The translations under genes were made by a program, and so were the position numbers. A DNA stretch of 59,861 bases, the filler included. It is 6 parts of 6 records of this genome, joined end to end, with 100 filler letters (N's around TTAATTAATTAA, not from the genome) between each part and the next. Parts side by side here need not be neighbours in the genome. Positions count along the whole stretch, not along the records: positions 6,418 to 24,246 come from SRR31156797_6744; 5 more parts are not named here. One strand, 5' to 3'. Below the pieces are notes generated by a model, which made no database searches, had not been told where the DNA came from, and saw only the letters and a program-made list of their open reading frames with translations. Positions 1 through 59,861 of the stretch are shown here, one piece after another. Position 1 is the first letter of the stretch, and each line of letters starts with the position of its first letter.

Positions 1-79
1 ACTTTTTTATCAAGGAAAAAGTAAAGGTCTATGGTTTAGATAAGAATAAATAATAATACTTAATATAAGGAGTTAAATA

Positions 80-853
80 ATGAGTAGAATAAAAACAGTA
101 TTCGATAAATTAAAAAGTGAAAATAAAAAAGCTCTAATTACTTTCGTTACAGCAGGTGACCCAAGTATAGAAGCTACAGAACAGATTATATACGCAAAGG
201 CTAAAGCTGGAGCTGATATTATAGAGTTAGGGATTCCGTTCTCTGACCCCCCTGCTGATGGGCCTGTTATTCAGGCAGCATCAAAGAGAGCTCTTGATAA
301 CGGTGTTAAAATCAAGCATATTTTTGAAATGGTAAAAAAAGTAAGACAAAATATTGAAACACCACTTGTTTACATGGTTTACTACAATATGATTCTAGCT
401 TATGGTGCTGCGAAGTTTATAGATGAGTGTATCAAAAATGGTATTGATGGTTTAATCATCCCTGACTTACCTCTGGAAGAAAGACATGAAATAGCTGTTC
501 ATATGCCTGAAGAGCTTGATCTTATTCCATTAGTTGCTCCAAACTCTGGGGACAGAATTCCAGCAATTGTTGCTGACGGACAAGGATTTGTATACTGTGT
601 ATCTTCAATGGGAGTAACTGGTACTAGAGAAACTTTCCAAGCTGATATTAGTGATTATATGGCCGCTGTTAGAAAAGCGACTGATCTGCCTTTAGCTGTT
701 GGATTTGGAATCTCTAATAGAGCTGATGTTGAGAAATTTGAGGAGTTTGCTGACGGTATCATTGTCGGATCTGCAATAGTTAAAATTGTAGGAAGCTCAA
801 ACGGATCAGCTGAAGCTGTTGCTGAAAAAGTAAGAGAGCTAAAAGGAAACTAA
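80..853 (+). CDS. trpA: Tryptophan synthase alpha subunit
   Basis: 257 aa with ELGIPFSDPPADGPVIQ, GLIIPDLP, YCVSSMGVTG, VGFGIS and DGIIVGSA motifs; AAGGAG RBS upstream. Confidence 0.97.
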   Translation: MSRIKTVFDKLKSENKKALITFVTAGDPSIEATEQIIYAKAKAGADIIELGIPFSDPPADGPVIQAASKRALDNGVKIKHIFEMVKKVRQNIETPLVYMVYYNMILAYGAAKFIDECIKNGIDGLIIPDLPLEERHEIAVHMPEELDLIPLVAPNSGDRIPAIVADGQGFVYCVSSMGVTGTRETFQADISDYMAAVRKATDLPLAVGFGISNRADVEKFEEFADGIIVGSAIVKIVGSSNGSAEAVAEKVRELKGN

Positions 854-868
854 TAACTTTCTGGTTAA

Positions 869-906
869 TATAAAAAACTCGGTGTAGAATCACCGAGTTT
901 TTTATA
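869..906. terminator. Bidirectional rho-independent terminator between convergent trpA and GGDEF gene
   Basis: AAAAAACTCGGTG-tagaat-CACCGAGTTTTTT perfect stem flanked by A/T tracts. Confidence 0.9.
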
Positions 907-2401
907 TGTTTTGATCTTCTTTGTATTTCTCTTTCATTTTGTACATCTCTCGGTCAGCATCAGCGACCATTTTAGTCATATCTTTATTAGCCATATCATC
1001 AGCTGAATTTCCATCAAAAGTTGAAAAACCATAACTTAGCGAATACTCATATTCTTGCTCACCTTTGTTTAATTCAGCTAAACCATCAATCAATCTGCTT
1101 ATAACCAATTCGGCTGCTTGATTTCCTGATTCAGGGAAAATTACTAAAAACTCATCTCCCCCAAGTCTGCATGCAATATCTGCATCTCTGATTGAAAATT
1201 GAATTAACTCTGATATTTTAACTATGTATTCGTCGCCGGCTTCATGCCCTATTGTATCATTTACTTGTTTCAGACCATTTAAATCAATAAAACAAATTGT
1301 AAATACTCTATGATATCTTCTGGATAAAGAGTGCTGCTTTTTCAACATCTCTAGTCCGGTTCTTCTATTATACATCTTTGTCATATCATCAATTGTCGCT
1401 TGATATCTAAGTAATTCTTCAAACTGCTTTTGATCAGTAAGATCAATTCCGGCACTTAATATCCCTTCGATATTTCCGTTTACATCTTTTATCAAAGAGT
1501 TATTCCAACCGACTATTATTTCAGTTCCATCTTTTTTGACAACCTCATTTTCATAATACTCCAGATCAACAACCTCGCCATTTAATATATCTTCAAATAC
1601 ATCTGCTACTCTTGCTCTTATTTTTTCCGGTAAAAAATGAAGCCAATTCTGGCCTAAAATCTCCTGTTTAGAATAACCCAGAATATTTGCACCCATCTCA
1701 TTTATCATTGTAACTTTTCCATCGATATTCTGAATAAGAAATATCATTTTGGCTGTATCAAGATACAGTCCCAGCTTATCATGAAGTTCCAGAAGTTCCG
1801 CTTCCAAGTGTTTCTGCTGAGTCATATCAAAGAAACTTCCTATCAAGCCTTCAACCACACCATTCGGATCTTTTATTAATTTAGTATCTTTCTTAATAAA
1901 TTTTGTCTTTTTATCAGTTGTATTTATTAAATATTCCCTACAAACTAAATCTCTACCTTGATACACGGTATCTCCGGGAAGACTGCACTGTGCACCAAAA
2001 ACCTTTTTGGCAATTTCAAGATAATTCTTGCCCAAAATTTCATCTTTACGATATCCGGTGATCTTTTCAGCCTGTGTATTCCACGTAGTCATTACATAGT
2101 CTTTGTTTGTAACGAACATCCCTGCAGGTACTATTTCATTGATATTATCCGAATAATCTTTTTCAAGCTGAAGCTCATCATTTTTTTTATTTAGTTCATT
2201 TACTAACTTCTTATGTCTTTTAACATCAATTAATGTCCCCAAAAAAGATACAAGAAAAGCAATAAAATAAAGAAAACCTATTTCATTTAACTCCAGCGGA
2301 ACTTTTGCAAAAAAATTAAAAGTTCCAATAATAATCGTCATAAAAACAACTGATAATATTGCATTCAATATTAAAGTATTTTTAGTAAACATCATAATCA
2401 C
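902..2401 (-). CDS. Membrane-anchored PAS-PAS diguanylate cyclase
   Basis: Two N-terminal hydrophobic helices, two PAS/PAC repeats (WNTQAEKITGY; INEMGANILGY), FIDLNGLKQVNDTIGHEAGD and RLGGDEF; RxxD I-site (RDAD) present. Confidence 0.92.
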   Translation of the reverse strand: MIMMFTKNTLILNAILSVVFMTIIIGTFNFFAKVPLELNEIGFLYFIAFLVSFLGTLIDVKRHKKLVNELNKKNDELQLEKDYSDNINEIVPAGMFVTNKDYVMTTWNTQAEKITGYRKDEILGKNYLEIAKKVFGAQCSLPGDTVYQGRDLVCREYLINTTDKKTKFIKKDTKLIKDPNGVVEGLIGSFFDMTQQKHLEAELLELHDKLGLYLDTAKMIFLIQNIDGKVTMINEMGANILGYSKQEILGQNWLHFLPEKIRARVADVFEDILNGEVVDLEYYENEVVKKDGTEIIVGWNNSLIKDVNGNIEGILSAGIDLTDQKQFEELLRYQATIDDMTKMYNRRTGLEMLKKQHSLSRRYHRVFTICFIDLNGLKQVNDTIGHEAGDEYIVKISELIQFSIRDADIACRLGGDEFLVIFPESGNQAAELVISRLIDGLAELNKGEQEYEYSLSYGFSTFDGNSADDMANKDMTKMVADADREMYKMKEKYKEDQNI

Positions 2402-2640
2402 AACCCTACTTCATAATGATTTCATCAAATGTTTTTAGAGCTTATTTGGCTCTACTATTAGTATAACCTTGTTTGCTATGAATTTCAAACACTGTAAAAA
2501 ACTAGTTAACTTTAAACGGAAACTTTGTGCATTACTATGTGTTCATATATATATCTTTTTCGTTTCATAAACTTATTTTACTTATTAATATTATAAAATA
2601 TTTTTTGAAAAAAAAAATATTTTTTTAATATTTTCTAATA

Positions 2641-2675
2641 AAATAAAAGAAGCCGCTCAAATTAATAGAGCGGCC
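2641..2675 (-). terminator. Rho-independent terminator of the leu operon
   Basis: Minus strand GCCGCTC-tattaattt-GAGCGGC followed by TTCTTTTATTT, just after the leuB stop. Confidence 0.85.
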
Positions 2676-2687
2676 ATAATTTAATTA

Positions 2688-3761
2688 TTAGATTGCTTTC
2701 GTAACTAAATCTCCCATTTCAACTGTTCCAACCTGAGTCATTCCTTCACTCATGATGTCCCCAGTTCTGTATCCGTCTGCTAGAACTTTATTTACTGCTG
2801 CTTCGATATCATTTGCAGCATCTTCCATTCCAAAGCTGTATCTAAGCATCATCGCACCAGATAAGATCTGTGCAATTGGATTAGAGATGTTTTGTCCTGC
2901 GATATCAGGTGCAGATCCATGAACCGGCTCATACATTCCGAATGAGTCGTCTCTAAGAGATGCTGATGCAAGCATTCCGATTGATCCAGTGATCATAGAA
3001 GCCTCATCTGATAAGATATCTCCGAACATATTTCCAGTTACGATAGTATCAAATTGACCCGGATCTCTTACTAGTTGCATAGCCGCATTATCTACATACA
3101 TGTGAGATAATTCAACTTCAGGGTATTCAGGAGCAACAGCTACTACAGCTTCTCTCCATACTCTTGATACTTCTAATACGTTAGCTTTATCTACTGAACA
3201 TAATTTTTTGTTTCTTTTCATAGCAGTTTCAAATGCTACTCTTGCGATTCTTTTTACTTCATCTACAGGGTATTCCATTACGTCATATCCTGCTAATTTT
3301 TCGCCTTCACCTTTTCTACCTTTTTCACCGAAATAGATTCCACCAGTAAGTTCTCTAACTACCATTAAATCAATTCCTTTATCAACGATAGAGTTTTTAA
3401 GAGGTGACGCTTCTTTTAACTGTTCAAATACAGCCGCTGGTCTAAGGTTACAGAATAATCCTAACCCTTCTCTAAGTCCTAAAAGAGCTCTCTCAGGTCT
3501 TTGATCTCCAGGAAGTGTATCCCATTTCCATCCACCGATAGCTCCAAGGAATACAGCATCAGCTTTTTCACATCCTTTAAGAGTTGCTTCAGTTAATGGA
3601 GTGTTATACATATCAATTGAACATCCACCTGCTAAATAATCAGTATATACTAACTGTGTATCATATTTTGCTACTGCTTTATCTAATACTTTTCTTGCTT
3701 CTGCTACTATTTCAGGTCCGATTCCGTCACCGGCAACAACTGCTACTTTAAATTCTTTCAT
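2688..3761 (-). CDS. leuB: 3-isopropylmalate dehydrogenase
   Basis: [38 protein letters not shown] and [12 protein letters not shown] motifs; last gene of the leu cluster. Confidence 0.97.
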
Positions 3762-3822
3762 GATGCCTCCTAAATTGTTTTTTTAGATTCAATAATTTGA
3801 TTTATTTCACGATGTTTATATT

Positions 3823-3882
3823 TTGTAGGGGCGGGGTCTTCCCGCCCAATTTTATCTGGGCAGGAGAACCCTGCCCCTACAA
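3823..3882. repeat. GTAG-family REP doublet (REPIN-like inverted pair)
   Basis: TTGTAGGGGCGGGGTCTTCCCGCCCA-attttatc-TGGGCAGGAGAACCCTGCCCCTACAA: two inverted imperfect palindromes each starting GTAG; GC-rich island in an AT-rich leuD-leuB spacer. Confidence 0.8.
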
Positions 3883-3909
3883 TTCTATATTTTTTTAACT
3901 ATTTTTTAA

Positions 3910-4401
3910 TTAAAATGATCCATCTTTAACTGCATTTACCAGACCTTCTCTTTTGATTAAGTCTAATACAAATTCAGGGAATGGTTCTGCTTGATATTCT
4001 TTTCCTGTTGTTACATTTTTGATTTTACCAGCTACGAAATCAACTTCAATTTCATCTCCGTTTGAAATTCCTGCTACTGCTTCAGGACACTCAAGAATTG
4101 CTAATCCAATATTGATTGAATTTCTATAGAAAATTCTAGCAAAACTATTCGCGATTACACATGAAATTCCTGCTGCTTTGATTGCGATAGGTGCATGTTC
4201 TCTTGAAGAACCGCATCCGAAGTTATCTCCTGCAACCATTACATCTCCATTATTAATTTTACTTAAGAAATCTTTATCTAAATCTTCCATACAGTGAGCT
4301 GCTAAGTGAGCAGGGTCTGTAGAGTTTAAGTATCTTGCTGGTATAATTACATCTGTATCTATATGATCTCCATATTTAATTACTGTTCCTTTTGCTAACA
4401 T
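3910..4401 (-). CDS. leuD: 3-isopropylmalate dehydratase small subunit (short clostridial/archaeal type)
   Basis: [23 protein letters not shown] and SFARIFYRN motifs; between leuC and leuB. Confidence 0.95.
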
Positions 4402-5661
4402 TTACTTTACCTCCTCAGGTTGTACGATTTTTCCTGCTACTGCTGATGCTGCTGCTACTGCTGGACTTGCTAAATATACTTCTGATTCAGGGTCACCCAT
4501 TCTTCCAACGAAATTTCTGTTAGTTGTTGCAACAGATCTTTCTCCTTTGGCTAAGATACCCATATGTCCTCCTAGACAAGGTCCACAAGTTGATGTACTA
4601 AATACACATCCTGCTTCGATGAAAGTTTTAACTAAACCTTCTTCCATAGCTTGTAATTGTATCTTTTGAGTTCCAGGGAAAACGATTGTTCTTACAGCAA
4701 CTTTTTTACCTTTTAAAATTTCTGCTGCTACTCTCAAATCTTCCATTCTTCCATTTGTACATGATCCGATAACTACTTGATCAATTACAACATCTTCTTT
4801 TATTTCATCAACAGTTTTTGTATTCTCTGGTAAGTGAGGGAATGCAACTGTTGGCCTAATTGTACTTAAATCAATATCATAAACTTCTGAGTATTCTGCA
4901 TCTTCATCTGCTACATATATAACAGGTTCTCTATCCGTTCTTCCTTTCATATACTCAAGAGTTTTTTCATCAACTGGGAATATTCCGTTCTTTCCACCAG
5001 CTTCAATTGCCATATTTGCAATTGTAAATCTTCCGTCCATAGTTAGTTCTTTTACGCCTTCTCCAGAAAATTCCATAGATTTATATAATGCTCCATCTAC
5101 ACCTATCATTCCAATAATATGTAAAATTACATCTTTTCCTGATACCCAACCTTGAAGTTTTCCAGTTAGATTAAATTTAATCGCTTCAGGAACTTTGAAC
5201 CATTCTCTACCTGTTGCCATACCAACACCCATATCCGTACTTCCTACTCCTGTAGAAAAAGCTCCAAGAGCTCCGTATGTACATGTATGTGAATCTGCTC
5301 CTATAACTACATCTCCAGGAACAACAAGTCCTTTTTCCGGAAGTAAGCAATGCTCAATTCCCATATCTCCTATTTCAAAATAATTTTTGATTCCTTTATC
5401 TTTTGCAAAATCTCTCATTTTTTTAGATAATTCTGCTGATTTAATATCCTTAGCAGGTTGAAAGTGGTCAGGAACAAGTGCTATTTTATTTTTATCAAAT
5501 ACTTCTGTTTTACCAGTGTTATTGAAAGAATCAATTCCAACTGGTGTTGTGATATCATTTCCTAATACCAGGTCTAAATTAACTTTGATTAATTGTCCTG
5601 CTTTTACTTCTTCTAATCCCGCGTGTGCTGCTAAGATTTTTTGAGTCATTGTCATTCCCAT
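4402..5661 (-). CDS. leuC: 3-isopropylmalate dehydratase large subunit
   Basis: [27 protein letters not shown] and [11 protein letters not shown] aconitase-family Fe-S motifs; operon context. Confidence 0.95.
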
Positions 5662-5674
5662 TAATGTTTACCTC

Positions 5675-6317
5675 CTACGATTCTTGGTCTAATTTTTTAT
5701 TTATTGCATTAATAAATGCGTTTATACTAGCTTGCATAACATCTTCATCAACCGCTTTACCTACGATAGCTCCCAGGGCAGATTCAATCTTAACAGTCGC
5801 TTCTCCCAGGGCATTCTTTTGGTCAGTTACTGATCTGATACCATATTCTTTTAATTTTACAGTATATCCTGTAGCTCTTTCTACTGCTTTGAACATAGCA
5901 TCAACTGATCCGTCACCAATTGCTACTTCAGAGATAATTGCTTCATCTCCCTCTTTAGTTAACTCAACCATTGCTGTAGATGTCATATTATTCCCACTGT
6001 TAAGTTGGAATTTTATTAATTTATATGTTTCATTAAATAGTTTCTTATTATTTACTATTGCTTCGATATCTTTTGCTGTGATATCTTTTTTCTTGTCTGT
6101 AAGTGCCTTGAAGTTAACAAATGCTTCTTGGAATTCCTCTTTATCTAAAGTAATTCCCATCTCTGCAAGAGTTGCTTCAAATGCATGTCTTCCAGAATGC
6201 TTACCTAATACTAAGTTAGATTTTTGCTTAAGTCCTACAGATTCTGGTGTCATAATTTCATAAGTCTCTTTGTTTTTAAGAACACCATCTTGGTGAATTC
6301 CTGATTCATGTGCAAAT
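5675..6317 (-). CDS. leuA: 2-isopropylmalate synthase, C-terminal part (truncated by contig end)
   Basis: Frame reads FAHESGIHQDGVLK...YEIMTPESVG...LVLGKHSGRHA, then the regulatory domain (GDGSVDA). Confidence 0.93.
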
Positions 6318-6417
6318 NNNNNNNNNNNNNNNNNNNNNNNNNNNNNNNNNNNNNNNNNNNNTTAATTAATTAANNNNNNNNNNNNNNNNNNNNNNNNNNN
6401 NNNNNNNNNNNNNNNNN
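6318..6417. other. Artificial contig spacer
   Basis: 100 bp: N-run + TTAATTAATTAA (stops in all six frames) + N-run. Confidence 0.99.
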
Positions 6418-6513
6418 TTCATATTTTAAAGCAAATTTTACTTTATCGGCACTCTGTACTGCTCATAATAAATAATTATACTTAGTAATAACCTTTTGTT
6501 ATTTAGTTTTTAA

Positions 6514-9500
6514 TTATTTGGATTTATCTCTTACAAGTATGCTATATAAAACAGGTATCAGCAGTAATGTAATAATTGTCGAGAACAAAAGCCCTGAGCC
6601 AATAGCAATCGCCATAGGAGCAAATAATTCAGAACCTGATACCATTAATGGTACTAGTCCGATAATCGTAGTAAGCGTGGTCAGCAATATAGGTCTTATC
6701 CTCCTTTTGGTACCTATTATAGTTGCTTCATTAACCGTTAATCCATCACGCCTTTTATTGTTTATGCTATCAATTAGTAATATTGCATTATTTACTACAA
6801 TACCCATCAGACTGACAGTACCAAATAAAGCTGTGAAAGAGAGAGGATAACCTGTTACATACAGTCCATAAATAGCTCCTGATGCTGCTAATGGTATGGA
6901 CATTATAATTATTGCTGTTTGTCTGAAAGAATTAAATTGTATTACAATAATAAGTACTATAAGAAAAGCCGCAAACAATGCCATCATGCCAACATCAGAA
7001 AAATTGTCTATGATACTTTGCTGCTCTCCGGAATACTGCCACTTGATTGAGTTAAATAAATCTTCATTAATAGAATTTCTGAATTCCTCCATAATATCAC
7101 CGCTGGAATAACCGCTTTTTACATTTGTAAGAACAGTTATGGCATATTTACCGTCATATCTTGTGATGGATGACTTATTTGATGATGTATGTATCTGTGC
7201 TATTTCAGATAGTTTGACTGCTTTCCCTTCTGCATTATGTCCTACTATTAATTCCATCAAATCGTCATAATCCATTTCATAGTCAATTATTTTTATCGGA
7301 ATCTGGTCATCACCATCTCGAATAGCTGCTGCTTCATACCCATTAATCGCAAAGTTAACCTCTGTCTGCACAAGAGATAATACCAGATTATTCATTGTTA
7401 ACGCCGACATATTATATTCAATATCATACTGATTTATCGAATCTGCTTCATCATCTCGTATGTATGTTACACCATCTATCTTATTAAGAATATCAATTGT
7501 ATATTCCTTTGCATCATACAAATCATCAAGAGAATCACTAGTCACTTGTATTGAAATAGGAGCTAAAATCGGTTCACTTAACTGAAGCTCCATTACTTCG
7601 ATTTTTAATGGATCATCAATGTTATTCAAAATTCTCTGTAGATACTCAGCATACTCTGTATTACTTATATATTCTTCATCTAGTTCAACCTGCACAATAA
7701 ACTGCCCAAAATCTGGTGAAGCAAAAAATGGACGCATAGTATCCCAGAATCTAGGTGCACCATTGCCTACGCTCATTAAATAGTGGCTGATATTATCCTG
7801 CTTAGCTATTTCTTCCTCAATCAGGAGCATTTTTTCCTTTGTATTTTCAATATCATTACCTTCCTTATTTGTTACATTTATATATAAAATGTCTTTGTCT
7901 GCTTTGGGGAAAAATGACAAACCGATATCAGTAAATACAACTGCTGCAAATACAGCAAGTATTACAACAGCTATAATTACCAGTACCTTTTTCTTTAGCA
8001 GCCATCCTACACTCTTACCAGCAAAATTAATAAATCTTCCCTTTCTAGTTTTTTTGTCAAGTTTATTAAAAATAATATAAGCAAGGCAAGGCATCAATGT
8101 AACTGAAACGATGTAAGATGAACTAAGCGCTATAATCAGTACCTGCGGTACACTTTTAATATAATCGCCAGCTATTGATGGTATAAACAAAAGCGGGCTA
8201 AACGCAGCAATAGTTGTAATGGTAGATGTCAGTACAGGAATAGCCACTTCCTTTGTTCCATCAATAACTGCTGTGAATCTATCGTCCCCTTCTTCAATTC
8301 TTCTTTTCATTGATTCTGTTATAACTATTGCATTATCTACAAGCATACCTATTGCTATAATAAGAGCAGCAATTGATATCTGGTGGAGTTTTATCTCCAT
8401 AATCTTCATAATAGCCAATGTCATCATAACCGAAGTCGGCAGAGAAACAGATACAATAATTGCATTTCTATACCCCATACTAAAGAAAGAAATTAGTATA
8501 ACCAGTCCAATACCTATTAGCAAATTAACGAAGAATTCGTCATTTGACTCTTTTACATCATCTGGATAGTATACTATTTCACTTAATTCATATTCATCTG
8601 AATAGTCAGATACAATATCATTAATATCAGTTTTTAAACTCTCAGCAAAGTCTGTCTGGTCGATGTTTTCTTCAAAATAACCATATATTAGAACTCCCTG
8701 TTTCCCATCATATTTTGTATAAACAGTATCAATATTTTCTTTTGAAATACTAGCAAAATCATTAACTGTTATAGGTGTACCTGTAGCTGGATTTACTCCT
8801 ACTATCAAATTCTCTACATCAGATTGAGAATTTAGAGATGACAAACTTTGAACGGATGTAGAGTCCTCATCATTTAGTGTACCTCCCGGCAGTCTGCTGT
8901 CCATTGTGCTAATAAGACTTGCAAGATTATAACGAGTAAGGGTGAGCTTATTTATAGCATCATTATTAACTTCAACAACAATCTTAGTTTCCTGATTTCC
9001 TTGAATATATGTGGAACTGACCATTTCCAAATCAGAAATCTTATCAGCTATAAATTCTGCAGCATCTTCTAATTCCTCCATATTTTGTTCACCTTTTGGG
9101 ATAAGTGAATATATGAAACCAGTAGTAGTTAAACTCCCGGCAGTATAGCTGACAAGTTCCACATCTTCAGGCATACTTAGCATAAAGTCATCTGCTGTAG
9201 TTCTTGCTTCGTTAAAAGTCTCTTCTCTATCAATATCGTACGCAAACTCCATAAAATACGTACCGCCGTTATTCTTTGAATATGATGTATAATGCTTATA
9301 ACCATCTATTTGTTTCATAGACTCTTCCAGAGGACTCATCACCGTTTTTTCTACCTCACTTGCACTTGCTCCAACATAAGATATGTTCATTATTACAAAT
9401 GGAATTTCAAAATCCGGCGATTCCTGCTTTACTAATACATTATAACTAAATATACCTGTCAGTATAATCATTACAGTAACAAAGAGTGTAACCTTTCTGT

Positions 9501-9540
9501 TGTTAATTATGTGATATAGTATTCCTTTTTTCATATTCAT
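6514..9540 (-). CDS. AcrB/AcrD/AcrF-family RND transporter permease
   Basis: 1008 aa, two-fold repeated TM/extracytoplasmic layout; GMLVDNAIV, GIVVNNAILL and RIRPILLTTLTT motifs. Confidence 0.93.
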   Translation of the reverse strand: MNMKKGILYHIINNRKVTLFVTVMIILTGIFSYNVLVKQESPDFEIPFVIMNISYVGASASEVEKTVMSPLEESMKQIDGYKHYTSYSKNNGGTYFMEFAYDIDREETFNEARTTADDFMLSMPEDVELVSYTAGSLTTTGFIYSLIPKGEQNMEELEDAAEFIADKISDLEMVSSTYIQGNQETKIVVEVNNDAINKLTLTRYNLASLISTMDSRLPGGTLNDEDSTSVQSLSSLNSQSDVENLIVGVNPATGTPITVNDFASISKENIDTVYTKYDGKQGVLIYGYFEENIDQTDFAESLKTDINDIVSDYSDEYELSEIVYYPDDVKESNDEFFVNLLIGIGLVILISFFSMGYRNAIIVSVSLPTSVMMTLAIMKIMEIKLHQISIAALIIAIGMLVDNAIVITESMKRRIEEGDDRFTAVIDGTKEVAIPVLTSTITTIAAFSPLLFIPSIAGDYIKSVPQVLIIALSSSYIVSVTLMPCLAYIIFNKLDKKTRKGRFINFAGKSVGWLLKKKVLVIIAVVILAVFAAVVFTDIGLSFFPKADKDILYINVTNKEGNDIENTKEKMLLIEEEIAKQDNISHYLMSVGNGAPRFWDTMRPFFASPDFGQFIVQVELDEEYISNTEYAEYLQRILNNIDDPLKIEVMELQLSEPILAPISIQVTSDSLDDLYDAKEYTIDILNKIDGVTYIRDDEADSINQYDIEYNMSALTMNNLVLSLVQTEVNFAINGYEAAAIRDGDDQIPIKIIDYEMDYDDLMELIVGHNAEGKAVKLSEIAQIHTSSNKSSITRYDGKYAITVLTNVKSGYSSGDIMEEFRNSINEDLFNSIKWQYSGEQQSIIDNFSDVGMMALFAAFLIVLIIVIQFNSFRQTAIIIMSIPLAASGAIYGLYVTGYPLSFTALFGTVSLMGIVVNNAILLIDSINNKRRDGLTVNEATIIGTKRRIRPILLTTLTTIIGLVPLMVSGSELFAPMAIAIGSGLLFSTIITLLLIPVLYSILVRDKSK

Positions 9541-9550
9541 CTCCTTTTAT

Positions 9551-9705
9551 GTTCATAGCTAAAATTAACTAAGTTACACATAACCACTAATATATGCTTA
9601 GTCCTAATCATTAAGTACTAGAAAATCAGCAAACCATTGACTGTCCACACCATCGCTTCATAGTTCATTCACTAACTGCAGGTTCGCTTATACTTCATAA
9701 AAGCT
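9551..9705 (-). repeat. Copy A of a ~155-nt dispersed structured element (candidate ncRNA leader or MITE-like repeat)
   Basis: About 75% identical (117/156 columns, manual alignment) to 17311-17465; ends ~4 nt before the AAGGAG RBS of the RND gene. Confidence 0.8.
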
Positions 9706-9712
9706 GTTTATT

Positions 9713-9730
9713 AGTAAACTGTTGTTCATT
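9713..9730. promoter_or_regulatory. Putative TetR operator upstream of the RND gene
   Basis: AGTAAAC-tgtt-GTTCATT imperfect palindrome; matches the palindrome at 10401-10418 in the tetR promoter. Confidence 0.6.
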
Positions 9731-9746
9731 ATTGTTCCTTAATAAT

Positions 9747-9762
9747 ACGGGCAGTTGCCCGT
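9747..9762 (-). terminator. Small hairpin, possible terminator after tetR
   Basis: ACGGGCA-gt-TGCCCGT inverted repeat 12 nt past the tetR stop; weak U-tract. Confidence 0.5.
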
Positions 9763-9774
9763 TTACTGATCTAC

Positions 9775-10389
9775 TCAGGTATTATATACAGTCTGAAAAG
9801 CTGTATATGCTCGATTCTGAATATCTTTGTAGAACATGATAGTCATAATCTCCAGCCAACGAGTAAACTCCTTATTGTTCTCCTTTTCAATTAATAGCCT
9901 TACAATTGCATCGATATACGTACTTGAAATCAAATCAATAGTATACTTTATAGTATTTTCTGATATATTTAGTTTATTACGCTTTTTTTCGATTACTCCT
10001 TCCACTACAAAACTCTTAAAATGATCAATAATATTCTCGTACTTTGTTCCTTTTGCACCCTTTAGCATTATTATTAGTTCATCTCGGTGATTATTATGCA
10101 GATGTGATAAACTCGAAACAAGTTCTTTAGTAAAACTCTCAAATCCTACAACATCAAAATTCTCATCACTAACTCGTGTGATAATTATCATTATTTTTGA
10201 AAACACTGGATTAATTACTGCTTTGAAAATAGCATACTTATTCTTAAAATACCTATAAAGATTTCCTACTGTAATCCCAGCTTTCTCAGCAATAACTCGC
10301 ATAGTTGCTTTTTCATAGCCAAATTCCATAAATACATCTTTTGCTGAAGATAGTATACTCATTTTAATTTCATCTTTTAGAACCTGCAT
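9775..10389 (-). CDS. TetR/AcrR-family transcriptional regulator
   Basis: N-terminal HTH (GYEKATMRVIAEKAGITVGNLYRYFKNK); adjacent to the RND gene. Confidence 0.95.
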   Translation of the reverse strand: MQVLKDEIKMSILSSAKDVFMEFGYEKATMRVIAEKAGITVGNLYRYFKNKYAIFKAVINPVFSKIMIIITRVSDENFDVVGFESFTKELVSSLSHLHNNHRDELIIMLKGAKGTKYENIIDHFKSFVVEGVIEKKRNKLNISENTIKYTIDLISSTYIDAIVRLLIEKENNKEFTRWLEIMTIMFYKDIQNRAYTAFQTVYNT

Positions 10390-10400
10390 AATACCTCAAT

Positions 10401-10450
10401 AATAAACGTCTGTTTACTTTTGATTATACATAGATTACATCAAATGTCAA
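10401..10450 (-). promoter_or_regulatory. Sigma-70/SigA promoter of tetR with downstream palindromic operator
   Basis: Minus strand TTGACA (10450-10445)-N16-TATAAT (10428-10423); AATAAAC-gtct-GTTTACT palindrome at 10401-10418. Confidence 0.75.
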
Positions 10451-10504
10451 AGTATTATTTACACTTATAAATATTAAAGTTAAGTATTTACTATTAGCAT
10501 ATCA

Positions 10505-10543
10505 AAATGAGTCACTTCCTTAATAGCAGTCAGTGACTCATTT
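10505..10543 (-). terminator. Terminator closing the sugar-catabolic operon
   Basis: AAATGAGTCACT-N15-AGTGACTCATTT perfect 12-bp stem about 30 nt after the kinase stop. Confidence 0.75.
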
Positions 10544-10573
10544 ATTAATATTATTAACTTTGAGAAATCAGAA

Positions 10574-12052
10574 TTATAGTGAACATTTTTCTAGAAACTC
10601 TTTATACTTTTCTTCCCAAAGAGCACTATTTATAGGCATATACTCATCTAAATCAAAAGTATCTACAACGATTTGTCGAATTTCTTTCAATGAATTTATC
10701 TCTTTTGCACCGTATGCCTGTGTTAAGATATTGCCCGTCGATGTTGCTTCAACAGGACCTGCAATAACTTTAATACCCATAGCGTTAGCAGTAAATTGAT
10801 TCAATAATGTGTTTTGACTGCCTCCACCTATTATATTTACTACGTCTATTATTCTGCCTGATGCAGTACATAAATCATTGAACGAATACTTATATTTAAA
10901 TGCTAAGTTCTCTAATATTATCCTTGCTATTTGCCCAATATCATCTGGTGAAGGACTTATTTGTCCGGTCTTGTCCAGATATTCACAGATTGCTGTAAGC
11001 ATGTTATCAGGATTCAAAAATGCACTATCGTCTGGATCAATATACCCTGCAAATGGTTTTGCGGTCCTAGCCATATCTGTAATCTCACCATATGATAAAT
11101 TCTTGTTTTTCTTGACCCATTGTTTCTTTGACTGCTGCACAAGCCATAGACCCATCAAAGATTTCAGTAAGAGTATTTTGTCAAATCCCCCACCGGAATT
11201 TGACAAATTTCTAGCCTTTGTTTCCTGATTTATTATAGCTTTATCTAGCTCCAAAGTGGTCATTGACCAAGTACCTGAACTTATAAAAGCAATATCACTT
11301 TCAGTATTTGGTACTACTACAGCTGCACTTGCAGTGTCATGGACCGGAGGAGTAATGATTAAGCAGTCTTCCGAAACTCCTGTTTCATTAGCTACATCTT
11401 TACGAATCTTACCGATTACATCTCCTGCATATATGATTTCAGGCTGCAGCTTCTTTGGAATATCAAATATATCAAATATCTCATCTTCCCATTCGCCTTT
11501 AACCGTATTAAATAGATTAGATGTAGTTGATAAACAATACTCAGCCTTTGGAACTCCGCTTAGGAAATACTGAAGTAAATCAGCTGTAAACAGCATTTTC
11601 TCACCCCAGCAAAGTGCAGGATCATCCATTTGCTTTGCTGCTACTAGCTGATTCAATGTATTAATCTCCATGTATTCAATGCCTGTAAGCTCATATAATC
11701 TGCCAAGGTTTATCTTACTTTCAATTATCTTTGTTGTATCAATGTTTCTTTTAGCTCTGTAATGATACGGCATAGAGCATAGCTTACCGTTTTTATCCAA
11801 AATACCATAGTCTACACCCCATGTATCTACTCCCATACTGCATGGTGTTTTGCCATATTTGTCACTATAAATTTTCAGAGCATTCTTTATCTCGGTAAAC
11901 AGCCTGTATATATCCCATCTTAAGCTGCCATTTACATAAGTACCTTGTGTGGAAAATCTATAGATTTCTTCAGAAACCAATTTACCTTCAATGACTTCAC
12001 CAACTATAGCCCTTCCGCTTTCAGCTCCTAAATCAAAAGCAATATGTTTCAT
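10574..12052 (-). CDS. Rhamnulokinase/L-fuculokinase-family FGGY sugar kinase
   Basis: AFDLGAESGR, GVDTWGVDY, HDTASA, FISSGTWS, IIGGGSQN and AGPVEAT motifs; directly downstream of fucI. Confidence 0.92.
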   Translation of the reverse strand: MKHIAFDLGAESGRAIVGEVIEGKLVSEEIYRFSTQGTYVNGSLRWDIYRLFTEIKNALKIYSDKYGKTPCSMGVDTWGVDYGILDKNGKLCSMPYHYRAKRNIDTTKIIESKINLGRLYELTGIEYMEINTLNQLVAAKQMDDPALCWGEKMLFTADLLQYFLSGVPKAEYCLSTTSNLFNTVKGEWEDEIFDIFDIPKKLQPEIIYAGDVIGKIRKDVANETGVSEDCLIITPPVHDTASAAVVVPNTESDIAFISSGTWSMTTLELDKAIINQETKARNLSNSGGGFDKILLLKSLMGLWLVQQSKKQWVKKNKNLSYGEITDMARTAKPFAGYIDPDDSAFLNPDNMLTAICEYLDKTGQISPSPDDIGQIARIILENLAFKYKYSFNDLCTASGRIIDVVNIIGGGSQNTLLNQFTANAMGIKVIAGPVEATSTGNILTQAYGAKEINSLKEIRQIVVDTFDLDEYMPINSALWEEKYKEFLEKCSL

Positions 12053-12119
12053 AAGTATACCTTCATCTTTTAATCATTCTTAATTATTATCTTACAACAG
12101 ATTTTCTAGTCTAGCTAAT

Positions 12120-13883
12120 TTATCTGCCATATATTGAACCATAATTTTGACAAGCTCTGTAGTCAGCGTCTTCCTTACTTTGAGTACCGAACATGCCCCA
12201 TGCTGATGGTCTGAATACGTCATTCTCATTAACATTATGCATATTTACTGGTATCCTAAGCATAGAAGCAAGAGTTATTAAATCTGCACCGATATGTCCG
12301 CAGCTAATTGCTCCGTGATTAGCACCCCAATTCGCCATAACGCTGTATACGTCTTGGAAAGCACCTTTACCTGTAAGATTTGGAACAAACCATGTTGTAG
12401 GCCATGTAGGACTTGTTCTCTCTGTCAAGATTCTATTTGCATCATCATCAAGCTCTACGGTGTAGCCCTCTGCTATCTGCAAAACTGGTCCAATTCCCTT
12501 AACAATATTTATTCGGCTCATTGTTACAGGCATATTTCCCTTTGTATAGAATAGTGATGAGAATCCGCCACCTCTGAAATATCCCAAATCAGCAGGACAC
12601 CACTTAGTTGCATCTAGACATTTATACATATCGCTATCAGAAATTTCCCAAAATGGTTTCATTACAGGATTTCCATTCTCATCAGACTGCTGTCCGCTGG
12701 CATCCAAGCATGTTGCACCTGAGTTGATTAAGTGGATGATACCGTTTTCAGCTTTACCAGTTAGTTTTTTGCCTGTTACTCTTTCGACTGCTTCAGGACT
12801 CCAGTATGTTCTTACATCTGAGAAAATCTGTGCTGTATTAGTCAGCAGCTTACCAAACAACATTGATGCACCATTTAGTGAGTCATTTTCTGTAGCCATA
12901 ACATATGGTTCTCTCTTGCCGTTCCAGTCAAAAGATGAACATAAAATAGCTTCCAAGAAGTCAGCATTTGGGTAATGATCTGTCCATTGTCTCTGCCCTT
13001 GGAAACCAGCAGCAATTGCATTGTGACCTTTTGCTTCTTCTGTAAATCCGATTTCTGCAAGTTTTGGATTGCCATTCATCAAATCCTTTGCAATTATTGC
13101 ACATTTGACAACAAATTCCCACTGTTTATCTTTTTCTTCTCTTGATGCTTGTTCGCTATTGTCATCCCTACCCTCTTGGCAGTATTCATTTTTCCACTTA
13201 AGAGCTTTCTCAAACTCATCTTTATCATATATTCCTTCATCTACTCTTCGAATAAATTCAGTCATATCTACCTGCTCGGTTCTCATACCAAGGTAGTCTT
13301 GGAAAAAATCATCATCAACTTTTGAGCCAGCAATACCCATTGATACATTACCACAAGCAAGATAGCTCTTCCCTTTCATTTCACCTACGGCTACTGCAGC
13401 CTTAGCAAAACGCAGAATTTTCGTCTGTACATCCTCGGGAATACTTGTGTCATCACTATCCTGAACATCTCTGCCATATATTCCATAGGCAGGTAAACCT
13501 CTTTGGTTATGAGCAGCTAAAACTGCTGCAAGGTATACTGCACCAGGTCTTTCAGTACCGTTAAATCCCCAAACAGCTTTTGGTAAAAGAGGATCCATAT
13601 CCATAGTTTCAGTACCATAGCACCAGCATGGTGTCACAGTCAGCGTAGCGCACACACCTGCTCTGGCAAATTTCTCTTCGCATGCTGCTGCCTCAGATAC
13701 TCTTCCGATGGTTGTGTCTGCAATTACACATTCTACAGGGTTTCCCTGCCTGTCTTTTAGGTTTTCAGAGATTAGCTTCGCTGCGGATTTCGCCATATTC
13801 ATTGTTTGTTCTTCAAGTCCAGCTCTTACACTTAGTTTGCCTTCTCTAGCATCAATTGTAGGTCTAATACCAATTTTAGCCAT
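12120..13883 (-). CDS. fucI: L-fucose/D-arabinose isomerase
   Basis: [49 protein letters not shown] and NWGANH motifs; 587 aa. Confidence 0.96.
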
Positions 13884-13897
13884 TTTATTCCTCCTTC

Positions 13898-15187
13898 TTA
13901 ACTTATGTCTCCTTCAAATTCTTCGTATCCAATTTTAGCGTAAATATCAATTAATTCTGATAATTTTTTATTTTTATTTTCTCCGGCAAATAGTCCCTGT
14001 GAAATATCCTCGCTGGCTTTTAGCTCATGTCCTATTAACGCCCAAGTATTATTTATCAGGTGAATAAATATATCTTCAAATAACTCTTCGCAGATAAATG
14101 ATTGTCTCGGTTGATTTATGTCCTCTCCGTTAATCTGATAGAAGCTATGCTTCCTGCACAGTTTTATTAATCTATCCAGCTGATCACGAGAATTTCTAGA
14201 TGGCATATATGCAATAGCATCAAATCCAATCTCTTTGTTGTATTCCATTAGTTCATCCAAGAAGCTATCTTCAAATTTTTGCGCCTTTTTATCTCCTGTT
14301 ACAGAATCACCAACATCGCCCAGATATGCATAAGCAGGTATAGCCCCAATCTCATGAGCAAAGTCTATAACTTCTTTAACAGGCAGTATTTCAGGATACT
14401 CAGCCTCAATGAACATGCGTTTAACGAATGTGCTCTTTAGAACATTCAAAAGGTCATATGAGAAAGTATCGTTTGATTCATCTTCTAAATAACCTCTTTG
14501 CTTTGTATTTAATCCAATATTTAGTACATTTTCTATGTAATCAATTAATTCGTCTCTTGATTTTGTCTTCTCTATTATCTTGTTTCCCAGAGCATACAGA
14601 ATATGCCTCTCTGTTATGCTCCCTCCATCGTTAAAATATGAAATTGGTATGACATCTTTATTAAAATCCAGATTAATATCAGGTACAATTTCATTAATAC
14701 GGCTGACCATATCCTTATTTCTTTCATTTCGTGCAATTCTGATTTTGGATAAGAATTTTTCAGCCTTGTCTATGTTCTGATGAGGTACACCATGAACACA
14801 CATGTAAGCACAGCCAATCTGATCAGGACTATTAAGCCTTACATCTGCAAACGGTGTATCCTTCCAGTCAGTTCTCATTTCGAATCCGATAGTAGTTGCA
14901 AGATTCATAATACGTCCTGCTTCAAGGAATTCTTTTGCACCTGCTATTGAATCATGATCCATTATTCCTACAGTATTTAGCCCTGCATTATATGCTTCGT
15001 ATACTATTCTGGTAGGTGAATAAGGTGAAAAAGAGTACGTTGAATGAACATGGTTATTTGTATAACCTTTTTTCTTAGTTCTCTCACCAATGCCTGAAAC
15101 AAATTCACTTAATGCACTAAGTCTTTTATCTGCCGAATCTGCGTTCATTTTTTCTATTAATAAACTATTATCCATATTTCTTTTCAA
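13898..15187 (-). CDS. PHP-domain metal-dependent phosphoesterase-like protein
   Basis: NNHVHSTYS (HxH), GIMDHDS and GFEMR PHP motifs; C-terminal GEDINQ in place of GSDxH; start may be 15175. Confidence 0.8.
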
Positions 15188-15218
15188 CCTTTAACATTTT
15201 AGCGAACACTATTGCTCG

Positions 15219-16004
15219 TTATGTCATTTGCTGACCGCCAGTTACATTAATTGCCTGGCCTGTCATATATGATGCCTTATCGCTTGCCAAAAATACCAGT
15301 AGATTCTCCACATCCTCATATTCGCATGACCGTTTCAGTGGAACTTGGTTGATATATTTTGCTCTCACTTCTTCTTCCGAAATACCTTGATTCTTGGCAT
15401 ATTGCTTAAATAAACTATTTGTCCAAAGTGGTGAGTTCAATAGATTACCTGGGCAAATTGCATTTACTCTGATATTATCTTCTGCCAGTTCCAGAGCTAA
15501 ACTCTGAACCAATCCAATACCTCCAAACTTACTTGCGGCATATGCAGAATTTTTGTAAGAACCTTTTTTCCCTGATTTAGAGTTGATTTGAATTATAACC
15601 CCTCCATTTTCATTCTTTTTCATAAATTGTGCTGCTGCTTTAGATGTATTGAAAAAACCACAAAGGTTTACATCAACAACCAGCTTCCACTTATCAGGAT
15701 CAAATTCATCTATACTGCCCGAAATTAGTATCGCTGCGTTGCTTATCAGTATATCAATCTTACCAAATTTATCAAACGCAGCCTGCATTAATTCAGTACA
15801 TTGATCATAATTAGATACGTCTATTTTCATTGCAATTGCATTATCGATACTATCTGCAGTTGCTTGTGCACCTTCTAGGTTCATATCACCGATAGCAACA
15901 TTTGCACCTTCAGCAGCCACTCTCTTTGCCAAAGCTTGACCCAGCCCTTGTGCTGCTCCTGTTATTACTACAGTTTTTCCCTTTAGCCTATTATAATCAG
16001 ACAT
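15219..16004 (-). CDS. SDR oxidoreductase, sorbitol-6-phosphate 2-dehydrogenase (SrlD/SorD)-like
   Basis: TGAAQGLG, IQINSKSGKKGS, YAASKFGG, PGNLL and SYMTGQAINVTGG; start moved to ATG 16004 behind AGGAGG (ORF-track extension overlaps the upstream gene). Confidence 0.88.
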   Translation of the reverse strand: MSDYNRLKGKTVVITGAAQGLGQALAKRVAAEGANVAIGDMNLEGAQATADSIDNAIAMKIDVSNYDQCTELMQAAFDKFGKIDILISNAAILISGSIDEFDPDKWKLVVDVNLCGFFNTSKAAAQFMKKNENGGVIIQINSKSGKKGSYKNSAYAASKFGGIGLVQSLALELAEDNIRVNAICPGNLLNSPLWTNSLFKQYAKNQGISEEEVRAKYINQVPLKRSCEYEDVENLLVFLASDKASYMTGQAINVTGGQQMT

Positions 16005-16029
16005 TTTTCCTCCTAATAAGAAAACAATT

Positions 16030-17292
16030 TTAGTTGATTTTTTCTCCATTTTCCAGTAGGTATTTCTCTGCTTTACCACTCCAGAATCCACCATTTGCAT
16101 TTGTGATTTCAGCAAGTTTAGCAAAGAACTCGTCTTCTCTGCCTATTTCTTCAAAATCATCAATAGCTGTCAATGGCATTTTTATCTGATTATATATAAG
16201 CTTCTTTCCTCCTGGAATTTCTGGCAAATGCTTTGTAGCTTCTACTACGCTATCCAGTCCGCCGATATGAGTAATCATAGCAGTAGGGTTTACAATTCCT
16301 TTTGACATCAAATCAATAGATTCTATCATGTCATCGGTATTTCCTCCGCTGGTTCCTATAATATGAGTCGCTGAATAATGAACATTATAGAAATTCAATT
16401 TTGCACTGAATTCAGTGTTAGTTGGTCCTGCAAAGAAGTTCAGACATCCATCTTTTGCCAGCAGTCTGTCTGCCTGTTCGACTACAGGTACAACAGGAGC
16501 CATTACAAAAACATCATCATATCCTTTAGAATCAGTTAGTTTCAGCAAATCAGCTTCGGATTCTGGATTTCTTGTATTTATATAGTGTAGCTCTACCCCA
16601 TTTTTTGCAGCTTCCTCCACAGTATATATCCTTTGCGCTCTTGATAACCTGTCATCATCAATATCTGTTACAACTAATAGTTTTGGCTTTCTATCACAAT
16701 GAATAGCATAATCAATAGCACCTAGTCCCATAGGACCTGCACCTGCAAGTATTGCTAGGTTACCGCCCTCTACAATACCCATTTTGTGTTCGTATGTCCC
16801 CTGAGTTATATGATATGAAGCATGAAACGCTCCAACTATACAGCTCATTGGCTCTGCAAGACTACCATAGAAATATACATCTGAATCATAGTTAAGCAAA
16901 CATTTCATTTCCATTACTTCATTTGGAATAATTATGTAGGTCGCATCTCCGCCAATATATTTAAACGAATATCCTGGTGCGTCCAAAGAACCCTTATAGT
17001 TTAAGGCAGGTTGAATAGAAAATTTATTACCAGCTTTAAACTCATTCTTCCACTTATCTCCCACTTCGATTATCTCTCCGCAGAATTCGTGACCAATAAT
17101 AACTGGATTTTGTGCAACATCATCAGGTACCCTCTTATGATCTTCCCCTTGCTTGGCTGCCTTATAGGATGACATACATAGACTGTCTGAATATATTTTT
17201 GCTAATATCTCTGAATCAGTTATCTGCGGTAATTCAAATTCCTCTAATCTTAGGTCATATTTTCCGTAGAGACGTACGGCTTTTGTTTTCAT
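16030..17292 (-). CDS. Zinc-binding (MDR) dehydrogenase, L-sorbose-1-phosphate reductase (SorE)-like
   Basis: MKTKAVRLYGKYDLRLEEFELP, DSLCMSSYKA, GHEF, AEPMSC, GAGPMG and GTSGGNTDDM are SorE-family features; start ATG 17292 after AAGGAG. Confidence 0.85.
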   Translation of the reverse strand: MKTKAVRLYGKYDLRLEEFELPQITDSEILAKIYSDSLCMSSYKAAKQGEDHKRVPDDVAQNPVIIGHEFCGEIIEVGDKWKNEFKAGNKFSIQPALNYKGSLDAPGYSFKYIGGDATYIIIPNEVMEMKCLLNYDSDVYFYGSLAEPMSCIVGAFHASYHITQGTYEHKMGIVEGGNLAILAGAGPMGLGAIDYAIHCDRKPKLLVVTDIDDDRLSRAQRIYTVEEAAKNGVELHYINTRNPESEADLLKLTDSKGYDDVFVMAPVVPVVEQADRLLAKDGCLNFFAGPTNTEFSAKLNFYNVHYSATHIIGTSGGNTDDMIESIDLMSKGIVNPTAMITHIGGLDSVVEATKHLPEIPGGKKLIYNQIKMPLTAIDDFEEIGREDEFFAKLAEITNANGGFWSGKAEKYLLENGEKIN

Positions 17293-17310
17293 ACTAGCTC
17301 CTTGTATAAT

Positions 17311-17465
17311 GTACACAGCTAGAAATTGACTAAATTACACATATCCGCTTATGCATGCCTAGTCCTAGTTACTAAATATTAGTTAATTAGTAACCATTGA
17401 CTGATCACACCTTCGCTATGTATTTCTTCCTCTAGCTGTAGTTTCGCTTTTGTTTAACAAAAGCT
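17311..17465 (-). repeat. Copy B of the ~155-nt dispersed structured element
   Basis: Homologous to 9551-9705; nested stems 17314-17325/17429-17440, 17361-17364/17399-17402 and 17367-17375/17387-17395; ends ~7 nt before the AAGGAG RBS. Confidence 0.8.
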
Positions 17466-17497
17466 CCTTTATATTTAAAATTTATGTAGTTAGTAGA

Positions 17498-19972
17498 TTA
17501 AACTCCACGTTTTGCATTTCGTATTTGTTCTACGCTTGTAAAGTTAGCAGTACATGTATGACCTGCCAGAGGCAATATCTTCTCATGTATTGCATCAATT
17601 ATCCATGATACTTGTGGGAAGAATGCATTTTCCAGCTCATGTGCAGGTGTTATCCAGTTCTTTGCTCCAACTACTACAGGAGGTGCATCAAGGTAATCAA
17701 ATGCAAGTTCAGAGATGTTCTGTGCTAAGTCATTCATATGAGAGCCACGTGCGCATGCATCACCTGTGATAAGGATTCTGCCAGTCTTTTTCACAGACTC
17801 TAATACTTTTTCATAATTAAATGGTACTAGGCTTCTTGCATCAATGACTTCAGTTGATAAACCATACTTTTCTTCTAATTCTTTTGCAGCATCAAGTCCT
17901 TTGTATAAAGATGAACCAATTGTCAGTATTGTCATATCACTGCCTTGTTTCTTTACATCAGGCTCACCGAATTCAATTTCGTAGCTTTCTTCTGGCACTC
18001 CGCCTTCATGGAATTGCTCTGCAACATCATAAATTCTTTGGCTTTCTAGGAATACAACTGGGTCTGTTCCATTTAGTGCAGCAGTCATAAGTCCCTTTGC
18101 ATCATATGGTGTTGCTGGGAATACAACTTTTAGTCCGGGGATATGTGTGCAAAGTGCTGACCAGTCCTGTGAATGCTGTGCTCCATATTTAGAACCAACC
18201 GAAGCTCTCAATATCAGCGGCATCTTTATTACTCCTGCACTCATAGACTGCCATTTACTCATTTGGTTAAATATTTCATCTCCTGCTCTTCCTAAGAAGT
18301 CAATATACATAAGTTCTACTACCGCTCTACCTCCAGTCATTGCATAACCTACGCCTGAGCCTACAATAGCAGCTTCTGATATTGGTGAGTTGAAGAATCT
18401 ATGATATGGCAGGCTCTCTGTTAATCCTCTATATACAGCGAATGCTCCGCCCCAGTCTCTATTATCTTCACCATAAGCGATAAGAGTTGGATCCTCGTAG
18501 AATTTATCCAGCATAGCTTCAAAGATACCATCACGCAGCTGATATGCTCTGTTCTTGCTTACTGCTTTTCCTTTATCATCGTATGCGAAACGTACTTTCT
18601 TTGCAATTTGCTTTACTCTTGGATTCTCTTCTTTCGGCAGTAGTACAACAGGTTCTCTTGATTCATCCATGCTGGCAACCTTATCATTTGAAAACATTAA
18701 ATCAGCAATTATATCTGGATTTTTTACCAAATCCATTCGTGGAGAAACTTTTTCATCAATTGCTAATACAAAAGCATTAAAGATATATTTCTTTACTTGC
18801 TCTTCTACTTTCTTTAACTCTGTTTTAGTTGATACCTTAGCCGCAAGCAACTGAGATTTGAATTCAACAATAGAATCATTTTCCTGCCACATTGCGATTT
18901 CTTCTTTTGTTCTGTATGTAGATGCATCTGATGGAGAGTGTCCGCTGAAACGATATGTAACCACATCCAGCAATACAGGACCTTCGCCCTTTTCTACTAT
19001 TTCTCTTTTTCTTCTGTAAGCATCAATAACAGCCAGAGGATTGTATCCGTCAACTCTTTCTGCATGCATCTGGCTAGGAGTGATTCCTGCACCTAATCTG
19101 GCAACTACATCGTATGCCATTGTTTCGCCGCATGTCTGACCGCCCATACCATAGTGGTTATTAAATATATTAAAGATAATTGGAAGTCCGCCGTTGTAAC
19201 CGTCTTCCCATAGTGTTTTGAATTGATCCATTGCTGAGAAGTTCATTCCTTCGTACACAGGTCCGCATCCAATTGATGCATCACCTATATTGCAGATAAC
19301 CATTCCGTCCTTTTGATTGCATCTTTTGTAAAGAGCTCCACCAACAGCTACAGAACCTGATCCGCCAACAATTGCATTGTTTGGATAAATACCAAATGGT
19401 GTAAAAAATGCATGCATTGAGCCGCCAAGCCCCTTGTTAAATCCTGTTTCTCTAGCAAATATCTCTGCTAAAGTACCGTATATTAAGAACTCTCTTGCTA
19501 TCTCTTTTACATCTTTAGATTTGGTTTTTTCCTTTACAATCTTATATATTGCTCCATCAAAGAAAGATTCCATAATTTTAGTAAGCTCATCATCTGACAA
19601 CTTCTCAATTGAAGAAAGTCCTTTTGCTAAAATCTCACCATGACTTCTGTGTGAGCCAAATGTAAAGTCCTCAACAGTAAGGTCAAATGCCTGTCCAACA
19701 TATGCTGCTTCCTGACCTATACCTAAGTGAGCAGGACCAGGATGATGGTATTCAACATCTTCATATTTTCCTGTTACTTTAATTGAATTCAGCATGCTTT
19801 CAAATTCACGGATTACAAGCATATCTCTGAATATATTCAGGAATTCTTCTTTTGTAAAATTACCTTTCTCGTCCTTAACCGTCTTTTGGTAAGTATTTAA
19901 TGGAATGTCTTCAAATTTTGAAATTCCTGCTTTTCTTTTGTCCTTTGGGTCTACTAACAAACTCTTAGTCAT
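17498..19972 (-). CDS. Fused E1 alpha/beta TPP-dependent dehydrogenase (acetoin/2-oxoacid dehydrogenase family)
   Basis: Alpha part: HLGIGQEA, HRSHG, GGSMH, GDAS...NN TPP motif, YRFSGHSPSD; beta part: GED, SPISEAAIVG, GAQHSQ, PATPYDAKGL, EVIDARSLVP. Confidence 0.93.
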   Translation of the reverse strand: MTKSLLVDPKDKRKAGISKFEDIPLNTYQKTVKDEKGNFTKEEFLNIFRDMLVIREFESMLNSIKVTGKYEDVEYHHPGPAHLGIGQEAAYVGQAFDLTVEDFTFGSHRSHGEILAKGLSSIEKLSDDELTKIMESFFDGAIYKIVKEKTKSKDVKEIAREFLIYGTLAEIFARETGFNKGLGGSMHAFFTPFGIYPNNAIVGGSGSVAVGGALYKRCNQKDGMVICNIGDASIGCGPVYEGMNFSAMDQFKTLWEDGYNGGLPIIFNIFNNHYGMGGQTCGETMAYDVVARLGAGITPSQMHAERVDGYNPLAVIDAYRRKREIVEKGEGPVLLDVVTYRFSGHSPSDASTYRTKEEIAMWQENDSIVEFKSQLLAAKVSTKTELKKVEEQVKKYIFNAFVLAIDEKVSPRMDLVKNPDIIADLMFSNDKVASMDESREPVVLLPKEENPRVKQIAKKVRFAYDDKGKAVSKNRAYQLRDGIFEAMLDKFYEDPTLIAYGEDNRDWGGAFAVYRGLTESLPYHRFFNSPISEAAIVGSGVGYAMTGGRAVVELMYIDFLGRAGDEIFNQMSKWQSMSAGVIKMPLILRASVGSKYGAQHSQDWSALCTHIPGLKVVFPATPYDAKGLMTAALNGTDPVVFLESQRIYDVAEQFHEGGVPEESYEIEFGEPDVKKQGSDMTILTIGSSLYKGLDAAKELEEKYGLSTEVIDARSLVPFNYEKVLESVKKTGRILITGDACARGSHMNDLAQNISELAFDYLDAPPVVVGAKNWITPAHELENAFFPQVSWIIDAIHEKILPLAGHTCTANFTSVEQIRNAKRGV

Positions 19973-19987
19973 TTTTAACTCCTTAAT

Positions 19988-21352
19988 CTATAGTTGAAAA
20001 ATTGCTTCTCTGATTACTTCAGAAACTGTAGGATGTGGAAATACTATCTCCTTAATTTCGTTGATTGTCATTTCCTTTTCTATCATTATCGCGGCACTTA
20101 CGATAATCTCTGATGCATAGTTTCCAATAATATGTACACCAAGTAATTTATTGTACTTATTGTCAACAACTATTTTTATTATTCCATCGCCGCCTTCATT
20201 CTCTGCCATATATCTGCCTGAGTAGTTCATGGTAATGCTTTTTACTGTGACATCTAAGCCTTTTGCTTTTGCCTGCTCCTCTGTGATACCAACTGCTCCA
20301 ATCTCTGGATTTGTATAAATAACACTAGGGATAGCTTCATATCTCATAGTATCTTTTTTAGCAAACATATTGTTTACTGCAACTTCAGCTTCTCTGTATG
20401 CAGTATGTGCCAGCATAGATTTTCCGTTTACATCACCTGCCGCATATACTTCTGGTCTGTTGGTTTTGCATTTTTCGTCTACGACAACTGCTCCTCTGTC
20501 AGTCTCAACTCCAATATTCTCCAAACCAATATCCTTAGTATTTGCTCTTCTGCCGATAGATAACAGAACTTTATCAGCTTTTATTGTCTTAGTCTCATTA
20601 TTTTCTTCATATATTACTGAGTCTTTTGTTATCTCGATAACTTTACATCCAAGATTAAAATTGACACCTTTCTTTTCATAATTCTTCTGCAATATTGATG
20701 CCAAGTCTTTATCTATTTGCCCGCCTACTTTATCAAGCATTTCTATTACATTTACTTTACTGCCAGCCGAATTAAAGTAACTTGCCATTTCAAGTCCAAT
20801 AACTCCGCCACCGATTACTACCAATTCATTTGGCACATCTGTAATTTCCAGTATTTCTTTGTTAGTCAGAACGAACTGGTTTTCCAGCCCTTCCTTTAAA
20901 CCAGGTATTGGGGGAACCGCAGGTAAGGATCCAGTAGCTATTAGTATCCTTTTTCCAACATATGTGTTGTCACCTGCGGCGATTTCGTAGCCATCATTTG
21001 TCTTTTGCTTTATACACCCTTTAGCGTCAACTATTGTAACTCCATTAGCCTTTACAGCGGCTCTTACTCCGCCTGTCAGCTTCGCTACAACCTTATTCTT
21101 GCGTTTTACCACAACCTTATGATTAATACTTACATTGTCTGCATGTACACCATATTTCTTACCCATAGATGCCCCATCAGCAAGCTTTGCAGAATATAGA
21201 TAAGTTTTAGTAGGTACACAGCCTTTGTTTAGGCATACTCCGCCGATATGTTCTTTTTCAATTAATAGAGTCTTTAATCCTTCATGACCTGCTCTTTCAC
21301 AAGCTAAATATCCTGCTGGACCTCCTCCGATAACAATTAAATCGTAAATCAT
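19988..21352 (-). CDS. lpdA: Dihydrolipoyl dehydrogenase (E3)
   Basis: GGGPAGY, GGVCLNKGCVPTK redox disulfide, GGGVIGLE and HPTVSE. Confidence 0.95.
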   Translation of the reverse strand: MIYDLIVIGGGPAGYLACERAGHEGLKTLLIEKEHIGGVCLNKGCVPTKTYLYSAKLADGASMGKKYGVHADNVSINHKVVVKRKNKVVAKLTGGVRAAVKANGVTIVDAKGCIKQKTNDGYEIAAGDNTYVGKRILIATGSLPAVPPIPGLKEGLENQFVLTNKEILEITDVPNELVVIGGGVIGLEMASYFNSAGSKVNVIEMLDKVGGQIDKDLASILQKNYEKKGVNFNLGCKVIEITKDSVIYEENNETKTIKADKVLLSIGRRANTKDIGLENIGVETDRGAVVVDEKCKTNRPEVYAAGDVNGKSMLAHTAYREAEVAVNNMFAKKDTMRYEAIPSVIYTNPEIGAVGITEEQAKAKGLDVTVKSITMNYSGRYMAENEGGDGIIKIVVDNKYNKLLGVHIIGNYASEIIVSAAIMIEKEMTINEIKEIVFPHPTVSEVIREAIFQL

Positions 21353-21362
21353 TATTTATCTC

Positions 21363-22676
21363 CTATTTTGCCAACTGCAAATTGAAATTCTCTAATGCCA
21401 TGCATAATTCTTTTAGGAATCTTGCTGCTGGAGCACCGTCAAGTGCTCTATGGTCAAATGTCAGCGATAATCCCATGCTAGGATATGTAGTAACTTCATC
21501 ATCCACTACCTTAACCTTTTGTTCAATAGTACAGACCCCCAAGATACAAGTCTGAGGTGGATTTATTACTGGTGTGAAGCTCTCTATACCGAATGTTCCT
21601 AGATTTGTAACAGTAAATGTACCACCAGCAAGTAAATCTGGTGAAATATTACCGCTCTTAGCTTGGTTAATAGTTTCCTTCGCAGCCATTGAGAATTCAT
21701 TCAAAGTCATATTATTAGCACCAAAAACAGTAGGAACCAATAACCCTCTGTCTGTATCTACAGCAATACCCATATTGACATCTCTGAAATATCTCATTGT
21801 ATCTCCAAGGTAATGAGCATTACATGCTTTGTGATTACGAAGAACTTTTACTGTTGCATATACTACTATATCGTTTAATGTGATATTGTTTAGTCCTAAA
21901 GCTTCACCCATTTCCTTAACGGATTTTCTAAATGCCATTATTCCAGTCGCATCAAATGAAGCATTTAGTGTAAGCTGAGCCATGTCTGAAAGTGAAGCAT
22001 GCATAGATTTTGCAATAACTTTTCTTACATTTGACAGCTTCTCATCTTCAAATTCCGATTCAATAGGTGCTAAGCTTTGCTTCACAGATGTTTGTTTGTT
22101 CAAATCGTTTGTTGAAACAGCACCGGCAAGTCCTGAACCTTCAATGCCGCCTTTATATTCACCGGCAGATGCACTGGTTATTTTGATACCTTCTGATGCT
22201 AGTTTTAGTACGTCTTGTTCTATTATTCTTCCATATGGACCAGTGGCCGATGCCTTTGTCAAATCAACATTATGTCTCTCAGCCTGTATTCTAGCTCTAG
22301 GTGATATTTTGTAATCACCTTTTTCACTTTTTTCTGGAGCAGTTTCAACAGCGTTTACTGTTTTTTGGATTTCTTCTTCTGCAGCTTCTTCCTTTTGAGG
22401 TTCATCGTCTGACTGCATGAATTCTGAAATATCCTCACCTTCATTTCCTATTACGCATACATTGTCAAGGCAAGGTACATCATCGCCTTCTTCGGCTAAA
22501 AGCACTAGCAAAGTACCCTCAAATTCAGATTCAATATCAAATGCTGCTTTGTCTGTTTCGCAGGTAAACAACACATCTCCTACCTTTACTTCATCACCAA
22601 CATTTTTACACCACTGTGTAATTATACAGCTTTCGACTGATTGCCCTTGTCTGGGCATGATTACTGCATGTGCCAT
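21363..22676 (-). CDS. Dihydrolipoamide acyltransferase (E2)
   Basis: Lipoyl domain ETDKAA, E3-binding domain (SPRAR...TGPYGRI), catalytic DHRALDG. Confidence 0.95.
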   Translation of the reverse strand: MAHAVIMPRQGQSVESCIITQWCKNVGDEVKVGDVLFTCETDKAAFDIESEFEGTLLVLLAEEGDDVPCLDNVCVIGNEGEDISEFMQSDDEPQKEEAAEEEIQKTVNAVETAPEKSEKGDYKISPRARIQAERHNVDLTKASATGPYGRIIEQDVLKLASEGIKITSASAGEYKGGIEGSGLAGAVSTNDLNKQTSVKQSLAPIESEFEDEKLSNVRKVIAKSMHASLSDMAQLTLNASFDATGIMAFRKSVKEMGEALGLNNITLNDIVVYATVKVLRNHKACNAHYLGDTMRYFRDVNMGIAVDTDRGLLVPTVFGANNMTLNEFSMAAKETINQAKSGNISPDLLAGGTFTVTNLGTFGIESFTPVINPPQTCILGVCTIEQKVKVVDDEVTTYPSMGLSLTFDHRALDGAPAARFLKELCMALENFNLQLAK

Positions 22677-22699
22677 TATGCATCCTCCTAAAATTTTAA

Positions 22700-23461
22700 T
22701 TAAGCTATTACAAGCTCCACTTTATCATTTATTTTCTCTTTAGTTTCTTTATCTATACCCTTATCTGTAATAAACACGTCAATATCTTCCCACTTTGCAA
22801 ACTCTATCATGGAATATGTCTTTGCCTTACTGGAATCACCAAGTACAATGCTCTTGTTTACGCTTTTTATCATTGCTCTTTTTATCTCTTCTTCTTCAAA
22901 ATTCTCAACACAAGGACCCATCCTGTCTTTAAAACCGCTTGTACCCAGCAGAGCTAAATCTGCTCTGATTTCTTCAATTGCTCTGATTGCCCAACCTCCT
23001 ACAATTGCATTGGAATTATTCCTGATGCGTCCGCCTAAAATGTATGTTGCAACCTTATAATCATCTAATATCTGAGCTGTTTTAGGACTGTTTGTAAAGA
23101 CCGTAATGTTATTCTTCATTGCCAGCATTTTTGCAAAAGCATATGTAGTGCTTCCTGCATCAATCAGCAAAATCATTCCGTCTGAAATGTATTCAACTGC
23201 TTTCTTTGCAATTATCATTTTTTCATCTGTAAATTTACTATGTTTTTCTAAAAAGCTAGGCTCTATTAATGAGTTGGCAACTACTGCACCACCGTACCCT
23301 TTCTTTGCAACACCCTTTTCCTCAAGGTATAGTAAGTCTTTTCGTATTGTTTCGGAAGACACATTAAAAAAATCTGAAAGCTCTGATACCTTAATCTTAC
23401 CTTCAGCAATAAGTTTCTTTTCTATAAATTGTCTTCTTTCATCAACTAATGTGTTTGCCAT
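22700..23461 (-). CDS. DeoR/GlpR-family transcriptional regulator (first gene of the sugar operon)
   Basis: VSSETIRKDL HTH, IDAGSTT, VFTNS and LGDSSK. Confidence 0.95.
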   Translation of the reverse strand: MANTLVDERRQFIEKKLIAEGKIKVSELSDFFNVSSETIRKDLLYLEEKGVAKKGYGGAVVANSLIEPSFLEKHSKFTDEKMIIAKKAVEYISDGMILLIDAGSTTYAFAKMLAMKNNITVFTNSPKTAQILDDYKVATYILGGRIRNNSNAIVGGWAIRAIEEIRADLALLGTSGFKDRMGPCVENFEEEEIKRAMIKSVNKSIVLGDSSKAKTYSMIEFAKWEDIDVFITDKGIDKETKEKINDKVELVIA

Positions 23462-23527
23462 AGGATACCTCCCCCCTCCCGGGTTGTGATTCGGCAGCTA
23501 TATCGCAACCAATTCCAATCAATCACA

Positions 23528-23556
23528 ATTATATATTAGCATTTTGTTGCTGTCAA
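23528..23556 (-). promoter_or_regulatory. Consensus SigA promoter of the deoR-led operon
   Basis: Minus strand TTGACA (23556-23551)-N17-TATAAT (23533-23528). Confidence 0.8.
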
Positions 23557-23751
23557 GACCGTTTTAGTCCAATTTTATTTGAATTTCGTTTATTTTTTTA
23601 CTTTTATATTGGAATTCCAAGAATATAATATCAGTCTCAATATATCTCTATAATATACATCAACAATATAGATTTATAATTATGTGCATTATATTCTTAA
23701 TTCGTGATACAATAATATATGTAGGAGTCAGATTGTTTAAAGGATAGTATT

Positions 23752-24177
23752 ATGATTAAAAGTGATATTTATGAACTAATGAAGAAAAAAGGACAAAGAA
23801 TAACTAGGCAAAAAGAAGTGATATTAACTATTTTTATACAGAACAGACACAAGTTATTATCAGTTAATGATATTATTGATATCCTGCCAAAAAATGAAGG
23901 TATTAATAGTGCTACTGTATATCGAAATGTACAAAACTTTCTAGAACTGGAAATTATAGAATCAATGGTTGATGACTCTGGTATAGCAAAATATGTTATC
24001 AGGTGCAATGAAAAACACCATCACCATCTGATATGTCTAGAATGCGGTAAACTTATTCCAGTAATATGTGATAAAGATAAGTTTCATGAGTTAACCAGCA
24101 AGTATGATTTCAAAGAATCGTATCACACATTGGAAGTTTACGGTATATGTCATAATTGCACGAAATCAAAAAAATAA
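23752..24177 (+). CDS. Fur-family regulator, probably Zur
   Basis: GQRITRQK, ATVYRN, HHHHLICLECG and YGICHNC motifs. Confidence 0.9.
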   Translation: MIKSDIYELMKKKGQRITRQKEVILTIFIQNRHKLLSVNDIIDILPKNEGINSATVYRNVQNFLELEIIESMVDDSGIAKYVIRCNEKHHHHLICLECGKLIPVICDKDKFHELTSKYDFKESYHTLEVYGICHNCTKSKK

Positions 24178-24188
24178 TATATAAATAA

Positions 24189-24240
24189 TTGACTAGATAA
24201 AAATACTGTGATACACTTATTGCAAATGATTTGCAATAAG
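24189..24240 (+). promoter_or_regulatory. Promoter with overlapping Fur-family (Zur-like) operator for a gene lost at the contig end
   Basis: TTGACT-N17-TACACT with extended TG; perfect 12-1-12 palindrome CTTATTGCAAAT-G-ATTTGCAATAAG at 24216-24240; GGAGGT RBS follows. Confidence 0.75.
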
Positions 24241-24246
24241 GAGGTT

Positions 24247-24346
24247 NNNNNNNNNNNNNNNNNNNNNNNNNNNNNNNNNNNNNNNNNNNNTTAATTAATT
24301 AANNNNNNNNNNNNNNNNNNNNNNNNNNNNNNNNNNNNNNNNNNNN
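24247..24346. other. Artificial contig spacer
   Basis: N-run + TTAATTAATTAA + N-run. Confidence 0.99.
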
Positions 24347-24373
24347 AATGAAATCCGATCACCTGATACAAAC

Positions 24374-25240
24374 ATGATAAATGAGTTGAGAAGACAAGAA
24401 GAAGTTTCCAAAATAGAACCCGCAATAATGGACTTTCAATCGTTTAAACGGAATATATTGACGCGCATTCCTCGAGATGATGAAATCGACTCATATGAAA
24501 CTCATTATATTTTAGACTCCCAAATTATTGACTTGATGCAACGTGTAAATAATACGATGAAAAGCATTGGCAATATACCAAAGGAATTCTTGATTTTTGG
24601 TGGATGTAGCCCACACCGATGCCCAGGGGCCTTCGATGTTAACTTATTATTAAACTGCTATTACAATGTAAAAATCAAAGACGGGTTTACCTTAGACTAT
24701 ATTTATGCATACAATAACAATGGTGGCGAACCTTTAGTCTATTCTAGAAAACACCGCGAAAGACCATTTGACTTTTTAGATGAGTATTTTGCTCGATATA
24801 ATTTCATCAAACAACCTTTTATGCTATTAGGAAGTGAACCAAATCTTGAGTTAACAATGCCTTATACTCCTCAACTCATCTTTGAAAATACACCATTTTC
24901 TGTATTTCAATTTGGCTTAATGTGCATGAATATTCGTCGGTTCTATTTGCATTGGCACTCTAACTATAACGACAGGAAGTATTTATTAACCCAAAGCGGA
25001 CTCAATCGTTTCATTGCCAATAACGTAGGAAACCTGAATGATGATGAAGTAGTGGCTTTAAAAAAGATCGACTGCAGGCCTACCGTCAATTTCTACAAAG
25101 ATTTTGCCAAAATATCAATTATGTCTTATGAAGAAAATATTGGTTATTCTTTCGCACATATTTTGTTGAAATTCCCAAATATTTTTATAAAAGTGAATGA
25201 TAACATTGTTATTAAATCAAAAGCAAAACGACTTTACTGA
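24374..25240 (+). CDS. Hypothetical protein (may be 5'-truncated)
   Basis: 288-aa ORF, visibly more AT-rich than the rest of the contig; motif-like segments LDYIY..GGEPLVYSR and FYLHWHSNYND; no function recognised. Confidence 0.7.
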   Translation: MINELRRQEEVSKIEPAIMDFQSFKRNILTRIPRDDEIDSYETHYILDSQIIDLMQRVNNTMKSIGNIPKEFLIFGGCSPHRCPGAFDVNLLLNCYYNVKIKDGFTLDYIYAYNNNGGEPLVYSRKHRERPFDFLDEYFARYNFIKQPFMLLGSEPNLELTMPYTPQLIFENTPFSVFQFGLMCMNIRRFYLHWHSNYNDRKYLLTQSGLNRFIANNVGNLNDDEVVALKKIDCRPTVNFYKDFAKISIMSYEENIGYSFAHILLKFPNIFIKVNDNIVIKSKAKRLY

Positions 25241-25266
25241 AAAAAACCTGACAACCATCATAGCTG

Positions 25267-25298
25267 CGTAGGTTGGATTATCTCAGCGTAACTCAACA
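25267..25298 (+). repeat. Degenerate GTAG-type REP
   Basis: CGTAGGTTGGATTA-tctcagcg-TAACTCAACA: GTAG followed by an imperfect palindrome, between convergent genes. Confidence 0.55.
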
Positions 25299-25301
25299 GT
25301 A

Positions 25302-26864
25302 TTATAGCTTTTCCGCCTCTTTAACCAGTTGGGCCGCCGTTCGTCCTTTACGGTTTTTCACGTCAGGGTCCGCTCCAGCCTCCTTAAGAGCTTCCATGGC
25401 CTCCCGGTTTATTTCCCGGGCCGCATAATGCATGGGAGTGTCGCCGATTTTATCCTTGGCATGGGGATCGGCGCCATGCTTTATCAGCAATCTCGTCATC
25501 TCCAATGCATTTTCCCCTGCACTCGCGGCGATATGAAGAGGTGCGACGCCTTTGGAGTCATGAATGTTCGGATTAGCCCGGGCTGCAAGAAGCTCATTGA
25601 GCGCTTCAAGCCTCCCGTAGGCCGTCACCCTGTGCAAGGGCGTTTCACCATTTGCGTTTCCGGCGTTAACGTCCGCCCCATGCCGGATCAGCGCTTGCAC
25701 CGCTGCCTGTCCATATTCGGAAGCGCCGTGAAGAGGCGTATTTTTATCCCGATCAATGGCGGCGGCGTCCGCCCCGGCTTCTAAAAGAAGTGAGGTGAGC
25801 CGGCCGTCTTCGTCCCTGGACAAATAATGCAGCGGGGTGCAACCCTTTTGGTCGACAGCGCTTGGGTCGGCGCCTTTTTTAAGCAGGGCATTAATCATTT
25901 CAACCCGGGTCGATCTATTGAGGACAAAATCGGCCGCAGCGTAATGAAGGGGAGTTAGACCCGAATCATCGACGGCGTTAACTTCTGCACCGCGTCCCAG
26001 CAGCAACTCGGCTGCTTCAGCATATCCCTGTTCACAGGCTGCGTGTAACGGCGTATTTCCGCCGTCCCTTCCGGCTGATACGTCTGCGCCCAGTTCCAGG
26101 AATTCGGCGACCAGTCCGCTCAACCCTCTTTTACTGGCCAGGTATAATGGCGTCTCGCCCACGCTGTTCGGCCGGTCATACTCTGCTCCATGATCAAATA
26201 ACAGCCGGGCGGTCTCTTCACGGCCCTTTGTCAAGGCGTTATGCAGGGGCGTATATCCCGACGGGCCCGCAACATTGATTTCCGCACCGGCCGAAATTAA
26301 TATCCGCGCGATTTCAATATCCCCGTTCCAGGCGGCCATATGCAAGGCGGTTTCCCCATTAAACCGCTGATTGACGTCCGCCCCCTGGTCCAGCAGTTCT
26401 TGCACCTTTATCTTGTCGGAAGCTTCTACCGCCTCTTCCATGGGAAACACGATATAAGATCCTGTCTTGATCAAATAAAACTGGAAGGCCATGGTCAGAA
26501 CCAAAACCAACGTTGCTGTGATCGGGTAGACGGCGCCTAATTCCGCGGCGATTCTTTCAGGAGAGATATACGGACCGATGAAAATGGCGGCAAACACCGC
26601 CGCATAAACCAAAAGAGTTATAAAGCAGCCGTAATGAGCATAGATGGCAATATCCCGGCCCATGTAATACCCGAAAAAGATGAATGGAAAGATTAAAGGC
26701 CAGGACCAGTCAAGACCCCAGGTGAATATATATCCAATGTAAACAATGAGCGCCCACGCCGGCAGATGCACAATCGGGCCGGGCATACGGTAAGCCGAAA
26801 AACCGGTTGTAGCCGGGATGGGTTTCGAGAAATAAAGCAGAATTGTTTTCAGATAAATATTCAT
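25302..26864 (-). CDS. Ankyrin-repeat protein with N-terminal membrane domain
   Basis: About 11 repeats of G.TPLH.A...G....LL..GAD; first ~135 aa hold about 4 hydrophobic helices. Confidence 0.92.
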   Translation of the reverse strand: MNIYLKTILLYFSKPIPATTGFSAYRMPGPIVHLPAWALIVYIGYIFTWGLDWSWPLIFPFIFFGYYMGRDIAIYAHYGCFITLLVYAAVFAAIFIGPYISPERIAAELGAVYPITATLVLVLTMAFQFYLIKTGSYIVFPMEEAVEASDKIKVQELLDQGADVNQRFNGETALHMAAWNGDIEIARILISAGAEINVAGPSGYTPLHNALTKGREETARLLFDHGAEYDRPNSVGETPLYLASKRGLSGLVAEFLELGADVSAGRDGGNTPLHAACEQGYAEAAELLLGRGAEVNAVDDSGLTPLHYAAADFVLNRSTRVEMINALLKKGADPSAVDQKGCTPLHYLSRDEDGRLTSLLLEAGADAAAIDRDKNTPLHGASEYGQAAVQALIRHGADVNAGNANGETPLHRVTAYGRLEALNELLAARANPNIHDSKGVAPLHIAASAGENALEMTRLLIKHGADPHAKDKIGDTPMHYAAREINREAMEALKEAGADPDVKNRKGRTAAQLVKEAEKL

Positions 26865-26948
26865 GCTTCACCTATGCAGTCCAACCTGAAACCGGTTTAA
26901 CTTATTCTATGTCATAACTCGATCTATTGGGATTCCTTTTCCTGTGAC

Positions 26949-27308
26949 TTAAAACAACCGGTCCGTCCGGCCTTCAAGGATGCGTTTGATTTCCAAAAGC
27001 CCTTTTTTGATATCGCGCATGGCGGAATCGGCGTCCCGCGACGGCGTCTTGCCGGCGGGTTCCGGGGCGCTGATTTGTTTTTTGGCCCCGGCGATTGTAT
27101 ATTTTTCGTCGTAGAGCAGACGCTTTATTTCAAGGAAAATGATAATATCCTTGCGGCGATAAAGGCGTTGTTTGGAAGAAGCGCGGTTAGGTTTGATCTG
27201 GGGAAATTCGGTTTCCCAGAATCGCAGGACATGAGGCTCAACCCCGACGATTTCGGCGGCCTCGCCAATTTTAAAATATACTTTGTCGGGAATATCAGGG
27301 GGGCGCAA
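26949..27308 (-). CDS. MerR-family HTH protein (conserved downstream of ihfA)
   Basis: YFKIGEAAEIVGVEPHVLRFWETEF...RLYRRKD; pheT-ihfA-merR synteny. Confidence 0.92.
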   Translation of the reverse strand: MRPPDIPDKVYFKIGEAAEIVGVEPHVLRFWETEFPQIKPNRASSKQRLYRRKDIIIFLEIKRLLYDEKYTIAGAKKQISAPEPAGKTPSRDADSAMRDIKKGLLEIKRILEGRTDRLF

Positions 27309-27335
27309 TATTCACCTCCCGTCCATAGTCATGAG

Positions 27336-27635
27336 TTATCCGGTCTCATTCCTGAGAGACTTGCGAATGGACTGGCTGGGTTTGAAAGTAAGCACGGTTC
27401 GGGCTTCTATGGTCATGTCGTCGCCGGTTTGAGGATTCCTTCCCCGGCGCTCCTTTTTTTTCCTGACTTCAAAGTTGCCCAATCCGGATATCTTGACGCT
27501 TTCACCCCTGGCCAGCGCATCCTTGATTATCTCAAAAAGATCGTCCACAACCCTGGCCGCGGCAGTGCGGGGTAAGCCCATTTTTTCCTGAACCACATCA
27601 ATGATATCGGCTTTTGTCAGGACGTTGTCACCCAC
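27336..27635 (-). CDS. ihfA: Integration host factor alpha subunit
   Basis: LTKADI, VKISGLGNF and GRNPQTG; immediately after pheT. Confidence 0.92.
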   Translation of the reverse strand: MGDNVLTKADIIDVVQEKMGLPRTAAARVVDDLFEIIKDALARGESVKISGLGNFEVRKKKERRGRNPQTGDDMTIEARTVLTFKPSQSIRKSLRNETG

Positions 27636-27667
27636 GGTTATCCTCCACAGCGGCCATGATTAAATTT

Positions 27668-30073
27668 TCAGCCCCGAAGGGTTGCGGAAAATTCTTTAAG
27701 AACCCTGGCTGTAATTCTCTCGTGAACGGCATTGACCTCTTCATCGGTCAGCGTGCGTTCCTTGGAACGATACAAAAGGCGGAAGGCCAGGCTCTTTTTA
27801 TTTTCGCCCAACTGCTTGCCTTCATAGGCGTCAAATATGGTCGCTTCCGTCAGGAAGTCTTCTCCCATACCCAGAATGTAATCGAGCACCCGGGCCGATT
27901 CGGTTTCCCTGTCCAGGACAATGGCCAGATCGCGGTCGACAAACGGGAAGCGGGGCAATTGTGCAAACCGCGGCCTTTCCTTGCGCAACGCCAGAATAGC
28001 ATTCATATCCAATTCGAATACATATGCATCCTGCCTAAGTCCGAAAACCTTGGCGACCTTGTCGTCTATCCGCCCCAGGCATCCCAGGGCCTGTCCCATT
28101 ATGCCCAGGCGGGCCGAAGCCGACCGGTCGTAATAAGCGGGCAATCCGGCGCGTTCAAAGGCGGGCATGGGCACGCCCAGGCCTTCCAGCAGGTCTTCGA
28201 CATAACCCTTGATATCGTAAAAGTCCACGGATTCGGGCTTCTGGCGCCATGAAATATCCGAACTGTTTCCCGTAATCAATCCACCGATCGCGGGACGTTC
28301 GTCAGGCAGATCTTCATTTTCCCTGTGGAAAAATGTCATGCCTATTTCATAGATCTCCACATCCTGGACCCCGTGGGAATTGTTACGGCGGGCCGTATCC
28401 AAAAGGCCCGGAACCAGGGTGGTGCGCATCAGGGCCTGATCTTCGGACAGGGGATTGATTATCCGGACCGTGTTGCGGCGTTCATCATCATCGGGCAGAT
28501 TGAGCCTGTCGCAGAATCCTTCCTCGATAAAACTGTAATTAACAACTTCGGAAAGGCCCATGCCTTCCAACCGGTCCCTGATCTCCACGCGCAGGGGACG
28601 GGACGGCTCCTCGGGCCAGGCTTCGTCCCTGGCGGCCGGGATTGTGGCCGGTATCTGATAAAAGCCGATCAGGCGGGCCACTTCTTCATAAATGTCCACG
28701 TCCCTTTCCAGGTCGACCCTGAAACTGGGAGGTTCGACATTAAGAACTTCACCGCTGCCGGAAACCTCGAGTTCAATTCCGGCCAGGCCGGCGACCATGC
28801 GTTTATGTCCGATATCCGTTCCCAAAAAGGCGTTGCACTTGGCCGGCGAAAAGGGAATTATCCTTTTTTTATGAGGTTTGGGGTAGTTATCGATAATGCC
28901 GCGGGCGATTGTTCCGCCGGCCAGTTCGGCCATCAGGGTCGCGGCCCTGTTCGCTGCCCAGGCGCATATTTCGGGATCGGTTCCCCGCTCGAAGCGGAAG
29001 CTGGCGTCGGTGGAAAGACCCAGGGTCTTGGAAGTGCGCCTGGTTGTGACCGGATTAAAATAGGCGCTTTCCAGCAGAACGTCTTTTGTTTCATTAACGA
29101 TTTCGGAATTAAGGCCGCCCATGACCCCGGCCAGGCCGACCGATTTTTTACCGTCGCAGATCATGAGCATGTCCGGGGTCATAATTCTTTCCACCCCGTC
29201 CAGGGTGACGAAACGGTCGCCTTCGTCGGCCGTCTTGACCACAATGCGCCTTTCGTCCAGCGTATCCATGTCAAAGGCGTGTTGAGGCTGCCCGACTTCC
29301 ATGAGAACGAAATTGGTAATGTCGACTATGTTGTTTATGGGGCGGACGCCGGCCGCATGCAGCCTGTCCGCCAGCCAGAAGGGGGAAGGTCCGACCTTGA
29401 CGTCCAGGATGACCCGGGCCGCGTAACGGGGACAATGATCCGGGTCCAGGATGTCGATGGAAGTCAATTCATTGATATCCGGCCCGGTTTCCTTGAGATC
29501 GAACACCGGGCGCTTCAAACGGACGCCGGACAAGCCGGCCACTTCCCTGGCCACGCCGATTATTGATAGGCAATCCGGCCTGTTGGGAGTAACGCCCAGT
29601 TCGAAGACCCAGTCATCCAGCTTAAGAGCTTTTTTAATGCTTTGTCCGGGCCGTGCGGTTGAAGTCAGGGCCAGTATTCCCGAAGCATCAGGTCCGACGA
29701 CCAGTTCGGCTTCGGAACAGAGCATACCGGTGGAACGCACGCCCCGAATCTCGGATTCGCTAACCTGCATGCCGCCGGGCAGTTCGGTCCCGACTTTTGC
29801 CAGTGCGGACAGCATGCCCACCGTAACATTGGGGGCGCCGCAGACCACGTCCACGGTTCCTTCACCGGTTTCCACCCGACAGATCTTTAGATGATCGGCC
29901 TTGGGATGGTCTTCCACGGACACAATCAGGCCGACAATTACACTGTCCAGGTAAGAATAACGGTCGCTAAGCTCCTCCACTTCCAGGCCGACCATGGTCA
30001 GCCGTTCGGCCAGTTGTGTGGGGGAGACGTCCAGATCAACGTAGTCCCGAAGCCAATTATAGCTTAGTCGCAT
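27668..30073 (-). CDS. pheT: Phenylalanine--tRNA ligase beta subunit
   Basis: 801 aa; HPKADHL, VVCGAPN, TPNRPDCLS, INNIVDITN, RFERGTD and FDX-ACB C-terminus. Confidence 0.97.
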   Translation of the reverse strand: MRLSYNWLRDYVDLDVSPTQLAERLTMVGLEVEELSDRYSYLDSVIVGLIVSVEDHPKADHLKICRVETGEGTVDVVCGAPNVTVGMLSALAKVGTELPGGMQVSESEIRGVRSTGMLCSEAELVVGPDASGILALTSTARPGQSIKKALKLDDWVFELGVTPNRPDCLSIIGVAREVAGLSGVRLKRPVFDLKETGPDINELTSIDILDPDHCPRYAARVILDVKVGPSPFWLADRLHAAGVRPINNIVDITNFVLMEVGQPQHAFDMDTLDERRIVVKTADEGDRFVTLDGVERIMTPDMLMICDGKKSVGLAGVMGGLNSEIVNETKDVLLESAYFNPVTTRRTSKTLGLSTDASFRFERGTDPEICAWAANRAATLMAELAGGTIARGIIDNYPKPHKKRIIPFSPAKCNAFLGTDIGHKRMVAGLAGIELEVSGSGEVLNVEPPSFRVDLERDVDIYEEVARLIGFYQIPATIPAARDEAWPEEPSRPLRVEIRDRLEGMGLSEVVNYSFIEEGFCDRLNLPDDDERRNTVRIINPLSEDQALMRTTLVPGLLDTARRNNSHGVQDVEIYEIGMTFFHRENEDLPDERPAIGGLITGNSSDISWRQKPESVDFYDIKGYVEDLLEGLGVPMPAFERAGLPAYYDRSASARLGIMGQALGCLGRIDDKVAKVFGLRQDAYVFELDMNAILALRKERPRFAQLPRFPFVDRDLAIVLDRETESARVLDYILGMGEDFLTEATIFDAYEGKQLGENKKSLAFRLLYRSKERTLTDEEVNAVHERITARVLKEFSATLRG

Positions 30074-30095
30074 GCCAATTAACCGTTTTTAAAAA

Positions 30096-30271
<176 letters not shown>

Positions 30272-30371
30272 NNNNNNNNNNNNNNNNNNNNNNNNNNNNN
30301 NNNNNNNNNNNNNNNTTAATTAATTAANNNNNNNNNNNNNNNNNNNNNNNNNNNNNNNNNNNNNNNNNNNN
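30272..30371. other. Artificial contig spacer
   Basis: N-run + TTAATTAATTAA + N-run. Confidence 0.99.
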
Positions 30372-33257
30372 TTTAATAAAGTTTCTAAAGTCATCAATAG
30401 TTTGGGAAAGGTATTGGGCATTTTCATTGATCGAAGTACACATCGAATGAAACATCTTATCATCTAAAAGCCCATACTCTTTTTGCATCTGAAGACCAGT
30501 TGCAGCCGTTGATATGATAGAGAGTGGTTGTCTCCACTGGTGGGCGATATTTCCTATCATCTCTCCCATCGAGGCTAGTTTTGCTTGTGATTCAAGTTGT
30601 TTGAGTTGAGAGATATCAATAACACTTGAGATCCTAATATTTTTTGATCTAAATATATATCCTCTAATCAGAGTATGAAACTTCACACCATCTTTTTTTC
30701 GTAAAATCGCTTCATATGTTTTTGTGTCTTGAAGTTGAAATTTTCCTTTTATAAGCTCTTTTGATTCTTCAGCAACAAACTCTAAAAGGTTTTTTCCTAT
30801 CATCTCTTTTTTTGAACTATATCCAAAAAGATCAACAGCACTTTGATTTACATCGATACATTTTCCATGTTTGGATAAAAAGATCGCTTCCATAGTAGCA
30901 TCGATCAGTTCACTAGTCTCTTCTACAGACTTTTTTAACATATGTTGTTTATAGACAAAATACAAAATGATAATAAATACTCCAATAAGTATTTGCAATA
31001 TTGTAGTTTGATCAATAGTTTCTTCTGTAATAGTGGTTTGTATCCATTTATCATATATCTTTTTTCTCTCAAGATCAGTGATAGTATTAAAGGTTTTATT
31101 GATAATAGAAAGAAGGATTGGATTATCATTTTGGATGAGGTATTTGTGTTCAAATTGAAAATCAGTGGTTCCACTTACTTTTAGGTTTTCTAGATGAAGT
31201 TCTGATAGATAAAATAGTGAAGTTGCAATATGTCCCACAAAAGCATCAGCTTTTCCACTCTCAACTAATAATAAAGCATCTGGGATATTTGAAGTGGTGA
31301 TCAATTTTATTTTTGGATAGTTTTTCACTAAAAAGTTGTAGCTTGTATAGTATTTAGGTACAGCGATCGTTTTTCCATTCAAAGAGCTTAGATTATCTAA
31401 GAATTTGTATTTATCCCCAGTTACTATCACCATAGGGTAGTGGGCATACGTATCACTTGTCAGTCCAAGTTTAGTTTCTTGTGGACTTGTACCAATACCA
31501 GGAACAATATCTATTTTTTTATTTTGAAATTGTTCTAGAACATGAGGCCAGCTATTTGAGGGGACAAACCTAAACTCTATTCCTGTGCGACTGGAGACAA
31601 GATCAAGGTAATCTCCCATTATCCCATTCATTTTATTGTTACTAATTATTGAAAGTGGTTTCCAATTTACTTCACTATATGTTAAATAAGGGTTGCTTTT
31701 AAGAAACTCTTTTTCCTCATTTGTAAAAGATATATTTTGAAAATCCTGTTTTTCTTTTTTTTGCACATTATTTGATCTATCTTCAAATATCCACTTTTGT
31801 TTAAGCTCAGTGATCTTAGAATAGGGGATAGAATCAAGAGTTTTATTCATAATAGAAGCTAAAATAGGTTTGTCTTTAATGATTCCAAAACGTAAGTCTT
31901 CTGATTTTACTTTTGGATGTTCAAATAATCCTGCGAGCTTTATCCCTTTTAATAAAAGTCTTTCAACTCTATACATACTCAAAGCATTACTTAAAACAGC
32001 ATCAACTCTTTTATCGTTTAATGCATAGAATCTCTCATCTGAAGAATCTATTTCTACAATATCAAGTCCACTATTTTCTAAAATATTGATAAGATATGAG
32101 TTTTTTACAATACCTATTTTTTTATCTTTTAAGGATTCTATCCCAGAATATTCTCCAAAGTCATCCCGTGTAAAAACACCGATAGGTATCTCATAATATG
32201 GTTTTGTATAGCTGGTAAAAGCCACTCTTGGTTTTGTAAATGAGATCTCAGAAATTATATCTACTTCTTTATTTTTAAACTTTCCAAATACCTCTGGCCA
32301 TGTTCCATTTACTTTTTCAAATTGTAAACCACTTTTTTGAGAAATGATATCTAAAAGATCTTGTGTAAAGCCAATTTTTTTACCATCTTGTAGAAAGCTA
32401 AATGGTACAGATGAATTCACTGAGCCTATTTTTATTTTAGGGGTATTGTTGATAAAATATTTTTCTTCAAAAGTAAATTTTAGAGGGGTACTAGGGATCT
32501 GAGTACTTTGCAAAATCCATTTATTTGAAAGTTGTGTAAAGACACTACTTTCAATAGAGATGAGTGATTTTTCTATAATAGAGTGTAAAATAGGTTTATC
32601 TTTATTGATCCCAAAACGTAAATCCTCTTTTTTGATACTTGTAAGCTCATCAATAGGTTTGATAGTTGATAAAGATTGGCTGGTGATAGCTTTTATTCCA
32701 GAAGTATAAGAAGCTAAAAAATAATCGATCTCTCCTAGGGCTAAAGCTTTTGCTTTTGCTTTATTCCCTGTATACTCAATTGCTTGAATACCTTGTTTTT
32801 TAAGAGAATCAAGATAAAATATTTTTTTAGAAACCCCAACTTTTTTCCCTATTAAACTATCATTGTTTTTATAGTTAGTATTGTTTTTTGAACCAAAAAT
32901 AAAAGTGGGTATTTCATAATAAGGTGTGGTAAAAAGGGTAAAATCCTCTCTACTTTGTTTATACGATATTCCAGTGATCATATCTACTTTTTTATTTTTA
33001 AAATTATTAATAGCAGCTGACCACTTGGTGGTTTCTATATGAAATTGTAATCCACTTATATCTGATATTTTTTCTAAAAGATCTACGGTAAAACCTTGAT
33101 GGATTTTATGATCAGTATATGAAAATGGTTGAAAGTTATTAAGCATGGCTACTTTAATTGTTTGGTTGTTTTGAATCCATTGTTTCTCTTCTTTTGTAAA
33201 AAGATCATTTGCATAGATAATGGTTGATAGTAAAATGATATATAATATATTTTTCAT
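30372..33257 (-). CDS. BvgS/EvgS-like sensor histidine kinase with three periplasmic binding domains and PAS (3' truncated)
   Basis: Signal peptide from ATG 33257; three SBP_bac_3-like repeats (FT.EEK..I...P.I); TM; PAS; H-box MGEMIGNIAHQWRQPL. Confidence 0.9.
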
Positions 33258-33387
33258 TGTTTCCCTAAAGTTATAAATACGTATCAAATAGTATCATAAG
33301 TTTCATCAATAATAAAAATGTAATAAAAATGAAAATATTCTAATATCAATATATAAACTTATTAAAACTTTTGATACAATACTTGCT

Positions 33388-35415
33388 ATGTATACCAAAA
33401 ATAATATTTTTATCATTTTTATTTTTTTATCTTTAATTATATTTCAAGTGGTTTATTATATAACCAGTGAAAAAAATTATAAGATGATATATGAAGAGAT
33501 GCTCATCAATGATGCCCAAATATATTTTGAAAATATCATGTTAAAAAAAGCTCAAGGGATCAACCCTAAAACTACTCTTTCAAATAAAGAGATGGATGTG
33601 AAGTTTCAGCTGCTTCCTCAAGATCATGAGTATGTTGAAAAAGTGAAAAACTCTTCAAAAAAACATTTTTATTATATTGATGAAAAAAAGAGTATATTTT
33701 ATTATTATAATCTTTTACAAGTAAAACAAGTTTGTATTCAATGCCATGAGAACTATAAAGAAGGGGAGACAGCGGGAGTTGTGATGGTGTCTATTCCAAC
33801 TGAAAATTATTTTAAGGTGTATGAGGATATACATCAATCAAAATATATATATGTCTTACTCAATATCTTTTTTCTTCTTTTGATCATATCTTTGATCTTA
33901 TTGTTTTTTAAACGATCAAAGAAAAAACATTTGGAGCTTTTAAGAAGTCAAAGAAATTTGGAAAAAGCAGAAAAAATGGCAGGCCTTGGGCATTGGAGAA
34001 TAGATAATAGAACCTATGAAGTTAGTTTTTCTAAAAATATGTTAGAACTTGCTGGATTAGGTGATGAAAAAACAGTAGATATTGAATTTATTATGAATCA
34101 TATTGTTTATTCAAAAGATAAGATAAAAGTGATGAAATCTTTTAAAAACTCATTAAAGAGTATGAATGATATCCAAATAGAGTTTCGAATAGTAAATCAA
34201 GAAGATAGACGAAAAAGGCATGTAAATTGCCATATCACTCATATACGAGCTACTGGTAGTGAAGATGGTATTGTATCGATTGGAACGGTTCAAGATATTA
34301 CGCGGTTTATCACTTTAAGAGATAGACTTTCAATTTTAGAACAAGCTATTAATCAAGCACCAATCTCAATTGTAATAACTGATTTTAAAGCCAATATCGA
34401 ATATGTTAATCCTACCTTTACAAAAGTTACAGGGTATGAGCTGATGGAGGTAATAGGAAAAAATCCACGAATACTCAAATCAGAACATACAAAAAAAGAG
34501 GAATATAAAAACCTGTGGCAGACTATCTCCCATGGTGAAAACTGGAGTGGAACTTTAAAAAATATCAAAAAAAATGGTGAAGAGTTTTGGGAACTTGTAT
34601 TGATCTCCCCCGTATTTTCACTAAAAACTGATAAGATCATTAAGTATATTGCTATTAAAGAGGAGATAACTAGTACTATTTATATGCAGCAGAAGTTAAA
34701 ATACCAAGAGGAGCTGATGATCGTACAATCACGCCATGCTGCAATGGGGGAGATGATAAGTATGATCGCTCATCAATGGAGACAGCCTGCTACTGTGATA
34801 TCACTTTGTGCTAATAGTATCTTAACTGATATTATTTTAGAAGAGACCAATAAAGAATCACTTATTAGAAACTCCCAAGATATTATCGATCAGACAAAAT
34901 ATCTCTCTCAAACCATAGATGACTTTAGAGATTTTTTTAAACCAAATAAACAAAAGTCTCTTGTGTCTATCCAAGAGGTTATGGATGATGTGAAAAATAT
35001 GATGAAAGCAACGTTAGCAAATCATCATATAAAACTTCAAGAAACTTATAGCTCAAACACAAAGGTCAAAACATATGCGAAAGAGTTGATACAAGTATTG
35101 ATCAATATTTTAAAAAATGCACAAGAGATGTTAGCAGAAGAAAATAGTGATACAAAAATAATAAATATCCATGAATATATTAAGAACAATAATGTTATCT
35201 TACAAATATGCGATAATGCTGGTGGGATAGAACAAGAAAATATCCATAGAATCTTTGAGCCGTATTTTACTACAAAAGATGAAAAAAATGGGACAGGTCT
35301 TGGTCTTTATATTTCAAAAGTGATCGTTGAAAAGCACCTAAATGGGACTATAGAAGCTTTTAATAAAGACCAAGGTGCATGTTTTGAGATCACCTTACAT
35401 TGTGAAGAGGTATAA
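33388..35415 (+). CDS. Sensor histidine kinase with periplasmic CxxCH (heme c-like) domain and two PAS domains
   Basis: TM-VCIQCHEN-TM, PAS domains, AHQWRQP H-box, N/G boxes (DNAGGI, GTGLGLY). Confidence 0.9.
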   Translation: MYTKNNIFIIFIFLSLIIFQVVYYITSEKNYKMIYEEMLINDAQIYFENIMLKKAQGINPKTTLSNKEMDVKFQLLPQDHEYVEKVKNSSKKHFYYIDEKKSIFYYYNLLQVKQVCIQCHENYKEGETAGVVMVSIPTENYFKVYEDIHQSKYIYVLLNIFFLLLIISLILLFFKRSKKKHLELLRSQRNLEKAEKMAGLGHWRIDNRTYEVSFSKNMLELAGLGDEKTVDIEFIMNHIVYSKDKIKVMKSFKNSLKSMNDIQIEFRIVNQEDRRKRHVNCHITHIRATGSEDGIVSIGTVQDITRFITLRDRLSILEQAINQAPISIVITDFKANIEYVNPTFTKVTGYELMEVIGKNPRILKSEHTKKEEYKNLWQTISHGENWSGTLKNIKKNGEEFWELVLISPVFSLKTDKIIKYIAIKEEITSTIYMQQKLKYQEELMIVQSRHAAMGEMISMIAHQWRQPATVISLCANSILTDIILEETNKESLIRNSQDIIDQTKYLSQTIDDFRDFFKPNKQKSLVSIQEVMDDVKNMMKATLANHHIKLQETYSSNTKVKTYAKELIQVLINILKNAQEMLAEENSDTKIINIHEYIKNNNVILQICDNAGGIEQENIHRIFEPYFTTKDEKNGTGLGLYISKVIVEKHLNGTIEAFNKDQGACFEITLHCEEV

Positions 35416-35416
35416 C

Positions 35417-36553
35417 TTGGAAAATTTAGTTACATTAAAAAAGCTTGCTTGTGATTATAATGTTTTAGTGGTAGAAGATTGTAAACATGTCAATACTAAG
35501 CTAATAGAGTATCTAAATAAGTTTTTTTTAGAGATTGATAGTGCTAGTAATGGTTTGGAGGGCTTAGAGAAGTTTAATAATAAAAGATACGATATTATTA
35601 TAACAGATATCAATATGCCAAAACTTGATGGGACAAGTTTTATCGAACAACTTAACCAGATCGACCCAAATGTACAAGTGATAGTAGTCTCTGCTTTTGG
35701 AGATGAAGAAAATCTTCGAACCTTTAATAAATTTGGGATCGTAGAGTTTATACAAAAACCAATAGACAATTTAAAATTAGTTGATGCTCTTTTAGTATGT
35801 ATCGAAAATATTCAAACAATTATCAATAACTCTAATATCTCCTATACTTTAGATGAGAATGTATATGCAGAGTTAGCAAGTTATAAAGATACAGAAAAAA
35901 CAGTAGAGTTGATAAACTCTTATAAAGGGATGACTATTACCCAAGAGGGGTTTATAAAAGATCTGAATAGTAAAACGATCACTATTGAAACGACCAATAC
36001 TCAATATCATCTAATAAAAGGGGAAAAAAGAACTATCATAGTTATAGATAATATGGCGGTTCGAGCAAATTTGCAGTATGTGGATAAAGAGAAACATCAA
36101 TTGGTATTAAAAAAGTTTGAGACTTTAAGTAGAACACCAAAAGATAGAAAAGTATCTAGAGTGATCCCTGATAAAAACTTCACACTCTCTCGCTATTATA
36201 AAGGGGAAACCTTTGTATATGAAGCGCTCTCTTTATCCGTAAATTCAATCTCTGTAAAAACATCAAGTCTTGATAAAAGCTTTAGTGATAATTCCCATAC
36301 TGATCTAGTTTTAGGGTTTCAAGTGACCTATTCAAAACACTTTAAAGCCTCTCATGGTGAAAAGATATTAAAGCCAGTAAAGATTAGATCAAAATCTTTA
36401 ATCTATAAAATTGATAAAAGAATTGATAATAGTGTAAAAATAGTTTTTGTTCTTGATCTTACAGAAGAGGGGAAAAGACTTCTTGAACAGTATATCAATC
36501 AAAGAGAGATTGAAATATTAAATGAGTTACAGATACTAGCCGATATTCAATAA
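35417..36553 (+). CDS. Response regulator (REC) with C-terminal PilZ-like domain
   Basis: VLVVED, ITDINMPKLDG and FIQKP; R...RV motif and YINQREIEIL end; likely TTG start at 35417 after GAGG; PilZ-like call is tentative. Confidence 0.8.
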   Translation: MENLVTLKKLACDYNVLVVEDCKHVNTKLIEYLNKFFLEIDSASNGLEGLEKFNNKRYDIIITDINMPKLDGTSFIEQLNQIDPNVQVIVVSAFGDEENLRTFNKFGIVEFIQKPIDNLKLVDALLVCIENIQTIINNSNISYTLDENVYAELASYKDTEKTVELINSYKGMTITQEGFIKDLNSKTITIETTNTQYHLIKGEKRTIIVIDNMAVRANLQYVDKEKHQLVLKKFETLSRTPKDRKVSRVIPDKNFTLSRYYKGETFVYEALSLSVNSISVKTSSLDKSFSDNSHTDLVLGFQVTYSKHFKASHGEKILKPVKIRSKSLIYKIDKRIDNSVKIVFVLDLTEEGKRLLEQYINQREIEILNELQILADIQ

Positions 36554-36778
36554 TAAAAGATGAAAATCTTATTCTTGATAGAGTCTTTTTTAAATTACAC
36601 AATAATCTTATAAAAATCACACAAAAACTCCCTCTTTTTATCAAAAAAAATGAAATTCTTTACAATATAGCATTTTTTTAACATTTTTTTTCCGTATAAT
36701 GATTTTTATGTCTCTAAAAAAATGTTGCTTAAAAAAGCTAGAAGTAAATGTATAGATTTGCAATAAAGGAGAGTTATC

Positions 36779-36993
36779 ATGAATACAATTGTAAAAAACA
36801 TAGTAAAAAGTCTTGAAAAAAAACAAAAAGATTGCTGTTTTGAAGTTTTTACTTAGATAATAATCTTATTTTATTTGCAAATAAAGGAAATATAGAAACT
36901 ATACAACCAAAGCTTAATAAAAAGCTTTCTATGTATAATCTTGGCTTACGTAAGATAAATGATGCTACCTCACATATCATAAGAACTCTTTAA
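36779..36993 (+). pseudogene. Small ORF (~71 aa) apparently broken by a 1-nt frameshift
   Basis: AAAGGAGAG RBS + ATG; 25 codons to TAG; one extra T in the GTTTTTAC run gives an open frame to TAA at 36991-36993. Confidence 0.4.
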
Positions 36994-37096
36994 ATTAAGT
37001 TATTAGATACTATAATTTATACTAATAAAAGACTATAATAATTAATTATAATTAAATTGTAAATTTTTATAGTTTTATGAGGTTAGAGAAGAAGAA

Positions 37097-38329
37097 ATGT
37101 CAGTAGAACAAAGAGTGATAAATAGGGACTATATAAAAAGTAAGTCTCTTATATATATTGGTGATGATTCAGAACATAAAGAGTTGATCAATATATTTCA
37201 AAAAGCATTTAAACAATTTACTATAGCTTTAGATATGACTCATGTACAAGATGAGATTAAAAACTACGATATCGTGATTTGTTATGAAAACGATCACTCT
37301 TTATCCCATTTACAAACACTAAGAGAACTTGATGAAACAAAAAAGCCTTTTATTTTAATAGAGAATAAAGCGTGTAATCTTAATCCTAATATCTATATCC
37401 CCGATAGTCTTTCTCAGTATATAAAACTCTCTTCAAATTATACAGAAGTGATGTATATTATCCAGCATGAGCTTCAAAACTATGATAAACGTTTAGAAAA
37501 TATCTATCTTTTAGAAGAACATAAATCTTATCTAGAGATGCTTGAAAATACTGTGATCGTATCACGAACGGATCTTAAAGGAAATATTATCTATGCCAAT
37601 GATATTTTTTGTGATATCAGTAAATACTCAAAAGAGGAGTTACTAGGTTCCCAACATAGTATGTTACGTCATCCTGAGATGTCAACAAGTGTTTTTAAAG
37701 AGCTGTGGGGAACTATAAAAGAGGGAAAAATTTGGAAAGGTATTTTAAAAAACAAAGATAAAGATGGAGCTACTTATATTACAAACTCGACCATAGCTCC
37801 ATACTATTCAAAAGGGGAACAAGTTGGTTATATAGGGATTCGGTATCTTGTAACCAATGAGATGACAGAGAAAAGAAATCTCAAAAGTCACCTTACAAAA
37901 ACAATCATTGATCATAAAAATGCTTTAAAAGAAAAAGATCAAGAGATAAAAAGATTAGAACGCAAAAATGCAATGGCAGACGCGTATGAAGAAGCATGGC
38001 AAGCGGAAATTGCAAAAAAAGAGAAGCTTGAAAAACAGATCAAAACTTTTGAAGCAGAGATTAGAGCTGCTGCCCAACTGCATGATAAAAGGGTGGCTGA
38101 TTATTTAAAAGAGAGAAGAGAGTATGCAGAGACTTTACAAAGAAAAGATAGAAAGATAAGTTTACTTCAAGAAGAATTGGAAAGTACTAAGCAACAAAAT
38201 CTTGATTATGAAACTGCTATGGTTGAGAGTGGAAACCAAATCAAAGCGATGCATAAAAGGATAAAACAGCTAGAAGATGTGTTAGAACATCGTGAAGAGC
38301 AGTTAGAGAATATGAGAAAATCTTCTTAA
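37097..38329 (+). CDS. PAS-domain protein with degenerate REC-like N-terminus and long C-terminal coiled coil
   Basis: VSRTDLKGNIIYANDIFCDISKYSKEELLG.QHSMLRHP Aer-like PAS; E/K/Q-rich heptad C-terminus. Confidence 0.8.
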   Translation: MSVEQRVINRDYIKSKSLIYIGDDSEHKELINIFQKAFKQFTIALDMTHVQDEIKNYDIVICYENDHSLSHLQTLRELDETKKPFILIENKACNLNPNIYIPDSLSQYIKLSSNYTEVMYIIQHELQNYDKRLENIYLLEEHKSYLEMLENTVIVSRTDLKGNIIYANDIFCDISKYSKEELLGSQHSMLRHPEMSTSVFKELWGTIKEGKIWKGILKNKDKDGATYITNSTIAPYYSKGEQVGYIGIRYLVTNEMTEKRNLKSHLTKTIIDHKNALKEKDQEIKRLERKNAMADAYEEAWQAEIAKKEKLEKQIKTFEAEIRAAAQLHDKRVADYLKERREYAETLQRKDRKISLLQEELESTKQQNLDYETAMVESGNQIKAMHKRIKQLEDVLEHREEQLENMRKSS

Positions 38330-40488
38330 GCGTTTAAAAAGAGACTAAAAACCTCTCTCAGTTTATTTTTATTGATAGGTTTTGAGAGATATTCATCCAT
38401 TCCAGCTTCTAAAAACCTTTCTCTATCCCCTTTAAGAGCATTGGCTGTGAGCGCAATAATAGGAGTATGGGTGATATTATTTTCTTTTTCAAATTGAATT
38501 ATTTGTTTTGTTGCTTCTATCCCATTCATATTTGGCATATTCTCATCCATTAAAATAACATCATAAGTGTTTACTGTAAACATTTTGATCGCTTCTAGTC
38601 CATCATTTGCAATATCATATTGTAAATTTAACTTTTCTAGCAGTATTTTAGCAAACATTTGGTTTGCGGGATTATCTTCTACTAAAAGTACCTTTTGTCC
38701 ATTAAATTGATGCTCACTTTTTAAAATAGTAGGATGCTCTATAGCTACTTTTACTTTTTTCGTAGGAATAGAAAAAGTAAACTCACTCCCTTGCCCTAAA
38801 GTACTTTTTACACTAAGCTCTCCACCTAAAAGCTTAACAAGTTTATCACATATTGCTAAGCCTAAACCTGTACCACCATATTGCCTTGTAGTTGAGTTGT
38901 CTTCTTGTAAAAAAGCCTCAAAGATATGTTTTGTTTTCTCTTTTGCTATCCCTTTGCCTTCATCTTTTACAGTTACTACTAAATGATCATTTTTATAAGC
39001 AATATCTACAAAGATATTTTTATTCTCTTGTGTAAACTTTACAGCATTACTTAAAAGGTTTGAGATCACTTGTTTGATTCTATATGGATCACTATTGATT
39101 GCTGTAGGAAGAGTGTTATCTATATTAATGTGAAGAGATATCCCTTTTTGTGAACACCGTCCTCCAAAAAGATCAATGATATTTTTAAACTCATAGAGAG
39201 GATCAAAAGATATTTTTTCAATGATCAGCTTACCACTTTCTATTTTACTAAAATCTAAGATATCTTCTATGATCTGTAAAAGGGAATGGCTTGATTTATC
39301 TATAATATCAACATATTGAGCAGACTTTCGACCACGACTTTCTTCTTTTAAAATATCTACAAAACCTACAATAGCATTAAGTGGAGTTCGTATCTCATGG
39401 GACATGTTCGCTAGAAATTCTGATTTTGCTTTATTGGCATTTTCAGCTTTTATTTTAGCGATTTCTAGTTCTGATGTCCTATCACGTACAGTTTTTTCAA
39501 GGTTTACATTGATCTCTTGAAGTTGTTTTTCGAGTTCTTTTTGTTTTGTAATATCCTTTGAACTTACAAGAATTCTTTTTTTATCTTCCATAATACTAAT
39601 AGACATATTTACAGTGATCTTTTTATCATCTTTTATTTTACATGTTTTAATGAAGTTTTTAAGATGACCTTTTTGTTGAACTTCTATCAAAGCTTGTTTA
39701 CTTTTTTCCATATCTTCAGGAACACTGAGATTTAAACAACTTGTACGAAGAAGTTCCTCTTTTGTATATCCTGTCATCTCACAATAGGCTGGATTCACAT
39801 CTAAAAATGCTGTAGTTTCTATATCTAAAAGAGCAATACCATCTTTTGTAGTTCTATATATAGCTTCAAAAGTCTCTTTTTGTTTATTGATCTCTTTTGT
39901 TCTTTTTGCAATATTCTCTTCAAGTGTTTCTTTCTCTTTATGCCAAGCGTTGTAAAAGACAACATTGTTTAAAGTGTTTGACATCTGCACCATAAAGTTA
40001 CCCAAAGCCAGCATCAAATGGGAGTCTTGTAAAAGCCTTGAATACTTTGAAATATCACCAAGTCCGTTTCCTACTATGATCACTCCATATGGGATCTCAC
40101 TATCCCCTCCAAATAGTTCAAGATATGCTTCACTTAAAAAAAGAGATTTGAGTAATGATTGCACTTGTTCTTGTGGATTATCTTTGGTATGAATAATCGG
40201 TTTACCCTCTCTTCTAAGGTATTCTATCACTTCACCTGAGAGTAAGAGGTGTATTATATGTAAGATCTTTTCTTCCATAGGATTGTTATACCCTTTGGAC
40301 TTTACTACTTTAAACCACCCATTGCTATCATCATGTTCAAAAATAAGACACTTTTCAAAATTTAATTCATTTGTACTAAAATCACACGCAGTATCATAAA
40401 GATCTTCTATTGTTACACTCTCATTGATAGTCTTACCAATAGTGTAAAGCTTTTGATAAATCCTTGTGATCTGGTCATTTTGTTCCAT
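38326..40488 (-). CDS. Cytoplasmic hybrid histidine kinase (GAF-like/PAS/HisKA/HATPase/REC)
   Basis: FLANMSHEIRTPLN, NLLSNAVKFT, GGTGLGL, VLLVEDN, LMDENMP and YLSKP; no TM segment. Confidence 0.93.
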   Translation of the reverse strand: MEQNDQITRIYQKLYTIGKTINESVTIEDLYDTACDFSTNELNFEKCLIFEHDDSNGWFKVVKSKGYNNPMEEKILHIIHLLLSGEVIEYLRREGKPIIHTKDNPQEQVQSLLKSLFLSEAYLELFGGDSEIPYGVIIVGNGLGDISKYSRLLQDSHLMLALGNFMVQMSNTLNNVVFYNAWHKEKETLEENIAKRTKEINKQKETFEAIYRTTKDGIALLDIETTAFLDVNPAYCEMTGYTKEELLRTSCLNLSVPEDMEKSKQALIEVQQKGHLKNFIKTCKIKDDKKITVNMSISIMEDKKRILVSSKDITKQKELEKQLQEINVNLEKTVRDRTSELEIAKIKAENANKAKSEFLANMSHEIRTPLNAIVGFVDILKEESRGRKSAQYVDIIDKSSHSLLQIIEDILDFSKIESGKLIIEKISFDPLYEFKNIIDLFGGRCSQKGISLHINIDNTLPTAINSDPYRIKQVISNLLSNAVKFTQENKNIFVDIAYKNDHLVVTVKDEGKGIAKEKTKHIFEAFLQEDNSTTRQYGGTGLGLAICDKLVKLLGGELSVKSTLGQGSEFTFSIPTKKVKVAIEHPTILKSEHQFNGQKVLLVEDNPANQMFAKILLEKLNLQYDIANDGLEAIKMFTVNTYDVILMDENMPNMNGIEATKQIIQFEKENNITHTPIIALTANALKGDRERFLEAGMDEYLSKPINKNKLREVFSLFLNA

Positions 40489-40491
40489 GAT

Positions 40492-41721
40492 CTATAAATA
40501 AACCTTTACTTCTAGATAGTCATCTCCGCAAGCGATCGATTTAAGCATCTTCGTTTTATATCCAACTTTAGAGCGTCTCATATTTCTAAAGCCCTCTTCA
40601 GTTTCTATCTTTTCACCGTTGACAAGATCAGTATTGTAAATAAGTTGCATTAGCCCAGTAAAACCACCACTATTTGCCCAATGTACTGGATATGGAGATG
40701 TCCCATACATTCTTACATAACTTAAATCTTCAAACTCATTGTAGTTTCTAAAGATCGCTTTTTCTTGTGAAAGTTCAACTGCTGTATGGTATCCCCATCC
40801 CATTGTGTTGACTAAAGAGGCAAGAGCTTTGATCCAATCCTCTTTTGTCTTTAGATATGGTTTTACCACACTTTCCCACTCTTTTGAGGTCATGATTCCC
40901 CCATAAGTGAAAAAGCCACAAGCATGACCCGCTTCCATTAAAAGTTCTCCTGCTAAAGTGATCCCATACTCTCCAGCAACCTCTGTCATTTTATGGACAA
41001 ATTCAAATTGTAATCTATTGACATAATCACTTTGATTTCTTACAATATATACTCCAAAAGCAGGGATAAGACCCTCCTCATTTCCTATAAGTGTAGCGTG
41101 TGCTCCTAAAAAGGCATTGGTAATCACATCTTCATATTTCCAATCAACTTTGAGTTTTGGTACATCTTTAAATTGAGTTGGTTTTTTAGGAGGGTAAAGG
41201 TCAAAGTTTCTTTCTCCTATTTTTACCACATGGGTATTTGTCTCATCACCACAAGCAAAACAAGTGGTTTGAATCGCTTCAATATCTTCAAGTTTTTTAT
41301 TATATATAACCGCATAAGCTGCTGCTAAAAATCCACTTGTATAATAATCTACAGGTTTACTAGCTTTGCCAAACTTTATCAGCCAGGTTTTTGAAAAAAA
41401 CGATTTATTACTTGTAAGTACGCATCCATTTTCATCCATAGAATCTAAATTGATCAATCCATATCCAAAACATTTATAGATATCTTCAGCCATTTTTTTA
41501 GATTCTTTAGTATCTAGACCTTTACATAGGTTTGTTAGTTGGTAATAGATTGAATCAGCGGCACTTCCTATAAGAAATCGACTGCTATCAATATATTCAG
41601 CATCTAATATGGTTCGTTGTAGATTTAAAATATAATGGTGACAGTGAAAAATCATCGCTTCTCCACCTATCTCTAAATAGTTGTGCTCTAAGTCAAAAGG
41701 ATAATCATTGATATTAAACAT
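40492..41721 (-). CDS. Tandem V4R-like ligand-binding protein
   Basis: Two repeats with FGYG/MGWG, SGFLAA/SGGFTG and CFACGD/SIACGD ends; N-terminal FHCHHY motif. Confidence 0.65.
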   Translation of the reverse strand: MFNINDYPFDLEHNYLEIGGEAMIFHCHHYILNLQRTILDAEYIDSSRFLIGSAADSIYYQLTNLCKGLDTKESKKMAEDIYKCFGYGLINLDSMDENGCVLTSNKSFFSKTWLIKFGKASKPVDYYTSGFLAAAYAVIYNKKLEDIEAIQTTCFACGDETNTHVVKIGERNFDLYPPKKPTQFKDVPKLKVDWKYEDVITNAFLGAHATLIGNEEGLIPAFGVYIVRNQSDYVNRLQFEFVHKMTEVAGEYGITLAGELLMEAGHACGFFTYGGIMTSKEWESVVKPYLKTKEDWIKALASLVNTMGWGYHTAVELSQEKAIFRNYNEFEDLSYVRMYGTSPYPVHWANSGGFTGLMQLIYNTDLVNGEKIETEEGFRNMRRSKVGYKTKMLKSIACGDDYLEVKVYL

Positions 41722-41935
41722 ATTTAGCTCCTACTAGCTCTTCTGCTTTGTGTACAATGAGATCATATATCCCATCTGGAAGCTCGATCTTTTGTGAATT
41801 TTCAATAAGTTCACTGGTGAGTTTTATATCCTCTTTTAATAGTTCAGGCATAAGCTTTATGAGGATTCTATCATATATATTCGCATCACCATGTGCTTTC
41901 GCCCAATCAAATATCATTTTAACATCTTTTTTCAT
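41714..41935 (-). CDS. Small hypothetical protein (73 aa) overlapping the V4R-like gene
   Basis: 8-nt overlap with the downstream start; plausible helical protein. Confidence 0.7.
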   Translation of the reverse strand: MKKDVKMIFDWAKAHGDANIYDRILIKLMPELLKEDIKLTSELIENSQKIELPDGIYDLIVHKAEELVGAKYV

Positions 41936-42006
41936 TATTCACTATCCAATAAATATTTATTACAAATATTTTACTTTTTTTAAGATTATAGAATTATTAA
42001 AACTTA

Positions 42007-43470
42007 TTAAAAACTACTATTAAACGTGGCTAAATAAAAATTGATGTTTCCTTTTTCATCTTTTAGTGTTGTTATTTTGAGATATTCTTGATATAAAGTT
42101 CCATCTTTACGTTTGTTTTCAAGTTTTCCTTCCCATTTTCCTTTTGTATGAATATCTGACCACATCTTTTTGTAGAACTCTTTAGAGGAGTTTCCAGAAC
42201 TTAATAGTTTTGGGTTTTGACCATAGATATCTTCTAAAGAGTAACCAGTAATATCGCTAAATGATTTATTGGTGAGTATTGTATTGTTATTGTGATCTGT
42301 TATGATGATCCCTTCAATGCTTTGATCAAAGATTTGTAAGGCAATATTGACTTTCTCTTCTGCAATATTTTTTAGACTTGACTCTTTCTGTAAGGTATCA
42401 TGATAATCTTTGATTGCATTGTGTAGAATAGAAAACTCATCATTAGATTTTTTTCTTGGAAATTTAAAATCTTTATTATGTTTGAGTGCATTGATATTTT
42501 CAACTAAAGTACCTAAAGGACTTGAAATTCGATTGGCAATTATAACACCAAGAAAAGCACCTAATAATCCCGCTAATAAACTTGCTATTAAGATTTTTTT
42601 TGAATTATTCTCAGCTATAGCAAAAGCTTTATGGTATGGCTTTCTTATAACTACTTTCCAACCAAAACCTTCATATTCATCAAACCCTTGACTTATTGTA
42701 TGTGCAGTAAGATATTTTTCACCCGATTTCCAGTTTATAACTTTATATGAAGTTTGTCCATCTTTAAATGCTTCTGCTGCATTTAAAGAGACATCACTAA
42801 GCTCTTTTCTCTCAGAATCTTCTGGTCCTACAAGGATCAAACCATCTTTAGATAAAAGATAGATATCTGTATCATGTTCTTTCGATATACTTCTGATCAT
42901 ATCACGTGTCCATTGCCACATAAGATGTGTACATAAAACACCTATCACTTCCTCTTTTTCATTTTTTACAGGAAATGCAACATCTGTAAAGTAGATCGCT
43001 TCACCAGAAGTATTTGGAAGTAGTTTTGCAAGTAACAAAGCATCATGAACATCACCAATATAAGGACCTTTTAATCCAGCAGGTAACCAAGGTCTAGCAC
43101 TGGCATTTTTCCCCTCTAAATAACCATTTGTACCAACATAAACAGTTCCATCTGGGAGTGCAAAACCTATCCATTCATGATGGTTGTAATTATCACGTAT
43201 TTTTTGTATTAAAGCTCTTTTTTCCGCTTTAGGAACATCCTCATTTGTCAAAGTGGGTAAAGTTGCTGCAAATTTTATCTCTCTATATCGCTCCAACATC
43301 TCTCTATCTAATATATCTGCAACTCTTTTAGATAGATTTACCAATGCATCTCCAGCACTTTCTTCAAGCTGTTTTGTTGAGACATTATTTGCATATTGTC
43401 CCACACCCATTGCAATAAGAAATGATAATAGACCAAATAGTATTGAGATTTTAATATTTAATTTGTTCAT
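42007..43470 (-). CDS. dCache-HAMP-PAS membrane sensor lacking an output domain
   Basis: TM, Cache (RPWL..GL.GPYIGDVHDA.LLAKLL), TM, HAMP, PAS; stop right after the PAC segment. Confidence 0.8.
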   Translation of the reverse strand: MNKLNIKISILFGLLSFLIAMGVGQYANNVSTKQLEESAGDALVNLSKRVADILDREMLERYREIKFAATLPTLTNEDVPKAEKRALIQKIRDNYNHHEWIGFALPDGTVYVGTNGYLEGKNASARPWLPAGLKGPYIGDVHDALLLAKLLPNTSGEAIYFTDVAFPVKNEKEEVIGVLCTHLMWQWTRDMIRSISKEHDTDIYLLSKDGLILVGPEDSERKELSDVSLNAAEAFKDGQTSYKVINWKSGEKYLTAHTISQGFDEYEGFGWKVVIRKPYHKAFAIAENNSKKILIASLLAGLLGAFLGVIIANRISSPLGTLVENINALKHNKDFKFPRKKSNDEFSILHNAIKDYHDTLQKESSLKNIAEEKVNIALQIFDQSIEGIIITDHNNNTILTNKSFSDITGYSLEDIYGQNPKLLSSGNSSKEFYKKMWSDIHTKGKWEGKLENKRKDGTLYQEYLKITTLKDEKGNINFYLATFNSSF

Positions 43471-43494
43471 AATAGGGTTCCTTTTTTATTAAGT

Positions 43495-45264
43495 TTAGAG
43501 TTTTTGTGAATTAAGTGTTATTGTGAATAAAGCACCTGTATAACTTTTAAATTCATAAGAAAAGTTTTTATTGCTTGCGTTAATAGTTCCAGAAAGATTT
43601 TTAACGATAATTTCATGTGACATATATAATCCTAATCCAGTTCCTACACTTTGGTGTTTTGTTGTAAAATATGGTTCAAAGATCCTATCTAGAACATCTT
43701 CAGGAATACCACCTCCACTATCTTGGAAAGTGAGCGTAACTATATTGTTCTTTTGCCATGCTTTGATGATAATAAGTCCATCTTTTTTTATAATATCTTT
43801 TGCATTTTTAATTAAATTGATAATAACTTGTTTGAGTTCATTCTCTAAAGAGACTATCTCTATATCTTCAATGTTTTGAATTACTTTAATATTTTCAGTT
43901 TCTAATGTTGATCCAAAAACAAGTAAAGATTTTTGAATAAGATCTTTGATCAAAAAAGGTTTCTTTTCTTTATTATCACTAAAAAAGTTTCGAAAATCTT
44001 CAATTGTTTGAGAAAGGTACTGGGCATTGTCATTGATACGATCCATATTTTCAAAAAACATCTTATCTTCTAGCATTCCAAACTCTTTTTGTAGTTTCAT
44101 TCCAGTTGCAGCAGTAGATATTACACTTAAAGGTTGCCTCCACTGATGGGCAATATTTGCAATCATCTCTCCCATGGCTGCCATTTTTGATTGTTGGGTT
44201 AAGATAAGATCTTTTTGTTTGTTTTTTTCATCTTTTTTAAATTTTAGATTGAGTAGAAAGAAAAATATTAAAGTAGTTAAAGCTAAGATAAAATTCATTG
44301 TGTAATAACTATTATTGATGTGTTCTATAATATCAGAGTTTTTATACAAAACAAGATAGCCACAATTAGGGATACCTTCAATATTTTTTATTGGAAGATA
44401 GCTAATAGTAAAGTGGTTTGAGTTGTGTTTTTTGACCAACATAAACTCTTCTGCATGAGACATCTTAGTTTTTATTAAGTTTTTTTCTTTTTGTGTAAAA
44501 AATGTAGGAGATACAAAATGTATGTTTTCTCCTGGTGATTCATTTGTGATAAAATATTGATCATTTTCAAAACTTGTTTTTTGTTTTTTTAGGATTTCAG
44601 GAAATACTTTTGCTTCTAAAATAGTTTTTTTTAATAAGAAATGGGCATCAACATTATAGGTATCTTCATAATATCTTTCAAAGAATTTTGTAGAGACAGA
44701 AGTTTCAACACTTCCTATATGTTGCAGGTTTGAATCATGTAATGGAAAAACATATCGAAATCCATGTAGTATTTTCCCCATCTCAAAACCATCAATTGGC
44801 TTTAGAGTTTTATTTACTTGTGTGACACTATATCGAACAGATGATAGATCATCTCCGAACTTATCTGGTCTATGCATTCTTAAAAAACTTGTATTATCAG
44901 GAAAATGAAAATGGAGTTGTTTGAAGTTAAAATTCACTAGTCTACTATAATCAGGTAAAAAACTATGATAAAGCTGATCTCGGTATTTTTTTTGTATCTG
45001 TTCATTTTGATGATAAGCAAATTTAACACTGTTGTATATTTTAGGAGTGTTGATAATCCCATAAAATGTGTTTTCAGCTAATCGCTGAAAGTTATTATAC
45101 ATACTCTTGTATTGCGCTTTGTATTGTTTTTGTAAAGCAAGAGTATGTTCTTGGGTCTTTACTATTTTATTATGGTAGAAAAAATAAAGCATCAAACAAG
45201 CAAATAGTGTATAAAGTATAATAGCTAATTTATTTTGTTTGATCATTACAAAAATTTTAGACAT
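43495..45264 (-). CDS. Cache-domain sensor histidine kinase
   Basis: LHFHFPDNTSFLRMHRPDKFGDDL Cache region; AHQWRQPL H-box; DSGGGI and GTGLGLY. Confidence 0.92.
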   Translation of the reverse strand: MSKIFVMIKQNKLAIILYTLFACLMLYFFYHNKIVKTQEHTLALQKQYKAQYKSMYNNFQRLAENTFYGIINTPKIYNSVKFAYHQNEQIQKKYRDQLYHSFLPDYSRLVNFNFKQLHFHFPDNTSFLRMHRPDKFGDDLSSVRYSVTQVNKTLKPIDGFEMGKILHGFRYVFPLHDSNLQHIGSVETSVSTKFFERYYEDTYNVDAHFLLKKTILEAKVFPEILKKQKTSFENDQYFITNESPGENIHFVSPTFFTQKEKNLIKTKMSHAEEFMLVKKHNSNHFTISYLPIKNIEGIPNCGYLVLYKNSDIIEHINNSYYTMNFILALTTLIFFFLLNLKFKKDEKNKQKDLILTQQSKMAAMGEMIANIAHQWRQPLSVISTAATGMKLQKEFGMLEDKMFFENMDRINDNAQYLSQTIEDFRNFFSDNKEKKPFLIKDLIQKSLLVFGSTLETENIKVIQNIEDIEIVSLENELKQVIINLIKNAKDIIKKDGLIIIKAWQKNNIVTLTFQDSGGGIPEDVLDRIFEPYFTTKHQSVGTGLGLYMSHEIIVKNLSGTINASNKNFSYEFKSYTGALFTITLNSQKL

Positions 45265-45343
45265 TAATTATTATATCTAATATAGCTTTTATAAACGTAA
45301 TTACTTTATCGATACTAGCTCAATCCACTAAAAACTAAATTTT

Positions 45344-45443
45344 NNNNNNNNNNNNNNNNNNNNNNNNNNNNNNNNNNNNNNNNNNNNTTAATTAATTAAN
45401 NNNNNNNNNNNNNNNNNNNNNNNNNNNNNNNNNNNNNNNNNNN
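45344..45443. other. Artificial contig spacer
   Basis: N-run + TTAATTAATTAA + N-run. Confidence 0.99.
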
Positions 45444-45600
45444 TCATTCAGGCCAGGTCCGCGGATCTATCCAGCAAAGCCCACAGCCGTTTCGGAACCG
45501 CATCAATTGCAGCCGTCTTCCTTGTTGGCCTTGCGCGCCGCGTATTCGTTCAGACAACGCATAAACCAGTTTATGCTGATCAGAAGGAAAAGGCGCCAAC
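45444..45600 (-). pseudogene. Relic of a REP-associated tyrosine transposase (RAYT, IS200/Y1 family)
   Basis: Minus strand reads SINWFMRCLNEYAARKANKEDGCN*, then in a shifted frame ALLDRSADLA*M; resembles the RAYT segment SWFMRCLNEYIARxANKEDxCTGRFWEGRF..QALLDxxALLACM as I recall it. Confidence 0.75.
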
Positions 45601-45737
45601 AATTAATATGGATATCTGTTTTTTGAAATAGCAGGTTGTAAGAAGCCGGTCGGGCCTTCTCATTTTATTTCGGATCAACAGTTGAAAAACAGGTCTATAT
45701 TATTGATAATAACGTCTACATCCTTTTCGGGAAAATT

Positions 45738-47468
45738 ATGAATCGATATGCAAGAAAAATCATAGCGCTTGTATTACTTCCGTTCGGAGCGACCGGATTG
45801 ATTTTTTGTCTGGCCATGTTATTGGATCAAGATATTTACGCCAATAAATGGGCGCGCCATTATTCGGTTATTGGAGCGATTCAATGCGTAATCATTATCC
45901 TGGCCGGTTTTTATTCAGCTTACCCCGGCAAGATTTCCAATACTTTTAATCAGTTTTCACAACGGCTTTTCACGGAAGACAAAAGACAAAAAATCGCACA
46001 TTATCTTATTCCTGCCTGCATCGCGGGAATCATAATATTCGGCATCCTGCTAAGGCTGAACTACTATTCTGAAAACAGATCCTTTTGGCATGATCCGGCC
46101 TGCCTGGCCGTTGCCGTGGCCGATGTATCTTTTGGCGACATTCTGAAACCGCTCGCCAACGGTCAATCCGCTCCCCTGGGTTTTCTTATTCTGTCAAAAA
46201 TCATTGGCATGCATTTCGATTATCAGGAATTTGCACTAACTTTTTTACCCCTTGTTTTCGGCATTTTTTCTCTTCCGGCGCTGTATCTTCTCGGAAATGA
46301 ATTATTTCAAAATAAATACACCCTGTTGTTTGTTGCTTTTGTTGCATTTTCCCTGGACGCCGTTTATTACTCCACGGAGTTCAAGCAATACTCGAGCGAC
46401 ATCTTTTTTTCAACCATGATCCTGTATTTTACGATAAGGGCTTATAATAATAATCTTGGCAAAAAGGATTATACGTGTTTGGCCGTCGCCGGCCTCGTAT
46501 CAATCTGGTTTTCCCATGCAGCGATTATAGTATCGGCCGGATGCGGCCTGGGACTGGCCGCGGTTTTTATTTTTATAAAAAGAGTGGATAGAAAAGCATT
46601 ATTAAAAATAATCTCATTGGGCGCCATATGGCTGTTCAATCTTATGGCAAACTACTTCCTTTATACCCGCGATTCCATACCCCAACGTAAATATGAGTAT
46701 TTTGCGGACGGGTTCGCCCCGTTTCCAATCGTCAGCCTGGCTGATATTAAATGGTACATTGACGCATTCCTGGGACTTTTCAGCCACCCCTTGAGTTTCG
46801 GCTATGTTCCATATTTCTTTCCATTAATTTTTCTTCTGACGGGATTGATTTATACTTTTAAGAAAAACAAGGATTACGGGCTGATTATTCTTTTTCCCAT
46901 ATTAATTCTTTTAGCGCTTTCCATGATAGGCAAGTATCCATTTGTCTCAGGCGTCAGGCTGTGGCACGCGCGGCTTATTTTATTCACTGTTCCTATTTTT
47001 TATTTTTTGATCGTGCAAGGAATACGGGCGTTAGCTGAAAAATCCGGCTCTAACTTTCTTTATCTTATCATCGTTATATTTATCTTGAATCACCAAATAT
47101 TACATTTGTCGCTGGCCGCCTATCACCGTGAGGAAACACGGCCGCTGGTCGAGCATTACCTGACCGGCAGAAAGAGCGACGACCGGATTTATGTCTATTC
47201 TGAATCCGTATGCGCCTTTAAATATTACACCCGGCACACTGACGAACCATTTATACGGTTTGAATTTCCCGACAACGTCCCTGATGAGGAAATCAACACC
47301 GTCCCCAAACCGCCCGAAGACGGGGGAGCATGGTTTTTACTATCTCACATAACCAAAAACAAAAAACACAATATTAATAATTATCTTAACAAAACAGGTC
47401 TTATGAAGTTTGTACACAGGACCGACGGAGCATCCCTTTATTATTATGAGTTTTCCAATAAGGACTGA
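45738..47468 (+). CDS. GT-C-fold polytopic membrane glycosyltransferase (ArnT/PMT-like)
   Basis: More than 10 TM helices; RSFWHDPA loop, QSAPLGF and YYSTEFKQYSSD motifs; soluble C-terminal tail. Confidence 0.75.
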   Translation: MNRYARKIIALVLLPFGATGLIFCLAMLLDQDIYANKWARHYSVIGAIQCVIIILAGFYSAYPGKISNTFNQFSQRLFTEDKRQKIAHYLIPACIAGIIIFGILLRLNYYSENRSFWHDPACLAVAVADVSFGDILKPLANGQSAPLGFLILSKIIGMHFDYQEFALTFLPLVFGIFSLPALYLLGNELFQNKYTLLFVAFVAFSLDAVYYSTEFKQYSSDIFFSTMILYFTIRAYNNNLGKKDYTCLAVAGLVSIWFSHAAIIVSAGCGLGLAAVFIFIKRVDRKALLKIISLGAIWLFNLMANYFLYTRDSIPQRKYEYFADGFAPFPIVSLADIKWYIDAFLGLFSHPLSFGYVPYFFPLIFLLTGLIYTFKKNKDYGLIILFPILILLALSMIGKYPFVSGVRLWHARLILFTVPIFYFLIVQGIRALAEKSGSNFLYLIIVIFILNHQILHLSLAAYHREETRPLVEHYLTGRKSDDRIYVYSESVCAFKYYTRHTDEPFIRFEFPDNVPDEEINTVPKPPEDGGAWFLLSHITKNKKHNINNYLNKTGLMKFVHRTDGASLYYYEFSNKD

Positions 47469-47596
47469 AATCGGGGTGCGCCGGCCGCTTTGCAGACCAT
47501 TTTTACCCCGTCGATCCGATAGAGTGATAATAGATTCTATTACTCGGGACTTAAAAAAAGAAACGGCGACAGGCCCCAAATTACCCGAGGGCGTCA

Positions 47597-47625
47597 TTGA
47601 CAACCCCTCATCCCGCCATTATACT
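47597..47625 (+). promoter_or_regulatory. Sigma-70 promoter upstream of the UAS-GT2-SDR genes
   Basis: TTGACA-N17-TATACT. Confidence 0.7.
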
Positions 47626-47817
47626 GTTTTCAAGCAAAAAATATTCCGAATCAAGTTCGATATAGTATTGATATGAAAGGTATTAAAAAGTCAGAACCTG
47701 ATAATTCATCTTTATCTTCCCATATTTGGAATGTCACGCCGCAAGAAGTCCATTCAGGCATTCAAGCCTGCAAACAACTTAAAACATTATCAATTTGTTC
47801 CGGAGAGGAGCGAGCAA

Positions 47818-48942
47818 TTGAAAATTTTATGTTTCGGCGCCGGCGGATTCATCGGTTCACACATGGCGGAACGATTACTGGCTGAGGGGTATTCTGTTAC
47901 AGGCATTGATACTCATACCGACAAAATCAAGGAATTCATAAATCATCCAAACTTCACTTTTGTCCATCAGGACATTCGTAACCCGGGTTTTGACGCGGAT
48001 AAACTAACCCGGGATGCAGACCTGGTCGTTGACCTCATTGCGTATGCCAACCCTGGAATATATGTCAGGATACCTCGGGAGGTATTTCGGCTTAATTTCA
48101 CTGAGAATTTGAAAATCGCCGAAGCATGCGTGCAATATGGGAAACGTTTAATTCAATTTTCAACCTGCGAAGTATACGGCAAGACATATAGCGGCGTGGC
48201 GCCCGACAAGCTGAAGGACCCTGAAGATCCAGAGTTGGCCACATTTTCAGAGGATGCCAGTCCTTATATTCTCGGACCGGTAAACAAGCATCGCTGGATA
48301 TACGCCTGCGCCAAACAGCTTCTTGAAAGGGTTCTGCATTCTTACGGGCTCGAAGGGACATTAAATTACACCATCATCCGTCCGTTTAATTTTATCGGTC
48401 CGCGGATCGACTACCTTCCCGGCGACACGGACGGCATCCCCAGGGTTTTTTCATATTTTATGGAAGCCCTGATCAAGGGTACGGAGATGCAATTGGTCGA
48501 CGACGGCAAGCACAGGCGTTGTTACACCTATATTGATGACGCCGTTGACTGCATACACCGGATAGTTGAAAATCCGAACGGCGCCTGCGACCGCCAGATT
48601 TTCAATATCGGATCGCCGGAAAATGAAACCAGCATCCGCCAAATGGCAGAGCTTATGAGGGAAATCTTTGCGGAAAAATACCAAAGCCCTGATGTCCCGC
48701 TTCCCGAGATCGTATCGGTGACCAATAAAGAATTTTACGGCGAAGGTTATGACGATTCGGACCGGCGCATACCTGATATTACCAAGGCGCGAACTCTTCT
48801 GGGCTGGAAGCCTAAACTTGGTTTCAGACAATTATTGGAACTGACAATGGACTACTACATGACCATGTACGATGAAGATGTCAGAGAATGGCGTGAATCT
48901 GAACGGGCGACATCCGACATTAAAGTGATGGACAAAACATAG
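47818..48942 (+). CDS. UDP-D-apiose/UDP-D-xylose synthase-like NAD-dependent decarboxylase
   Basis: GAGGFIGSH, FSTCEVYGKT, RWIYACAKQL, IRPFNFIGPRID and KEFYGEGYDDSDRRIPD closely follow plant AXS/UAS motifs; likely TTG start at 47818 after GGAGAGGAG. Confidence 0.8.
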   Translation: MKILCFGAGGFIGSHMAERLLAEGYSVTGIDTHTDKIKEFINHPNFTFVHQDIRNPGFDADKLTRDADLVVDLIAYANPGIYVRIPREVFRLNFTENLKIAEACVQYGKRLIQFSTCEVYGKTYSGVAPDKLKDPEDPELATFSEDASPYILGPVNKHRWIYACAKQLLERVLHSYGLEGTLNYTIIRPFNFIGPRIDYLPGDTDGIPRVFSYFMEALIKGTEMQLVDDGKHRRCYTYIDDAVDCIHRIVENPNGACDRQIFNIGSPENETSIRQMAELMREIFAEKYQSPDVPLPEIVSVTNKEFYGEGYDDSDRRIPDITKARTLLGWKPKLGFRQLLELTMDYYMTMYDEDVREWRESERATSDIKVMDKT

Positions 48943-48965
48943 CATCCTGGATTGAGAATCAGGCC

Positions 48966-49730
48966 TTGCTGGACAACATTTTCGTAGTAATGCCGGCCTA
49001 CAACGCCGGACTGACGATTGAAAGGGTTTTCGCGCGAATCCCGGTGGAAGCGCGGAAGCGCATAAAACAATATGTCGTGGTGAACGACGGAAGTACTGAC
49101 GACACCCTCGAGGCCCTTTCAAGAATTGCCAATGATTTTACCAACCTGGTGGTTTTGGAGCATCCGGAAAACAGGGGGTACGGGGCGGCGGAAAAGACTC
49201 TACTGACATACGCCTTGAATAAAGGCGCCGACATAGCGATCCTGCTGCATTCGGACGGCCAGTATTCCCCGGAAAAAATCCCGGAGCTTCTTGAACCCTT
49301 TGATAAGGACGAAGCCGACCTGGTCCAGGGATCGAGGATGCTCGGCGGAGGCGCCCTTAAAGGCGGAATGCCTTTATACAAGTATTTGGCCAACAAGACG
49401 CTGACCGCCATTGAAAACTTTGGCTTTGGCATGAGAATGGCCGAATATCACAGCGGTTATATGCTCTATAACAGAAAGTGCCTGGCCGCGATTCCATTTG
49501 AAAAGCTGAGCAATTCTTTCGATTTCGATCTCGAAATGATTGTCATGTCCAAAATCCACGGGCTTCGGATCATGGAAAAAGCCATCCCCACTATCTACGC
49601 TGATGAAGTTTCCCATCTAAATCCGATTAAATACGGTCTGGCCGTACTCGATGTCGTCCGAAAATACAGAAGGGGCTACTATCATGCCCTGACAGTTGCG
49701 GAAGAACGACAAAATGGAGAAAGACAATGA
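48966..49730 (+). CDS. GT2 glycosyltransferase, DPM1/polyprenol-phosphate glycosyltransferase-like
   Basis: VVMPAYN, VVNDGSTDDT, NRGYGAA, LHSDGQY, VQGSR, SGY and FDLEM motifs. Confidence 0.88.
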   Translation: MLDNIFVVMPAYNAGLTIERVFARIPVEARKRIKQYVVVNDGSTDDTLEALSRIANDFTNLVVLEHPENRGYGAAEKTLLTYALNKGADIAILLHSDGQYSPEKIPELLEPFDKDEADLVQGSRMLGGGALKGGMPLYKYLANKTLTAIENFGFGMRMAEYHSGYMLYNRKCLAAIPFEKLSNSFDFDLEMIVMSKIHGLRIMEKAIPTIYADEVSHLNPIKYGLAVLDVVRKYRRGYYHALTVAEERQNGERQ

Positions 49731-50626
49731 TATTGGTCTCAGGGGGCGCCGGAGTAATGGGCTCGCGACTGGTAAAAGCCCTGGTTGCGAATGAGAAAAA
49801 AGTCAGGGTATTAACCTTGCCGGGCGATCCCTTTGTATCTCGTCTCGACGGCTATGACTGCGAAATCGTTTATGGCAACGTGGCCGAGGCCGAAACTTTG
49901 AATGATGTTTATAGCGGCGTGAAAACAGTGTATCACCTGGCCGCCGTTATCATTGCCCATGAAAAAAGCATTTTTGAAAAAATCAATGTCGGCGGGACCA
50001 GAAACATGGTCGAAGGGGCGAAAGCCGCCGGCGTCGATCATTTTATTTATGTATCTTCAGCCGCGGCCGCCTTTCCCAATGCTTCGGATTACGCCAAGTC
50101 CAAGATGAAGGGCGAGGAAATTATCACTTCCCAGCAAGGGATGAAATACACCATTGTCCGCCCTACCCTTATGTACGAAAACGGCGGCGGGCAGGAATTC
50201 ATGATGTTTATGGACTATTTGAAAAAATATCCTGTCGCGCCTTTTATCGGCCGGGGCCGGGCCTTGAAAAATCCTGTATTGGTAGAAGATGCGGTTAAGG
50301 GACTGGCGGCTATTGCCGATAATCCAAAGACTTACGGCAAGACATATAATTTCAGTGGAGGCGAGGAAATCAGCATCTGGGACCTGGCCCGCCTTATGCT
50401 CAAGCACCAGGGCATATCAAAGCCGTTTCTCCCCATACCTTTGCCGGTCTGCCGGTTTATCGCCTCGCTTATGGAAAGGTTGATGAGCAATCCGCCCTTG
50501 ACCGGATACGCCATCAGTCGGATAGAACAGGACGCCAGCCCGGATAATACCAGTGCAAGGGAAGACCTCGGGTACGACCCGATCGGAGTCACCGAGGGCA
50601 TGAATATTTGCTATCCCCTCGACTGA
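49727..50626 (+). CDS. NAD(P)-dependent epimerase/atypical SDR
   Basis: SGGAGVMG, YHLAA, NVGGT, YAKSK and IVRPT; ATGA overlap with the GT2 stop. Confidence 0.85.
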   Translation: MILVSGGAGVMGSRLVKALVANEKKVRVLTLPGDPFVSRLDGYDCEIVYGNVAEAETLNDVYSGVKTVYHLAAVIIAHEKSIFEKINVGGTRNMVEGAKAAGVDHFIYVSSAAAAFPNASDYAKSKMKGEEIITSQQGMKYTIVRPTLMYENGGGQEFMMFMDYLKKYPVAPFIGRGRALKNPVLVEDAVKGLAAIADNPKTYGKTYNFSGGEEISIWDLARLMLKHQGISKPFLPIPLPVCRFIASLMERLMSNPPLTGYAISRIEQDASPDNTSAREDLGYDPIGVTEGMNICYPLD

Positions 50627-50665
50627 TAAGCCTTTTCATGCATCCCCGAAAAAGGAGTTGAAAAA

Positions 50666-51454
50666 ATGGAGACGGATAAAGTTCTGCTTGTGGAAAAGGA
50701 AAGCGGGATCGCCGCGGTTATATTAAATCGCCCGGAAAAGAAGAACGCATTATCGAGGGCCCTTCATAAAGCCCTGGTTGAAACCTTTTTGGAATTGAAG
50801 GATGACAAGGAGACAAGGGTGGTTATCTTAACCGGCGCCGGCGACGCCTTTTGCGCCGGCCTGGATCTGAAGGAACTGGCCGAAGCCGGCAAGCCGTCGG
50901 AAATGCCGGTTGGCAGTGAAGACGCCGGCCGGCTGCCGGAAATTATGGCCAACATGGACCAACCAATTATCGGAGCGATAAACGGACCGGCTGTTACGGG
51001 CGGTTTTGAACTGGCCCTGGCCTGCGACATTCTGATTGCGTCCACGCAAGCGAGGTTCGCGGACACTCATGCCAGGGTCGGCATTCTTCCGGGATGGGGG
51101 CTGAGCCAGGTCCTTCCCCGCATCATCGGCCCCGGAAGGGCCAAGGAATTGTCCTATACAGGCAACTATCTTTTCGCGGACCAGGCCGAGGCCTGGGGGC
51201 TGGTCAACAGGGTTGTTGCTCCGGAAGAACTTATGCCCGCGGCGTATTCCCTGGCCCGGGACATCCTGTCCTGTCTCCCGGAAGCCGTATCCGCTTACAA
51301 GGGCCTTATCAACAGGGGCCTGACCATGAATCTTGATGAGGCCCTGAAGATGGAAGCCGAAATTTCAGCGGCTTCGGCCCGGCGCGTCACCGGCGAGGAA
51401 CTGGCGGAACGACGGAAGATAATCACGAGCCGGGGCCGGAGTCAACAGGGATGA
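50666..51454 (+). CDS. Enoyl-CoA hydratase/isomerase family protein
   Basis: LNRPEKKNAL, AFCAGLDLKE, INGPAVTGGFELAL and FADTHARVGILPGWG. Confidence 0.93.
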   Translation: METDKVLLVEKESGIAAVILNRPEKKNALSRALHKALVETFLELKDDKETRVVILTGAGDAFCAGLDLKELAEAGKPSEMPVGSEDAGRLPEIMANMDQPIIGAINGPAVTGGFELALACDILIASTQARFADTHARVGILPGWGLSQVLPRIIGPGRAKELSYTGNYLFADQAEAWGLVNRVVAPEELMPAAYSLARDILSCLPEAVSAYKGLINRGLTMNLDEALKMEAEISAASARRVTGEELAERRKIITSRGRSQQG

Positions 51455-51471
51455 GTCCCAATATCATAGCA

Positions 51472-52653
51472 TCAAGGCGACGATGATACGGCAACCAGGT
51501 CGCGAACCCCCTGCCTTACAGGCGAACAAAAACGGGCCAGTTCATTAAAATATGCATCGGGATCGAAAATTTCTTCCGGTGCGAACACTCCGGCCGGAGG
51601 AGATTCTTTTCCGGCGAACAGGGACAGGCCCGCGGCCATGGGCACTCCCGTGACCCCGCCCATGCCTCCGCTTATGCCGGCCGTAATTGTTGCGCCCACA
51701 GTCTTTTCACGGCCGCCTTGCACTCCCCTGGCCCAGGCGAACAAGGGAGGCAGCCTGGGACCGGAAGGCTTGGAGGATTTAGGTTTGGTAGAGGCAGAGG
51801 CCATGTCAGACAAGACCATGGCTACACCATCCCGGAGGCTCAGATGCCCGGCATCTATAGCCGAAGCCAGGTCGCGCAGGTCTTTCAACATTCGGGGGGA
51901 AACAATCATGGCGTTGCAACTATGTTTCAAACCGGGCCACCGGCGGTGAAATGTGATTGGTTCGGGGTGGCCCAGCGTGTAGACCGGCGCCGAGCCAATG
52001 CCGGGATAATCGAGCATAACCTCTTCAAGAGGCTTGACGTCCGTCAATGCACCATCCTTTAGCAAACGGATTGTCCCGCTTATCTGCAGGAGCCAATGTT
52101 CAATGGCCGCGCCAAAGCTTCCTCCTTGTCCGGGGAGGGACTCTTCAGGGGCGCCTCCCGAGGCGCTCCACCCGGTCACGATGGTTTCCACCTCATCCAG
52201 TTCGGACGCCGCCTTGGCGGCTAACAGGTTGGTCAGTCCCGGACTGGCCCCGAGTCCGATAACAGCGGTCATGCCTTCTTTTTGAGCTTCTCCATCCAAC
52301 TCCAACATGTCCAGGGTCGGCTCCCAGTCGTCGCAAATGTCCAGGTAGTGGCGGCCCGCTGCAATGGAAGCCTTCAGCACAGGCAAGCCGAAACGATAGA
52401 AAGGCCCGACAGTGTTAAGGACCACGTCCACTCTTTCAAAAAGTCCGGCCAGGGCCGATGCATCTTCAATGTCGAGTTGAACGGCCGATGTTTTGTTCCC
52501 GCATTGTTCAGAAAAAGACCCGGCCCGCTCGCCGTCCCTATCCGCGATAATAACTTCATCCACAAAATCGAAATCAACCGCCGTCCGCACTGCAAATTGC
52601 CCCATGCCGCCGCAGCCTCCCAAAGCGGCTACCCGTAATTTTTTTCCGGACAT
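51472..52653 (-). CDS. Saccharopine dehydrogenase-like NAD(P)-binding oxidoreductase
   Basis: LGGCGGMG, NTVGPFYRFG, YLDICDD, GLGASPG and GHPEP; ATG 52653 after AGGAGG. Confidence 0.88.
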   Translation of the reverse strand: MSGKKLRVAALGGCGGMGQFAVRTAVDFDFVDEVIIADRDGERAGSFSEQCGNKTSAVQLDIEDASALAGLFERVDVVLNTVGPFYRFGLPVLKASIAAGRHYLDICDDWEPTLDMLELDGEAQKEGMTAVIGLGASPGLTNLLAAKAASELDEVETIVTGWSASGGAPEESLPGQGGSFGAAIEHWLLQISGTIRLLKDGALTDVKPLEEVMLDYPGIGSAPVYTLGHPEPITFHRRWPGLKHSCNAMIVSPRMLKDLRDLASAIDAGHLSLRDGVAMVLSDMASASTKPKSSKPSGPRLPPLFAWARGVQGGREKTVGATITAGISGGMGGVTGVPMAAGLSLFAGKESPPAGVFAPEEIFDPDAYFNELARFCSPVRQGVRDLVAVSSSP

Positions 52654-53052
52654 GTTCACCTCCTGTCAGTTGTATGAATAGGATCAATGAAACGCCAGTC
52701 GCGATAGTATTTCATATGACTTTTAGAGGTTTTTCGTTGCCAAACCCGAAAACGCCGGGCCGATAAAGCCGGGCCCGGGCAATTTCGCCATATGGAATTT
52801 TTTGTTAATCTAAAATGAGAATAAGACTTTATGCCCTGTTCGGAGCATAATAAACTATAGGGTTTGCTGCTGTCAAACAACGTCATTGGGTAATTCGCAA
52901 ACAGAGCCTGCCGGTGAGTGTAAAGCAATTCGCACCCGGCGGTTGGCGTATCGGCGTTTGTTCGAGTATAATTATTCCCGACAGGTTAAGAAGCAAGACC
53001 GAATAATATCATAAGTTTATGAGCAGGAGACGCACGGCGGAACGGGCTTTAT

Positions 53053-53295
53053 ATGAAGAGTCTTTTCAACAGGGCATCCTCGGAGAAGGCAGGCGGTCGG
53101 GAATGGAAAAACCGGGCCGTCACCCTGGTAATCGGTTTAGCCGCCGCACTAATGGTGTTCCTGGTTTCCGGAACCAAGCCTGTTCGCCTTTTTGAAGAAA
53201 AACTGCTGGATTATCGATTTCAAACCAGGCCTCCACAAAAAGTTGACGAACGATTGATCCTGACCGCGGTTACCGATCGGGATATCGAAATATTG
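53053..53295 (+). CDS. CHASE2-like sensor protein N-terminus (truncated)
   Basis: TM helix followed by FEEKLLDYRFQTRP...DERLILTAVTDRDI. Confidence 0.65.
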
Positions 53296-53395
53296 NNNNN
53301 NNNNNNNNNNNNNNNNNNNNNNNNNNNNNNNNNNNNNNNTTAATTAATTAANNNNNNNNNNNNNNNNNNNNNNNNNNNNNNNNNNNNNNNNNNNN
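53296..53395. other. Artificial contig spacer
   Basis: N-run + TTAATTAATTAA + N-run. Confidence 0.99.
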
Positions 53396-54233
53396 TTCAT
53401 TTATGCATTGTGATAAAGATGGAAAAATAAGAATGGACTGCTCTTCATCTTATGCTATGGCTGGACTTATAGATTTAAAAGATAAGTTTGATATAGCTTT
53501 TGGAAATGATACAGATTTTGATAGACATGGAATAGTAACTAAAAGCAAAGGTTTATTAAATCCAAATCACTATTTATCAGTTGTAATAGATTATTTATCA
53601 AAAAATAGAAGTTTTGATGATTTAGGTGTGGGAAAAACACTTGTTAGTTCTTCAATGATAGATAGAGTTGTAAAAGACAATGGAAAGAGAGTTTTTGAAA
53701 CTCCTGTAGGATTTAAATGGTTTGTAAAACCTTTTAGTAAAAAAGAGATTTTCTTTGGTGGAGAAGAGAGTGCCGGGGCTTCATTTTTAAGAAAAGATGG
53801 CGGTGTTTGGAGTACAGATAAAGATGGAATTATTTTAAATCTTTTAGCTGTGGAAATTTTGGCAAAAACAAAAAAAGACCCAGGTGAATACTACGATGAT
53901 TTGATTGAAAAGTTTGGCAAGCCAGTTTACGGAAGATTGGATGCTCCTGCTTCTGTTGAACAAAAAAGTGCGTTAAAAAGCTTAAAACCTGAAGATATAA
54001 AACAAAAACAATTAGCTGGTGAAGATATTGAAAACATCTTAACAAAAGCTGATAATGGCGCTTCACTTGGAGGCTTAAAAGTTGTTACAAAAAATGGATG
54101 GTTTGCAATAAGACCTTCTGGAACAGAAGATATTTATAAAATCTATGCAGAAAGTTTTAAAGGTAGTGAACATTTAAAAGTGATACAAGAAGAAGCCCAA
54201 GAGATAGCAAATACAATTTTTAATAATATTTAA
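53396..54233 (+). CDS. pgm: Phosphoglucomutase, C-terminal part (5' truncated)
   Basis: [35 protein letters not shown] and [16 protein letters not shown]. Confidence 0.95.
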
Positions 54234-54302
54234 ACAGCTTTATTACAATATTGTAAAGTAAAATAAGTATAATAAAAATATAAATTTATATTAGGAAAAA
54301 TT

Positions 54303-54950
54303 ATGAAAAAAAATTCGGAGGACTTAATAAAAAAAAGTTTAGAGAATGAAAATGATTTCTCTAGTGCAACACATGTAATTGACAATCTTGTAAAAGAATC
54401 TAAGCCAGTTGCAGCAGAATATGAAATTCCTAGTAGATACAATAAAGATACACTTAGAATAATTTTAGTTAATACAGAAAAATATTTTGTTTACTGGGAA
54501 GTGAGTGATAGAACATTAGATGAAAAAAGTATTAATCTAGAGAGTGAAAAACTATTTTTTAAAATTGATGATATAGATGGAAATGAGCTATATAGTTTTG
54601 ATTCATCATTTGCTTTAGGTGATTATTACATTAATTCAAAATTTGAAGATATGGATATATTAGTTAGAGTGGGTGTTTTAGAAAATGGAGAGTTCAAAGA
54701 ACTATTTAGTTCAAATGTTGTTCACACTTTCTCTTCGCATCTTAACTTCCCAAATGAAAACGAATACAAAACTTTACTAAGCAAAGGTTATAGCTGGAGT
54801 GAGATTATAAGAACTACAGTTGAACACTTTGATGAAGGTGGTTCTTCTTCAAAATATGTTAAAGAGTTAGAAAAGTTAAGACATTTCATCAAAGAAGGAG
54901 AAAAGGCAGAAGTATCATCATCTTCCCATTTAGGAAAAAAAGATGATTAA
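54303..54950 (+). CDS. DUF4912-like protein (associated with GH57 glycogen loci)
   Basis: IPSRYNKD.LRII.V.....FVYWEV, SSNVVHT and Ser-rich tail; coupled to the GH57 gene. Confidence 0.75.
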   Translation: MKKNSEDLIKKSLENENDFSSATHVIDNLVKESKPVAAEYEIPSRYNKDTLRIILVNTEKYFVYWEVSDRTLDEKSINLESEKLFFKIDDIDGNELYSFDSSFALGDYYINSKFEDMDILVRVGVLENGEFKELFSSNVVHTFSSHLNFPNENEYKTLLSKGYSWSEIIRTTVEHFDEGGSSSKYVKELEKLRHFIKEGEKAEVSSSSHLGKKDD

Positions 54951-56529
54951 AGGGTACTGGGTTCCTGTTTTACACTCACATCTTCCATTTGTAAAACATC
55001 CTGATTATGAAAACTTTTTGGAAGAGCATTGGTTGTTTGAAGCTATAACTGAGTGTTATATACCTTTGTTAAAAAGACTTAAAAAACTTGAAGATGATGG
55101 AGTTGATTTTAGACTTACAACATCAGTAACTCCACCTTTAGCAGAGATGTTAGCAGATAGTCATCTAATGGATAAATATAAAAAATACTTAGACAAGCAT
55201 ATAGAACTAGGTCATAAAGAGGTTGAAAGAACAAAAAGTGATGAAAACTTCCATTCTATTGCAAACTTTTATAGAGATTTTTTTATAGAAACGAAAAACT
55301 TTTTTGAAGGGTTTTTAGATGGAAATGTACTAAACGGCTATAAACACTTTTACTACAATGGAACTTTAGAGGTTATAACTTGTGGGGCTACACATGGGTA
55401 TTTACCAATTTTAAGTGTAAATGAAAAAGCAGTTAGAACACAAATCGAAATTGCAGTTCAATCTCACAAAAAACATTTTGGTAAAAAACCAAATGGGATT
55501 TGGCTTCCTGAGTGTGCATATTATGATGGCTTAGATAAGATATTAAATGAAAAAGGTATTAAGTTTTTCATTGTTGATTCACACGCTTTAACTTATGGAA
55601 GACCAACATCATTAAATGGAGTTTATACGCCAACATACACACCACATAGTGTTGCAGCATTTGGAAGAGATGGACAATCATCAAAACAAGTATGGAGCTC
55701 AAAAGAGGGATATCCTGGAGATTTTTGTTATAGAGACTTCTATAGAGATATAGGATATGATTTAGAGTTTGACTATATAAAACCTTATATTAATCCTGAT
55801 GGCGTTAGGGTATTTACAGGATTTAAATATCATAAAATAACAGGTACAACAGATTATAAAGAGGTTTATAATCCATATATTGCACAAGAAAAAACTAAAG
55901 AACATGCTGAAAACTTCCATTGGAATAGGGAACAACAGTTTGATAACTTAGGAGCTTTGATGGAAAGAACTCCAATGGTTGTTTCACCTTATGATGCAGA
56001 ACTTTTTGGACATTGGTGGTTTGAAGGACCTGAGTTTTTATCAAATATGTTTAGACAAATAGATAAACATAAAGTTATGAAAGTTTTAACTCCAATGGAG
56101 TATTTAAATATGTATCCAAAAAATCAAATAGTTAACCCTAATCCATCTTCTTGGGGAGATAAAGGGTATTATGATGTTTGGTTAAATGAAGGAAATGATT
56201 GGATATATAGACACCTTCATCAAATGGCTGATGAGCTTGAAGAGAAAGCAAAAGAGTATTTTCATACAAATGACAGCAATATCTCAAGAGTACTAACGCA
56301 GATGTTAAGAGAGCTTCTTTTGGCACAAAGTAGTGATTGGGCATTTTTAATGACAACAGCCACAGCAACAGAGTACAGCGTGAATAGAACAAAAGAGCAT
56401 ATATCAAATTTTAATGAATTACTTGGTATGATAAATAACAATAACATCGATTTTGGAAGATTAGATTATTTAGAGTATAAGAACTCTATATTTAATTTTA
56501 TTGATTTTAGAACATTTATTACGAGTTAA
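54943..56529 (+). CDS. GH57 1,4-alpha-glucan branching enzyme (DUF1957 type)
   Basis: VLHSHLPFV, WLFEAITECYIP, ATHGYLP, GIWLPECAY, PYDAELFGHWWFEG and LLLAQSSDWAF. Confidence 0.94.
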   Translation: MIKGYWVPVLHSHLPFVKHPDYENFLEEHWLFEAITECYIPLLKRLKKLEDDGVDFRLTTSVTPPLAEMLADSHLMDKYKKYLDKHIELGHKEVERTKSDENFHSIANFYRDFFIETKNFFEGFLDGNVLNGYKHFYYNGTLEVITCGATHGYLPILSVNEKAVRTQIEIAVQSHKKHFGKKPNGIWLPECAYYDGLDKILNEKGIKFFIVDSHALTYGRPTSLNGVYTPTYTPHSVAAFGRDGQSSKQVWSSKEGYPGDFCYRDFYRDIGYDLEFDYIKPYINPDGVRVFTGFKYHKITGTTDYKEVYNPYIAQEKTKEHAENFHWNREQQFDNLGALMERTPMVVSPYDAELFGHWWFEGPEFLSNMFRQIDKHKVMKVLTPMEYLNMYPKNQIVNPNPSSWGDKGYYDVWLNEGNDWIYRHLHQMADELEEKAKEYFHTNDSNISRVLTQMLRELLLAQSSDWAFLMTTATATEYSVNRTKEHISNFNELLGMINNNNIDFGRLDYLEYKNSIFNFIDFRTFITS

Positions 56530-56540
56530 GGTAAACTATT

Positions 56541-57383
56541 ATGATAGCAGTTTTTAACGCCATTACAAATATTGCAGAAGATATTGAAAAAAATGTATTT
56601 GTAAATTGTGAAGAGTTTTTAGAAAGTGATTTAACAGATCAACAGATGCATGACAGTGTGCATAAATATTGTTCAAAAGTTATTCAAAGAGAATTAAAAA
56701 AAGTTAAATCAGTTCATGGTTTTATAGGTAAAGATAGTAAAGAATACCATACAATTAATGAAAATGGTAAATATAAAATAAGTTATGTTGCAATTGACAA
56801 TGTAGATTTATTGGATGTAAATTTTTCATTAGGTTCAATTTTTGGTATTTATGAAAACCATATGGATGCATTCCACTTAAAAGCTGCAATGTATATAACT
56901 TATGGACCAACATTCCAATTAGTTTTTGCATCAAAATCTGAGGGTGTAATATACTTCTCTTATGAAAATGGAGAGTTTATAGAACAAGACCCCTTACAAT
57001 TAGGAAATGAAGGAAAAATCAACTCAACAGCAGGAATAGTTCCAGAATGGACACCTGAACATAAAGCATTAGTTGATGGTTTTTTTAATAAAGGTTATAG
57101 ACTAAGATTTTCAGATTCATTATCTTTAGATACACACCAAATCTTATTTAAAAAAGGGGGACTTTATAGTTCTCCATCTACAAAATCTTTTCCAAATGGA
57201 AAAATTGATGTAGTTTTTGAAGCTTTTCCTATCTCTTATATTATAGAGCAAGCAGGTGGAAGAGCAATTAGTAAAAAAGGTAGAATTCTTGATATGACAA
57301 ATGTTGAGATTGACCAAAAAACACCAATATATTTTGGTTCAACAAAAGAGATTCAAATAGTTGAAGACTCTTTTAACAGCTAA
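56541..57383 (+). CDS. Class I fructose-1,6-bisphosphatase homolog with degenerate active site
   Basis: GSIFGIY, YGPT, GYRLR, HQILFKKGGLYSSP and FEAFP...IIEQAGG match FBPase I; the DPLDGS motif is replaced by VAIDNV. Confidence 0.8.
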   Translation: MIAVFNAITNIAEDIEKNVFVNCEEFLESDLTDQQMHDSVHKYCSKVIQRELKKVKSVHGFIGKDSKEYHTINENGKYKISYVAIDNVDLLDVNFSLGSIFGIYENHMDAFHLKAAMYITYGPTFQLVFASKSEGVIYFSYENGEFIEQDPLQLGNEGKINSTAGIVPEWTPEHKALVDGFFNKGYRLRFSDSLSLDTHQILFKKGGLYSSPSTKSFPNGKIDVVFEAFPISYIIEQAGGRAISKKGRILDMTNVEIDQKTPIYFGSTKEIQIVEDSFNS

Positions 57384-57805
57384 GCTTTTAGCTTAGCTGT
57401 AGCAATAACTTCTACAAGCTTTTCTACACAAGATTTATATTTTTCCTCACTATTGATTTTCTCAAAATTATTTGTCAACATAGAAAAAATTTCAAAACTA
57501 TTTTTGTATTTATATAAAGTTTCAAGCATATCCATAAAAGTAAAGATACTTATCTGATGGCTTAGAGTATTTTGTTTTTTTTGAATACTACAAGCTAAAG
57601 AGTATTGGCCCTTTTCACTTACTGCAGCATCAACAAAAATGATTTTAGAAGAGTTTTTTACCTCTAAACATAACTCAGGAGTTAATTGCATAGTTTCAAT
57701 AAGTTTTGTATTTGGAAGATTTAACTCTTGCAGTTTTGATATTACATTAACTCCAAAAGCATCCTCTCCCCTTAAACTGTTTCCTAAACCAATTATCGTA
57801 AGCAT
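57380..57805 (-). CDS. hoxW: Hydrogenase maturation protease (HoxW-like)
   Basis: IIGLGNSLRGEDAFG, QLTPEL, IFVDAA and SH; follows hoxH. Confidence 0.85.
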   Translation of the reverse strand: MLTIIGLGNSLRGEDAFGVNVISKLQELNLPNTKLIETMQLTPELCLEVKNSSKIIFVDAAVSEKGQYSLACSIQKKQNTLSHQISIFTFMDMLETLYKYKNSFEIFSMLTNNFEKINSEEKYKSCVEKLVEVIATAKLKA

Positions 57806-59232
57806 TAGTCTCTTATTATCGATTTTATAATATTTTTATTATTATCTCTAATAATTATATTTGATGAGTAAACACCTTGTGCATGAGTAGAACAACTTAA
57901 ACATGGGTCAAAACATCTAATAACTGCTTCAACTCTATTTAAAGCTCCTTCTTGGATATTGTTTCCATCTAAGAATGCTTTTGCAACTTGAGTAACACCA
58001 TTATTCATAGCAAGGTTATTGTTTCCTGTTGCAATGATCAGGTTAACACCTGTTATGATTCCATCATTATTTGCTTGATAATCATGAAATAAAGTTCCCC
58101 TAGGAGCTTCTGAACATCCAACTCCTTGATTTCTATTAATTTGGGCATGACCTCTTATTTGAGTACTTAAAGTTTTTTCTTCTTTTAAAAGTTCTTCAAT
58201 TCTTTCAATCCCATAGATTATCTCAATAAGTCTTGCATAGTGGTAGTAAAATGAGTTTAATACAGGTTTCCCATTGTTAAGATTTTTAAATCTTTCAAAC
58301 TCCTCATCAGCTAAACTAGTACCACATTTATCTGCAATATTTAACCTAGCTAAGGGACCAACTCTATACATACCTTCTTCATAACCTAAAGGTTTATAAT
58401 AAGGTGATTTTAGAAAACTATCCTCTTCAACTGCTTCACCTATATATTTTTTATAATCTTTTGCTTCAATTTTATCTTCTAAAATATTCCCATTGCTATC
58501 CATAAATCTCAATAAACCATCATAGTGTTCAAGTTTACCTTTTTTGCTAACAATTCCCATAAAAAGTGAAGGAAAGTTTGCAAATGAGTTTATCTCTTTT
58601 TCAAATTTATGTAAGTTAGATACAAAAAACTTCAAGGCACTTTGAGCTATCTCTAAAGCTTGTGGAATCTGCTCCAAGATTGAATCTCTTGTTTCAGTAC
58701 TAATCTCATGGCTAACTCCACCAGGGACTATCCATGTTGGATGGATTCTTTTCCCTCCTAAGGTTTCAATAATCTTTTGACCAAAGGCTCTTAATGCTAT
58801 TCCATCTTTTGCCATTTGTGGATTTGTTTGCATAAGTTTAAAGATATTTCTATCTTCAGGTTTTGCATCAAAACCAAATACAAAATCTGGACTACTTAAG
58901 TGATAAAAGTTTAAAGCATGTGATTGGATTATTTGTGCTAAGTTTATTATTCTTCTTAGGTTTCTTGCTGCTTTTGGAGGTCTAATGGCAAGAAGTTCAT
59001 CGCAAGCTTTTGAAGATGATATAGCATGACTAACTGGGCAAATCCCACAAGTTCTAGCTGTAAGCGCTGGCATTTCAGTATAAGGTCTACCTTCACAAAT
59101 CTTCTCAAAACCTCTATATTGGGTTACATGAAGTCTTGCTTTGTCTACTTCTTTTTTATCATTTAAATCAATTGTGATTTTTGCATGTCCCTCTATTCTT
59201 GTAACTGGACTAATAACTATTTTTTCACTCAT
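57805..59232 (-). CDS. hoxH: Bidirectional NAD-linked [NiFe]-hydrogenase large subunit (group 3d)
   Basis: PVTRIEGHAKI, L1 RTCGICPVSH, YRVGPLARLN, EAPRGTLFH and L2 RCFDPCLSCSTHA with C-terminal extension. Confidence 0.92.
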   Translation of the reverse strand: MSEKIVISPVTRIEGHAKITIDLNDKKEVDKARLHVTQYRGFEKICEGRPYTEMPALTARTCGICPVSHAISSSKACDELLAIRPPKAARNLRRIINLAQIIQSHALNFYHLSSPDFVFGFDAKPEDRNIFKLMQTNPQMAKDGIALRAFGQKIIETLGGKRIHPTWIVPGGVSHEISTETRDSILEQIPQALEIAQSALKFFVSNLHKFEKEINSFANFPSLFMGIVSKKGKLEHYDGLLRFMDSNGNILEDKIEAKDYKKYIGEAVEEDSFLKSPYYKPLGYEEGMYRVGPLARLNIADKCGTSLADEEFERFKNLNNGKPVLNSFYYHYARLIEIIYGIERIEELLKEEKTLSTQIRGHAQINRNQGVGCSEAPRGTLFHDYQANNDGIITGVNLIIATGNNNLAMNNGVTQVAKAFLDGNNIQEGALNRVEAVIRCFDPCLSCSTHAQGVYSSNIIIRDNNKNIIKSIIRD

Positions 59233-59243
59233 CTATTTTCCTT

Positions 59244-59798
59244 TTAAAGCCCAAATCTTGTATATTTGCTAACATCAACTTCAACACCTTCAACTAAACC
59301 TTTAAGTACTTCATAAATTGCATCTGCAGGAGTTGGACATCCTGGTACAAAATAGTCAATATCAACGGCTTCATTTAGTGGAATAACTTTGTCTAAAAGT
59401 TTTGGCACTATTTTGTCTGGATATTTTCCTTTATTTAAATCAGCTAAATCAAAATACCCTTTTTCTAAAGCAGCATCAGTTCCTGCAAGGTTTTTCAATG
59501 AAGAAACATTTCCTGTAATAGCACAATCACCTAAGGCAAGAATTTTTTTAGAGTTTTTTCTAATTTTTTCAATGATTTCTAAATCATGATCAGTACTAAG
59601 AGCACCTTCAACAATAAAAAGGTCAATATCCTTTGGAACCTCTTTAGCATCCACATAAGGGCTATAAACTATATCTATATATTGTGCTAGTTCAATTATC
59701 CTTTCATCCATATCTAAAAAAGACATATGGCATCCAGAACACCCATCAAGCCAAATAGTTCCAACTTTTAGTTTTTGATTTTGTGGCTTAGTACTCAT
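59244..59798 (-). CDS. hoxY: [NiFe]-hydrogenase small subunit HoxY
   Basis: WLDGCSGCHMSFLD, VEGA, GDCAITGNV and PGCP; 184 aa, single-cluster type. Confidence 0.92.
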   Translation of the reverse strand: MSTKPQNQKLKVGTIWLDGCSGCHMSFLDMDERIIELAQYIDIVYSPYVDAKEVPKDIDLFIVEGALSTDHDLEIIEKIRKNSKKILALGDCAITGNVSSLKNLAGTDAALEKGYFDLADLNKGKYPDKIVPKLLDKVIPLNEAVDIDYFVPGCPTPADAIYEVLKGLVEGVEVDVSKYTRFGL

Positions 59799-59861
59799 TT
59801 GTTATTCCTTGCTTGGATTAGGTTTGTAACTATATTTTTCTTTTTCACCATCTCTGTAGCA
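59795..59861 (-). CDS. hoxU: Probable HoxU diaphorase subunit, 3' end (truncated)
   Basis: Minus frame ATEMVKKKNIVTNLIQARNNK*; ATGA overlap with the hoxY start; identity inferred from hox gene order. Confidence 0.55.
   Translation of the reverse strand, partial: ATEMVKKKNIVTNLIQARNNK

Follow-up and report, generated by a model that had tools for sequence, protein, structure and literature searches.

How could a fucose-type operon dispose of its sugar phosphate when it encodes an isomerase, a ketose kinase and a thiamine/lipoamide dehydrogenase complex, and neither a FucA/RhaD aldolase nor a FucO-type reductase? This question is raised by the minus-strand unit at 10505–23556 of the window (the whole stretch of DNA analysed, 59,861 nucleotides including filler), for which ORF calls and Pfam and NCBIfam profiles bore out all nine genes proposed in the initial annotation, in the 5' to 3' order DeoR regulator, E2, E3, fused E1 alpha-beta, MDR, SDR, PHP protein, FucI and FGGY kinase. 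The unit resembles the classical fucIK-fucA-fucO and rhaABD systems in its entry through a FucI equivalog and an FGGY ketose kinase and in its DeoR-type regulator, but differs from them in that both the aldolase and the FucO-type reductase are missing from operon and window. The best explanation, judged from sequence, is that a 6-deoxyhexose module found widely elsewhere is present here in a version fed by fucose.

The proposed boundaries of the unit also held. A predicted sigma-70-type promoter (23556–23528, minus strand; TTGACA-17 nt-TATAAT) matches the consensus at 12 of 12 positions and precedes the deoR start by about 65 nt; because the promoter scan as a whole was no better than shuffles (54 sites versus 48.2 ± 7.7), we place weight only on this perfect match and its position. 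At the other end, an intrinsic terminator hairpin followed by UUUUGAU (10505–10543, minus strand) has a fold energy of −20 kcal/mol (z = −6.5; 0 of 200 shuffles equally stable), and its loop is too long for it to have appeared in the scanner's list. Intergenic gaps are 10–67 nt, except for a spacer of about 205 nt between the E1 and MDR genes (17293–17497, minus strand), which contains a palindrome (17446–17464) that is a candidate operator, processing site or internal attenuator. The regulator (22700–23461, minus strand) combines a helix-turn-helix with a sugar-phosphate sensor domain (Pfam HTH_DeoR and DeoRC) and falls under every NCBIfam equivalog cut-off, the top models being GlpR, AgaR and SrlR.

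Enzymes encoded by the operon

Family assignments (Pfam, NCBIfam, motif and alignment checks) were accompanied by intact catalytic motifs across the operon's enzymes, all of which are encoded on the minus strand. The isomerase (12120–13883) is an L-fucose (D-arabinose) isomerase that passes both NF008220 (1068.9 versus a cut-off of 775) and TIGR01089 (1029.9 versus 850), and its predicted product is L-fuculose. The FGGY ketose kinase (10574–12052) belongs, by its profile scores, to the rhamnulokinase type (TIGR02627, 369.4, under the cut-off of 527.95; FucK model, only 128.3), and kinases 36–40% identical to it adjoin the module in five related loci.

As judged from its domains and motifs, the thiamine/lipoamide E1-E2-E3 complex is intact. 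The E2 dihydrolipoyl acyltransferase (21363–22676) has one lipoyl domain, an E3-binding domain and a 2-oxoacid_dh catalytic domain, with the TDKA lipoyl-lysine motif and DHRALDG, and its top NCBIfam models are PDH-type acetyltransferases, all under cut-off. The E3 dihydrolipoyl dehydrogenase (19988–21352) carries CLNKGC and HPTVSE and exceeds the TIGR01350 cut-off (481.9 versus 408.8 bits). The fused E1 alpha-beta thiamine-diphosphate enzyme (17498–19972; 824 aa; Pfam E1_dh, Transket_pyr and Transketolase_C) is nearest in the PDB to human PDH E1 alpha in its alpha part and to the Thermus 2-oxoacid dehydrogenase beta subunit in its beta part, and belongs to a tight subfamily (65–89% identity among the matches listed). 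Its substrate is inferred from gene context only. A conventional dehydrogenase for pyruvate or branched-chain 2-oxoacids, co-transcribed by chance and yielding acetyl-CoA and NADH from DHAP-derived pyruvate, would account for the closest solved structures and NCBIfam models of the complex, which are PDH and BCKDH E1, E2 and E3, and for the JGI label of E1 ('2-oxoisovalerate dehydrogenase E1 component'). We consider this very unlikely, as the E1 and E2 scores are all far under the equivalog cut-offs, the E1 subfamily is tied to MDR, SDR and PHP across phyla and to deoxy-sugar genes, and three conserved enzymes would be left without a job; in addition, PDH activity goes unreported for these clostridia in the pertinent passages of one study (PMC3561251).

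Next to the complex, the operon encodes two dehydrogenases whose family membership marks them as NAD-type enzymes for polyols or polyol phosphates. The first is a 'SorE-like', polyol-dehydrogenase-type Zn MDR of 420 aa (16030–17292; Pfam ADH_N and ADH_zinc_N), whose more likely start is the ATG at 17292, with AAGGAG upstream, a length in agreement with the 417–433 aa of its homologues. It can be aligned to the sorbitol dehydrogenases of sheep and human, retains the Cys, His-Glu and Glu-Pro positions of the Zn site as well as GAGPMG and Asp218, and is 61–78% identical between phyla; two of the MDR matches listed are named 'L-sorbose 1-phosphate reductase' by JGI. The second is an SrlD-like short-chain dehydrogenase of 261 aa (15219–16004; start ATG at 16004) with the motifs TGAAQGLG and YAASK, which passes the NCBIfam model for sorbitol-6-phosphate dehydrogenase (330.8 versus 307).

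The remaining enzyme is a PHP-fold protein of 429 aa with a deviant metal site (13898–15187; Pfam PHP). Its AF2 model (pLDDT 91.7) gave 3e0f/3o0f, RNase AM and Cv1693 (2yb1) as top Foldseek matches, and H46, H48, D77, E103, H195 and H387 are invariant. The canonical PHP D-x-H motif is located near the C-terminal end; the alignment contains no invariant D-x-H there, the nearest conserved stretch being GEDIN or G[ST]EHN.

A putative inversion and cleavage route

Taken from the gene content, the best reading, to which we assign a probability of about 0.4, is inversion of the keto group followed by thiamine/lipoamide cleavage to acetyl-CoA and a tetrose phosphate. The kinase would form L-fuculose-1-P, the MDR would reduce C2 to give a 6-deoxyhexitol-1-P, and the SrlD-like SDR would oxidize C5, giving a 1-deoxy-ketohexose-6-P, a methyl ketol like acetoin. 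E1 would then cleave this compound, the acetyl group passing through lipoyl-E2 to CoA while E3 yields NADH, and the second product, a tetrose-4-phosphate, would enter the pentose phosphate pathway. The PHP protein has no step in this proposed route. Because C4, the sole position that distinguishes L-fuculose-1-P from L-rhamnulose-1-P, would become the aldehyde carbon, both sugars would give the same tetrose phosphate, and this would explain why one module occurs with FucI here and with RhaA elsewhere. Worked through in Fischer projections, the tetrose would come out as D-threose-4-P or L-erythrose-4-P. Neither would have a configuration suited to transaldolase or transketolase, so an epimerizing step would be required. 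As a matter of pure speculation, this step could fall to the PHP-fold protein or, among Bacteroidota, to an AraD-type 4-epimerase activity of the class II aldolase-fold domain.

Each half of the putative route resembles a known system. In the acetoin dehydrogenase system (AcoA/AcoB/AcoC/AcoL), a thiamine-diphosphate E1 cleaves CH3-CO-CHOH-R to acetyl-lipoamide and an aldehyde, E2 forms acetyl-CoA and E3 forms NADH. By analogy, E1 of the operon would cleave a methyl ketol with the same acetyl-lipoamide chemistry, and a homologue 52.6% identical to the fused E1 occurs on alpha-proteobacterial plasmids, where the next genes encode a lipoyl protein and an alpha/beta hydrolase, named acoB and acoC in one record's own annotation. 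However, the window E1 is one fused chain, its E2 is a classical 2-oxoacid_dh acyltransferase rather than an alpha/beta hydrolase, and the complex would presumably act on a phosphorylated sugar; none of the operon's proteins passed an Aco-specific NCBIfam model. In the L-sorbose pathway, SorE is an L-sorbose-1-P reductase and SorD/SrlD a glucitol-6-P dehydrogenase. The Zn MDR and SrlD-type SDR could likewise shift the carbonyl from C2 to C5 via a polyol phosphate; the SDR passes the SrlD model, and the MDR is likened to SorE by the JGI labels of two listed homologues. In contrast to that pathway, sor PTS genes are absent here and a 6-deoxy substrate would give a methyl ketone instead of fructose-6-P.

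Occurrence of the module beside deoxy-sugar genes

Genome neighbourhoods were in line with the recurrence anticipated in the initial annotation, the E1 subfamily being accompanied by MDR, SrlD-like SDR, PHP and deoxy-sugar genes. Among 80 related loci (38 in Bacillota, 40 in Bacteroidota and 2 in others), many of them on short contigs, E2 was found in 63, E3 in 61, SDR-family proteins in 50, PHP in 44 and MDR in 41, with MDR, SDR and PHP together in 35. The only recurrent feeder genes were those for 6-deoxyhexoses (RhaA 12, FucI 1, RhaT 9, FGGY kinases 17), and the single FucI locus has a true FucK (551.8 versus a cut-off of 470.9). The E1/E2/E3, MDR, SDR and PHP core was present in 55 of 250 sampled Clostridia genomes and in 28 of 201 sampled Bacteroidales genomes. 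RhaA or FucI was encoded by 44/55 module-positive versus 79/195 module-negative Clostridia (odds ratio 5.9; Fisher p = 2e-7, which ignores phylogeny), and RhaA by 22/28 versus 25/173 Bacteroidales (odds ratio 21.7). Our literature search found no description of this module. Many anaerobes have it next to genes for fucose and rhamnose use, and it may cleave the two sugars by an unmeasured route.

It has to be considered whether the module acts on a non-deoxy ketose or polyol phosphate, with fucose and rhamnose genes merely frequent neighbours. D-arabinose could be converted through D-ribulose-1-P and a pentitol phosphate to a pentulose-5-P, or a transketolase-like cleavage could load a glycolyl unit onto lipoamide. 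FucI enzymes also isomerize D-arabinose, as has been described for the Caldicellulosiruptor enzyme (PMC3637100). Furthermore, both RhaA and FucI are missing from 11 of the 55 module-positive Clostridia genomes, many Clostridia loci stand alone with unrelated flanks, the alpha-proteobacterial E1 homologues sit in a general sugar locus (sugar kinase, ABC transporter and FucU), and MtlD-like, PfkB and HAD genes occur at a few loci. Nevertheless, pentose inversion would require no E1-E2-E3 complex, yet E2 and E3 accompany most loci; we know of no sink for glycolyl-CoA; the genome-level association is specific to RhaA and FucI; and the 80 loci contain no further recurrent isomerase family. We therefore regard a non-deoxy substrate as unlikely.

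The aldolase question

For the operon itself, the initial claim that FucA/RhaD aldolase and lactaldehyde reductase are lacking was upheld: an ad hoc HMM (E <= 10) detected no class II aldolase fold in the window's 215 six-frame stretches of at least 60 aa, and the Pfam scan of 46 window ORFs, a set lying outside ORFs 3910–4401, 5675–6253, 57380–57805 and 59244–59798, revealed no Fe-ADH, aldolase or sugar transporter; fucA or fucO may lie elsewhere in the genome. As a description of the family, 'aldolase-free' does not stand. An intact class II aldolase-fold domain occurs in 27 of the 80 loci and in 10 of the 13 having RhaA or FucI, so that homologous loci do in part carry the fold whose routine presence the initial annotation named as contrary to its proposal, although 35 of the 38 Bacillota loci have none within 10 kb. 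At least one PF00596 gene, a family that also takes in AraD and MtnB, is present in 41 of the 44 module-positive Clostridia genomes with RhaA or FucI, including all 32 with RhaA. The three exceptions are FucI-positive genomes of 1.4–2.7 Mb; among the 79 module-negative Clostridia genomes with RhaA or FucI, 1 is without a PF00596 hit.

The domain could simply be the aldolase, and the module could act after it. A class II aldolase (a RhaE-like domain, or FucA/RhaD elsewhere) would yield DHAP and L-lactaldehyde; a RhaW-like SDR, for example, would oxidize the latter to lactate or methylglyoxal, the complex would produce acetyl-CoA and CO2 or formate, and the MDR would serve as a lactaldehyde/propanediol oxidoreductase when a redox sink is needed. 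In E. coli, fucA is located outside fucPIK, so an operon without an aldolase proves little. In 21 loci, moreover, the SDR lies among rha genes and is fused, through a linker, to an N-terminal aldolase-fold domain whose Zn site is intact (Glu and three His kept in 21/21 long fusion proteins). This is the architecture of RhaEW (YuxG), a bifunctional L-rhamnulose-1-P aldolase/L-lactaldehyde dehydrogenase with both activities shown in vitro, in a paper whose relevant sections make no mention of a dehydrogenase complex (Rodionova 2013, PMC3870299). The related fusions, however, fail the RhaEW equivalog model (229–305 bits versus 567.75), and the window SDR is without any aldolase domain. To our knowledge, RhaEW organisms such as B. 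subtilis require no E1-E2-E3. An action after the aldolase would also assign no role to the transaldolase and transketolase neighbours, the FGGY kinase next to the module or the PHP protein; the MDR and SDR look like enzymes of polyols or polyol phosphates; and a lactate-to-pyruvate enzyme is missing from the module. Given also the Bacillota loci and the three genomes above, we find this reading doubtful.

The only experimental data that we found on such a cluster concern Csac_0865-0876 of C. saccharolyticus, which, in the portions of the two reports describing it, is rhamnose-induced and contains an isomerase, an annotated aldolase, an SDR (Csac_0868) and E1-E2-E3 (Csac_0874-0872), with 1,2-propanediol, acetate, H2 and CO2 formed from rhamnose at 1:1:1:1 and one 1,2-propanediol excreted for each sugar (PMC4187192, PMC3561251). 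Its membership of the E1 subfamily is inferred only from these three genes. As far as those portions go, the products indicate that rhamnose flux passes via lactaldehyde, and a bypass of lactaldehyde and propanediol, as initially proposed, finds no support as a general claim. These products and the aldolase-fold domain at related loci count against the inversion and cleavage route; the balance fits PDH or PFOR alike, and the 1:1 propanediol yield is equally contrary to an oxidative disposal of lactaldehyde.

In Bacteroidales, canonical RhaD and the module are largely mutually exclusive: among RhaA-positive genomes, RhaD was found in 4/22 with the module versus 20/25 without it (p = 3e-5). Many lineages have dropped the aldolase domain from the SDR gene and retained the rest of the module. 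Transaldolase adjoins the module in four loci and transketolase in two others, which is consistent with a tetrose-phosphate product and would support the inversion and cleavage mechanism. All four transaldolase loci have an SDR gene without the aldolase domain (4/8 mid-length versus 0/20 long Bacteroidota forms; p = 0.003 by a Fisher test done by hand).

The operon and its predicted enzymes

The nine-gene unit outlined in the initial annotation was confirmed by Pfam and NCBIfam searches, which recovered head-to-tail genes on the minus strand extending from a perfect promoter (TTGACA-17-TATAAT, minus strand, 23556-23528) to a strong hairpin terminator (minus strand, 10505-10543; -20 kcal/mol, z = -6.5). 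The genes encode a DeoR regulator and an E2 with lipoyl, E3-binding and catalytic domains (both Pfam and NCBIfam), an E3 scoring above the TIGR01350 dihydrolipoyl dehydrogenase equivalog cut-off, a fused E1 alpha-beta protein of 824 aa (E1_dh, Transket_pyr and Transketolase_C), a Zn MDR, an SDR, a PHP-domain protein (Pfam), FucI and an FGGY kinase. The start of the MDR gene was corrected to the more likely ATG at 17292, and that of the SDR gene to the ATG at 16004. FucI exceeded both L-fucose isomerase equivalog cut-offs of NCBIfam (1068.9 versus 775 and 1029.9 versus 850), and the kinase, which is nearest to rhamnulokinase, is neither a RhaB nor a FucK equivalog by the NCBIfam cut-offs (369.4 versus 527.95 and 128.3 versus 470.9, respectively). 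Inspection found the catalytic motifs of the operon enzymes intact, and GC content is uniform (34-40%) across 10-24 kb of the window. No Fe-ADH or sugar transporter was found among the 46 window ORFs scanned, and Rfam gave no match in the window. The E1 and MDR genes are separated by a 205-nt untranslated spacer (17293-17497), the rest of the operon being tightly packed; the spacer holds a 19-nt palindrome (17446-17464) that could be a candidate operator or processing site.

E1 combines the ThDP alpha part and the transketolase-like beta part of 2-oxoacid and acetoin dehydrogenase complexes, and G230, D231, N268, N271, N272 and the Glu of YGED are invariant among 14 aligned sequences. E2 carries the lipoyl-lysine motif TDKA and DHRALDG, and E3 carries CLNKGC and HPTVSE. 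That the complex is an ordinary PDH or BCKDH is very improbable. Neither protein qualifies as a PDH or BCKDH equivalog in NCBIfam, the best scores being 241.9 (cut-off 321) and 204.3 (393.85) for E1 and 263.6 (722) and 258.4 (445) for E2. The AcoC-type E2 model of NCBIfam gave just 63 bits on the window E2.

In alignment with sorbitol dehydrogenase from sheep and human, the MDR retains the Zn-site residues and an NAD-type Asp, and this Zn site matches the polyol dehydrogenase type. The MDR had been described as SorE-like; no SorE model of NCBIfam matched it, and among the matches listed two relatives bear the JGI label SorE and most others are called 'threonine dehydrogenase-like'. MDR identity across phyla is 61-74%. 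The SDR scores above the NCBIfam PRK12384 sorbitol-6-phosphate dehydrogenase cut-off (330.8 versus 307) and has the catalytic Tyr-Lys pair as YAASK; judged by its sequence, it would be a member of the SrlD-type sorbitol-6-phosphate dehydrogenase family. Assignment of the window SDR to RhaEW was rejected, as it has no aldolase domain. For the PHP protein, an AF2 model (pLDDT 91.7) matched 3e0f (E = 1.3e-12, TM (target) 0.75), RNase AM and 2yb1 in Foldseek, and the predicted fold is confidently of the COG0613-type PHP kind. Sequence alignment shows invariant HxH, Asp and Glu residues together with two more invariant His. The canonical set of PHP metal ligands includes a C-terminal D-x-H; no invariant D-x-H was found close to the C-terminal end, where the nearest conserved stretch is GEDIN or G[ST]EHN, the motif position being taken from the sequence alignment.

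Distribution of the module and its link to 6-deoxyhexoses

Relatives of E1 number in the thousands, the best 120 among the matches listed being 68-89% identical and 811-825 aa long. A scan with one genome per species gave at least 598 confirmed E1 stretches, and the neighbourhood set consists of the best 80 of these loci (65-71% identical; 38 from Bacillota, 40 from Bacteroidota and 2 others). Within 10 kb of E1, as counted by tblastn and all-against-all clustering on contigs of which many are short, E2 lies in 63/80 loci, E3 in 61/80, an SDR-family gene in 50/80, the PHP protein in 44/80 and the MDR in 41/80, with MDR, SDR and PHP all present in 35/80. The core of E1/E2/E3, MDR, SDR and PHP is thus a widespread module.

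The sole recurrent catabolic neighbours in the 80 loci are RhaA (12), RhaT (9), FGGY kinases (17) and FucI (1); the one FucI locus (L032) also carries a true FucK and an MFS transporter. GntR (22), DeoR (18) and AraC (10) regulators recur near the module, as do lipoate ligases, and stand-alone Clostridia modules have unrelated flanks. Transketolase adjoins the module in two loci (L019 and L033) and transaldolase in four (L032, L063, L064 and L071); transaldolase occurs solely where the SDR gene has no aldolase domain (4/8 versus 0/20; Fisher p = 0.003, calculated by hand).

At the level of whole genomes, Fisher tests that ignore kinship and include many incomplete genomes found RhaA in 22/28 module-positive versus 25/173 module-negative genomes among 201 Bacteroidales (odds ratio 21.7, p = 2e-11), RhaA or FucI in 44/55 versus 79/195 among 250 scored Clostridia (odds ratio 5.9, p = 2e-7), and FucI alone in 35/55 versus 65/195 of the same Clostridia (odds ratio 3.5, p = 8e-5). 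These associations show that the module is part of 6-deoxyhexose metabolism. That its substrate is instead another ketose or polyol phosphate is improbable; the genome-wide association lies specifically with RhaA and FucI. Among RhaA-positive Bacteroidales, canonical RhaD above its cut-off is present in 4/22 module-positive versus 20/25 module-negative genomes (p = 3e-5), and the module therefore stands in for RhaD there; in Clostridia, canonical RhaD showed no such contrast (4/32 versus 13/65, p = 0.41).

Among the sampled Clostridia, the top-scoring E1 comes from G404, a genome in a single contig of 2.56 Mb, yet it is just 70.5% identical to the window E1, lies in a stretch of 52% GC and belongs to a dispersed module, so that G404 is no close proxy for the window. 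There, the PHP gene and a gene for a RhaE-like aldolase-fold protein of 389 aa form a divergent pair (locus L083, G404:C1:1529551-1532139), which lies 12 kb away from E2-E3-E1 and 26 kb away from FucI, and neither MDR nor SDR was found in the 40 kb examined. The module can therefore be dispersed while the PHP and aldolase-fold genes are still neighbours.

Aldolase folds, distant relatives and candidate chemistry

The operon had been called aldolase-free. This holds for the window, in which no class II aldolase fold was found in six frames, but not for the family, as an aldolase fold is present in 27/80 loci and in 10/13 of those with RhaA or FucI. In 21 loci (20 from Bacteroidota), the SDR forms the C-terminal portion of a longer protein (~650-730 aa) whose N-terminal portion is an Aldolase_II domain, and all 21 retain a Glu, H-x-H, a third His and the GGGNTS motif; we take the conserved Glu and His to be Zn ligands, as in FucA and RhaD. 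These long fusions share the RhaEW architecture but do not reach RhaEW equivalog status (TIGR02632: 229.3 and 304.7 versus a cut-off of 567.75). SDR genes of intermediate length (339-394 aa) have retained the linker without the aldolase domain; loss of the domain is therefore compatible with retention of the module. A tandem, two-domain class II aldolase of ~432 aa is found in nine loci (L062, 17110-18408, and eight others from Bacteroidota) and also accompanies the module in five further genomes (G327, G354 and G206-G208). Its best NCBIfam match is the 3-oxo-tetronate-4-phosphate decarboxylase OtnC (159 versus a cut-off of 250), an enzyme whose substrate is the phosphate of a four-carbon sugar acid; such a likeness would fit tetrose-level chemistry. 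In Clostridia, an aldolase domain seldom adjoins the module (3/38 loci) and often lies elsewhere in the genome: among the matches listed, at least one gene of PF00596, a blunt test as the family also covers AraD and MtnB, occurs in 48/55 module-positive genomes, in 41/44 of those with RhaA or FucI and in 32/32 of those with RhaA.

In Caldicellulosiruptor saccharolyticus, growth on rhamnose strongly induces the cluster Csac_0865-0876, and 1,2-propanediol, acetate, H2 and CO2 are formed from the sugar at 1:1:1:1 (PMC4187192); Csac_0874-0872 are given as 'putative E1, E2, and E3', and PDH activity is not known there (PMC3561251), and Csac_0868 is a listed candidate 'acetoin dehydrogenase' (PMC3637100). 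An E1-E2-E3 set is thus transcribed there with the rhamnose genes, but the bulk flux in batch culture passes through lactaldehyde; we infer that this complex belongs to the E1 family of the window. Rodionova 2013 makes no mention of a dehydrogenase complex (PMC3870299). Alpha-proteobacterial plasmids (L081, Rhizobium johnstonii 3841 pRL8, locus 10830-17649; L082, Pleomorphomonas pSM30-1) encode a fused E1 alpha-beta that shares 52.6% identity with the window E1. Behind it come genes for a lipoyl protein of 78 aa, an alpha/beta hydrolase, a carbohydrate kinase and a sugar-binding regulator, and next to these are genes for sugar ABC transporters, an RbsD/FucU protein and a sugar-phosphate isomerase/epimerase. 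The labels acoB and acoC come from one plasmid record's own annotation, in which acoC is the alpha/beta hydrolase, and the PGAP names of plasmid E1 matches do not separate AcoAB, PdhAB and BkdAB. By gene content, the plasmid locus is a sugar-linked, uncharacterised relative with a putative acetoin-type E2, and represents a second, independent link of the E1 lineage to sugars. PMC3333776 contains no discussion of the pRL8 homologue.

In the route first proposed for the operon, a ketose-1-phosphate would be the starting compound; the SorE-like MDR would reduce its C2 and the SrlD-like SDR would oxidise C5, yielding a 1-deoxy-ketohexose-6-phosphate that acetoin-type cleavage would convert into acetyl-CoA, NADH and a tetrose-4-phosphate. 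As fuculose-1-phosphate and rhamnulose-1-phosphate differ at C4 alone, which would become the aldehyde carbon, both sugars would give the same tetrose phosphate, and this fits one module occurring with both isomerases. Fischer-projection reasoning predicts D-threose-4-phosphate or L-erythrose-4-phosphate as the tetrose, so an epimerising step is missing from the scheme. One may speculate that the PHP protein is a tetrose-phosphate isomerase, or that it is a bisphosphatase and the aldolase domain condenses the tetrose phosphate with DHAP. In Bacteroidota, as in G404, the PHP gene adjoins an aldolase-fold gene.

We give inversion followed by thiamine/lipoamide cleavage a probability of roughly 40% as a candidate route. 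The scheme uses most of the parts; counted against it are an aldolase-fold partner that is often present and intact, the products that C. saccharolyticus forms from rhamnose, the gap in stereochemistry and a PHP protein that has no step. Alternatively, the module may process lactaldehyde after an aldolase step. We consider this unlikely, because both dehydrogenases are polyol-phosphate in character, a kinase and transaldolase or transketolase are neighbours, the aldolase domain has been lost in many loci, and PF00596 is lacking, among the matches listed, from three FucI-positive genomes (G209, G212 and G242; 3/44 module-positive versus 1/79 module-negative genomes with RhaA or FucI, p = 0.13). 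The remaining weight lies outside the four readings considered here.

In guts, digesters and sediments, the major substrates include fucose and rhamnose derived from mucus, pectin and algal glycans, and the textbook route loses half of each sugar as 1,2-propanediol, a driver of propionate cross-feeding. We tentatively suggest that about one-fifth of the sampled Clostridia and one-seventh of the sampled Bacteroidales species may possess a thiamine/lipoamide route that converts the methyl end of fucose or rhamnose directly to acetyl-CoA and passes the other four carbons to the pentose phosphate pathway as tetrose phosphate. If so, the sugar would be fully used, with neither lactaldehyde nor 1,2-propanediol released; the complex would be the first of the 2-oxoacid dehydrogenase type known to cleave a sugar phosphate, a new reaction type for these complexes, and predictions of fermentation products, ATP and redox balances and metabolic models would change for a large share of anaerobes. 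The literature searched contains no account of this route. Even with other chemistry, this is a six-enzyme module conserved in hundreds of species and given no function so far.

The DNA around the operon

Directly downstream of the operon lie genes for a TetR regulator and an AcrB-type RND pump (6514-10389), the TetR gene having its own perfect promoter (10450-10423); these genes appear unrelated to the operon. Elsewhere, two blocks of the window (25200-30000 and ~45400-53000) have 41-61% GC, the rest having 22-40%, and both adjoin genes that look cut: a histidine kinase (30324-33287) stops after HisKA and has no HATPase domain, and a phosphoglucomutase (53403-54233) consists of domains III-IV alone. 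In addition, pheT (27668-30073) has no adjacent pheS. The high-GC blocks with their cut genes suggest foreign DNA or a chimeric assembly, and the operon lies outside both.

Follow-up and report, generated by a model that had tools for sequence, protein, structure and literature searches.

The window, i.e., the whole 59,861-nucleotide stretch of DNA analyzed, consists of several contigs chained by N44-TTAATTAATTAA-N44 spacers. Since it was joined in this way, genes outside the contig at 45444..53295 (7,852 bases between two such spacers) are uninformative on the finding described here. The GC content of this contig is ~0.39-0.61 vs. ~0.21-0.34 in the neighboring contigs, and it may come from a different source organism than the remainder of the window. 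Four genes lie on its plus strand between 45738 and 50626, encoding a predicted GT-C-fold membrane glycosyltransferase (45738..47468, 576 aa), a predicted UDP-glucuronate decarboxylase of the ArnA/UAXS superfamily (47818..48942, 374 aa, TTG start), a DPM1/ArnC/GtrB/PpgS-like GT2 (48966..49730, 254 aa), and an NDUFA9/HpnA-like extended SDR with GxxGxxG and YxxxK motifs (49727..50626, 299 aa). Genes and motifs were found where a first-pass annotation of this DNA had placed them. The 374-aa ORF, whose TTG start stands behind GGAGAGGAG, contains FSTCEVYGKT, YACAKQL, EFYGEGYDDSD, and the insertion following YGKT; the ATG of the SDR overlaps the stop of the GT2 (ATGA), in keeping with translational coupling; and the GT-C gene, with nine hydropathy-predicted transmembrane (TM) segments, lies upstream of the decarboxylase gene. 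A separate promoter between these last two genes had also been proposed, and a match to the consensus pattern alone, TTGACA-17-TATACT (47597..47625, +), is indeed present in the 349-base gap; however, the promoter scan as a whole did not rise above chance, with 15 sites vs. 10.7 +/- 4.0 in shuffles. The promoter-like site nevertheless counts against placing the GT-C gene in the same operon as the decarboxylase.

Judged by its sequence, the 374-aa protein belongs to the ArnA/UAXS superfamily and is a UDP-glucuronate decarboxylase. A database protein (P0001) of the same length is 98% identical to it, and its best PDB sequence matches were UAXS (310 bits), ArnA (276 bits), and UXS (93 bits). The GxxGxxG NAD site and the equivalents of Thr139, Tyr185, and Lys189 (the Thr/Tyr/Lys triad), Glu141, Arg182, Asn214, Arg341, and Tyr105 are all kept as identities with the Arabidopsis enzyme (6H0N/6H0P; residues as listed in Table 3 of PMC12820599). 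ArnA and UXS have these residues too, which therefore mark the superfamily rather than apiose synthesis. The protein also passed the NCBIfam model NF008872, whose name NCBI applies to proteins of this lineage, but only marginally (321.9 vs. a cut-off of 294); family members scored 308-358, YpUAS 280.8, and ArnA's own domain 506.6, and the Arn-type context is missing here. The NF005998 cut-off was missed (322 vs. 777).

The first-pass annotation had called this enzyme a plant-like UDP-apiose/xylose synthase, and closer comparison did not support the apiose synthase label. Arabidopsis UAXS is indeed its best PDB match (~43% identity, counted from the alignment), and the two proteins share Cys140, YACAKQL, EFYGEGYDDSD, and the 21-residue loop after YGKT, which aligns without gaps to the plant enzyme and is absent from ArnA. 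However, the UAXS and ArnA scores are nearly equal; the margin in favor of UAXS is 34 bits, compared with 135 bits for the bacterial synthase GrUAS (346 vs. 211). Furthermore, the plant AAICTP reads LIAYANP in the window protein, as the annotation had itself pointed out, and the alignment places Ala at Cys100. Ala occupies this position in 80/80 genome relatives and in 119 of the 120 closest database relatives, Ser being found in the remaining one, whereas the plant enzyme, GrUAS, YpUAS, 118/120 YpUAS relatives, and all 24 sister-clade sequences listed (see below) have Cys there. According to PMC12820599, Cys100 has a key role in proton transfer and ring opening. Since the thiol that apiose synthases carry at this position is missing from the window enzyme, we infer that its product is UDP-xylose, and xylose is the more likely sugar at this locus than apiose. 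Against xylose, 119/120 relatives keep Cys140, which is Ser in ArnA and UXS, and the loop retains its exact plant length in 118/120. These same features, together with the top PDB score, would favor a true UDP-apiose/UDP-xylose synthase that functions despite Ala100, with the GT2 forming polyprenyl-phospho-apiose and the GT-C apiosylating a surface acceptor, a reading that we consider possible but unlikely. The Cys of STCEVY had been offered as a marker of apiose synthases, but the experimentally proven GrUAS has STSETY, i.e., Ser at 140, as do 112/120 YpUAS relatives; Cys140 is therefore dispensable for apiose synthesis and STCEVY is no marker of it.

Within the ArnA/UAXS superfamily, the decarboxylase falls into a large, uncharacterized third lineage (Ala100/Cys140), which is habitually paired with this GT2. 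In a tree containing no plant and no CeUAS sequence, the window lineage formed a clade (SH-aLRT 97) separate from that of GrUAS and YpUAS (98), although an AU test of the same scope was compatible with a union of the two clades (p 0.60), and the trees did not place the window lineage closer to either ArnA or the proven synthases. Several bacterial UDP-apiose synthases (GrUAS, XpUAS, and CeUAS) are reported in PMC5607165, where CeUAS, a proven enzyme, shares only 43-44% identity with the others; CeUAS could belong to the window lineage, which would favor apiose. A sister clade from metagenomes, which has Cys100, mostly along with Cys140, bears on the same question. Its loci share the decarboxylase-GT2-SDR operon with the window, with a GT2 of 42-47% identity adjoining in 17/22 loci and the second SDR in 12/22. 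In one of them (L148), the enzyme scores like GrUAS (350 bits to UAXS vs. ~221 to ArnA) and the GT2 is 46% identical to that of the window, without gaps. The shared operon could mean that a common GT2 family handles apiose, which weighs against xylose. However, since UAS enzymes also make UDP-xylose, a GT2 family common to both lineages fits xylose at least equally. In addition, the X. pisi operon, as described in the available part of PMC6193724, includes a GT90 apiosyltransferase and a different GT2 (Pfam 13704) that uses UDP-xylose, with no lipid-carrier step described there, which also argues against apiose. It is rather unlikely, in our estimate, that the Ala100/Cys140 lineage represents another type of UDP-apiose synthase, one that works without Cys100 and whose obligate GT2 partner yields polyprenyl-phospho-apiose. 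If it did, the "plant" sugar apiose would reach the envelopes of bacteria from many phyla (Desulfobacterota, Acidobacteriota, Verrucomicrobiota, and others) via a lipid carrier and a GT-C, and the same would hold for the Cys100/Cys140 sister clade, which shares the operon.

The GT2 matched the Pfam GT2 family at 4.1e-24. Its best NCBIfam matches were PpgS (7.6e-20), AglJ, dolichyl-P-hexose transferase, and ArnC, and its best PDB sequence matches were DPMS, ArnC, and GtrB; the named sequence matches were polyprenyl-phosphate transferases, with unrelated GT2 enzymes following at much weaker scores. The structure model (pLDDT 90.9) shows a GT-A fold with the same transferases as nearest relatives, the top Foldseek matches being ArnC (4.6e-14), DPMS (6.3e-14), and GtrB (1.4e-12). 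Named equivalog cut-offs were missed (PpgS, 71.3 vs. 370; ArnC, 36 vs. 529), and the protein is best described as a predicted polyprenyl-phosphate pentosyltransferase outside any named family. Three of its features count against a lipid-carrier route. Hydropathy revealed no TM segment, its DxD motif reads HxD (H-S-D where DPMS has D-A-D), and glucosyl-3-phosphoglycerate synthase (GpgS) is close behind in the fold ranking (7.4e-12). His95 and Asp97 of this motif are invariant in 31 orthologues, and the model has two predicted C-terminal helices (220-235 and 238-253). The missing TM segment and the GpgS structures just behind ArnC, DPMS, and GtrB would suit a soluble or peripheral enzyme that transfers pentose directly to some other acceptor, for example a phosphorylated metabolite, a membrane lipid (e.g., a hopanoid), or a growing glycan, with the GT-C being an unrelated neighbor. 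Among the relatives of the GT2 are many ~500-aa fusions with SAM methyltransferase domains, and the best NCBIfam match of the second SDR is the hopanoid-associated HpnA, both of which are consistent with direct transfer, as is the promoter-like site after the GT-C gene. We nonetheless consider direct transfer improbable, given the identity of the named matches and the recurrence of extramembrane partners, i.e., MBOAT and AlgX-like genes downstream in loci L144 and L148 and GT2-AlgX fusions in P0399 and P0400. Moreover, some polyprenyl-phosphate GT2 enzymes, e.g., human DPM1 and mycobacterial PpgS, are peripheral and lack TM helices.

The structure model of the upstream protein (pLDDT 91.4) confirmed a predicted multi-span GT-C fold. 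All 25 Foldseek PDB matches (E<=0.001) were GT-C enzymes, among them PglB, AglB, STT3, ALG12, ArnT, AftA, and DPY19. Its Pfam PMT_2 score was 20.2 bits, below the cut-off of 26.1, whereas PMT_2 was matched by 36 of 53 aligned relatives (best E-value, 1.1e-12). Asp119 in the first outward loop is invariant in the 53 aligned sequences; the loop has the consensus WLDEA and reads WHDPA, within FWHDPA, in the window protein. A phmmer search with ArnT did not pick up this GT-C.

A survey of gene neighborhoods, as suggested by the first-pass annotation, bore out the GT2 pairing. The decarboxylase-GT2 pair occurs on the same strand in 48/80 species genomes from many phyla and in both gene orders; the GT2 orthologues are 44-74% identical and the gap is <=150 nt in 47 of the 48. 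In 20/21 non-verrucomicrobial loci the GT2 follows the decarboxylase, and in 28 verrucomicrobial loci it precedes it, with a frequent overlap of 4 nt. GT-C genes were also enriched near the pair. There were 11 ORFs with a PMT_2 match (Pfam, E<=0.001), spread over 9 loci, vs. ~2.8 expected (Poisson P = 1.7e-4), the base rate being 41 matches per 18.0 Mb from five genomes picked for a GT-C near the pair, and the GT-C is often 13-30 nt away (L022, L024, L027, L028, L030), which argues against direct transfer by the GT2. On the other side, the base-rate genomes have 5-11 PMT_2 matches each and were chosen in this way, which weakens the GT-C link. A jackhmmer search seeded with the window GT-C found relatives in 19/80 loci and none in the other 61 in the DNA examined around the pair, which speaks for direct transfer and against the lipid-carrier route. 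Taken with the GT2 matches and the GT-C fold, the pairing and the enrichment agree with the three-part logic that the annotation had proposed, i.e., a nucleotide-sugar decarboxylase, a polyprenyl-phosphate-type GT2, and a GT-C.

Genes of the Arn pathway were nearly absent from these neighborhoods. Using phmmer, ArnB was found in only 1/80 loci, ~9 kb off, and the ArnA formyltransferase domain, ArnD, ArnT, and ArnE/F in 0/80; there were no Arn genes on the window contig. Therefore, the sugar does not appear to be aminoarabinose, and no further nucleotide-level step is expected in most genomes. A very improbable alternative is an Arn-like route in which the decarboxylase, like ArnA, frees UDP-4-keto-pentose, whose reduction by the second SDR, either before or after lipid transfer, would give UDP-L-arabinose or another epimer. 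Ala100 is as in ArnA, and the second SDR is coupled to the GT2 in the window; in P0405, a natural fusion, a GT2 and an SDR form a single protein, which shares 45% identity with the window SDR across 298 aa. Since orthologues of this SDR lie 3' of the GT2 in only 8/80 genome loci, however, the keto-sugar would be the end point in most carriers. The marginal NF008872 score and the lack of an aminotransferase, formyltransferase, and deformylase near the pair also oppose this route. The second SDR is a putative accessory partner of the GT2.

We return to the lipid-carrier route as the preferred reading. The decarboxylase, GT2, and membrane transferase of this contig probably place a five-carbon sugar on the cell surface. 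That all four genes act together to attach a neutral pentose via a lipid carrier, with UDP-xylose as the decarboxylase product, is a more specific proposal whose chances we regard as evenly balanced. The SDR with the catalytic set seen in its sequence would oxidatively decarboxylate UDP-glucuronate to UDP-xylose, perhaps with some UDP-4-keto-pentose. The peripheral GT2 would then move the pentose onto polyprenyl phosphate at the cytoplasmic face, a step suggested by its nearest sequence and fold relatives and by gene linkage, and the coupled NDUFA9-like SDR would act with it, on either the GT2 donor or the lipid-linked product. The lipid-linked pentose would be flipped by a protein encoded elsewhere; no flippase gene was found on contig 45444-53295, a point against the route. 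After flipping, the GT-C would pass the pentose to an acceptor outside the membrane.

A DPM1-like GT2 combined with a GT-C, as in the window, is also found in PpgS/Rv3779 of mycobacteria, in GtrA/GtrB/GtrC, and in DPMS with PMT/ALG. PpgS resembles the window GT2 further in lacking TM helices and is its best NCBIfam match. The window system would differ from all of these in that its donor is a pentose made next door and, from GtrA/GtrB/GtrC, in the lack of a GtrA-like flippase gene on the contig. The closest parallel in order of steps is ArnA/ArnC/ArnT, which modifies lipid A with aminoarabinose in E. coli and Salmonella, and the best reading of the window system is a new form of the ArnC/ArnT logic. 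The C-terminal domain of ArnA is of the same superfamily as the window decarboxylase (~40% identity), ArnC is the top fold match of the GT2, and ArnT is among those of the GT-C. Unlike in the Arn pathway, the sugar would be neutral, since ArnB, the formyltransferase domain, ArnD, and ArnE/F are missing here and, with the one distant ArnB excepted, in related loci. The decarboxylase differs from ArnA in having Cys for Ser433 as well as the additional loop. Compared with ArnC and ArnT, the window GT2 has no TM helices, and the window GT-C is PMT_2-like, with an extra ~90-aa N-terminal helical stretch and a C-terminal alpha/beta domain beginning at about residue 480.

The operon is contained wholly within the contig at 45444-53295 (7,852 bases), one of the six contigs linked in the window by five N44-TTAATTAATTAA-N44 spacers (6318-6417, 24247-24346, 30272-30371, 45344-45443, and 53296-53395). 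GC content is ~0.39-0.61 along this contig and ~0.21-0.34 in the adjoining contigs, and the window's assembly is probably a mixed bin. Since the contig may come from a different organism than its neighbors, only its own genes were taken as context. A GT-C-fold membrane protein of 576 aa is encoded at 45738-47468 (plus strand). It is separated by a 349-base gap, in which a promoter-like sequence was found by pattern match (47597-47625), from the gene for a 374-aa short-chain dehydrogenase/reductase (SDR), the decarboxylase (47818-48942, plus strand), which has a TTG start behind GGAGAGGAG. A 254-aa GT2 glycosyltransferase (48966-49730, plus strand) follows, and the ATG of a second SDR of 299 aa (49727-50626, plus strand) overlaps the GT2 stop. 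The first-pass annotation had read these genes as a plant-like UDP-apiose/xylose synthase (UAXS) with a polyprenol-phosphate GT2 and a GT-C, a possible lipid-linked apiosylation/xylosylation system, and every motif that it quoted is indeed present in the window. Farther downstream on the contig are genes for an enoyl-CoA hydratase and, on the minus strand, for a saccharopine-dehydrogenase-like protein, as well as an ORF cut by the contig end (53053-53295), which has one hydrophobic stretch and no match in Pfam or NCBIfam. The former two were rejected as members of the system, relatives being found in 0 and 1, respectively, of the 80 best genome loci. Two of the window's contigs (24347-30271 and 45444-53295) have a GC content of ~0.4-0.6, the remaining ones being at ~0.3. 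The other high-GC contig carries pheT (27668-30073) next to the gene for a 520-aa ankyrin-repeat protein (25302-26864); pheS/pheT/rplT adjoin the GT2-decarboxylase pair in Terrimicrobiaceae-type genomes (L031-L054 and L080 of the fetched loci), a likeness that may be due to chance.

Compared with solved structures, the decarboxylase matched Arabidopsis UAXS best (310 bits), then ArnA (276), and UXS far less well (93). Its alignment has the NAD motif and the Thr/Tyr/Lys triad along with the equivalents of Glu141, Arg182, Asn214, Arg341, and Tyr105, residues that are listed for UAXS, ArnA, and UXS alike (Table 3 of PMC12820599). Since these catalytic residues are common to all three enzymes, the SDR is identified as a UDP-glucuronate decarboxylase. 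In the same table, UAXS differs from ArnA and UXS at two positions, having Cys100 where they have Ala and Cys140 where they have Ser; Cys100 is described as crucial to proton transfer and to the opening of the ring (PMC12820599). When aligned with UAXS, the window decarboxylase has Ala at position 100 and Cys, that of its STCEVY motif, at position 140. A 2019 study of the UAXS mechanism by Savino and colleagues reportedly provides a further basis for the role of Cys100.

The Cys of STCEVY had been taken in the first-pass annotation as a marker of apiose synthases. Our analysis drew on two members of the bacterial synthase clade that Smith and Bar-Peled described (PMC5607165), GrUAS (database relative P0141, source named Geminicoccus roseus), which they showed to make UDP-apiose (PMC5607165), and YpUAS (L084), which is encoded on a Salipiger plasmid. 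Both are Cys100/Ser140, and therefore the Cys of STCEVY does not mark apiose synthases. Judging from the alignments, the residue common to plants and the proven bacterial synthases, Cys100, is the very one missing in the window protein. Position 100 offers a simple residue test that sets the window lineage apart from proven apiose synthases.

The Ala100/Cys140 pattern belongs to a lineage and not to the window protein alone. A 98%-identical database protein, P0001, is encoded on a contig of 17 kb. Among its closest 120 database relatives, position 100 is Ala in 119 and Ser in 1, position 140 is Cys in 119 and Ser in 1, and the loop after YG has 21 residues, the plant length, in 118. All of its best 80 genome relatives have Ala at position 100, and Cys is found at position 140 except in L003. 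As for the closest 120 relatives of YpUAS, position 100 is Cys in 118 (2 were not matched by the pattern used), position 140 is Ser in 112 and Cys in 8, and the loop mostly has 19 residues. The cysteine pattern is reciprocal in the UAXS superfamily, i.e., Ala100/Cys140 in the window lineage and Cys100/Ser140 in the GrUAS/YpUAS clade, and both cysteines occur together in plants and in most of a metagenomic sister clade. Bit scores for GrUAS were 346 against UAXS and 211 against ArnA, compared to 310 and 276 for the window protein. With NF008872, the NCBIfam model of the ArnA-decarboxylase type, ArnA's own domain scored 506.6, window-lineage members 308-358, and YpUAS 280.8. In all, 3,647 of 8,000 scored candidates had E ≤ 0.001, a count that takes in other lineages of the superfamily. 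The open-access literature searched yielded no assay of any window-lineage member, nor one behind the database names that members carry. A haloarchaeal relative on a Halomarina plasmid (L082, 7983-9059; 48% identity) is also Ala100/Cys140, with a much shorter loop, and its gene is clustered with those for glycosyltransferases, a flippase, and a sulfatase.

Phylogenetic trees separated the window lineage (SH-aLRT 97) from GrUAS/YpUAS (98), each as a distinct clade, and by an AU test (p 0.60) a union of the window lineage and the synthases was not rejected. The trees, which had a GalE outgroup on a very long branch and included neither plant UAXS nor CeUAS, do not fix the deepest order among the window lineage, the GrUAS/YpUAS clade, ArnA, and the haloarchaeal relative; the plant comparison was made by PDB bit scores in place of trees. 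CeUAS (GenBank ETX00953.1 / MF191704) is a third proven synthase, reported as only 43-44% identical to the others (PMC5607165), and because of this low identity it might be a member of the window lineage.

The best 80 loci, taken from one-genome-per-species contigs, come from Thermodesulfobacteriota, Desulfarculia, Syntrophales, Acidobacteriota, Thermodesulfovibrionales, Caldithrix, Anaerolineae, Rokubacteria, Planctomycetes, and many Verrucomicrobiota. Cultured carriers include Chthoniobacter flavus. A same-strand GT2 orthologue (44-74% identity) was found beside the decarboxylase in 48 of them, with a gap of ≤150 nt in 47. It lies downstream in 20 of 21 non-verrucomicrobial loci, and in 28 verrucomicrobial loci it precedes the decarboxylase, often overlapping it by 4 nt. 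Since adjacency survives inverted gene order, there is good evidence that the decarboxylase and GT2 act together. No GT2 orthologue stood beside the decarboxylase in 32 of the 80 loci, some of which are short contigs; most loci without it form one verrucomicrobial subclade (49-54% identity). The second SDR follows the pair in 8 of the 80 loci, and a natural GT2-SDR fusion (P0405, 573 aa) shares 45% identity with the window SDR across 298 residues. P0411 was rejected as a decarboxylase-GT2 fusion, being a probable frameshift artefact in which ~150 residues between the parts align to neither. Likewise, the recurrent verrucomicrobial neighbors pheS, pheT, rplT, carA, rnc, and uvrA were discounted as partners, their recurrence reflecting the shared ancestry of close relatives. 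Of these 80 loci, one has ArnB (~9 kb away), and the formyltransferase domain, ArnD, ArnT, and ArnE/F were found in none. Considering this near-absence of Arn-type genes, the sugar is a neutral pentose and not aminoarabinose, and most carriers must obtain the finished donor from the decarboxylase alone.

The GT2 would load this pentose onto polyprenyl phosphate and the GT-C would move it to the outside of the membrane. In NCBIfam the best matches of the GT2 were PpgS, AglJ, a dolichyl-phosphate hexose transferase, and ArnC, all far below cut-offs, and its best sequence matches among solved structures were DPMS, ArnC, and GtrB. By these comparisons, its best named relatives are polyprenyl-phosphate transferases. 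An HxD replaces the usual DxD motif. The main mechanistic rival is that the GT2 acts on a non-lipid acceptor. Consistent with this, the window GT2 has no TM segment, many of its relatives are GT2-methyltransferase fusions, and the fold of its model (pLDDT 90.9), while matching ArnC, DPMS, and GtrB first, has glucosyl-3-phosphoglycerate synthase (GpgS) close behind. The long relatives (P0391-P0510) are mostly ~500-aa fusions to SAM-dependent methyltransferase domains; others are a tandem GT2 (P0391), GT2-AlgX (P0399 and P0400), and GT2-SDR (P0405).

Transfer by way of a lipid carrier would call on the upstream membrane protein, whose model (pLDDT 91.4) has a GT-C fold, 25 of 25 Foldseek matches at E ≤ 0.001 being GT-C enzymes. 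All 53 relatives compared keep the Asp119 of its first loop, and 36 of them match Pfam PMT_2. A jackhmmer search from the window GT-C found relatives in 19 of the 80 best loci, several of them 13-30 nt from the pair, and PMT_2 (E ≤ 0.001) matched 11 ORFs in 9 loci out of 39 multi-span ORFs searched. The base rate, 41 matches in 18.0 Mb from five of these genomes, predicts ~2.8 in 1.24 Mb of loci compared to the 11 observed (Poisson P = 1.7e-4 for at least 11), and is a rough one, as the five genomes were picked for having a GT-C near the pair. GT-C genes are thus enriched near the pair.

The system would follow the same logic as ArnA/ArnC/ArnT and as PpgS acting with a GT-C, but differ from both in its sugar, and the GT2 scores below the PpgS cut-off. 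An ESM Atlas look-up returned generic family names only. The Xanthomonas pisi apiose operon is described as combining a GT90 with a different type of GT2 and as working without a lipid carrier (PMC6193724), whereas the window operon has a DPM1/ArnC-like GT2. The 2017 synthase paper reported that the surroundings of bacterial UAS genes show no operon conservation (PMC5607165); the window lineage carries a conserved GT2 partner (48 of the 80 best genome loci). In the open-access literature searched, we came across neither a bacterial route through polyprenyl-phosphate-xylose nor a neutral-pentose lipid-carrier route in Gram-negative-type envelopes.

As a control for whether this GT2 is confined to the Ala100 lineage, 80 metagenome loci were fetched with GrUAS as query; 72 with a near-complete gene entered a 121-row tree and 8 were dropped (coverage <85%). 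In the GrUAS clade (50 loci, 8 of which offer <800 nt of sequence to each side of the gene), the window-family GT2 (≥40% identity) was present in 4 and the second SDR in 1. In its sister clade (22 loci; SH-aLRT 90), the corresponding numbers were 17 and 12, and gene order was that of the window, i.e., decarboxylase, GT2, SDR. Cys100 was found in 22 of 22 sister-clade members and two further sequences, and most members have Cys140 too, giving the full plant signature. One member, L148, scored 350 bits against UAXS and ~221 against ArnA, like GrUAS, and its GT2 aligned gap-free with that of the window at 46% identity. Since a window-type GT2/SDR operon also occurs in the Cys100 sister clade, the module of UAXS-superfamily decarboxylase and GT2 (plus SDR) thus predates the split between the lineages.

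We favor xylose as the sugar, because Cys100, the only residue linked to ring contraction, is conserved in the proven clade (118 of 120 YpUAS relatives) and because xylose would be the product common to both lineages sharing the GT2. Apiose is a good deal less probable, though far from negligible: Cys140 is kept (119 of the 120 closest relatives), the loop matches that of plants in length, a fully plant-like enzyme occurs elsewhere in the same operon, and CeUAS may belong to the window lineage, but the window protein lacks the Cys100 tied to ring contraction. The metagenomic operons, which combine a plant-like synthase with the same GT2, make lipid-linked apiose in bacteria a directly testable question.

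Other recurrent partners of the module are enzymes acting outside the membrane. Downstream in L144 (3973-10887) and L148 (5971-12722), an MBOAT and an AlgX-like SGNH protein were confirmed, and L153, L154, and L156 have ORFs of the same sizes; this suggests that the product of the sister-clade operon is O-acylated outside the membrane. The full order is Cys100 decarboxylase, GT2, NDUFA9-like SDR, a ~180-210-aa protein, MBOAT, and AlgX-like SGNH protein, with an AMP-binding enzyme ahead of the MBOAT in L144. In a GrUAS-clade locus, L124 (549-8669), the GT2 gene has the reverse orientation, and the locus is flanked by genes for two PMT_2 GT-Cs, one of them a 915-aa protein with a pectic-acid-lyase-like domain.
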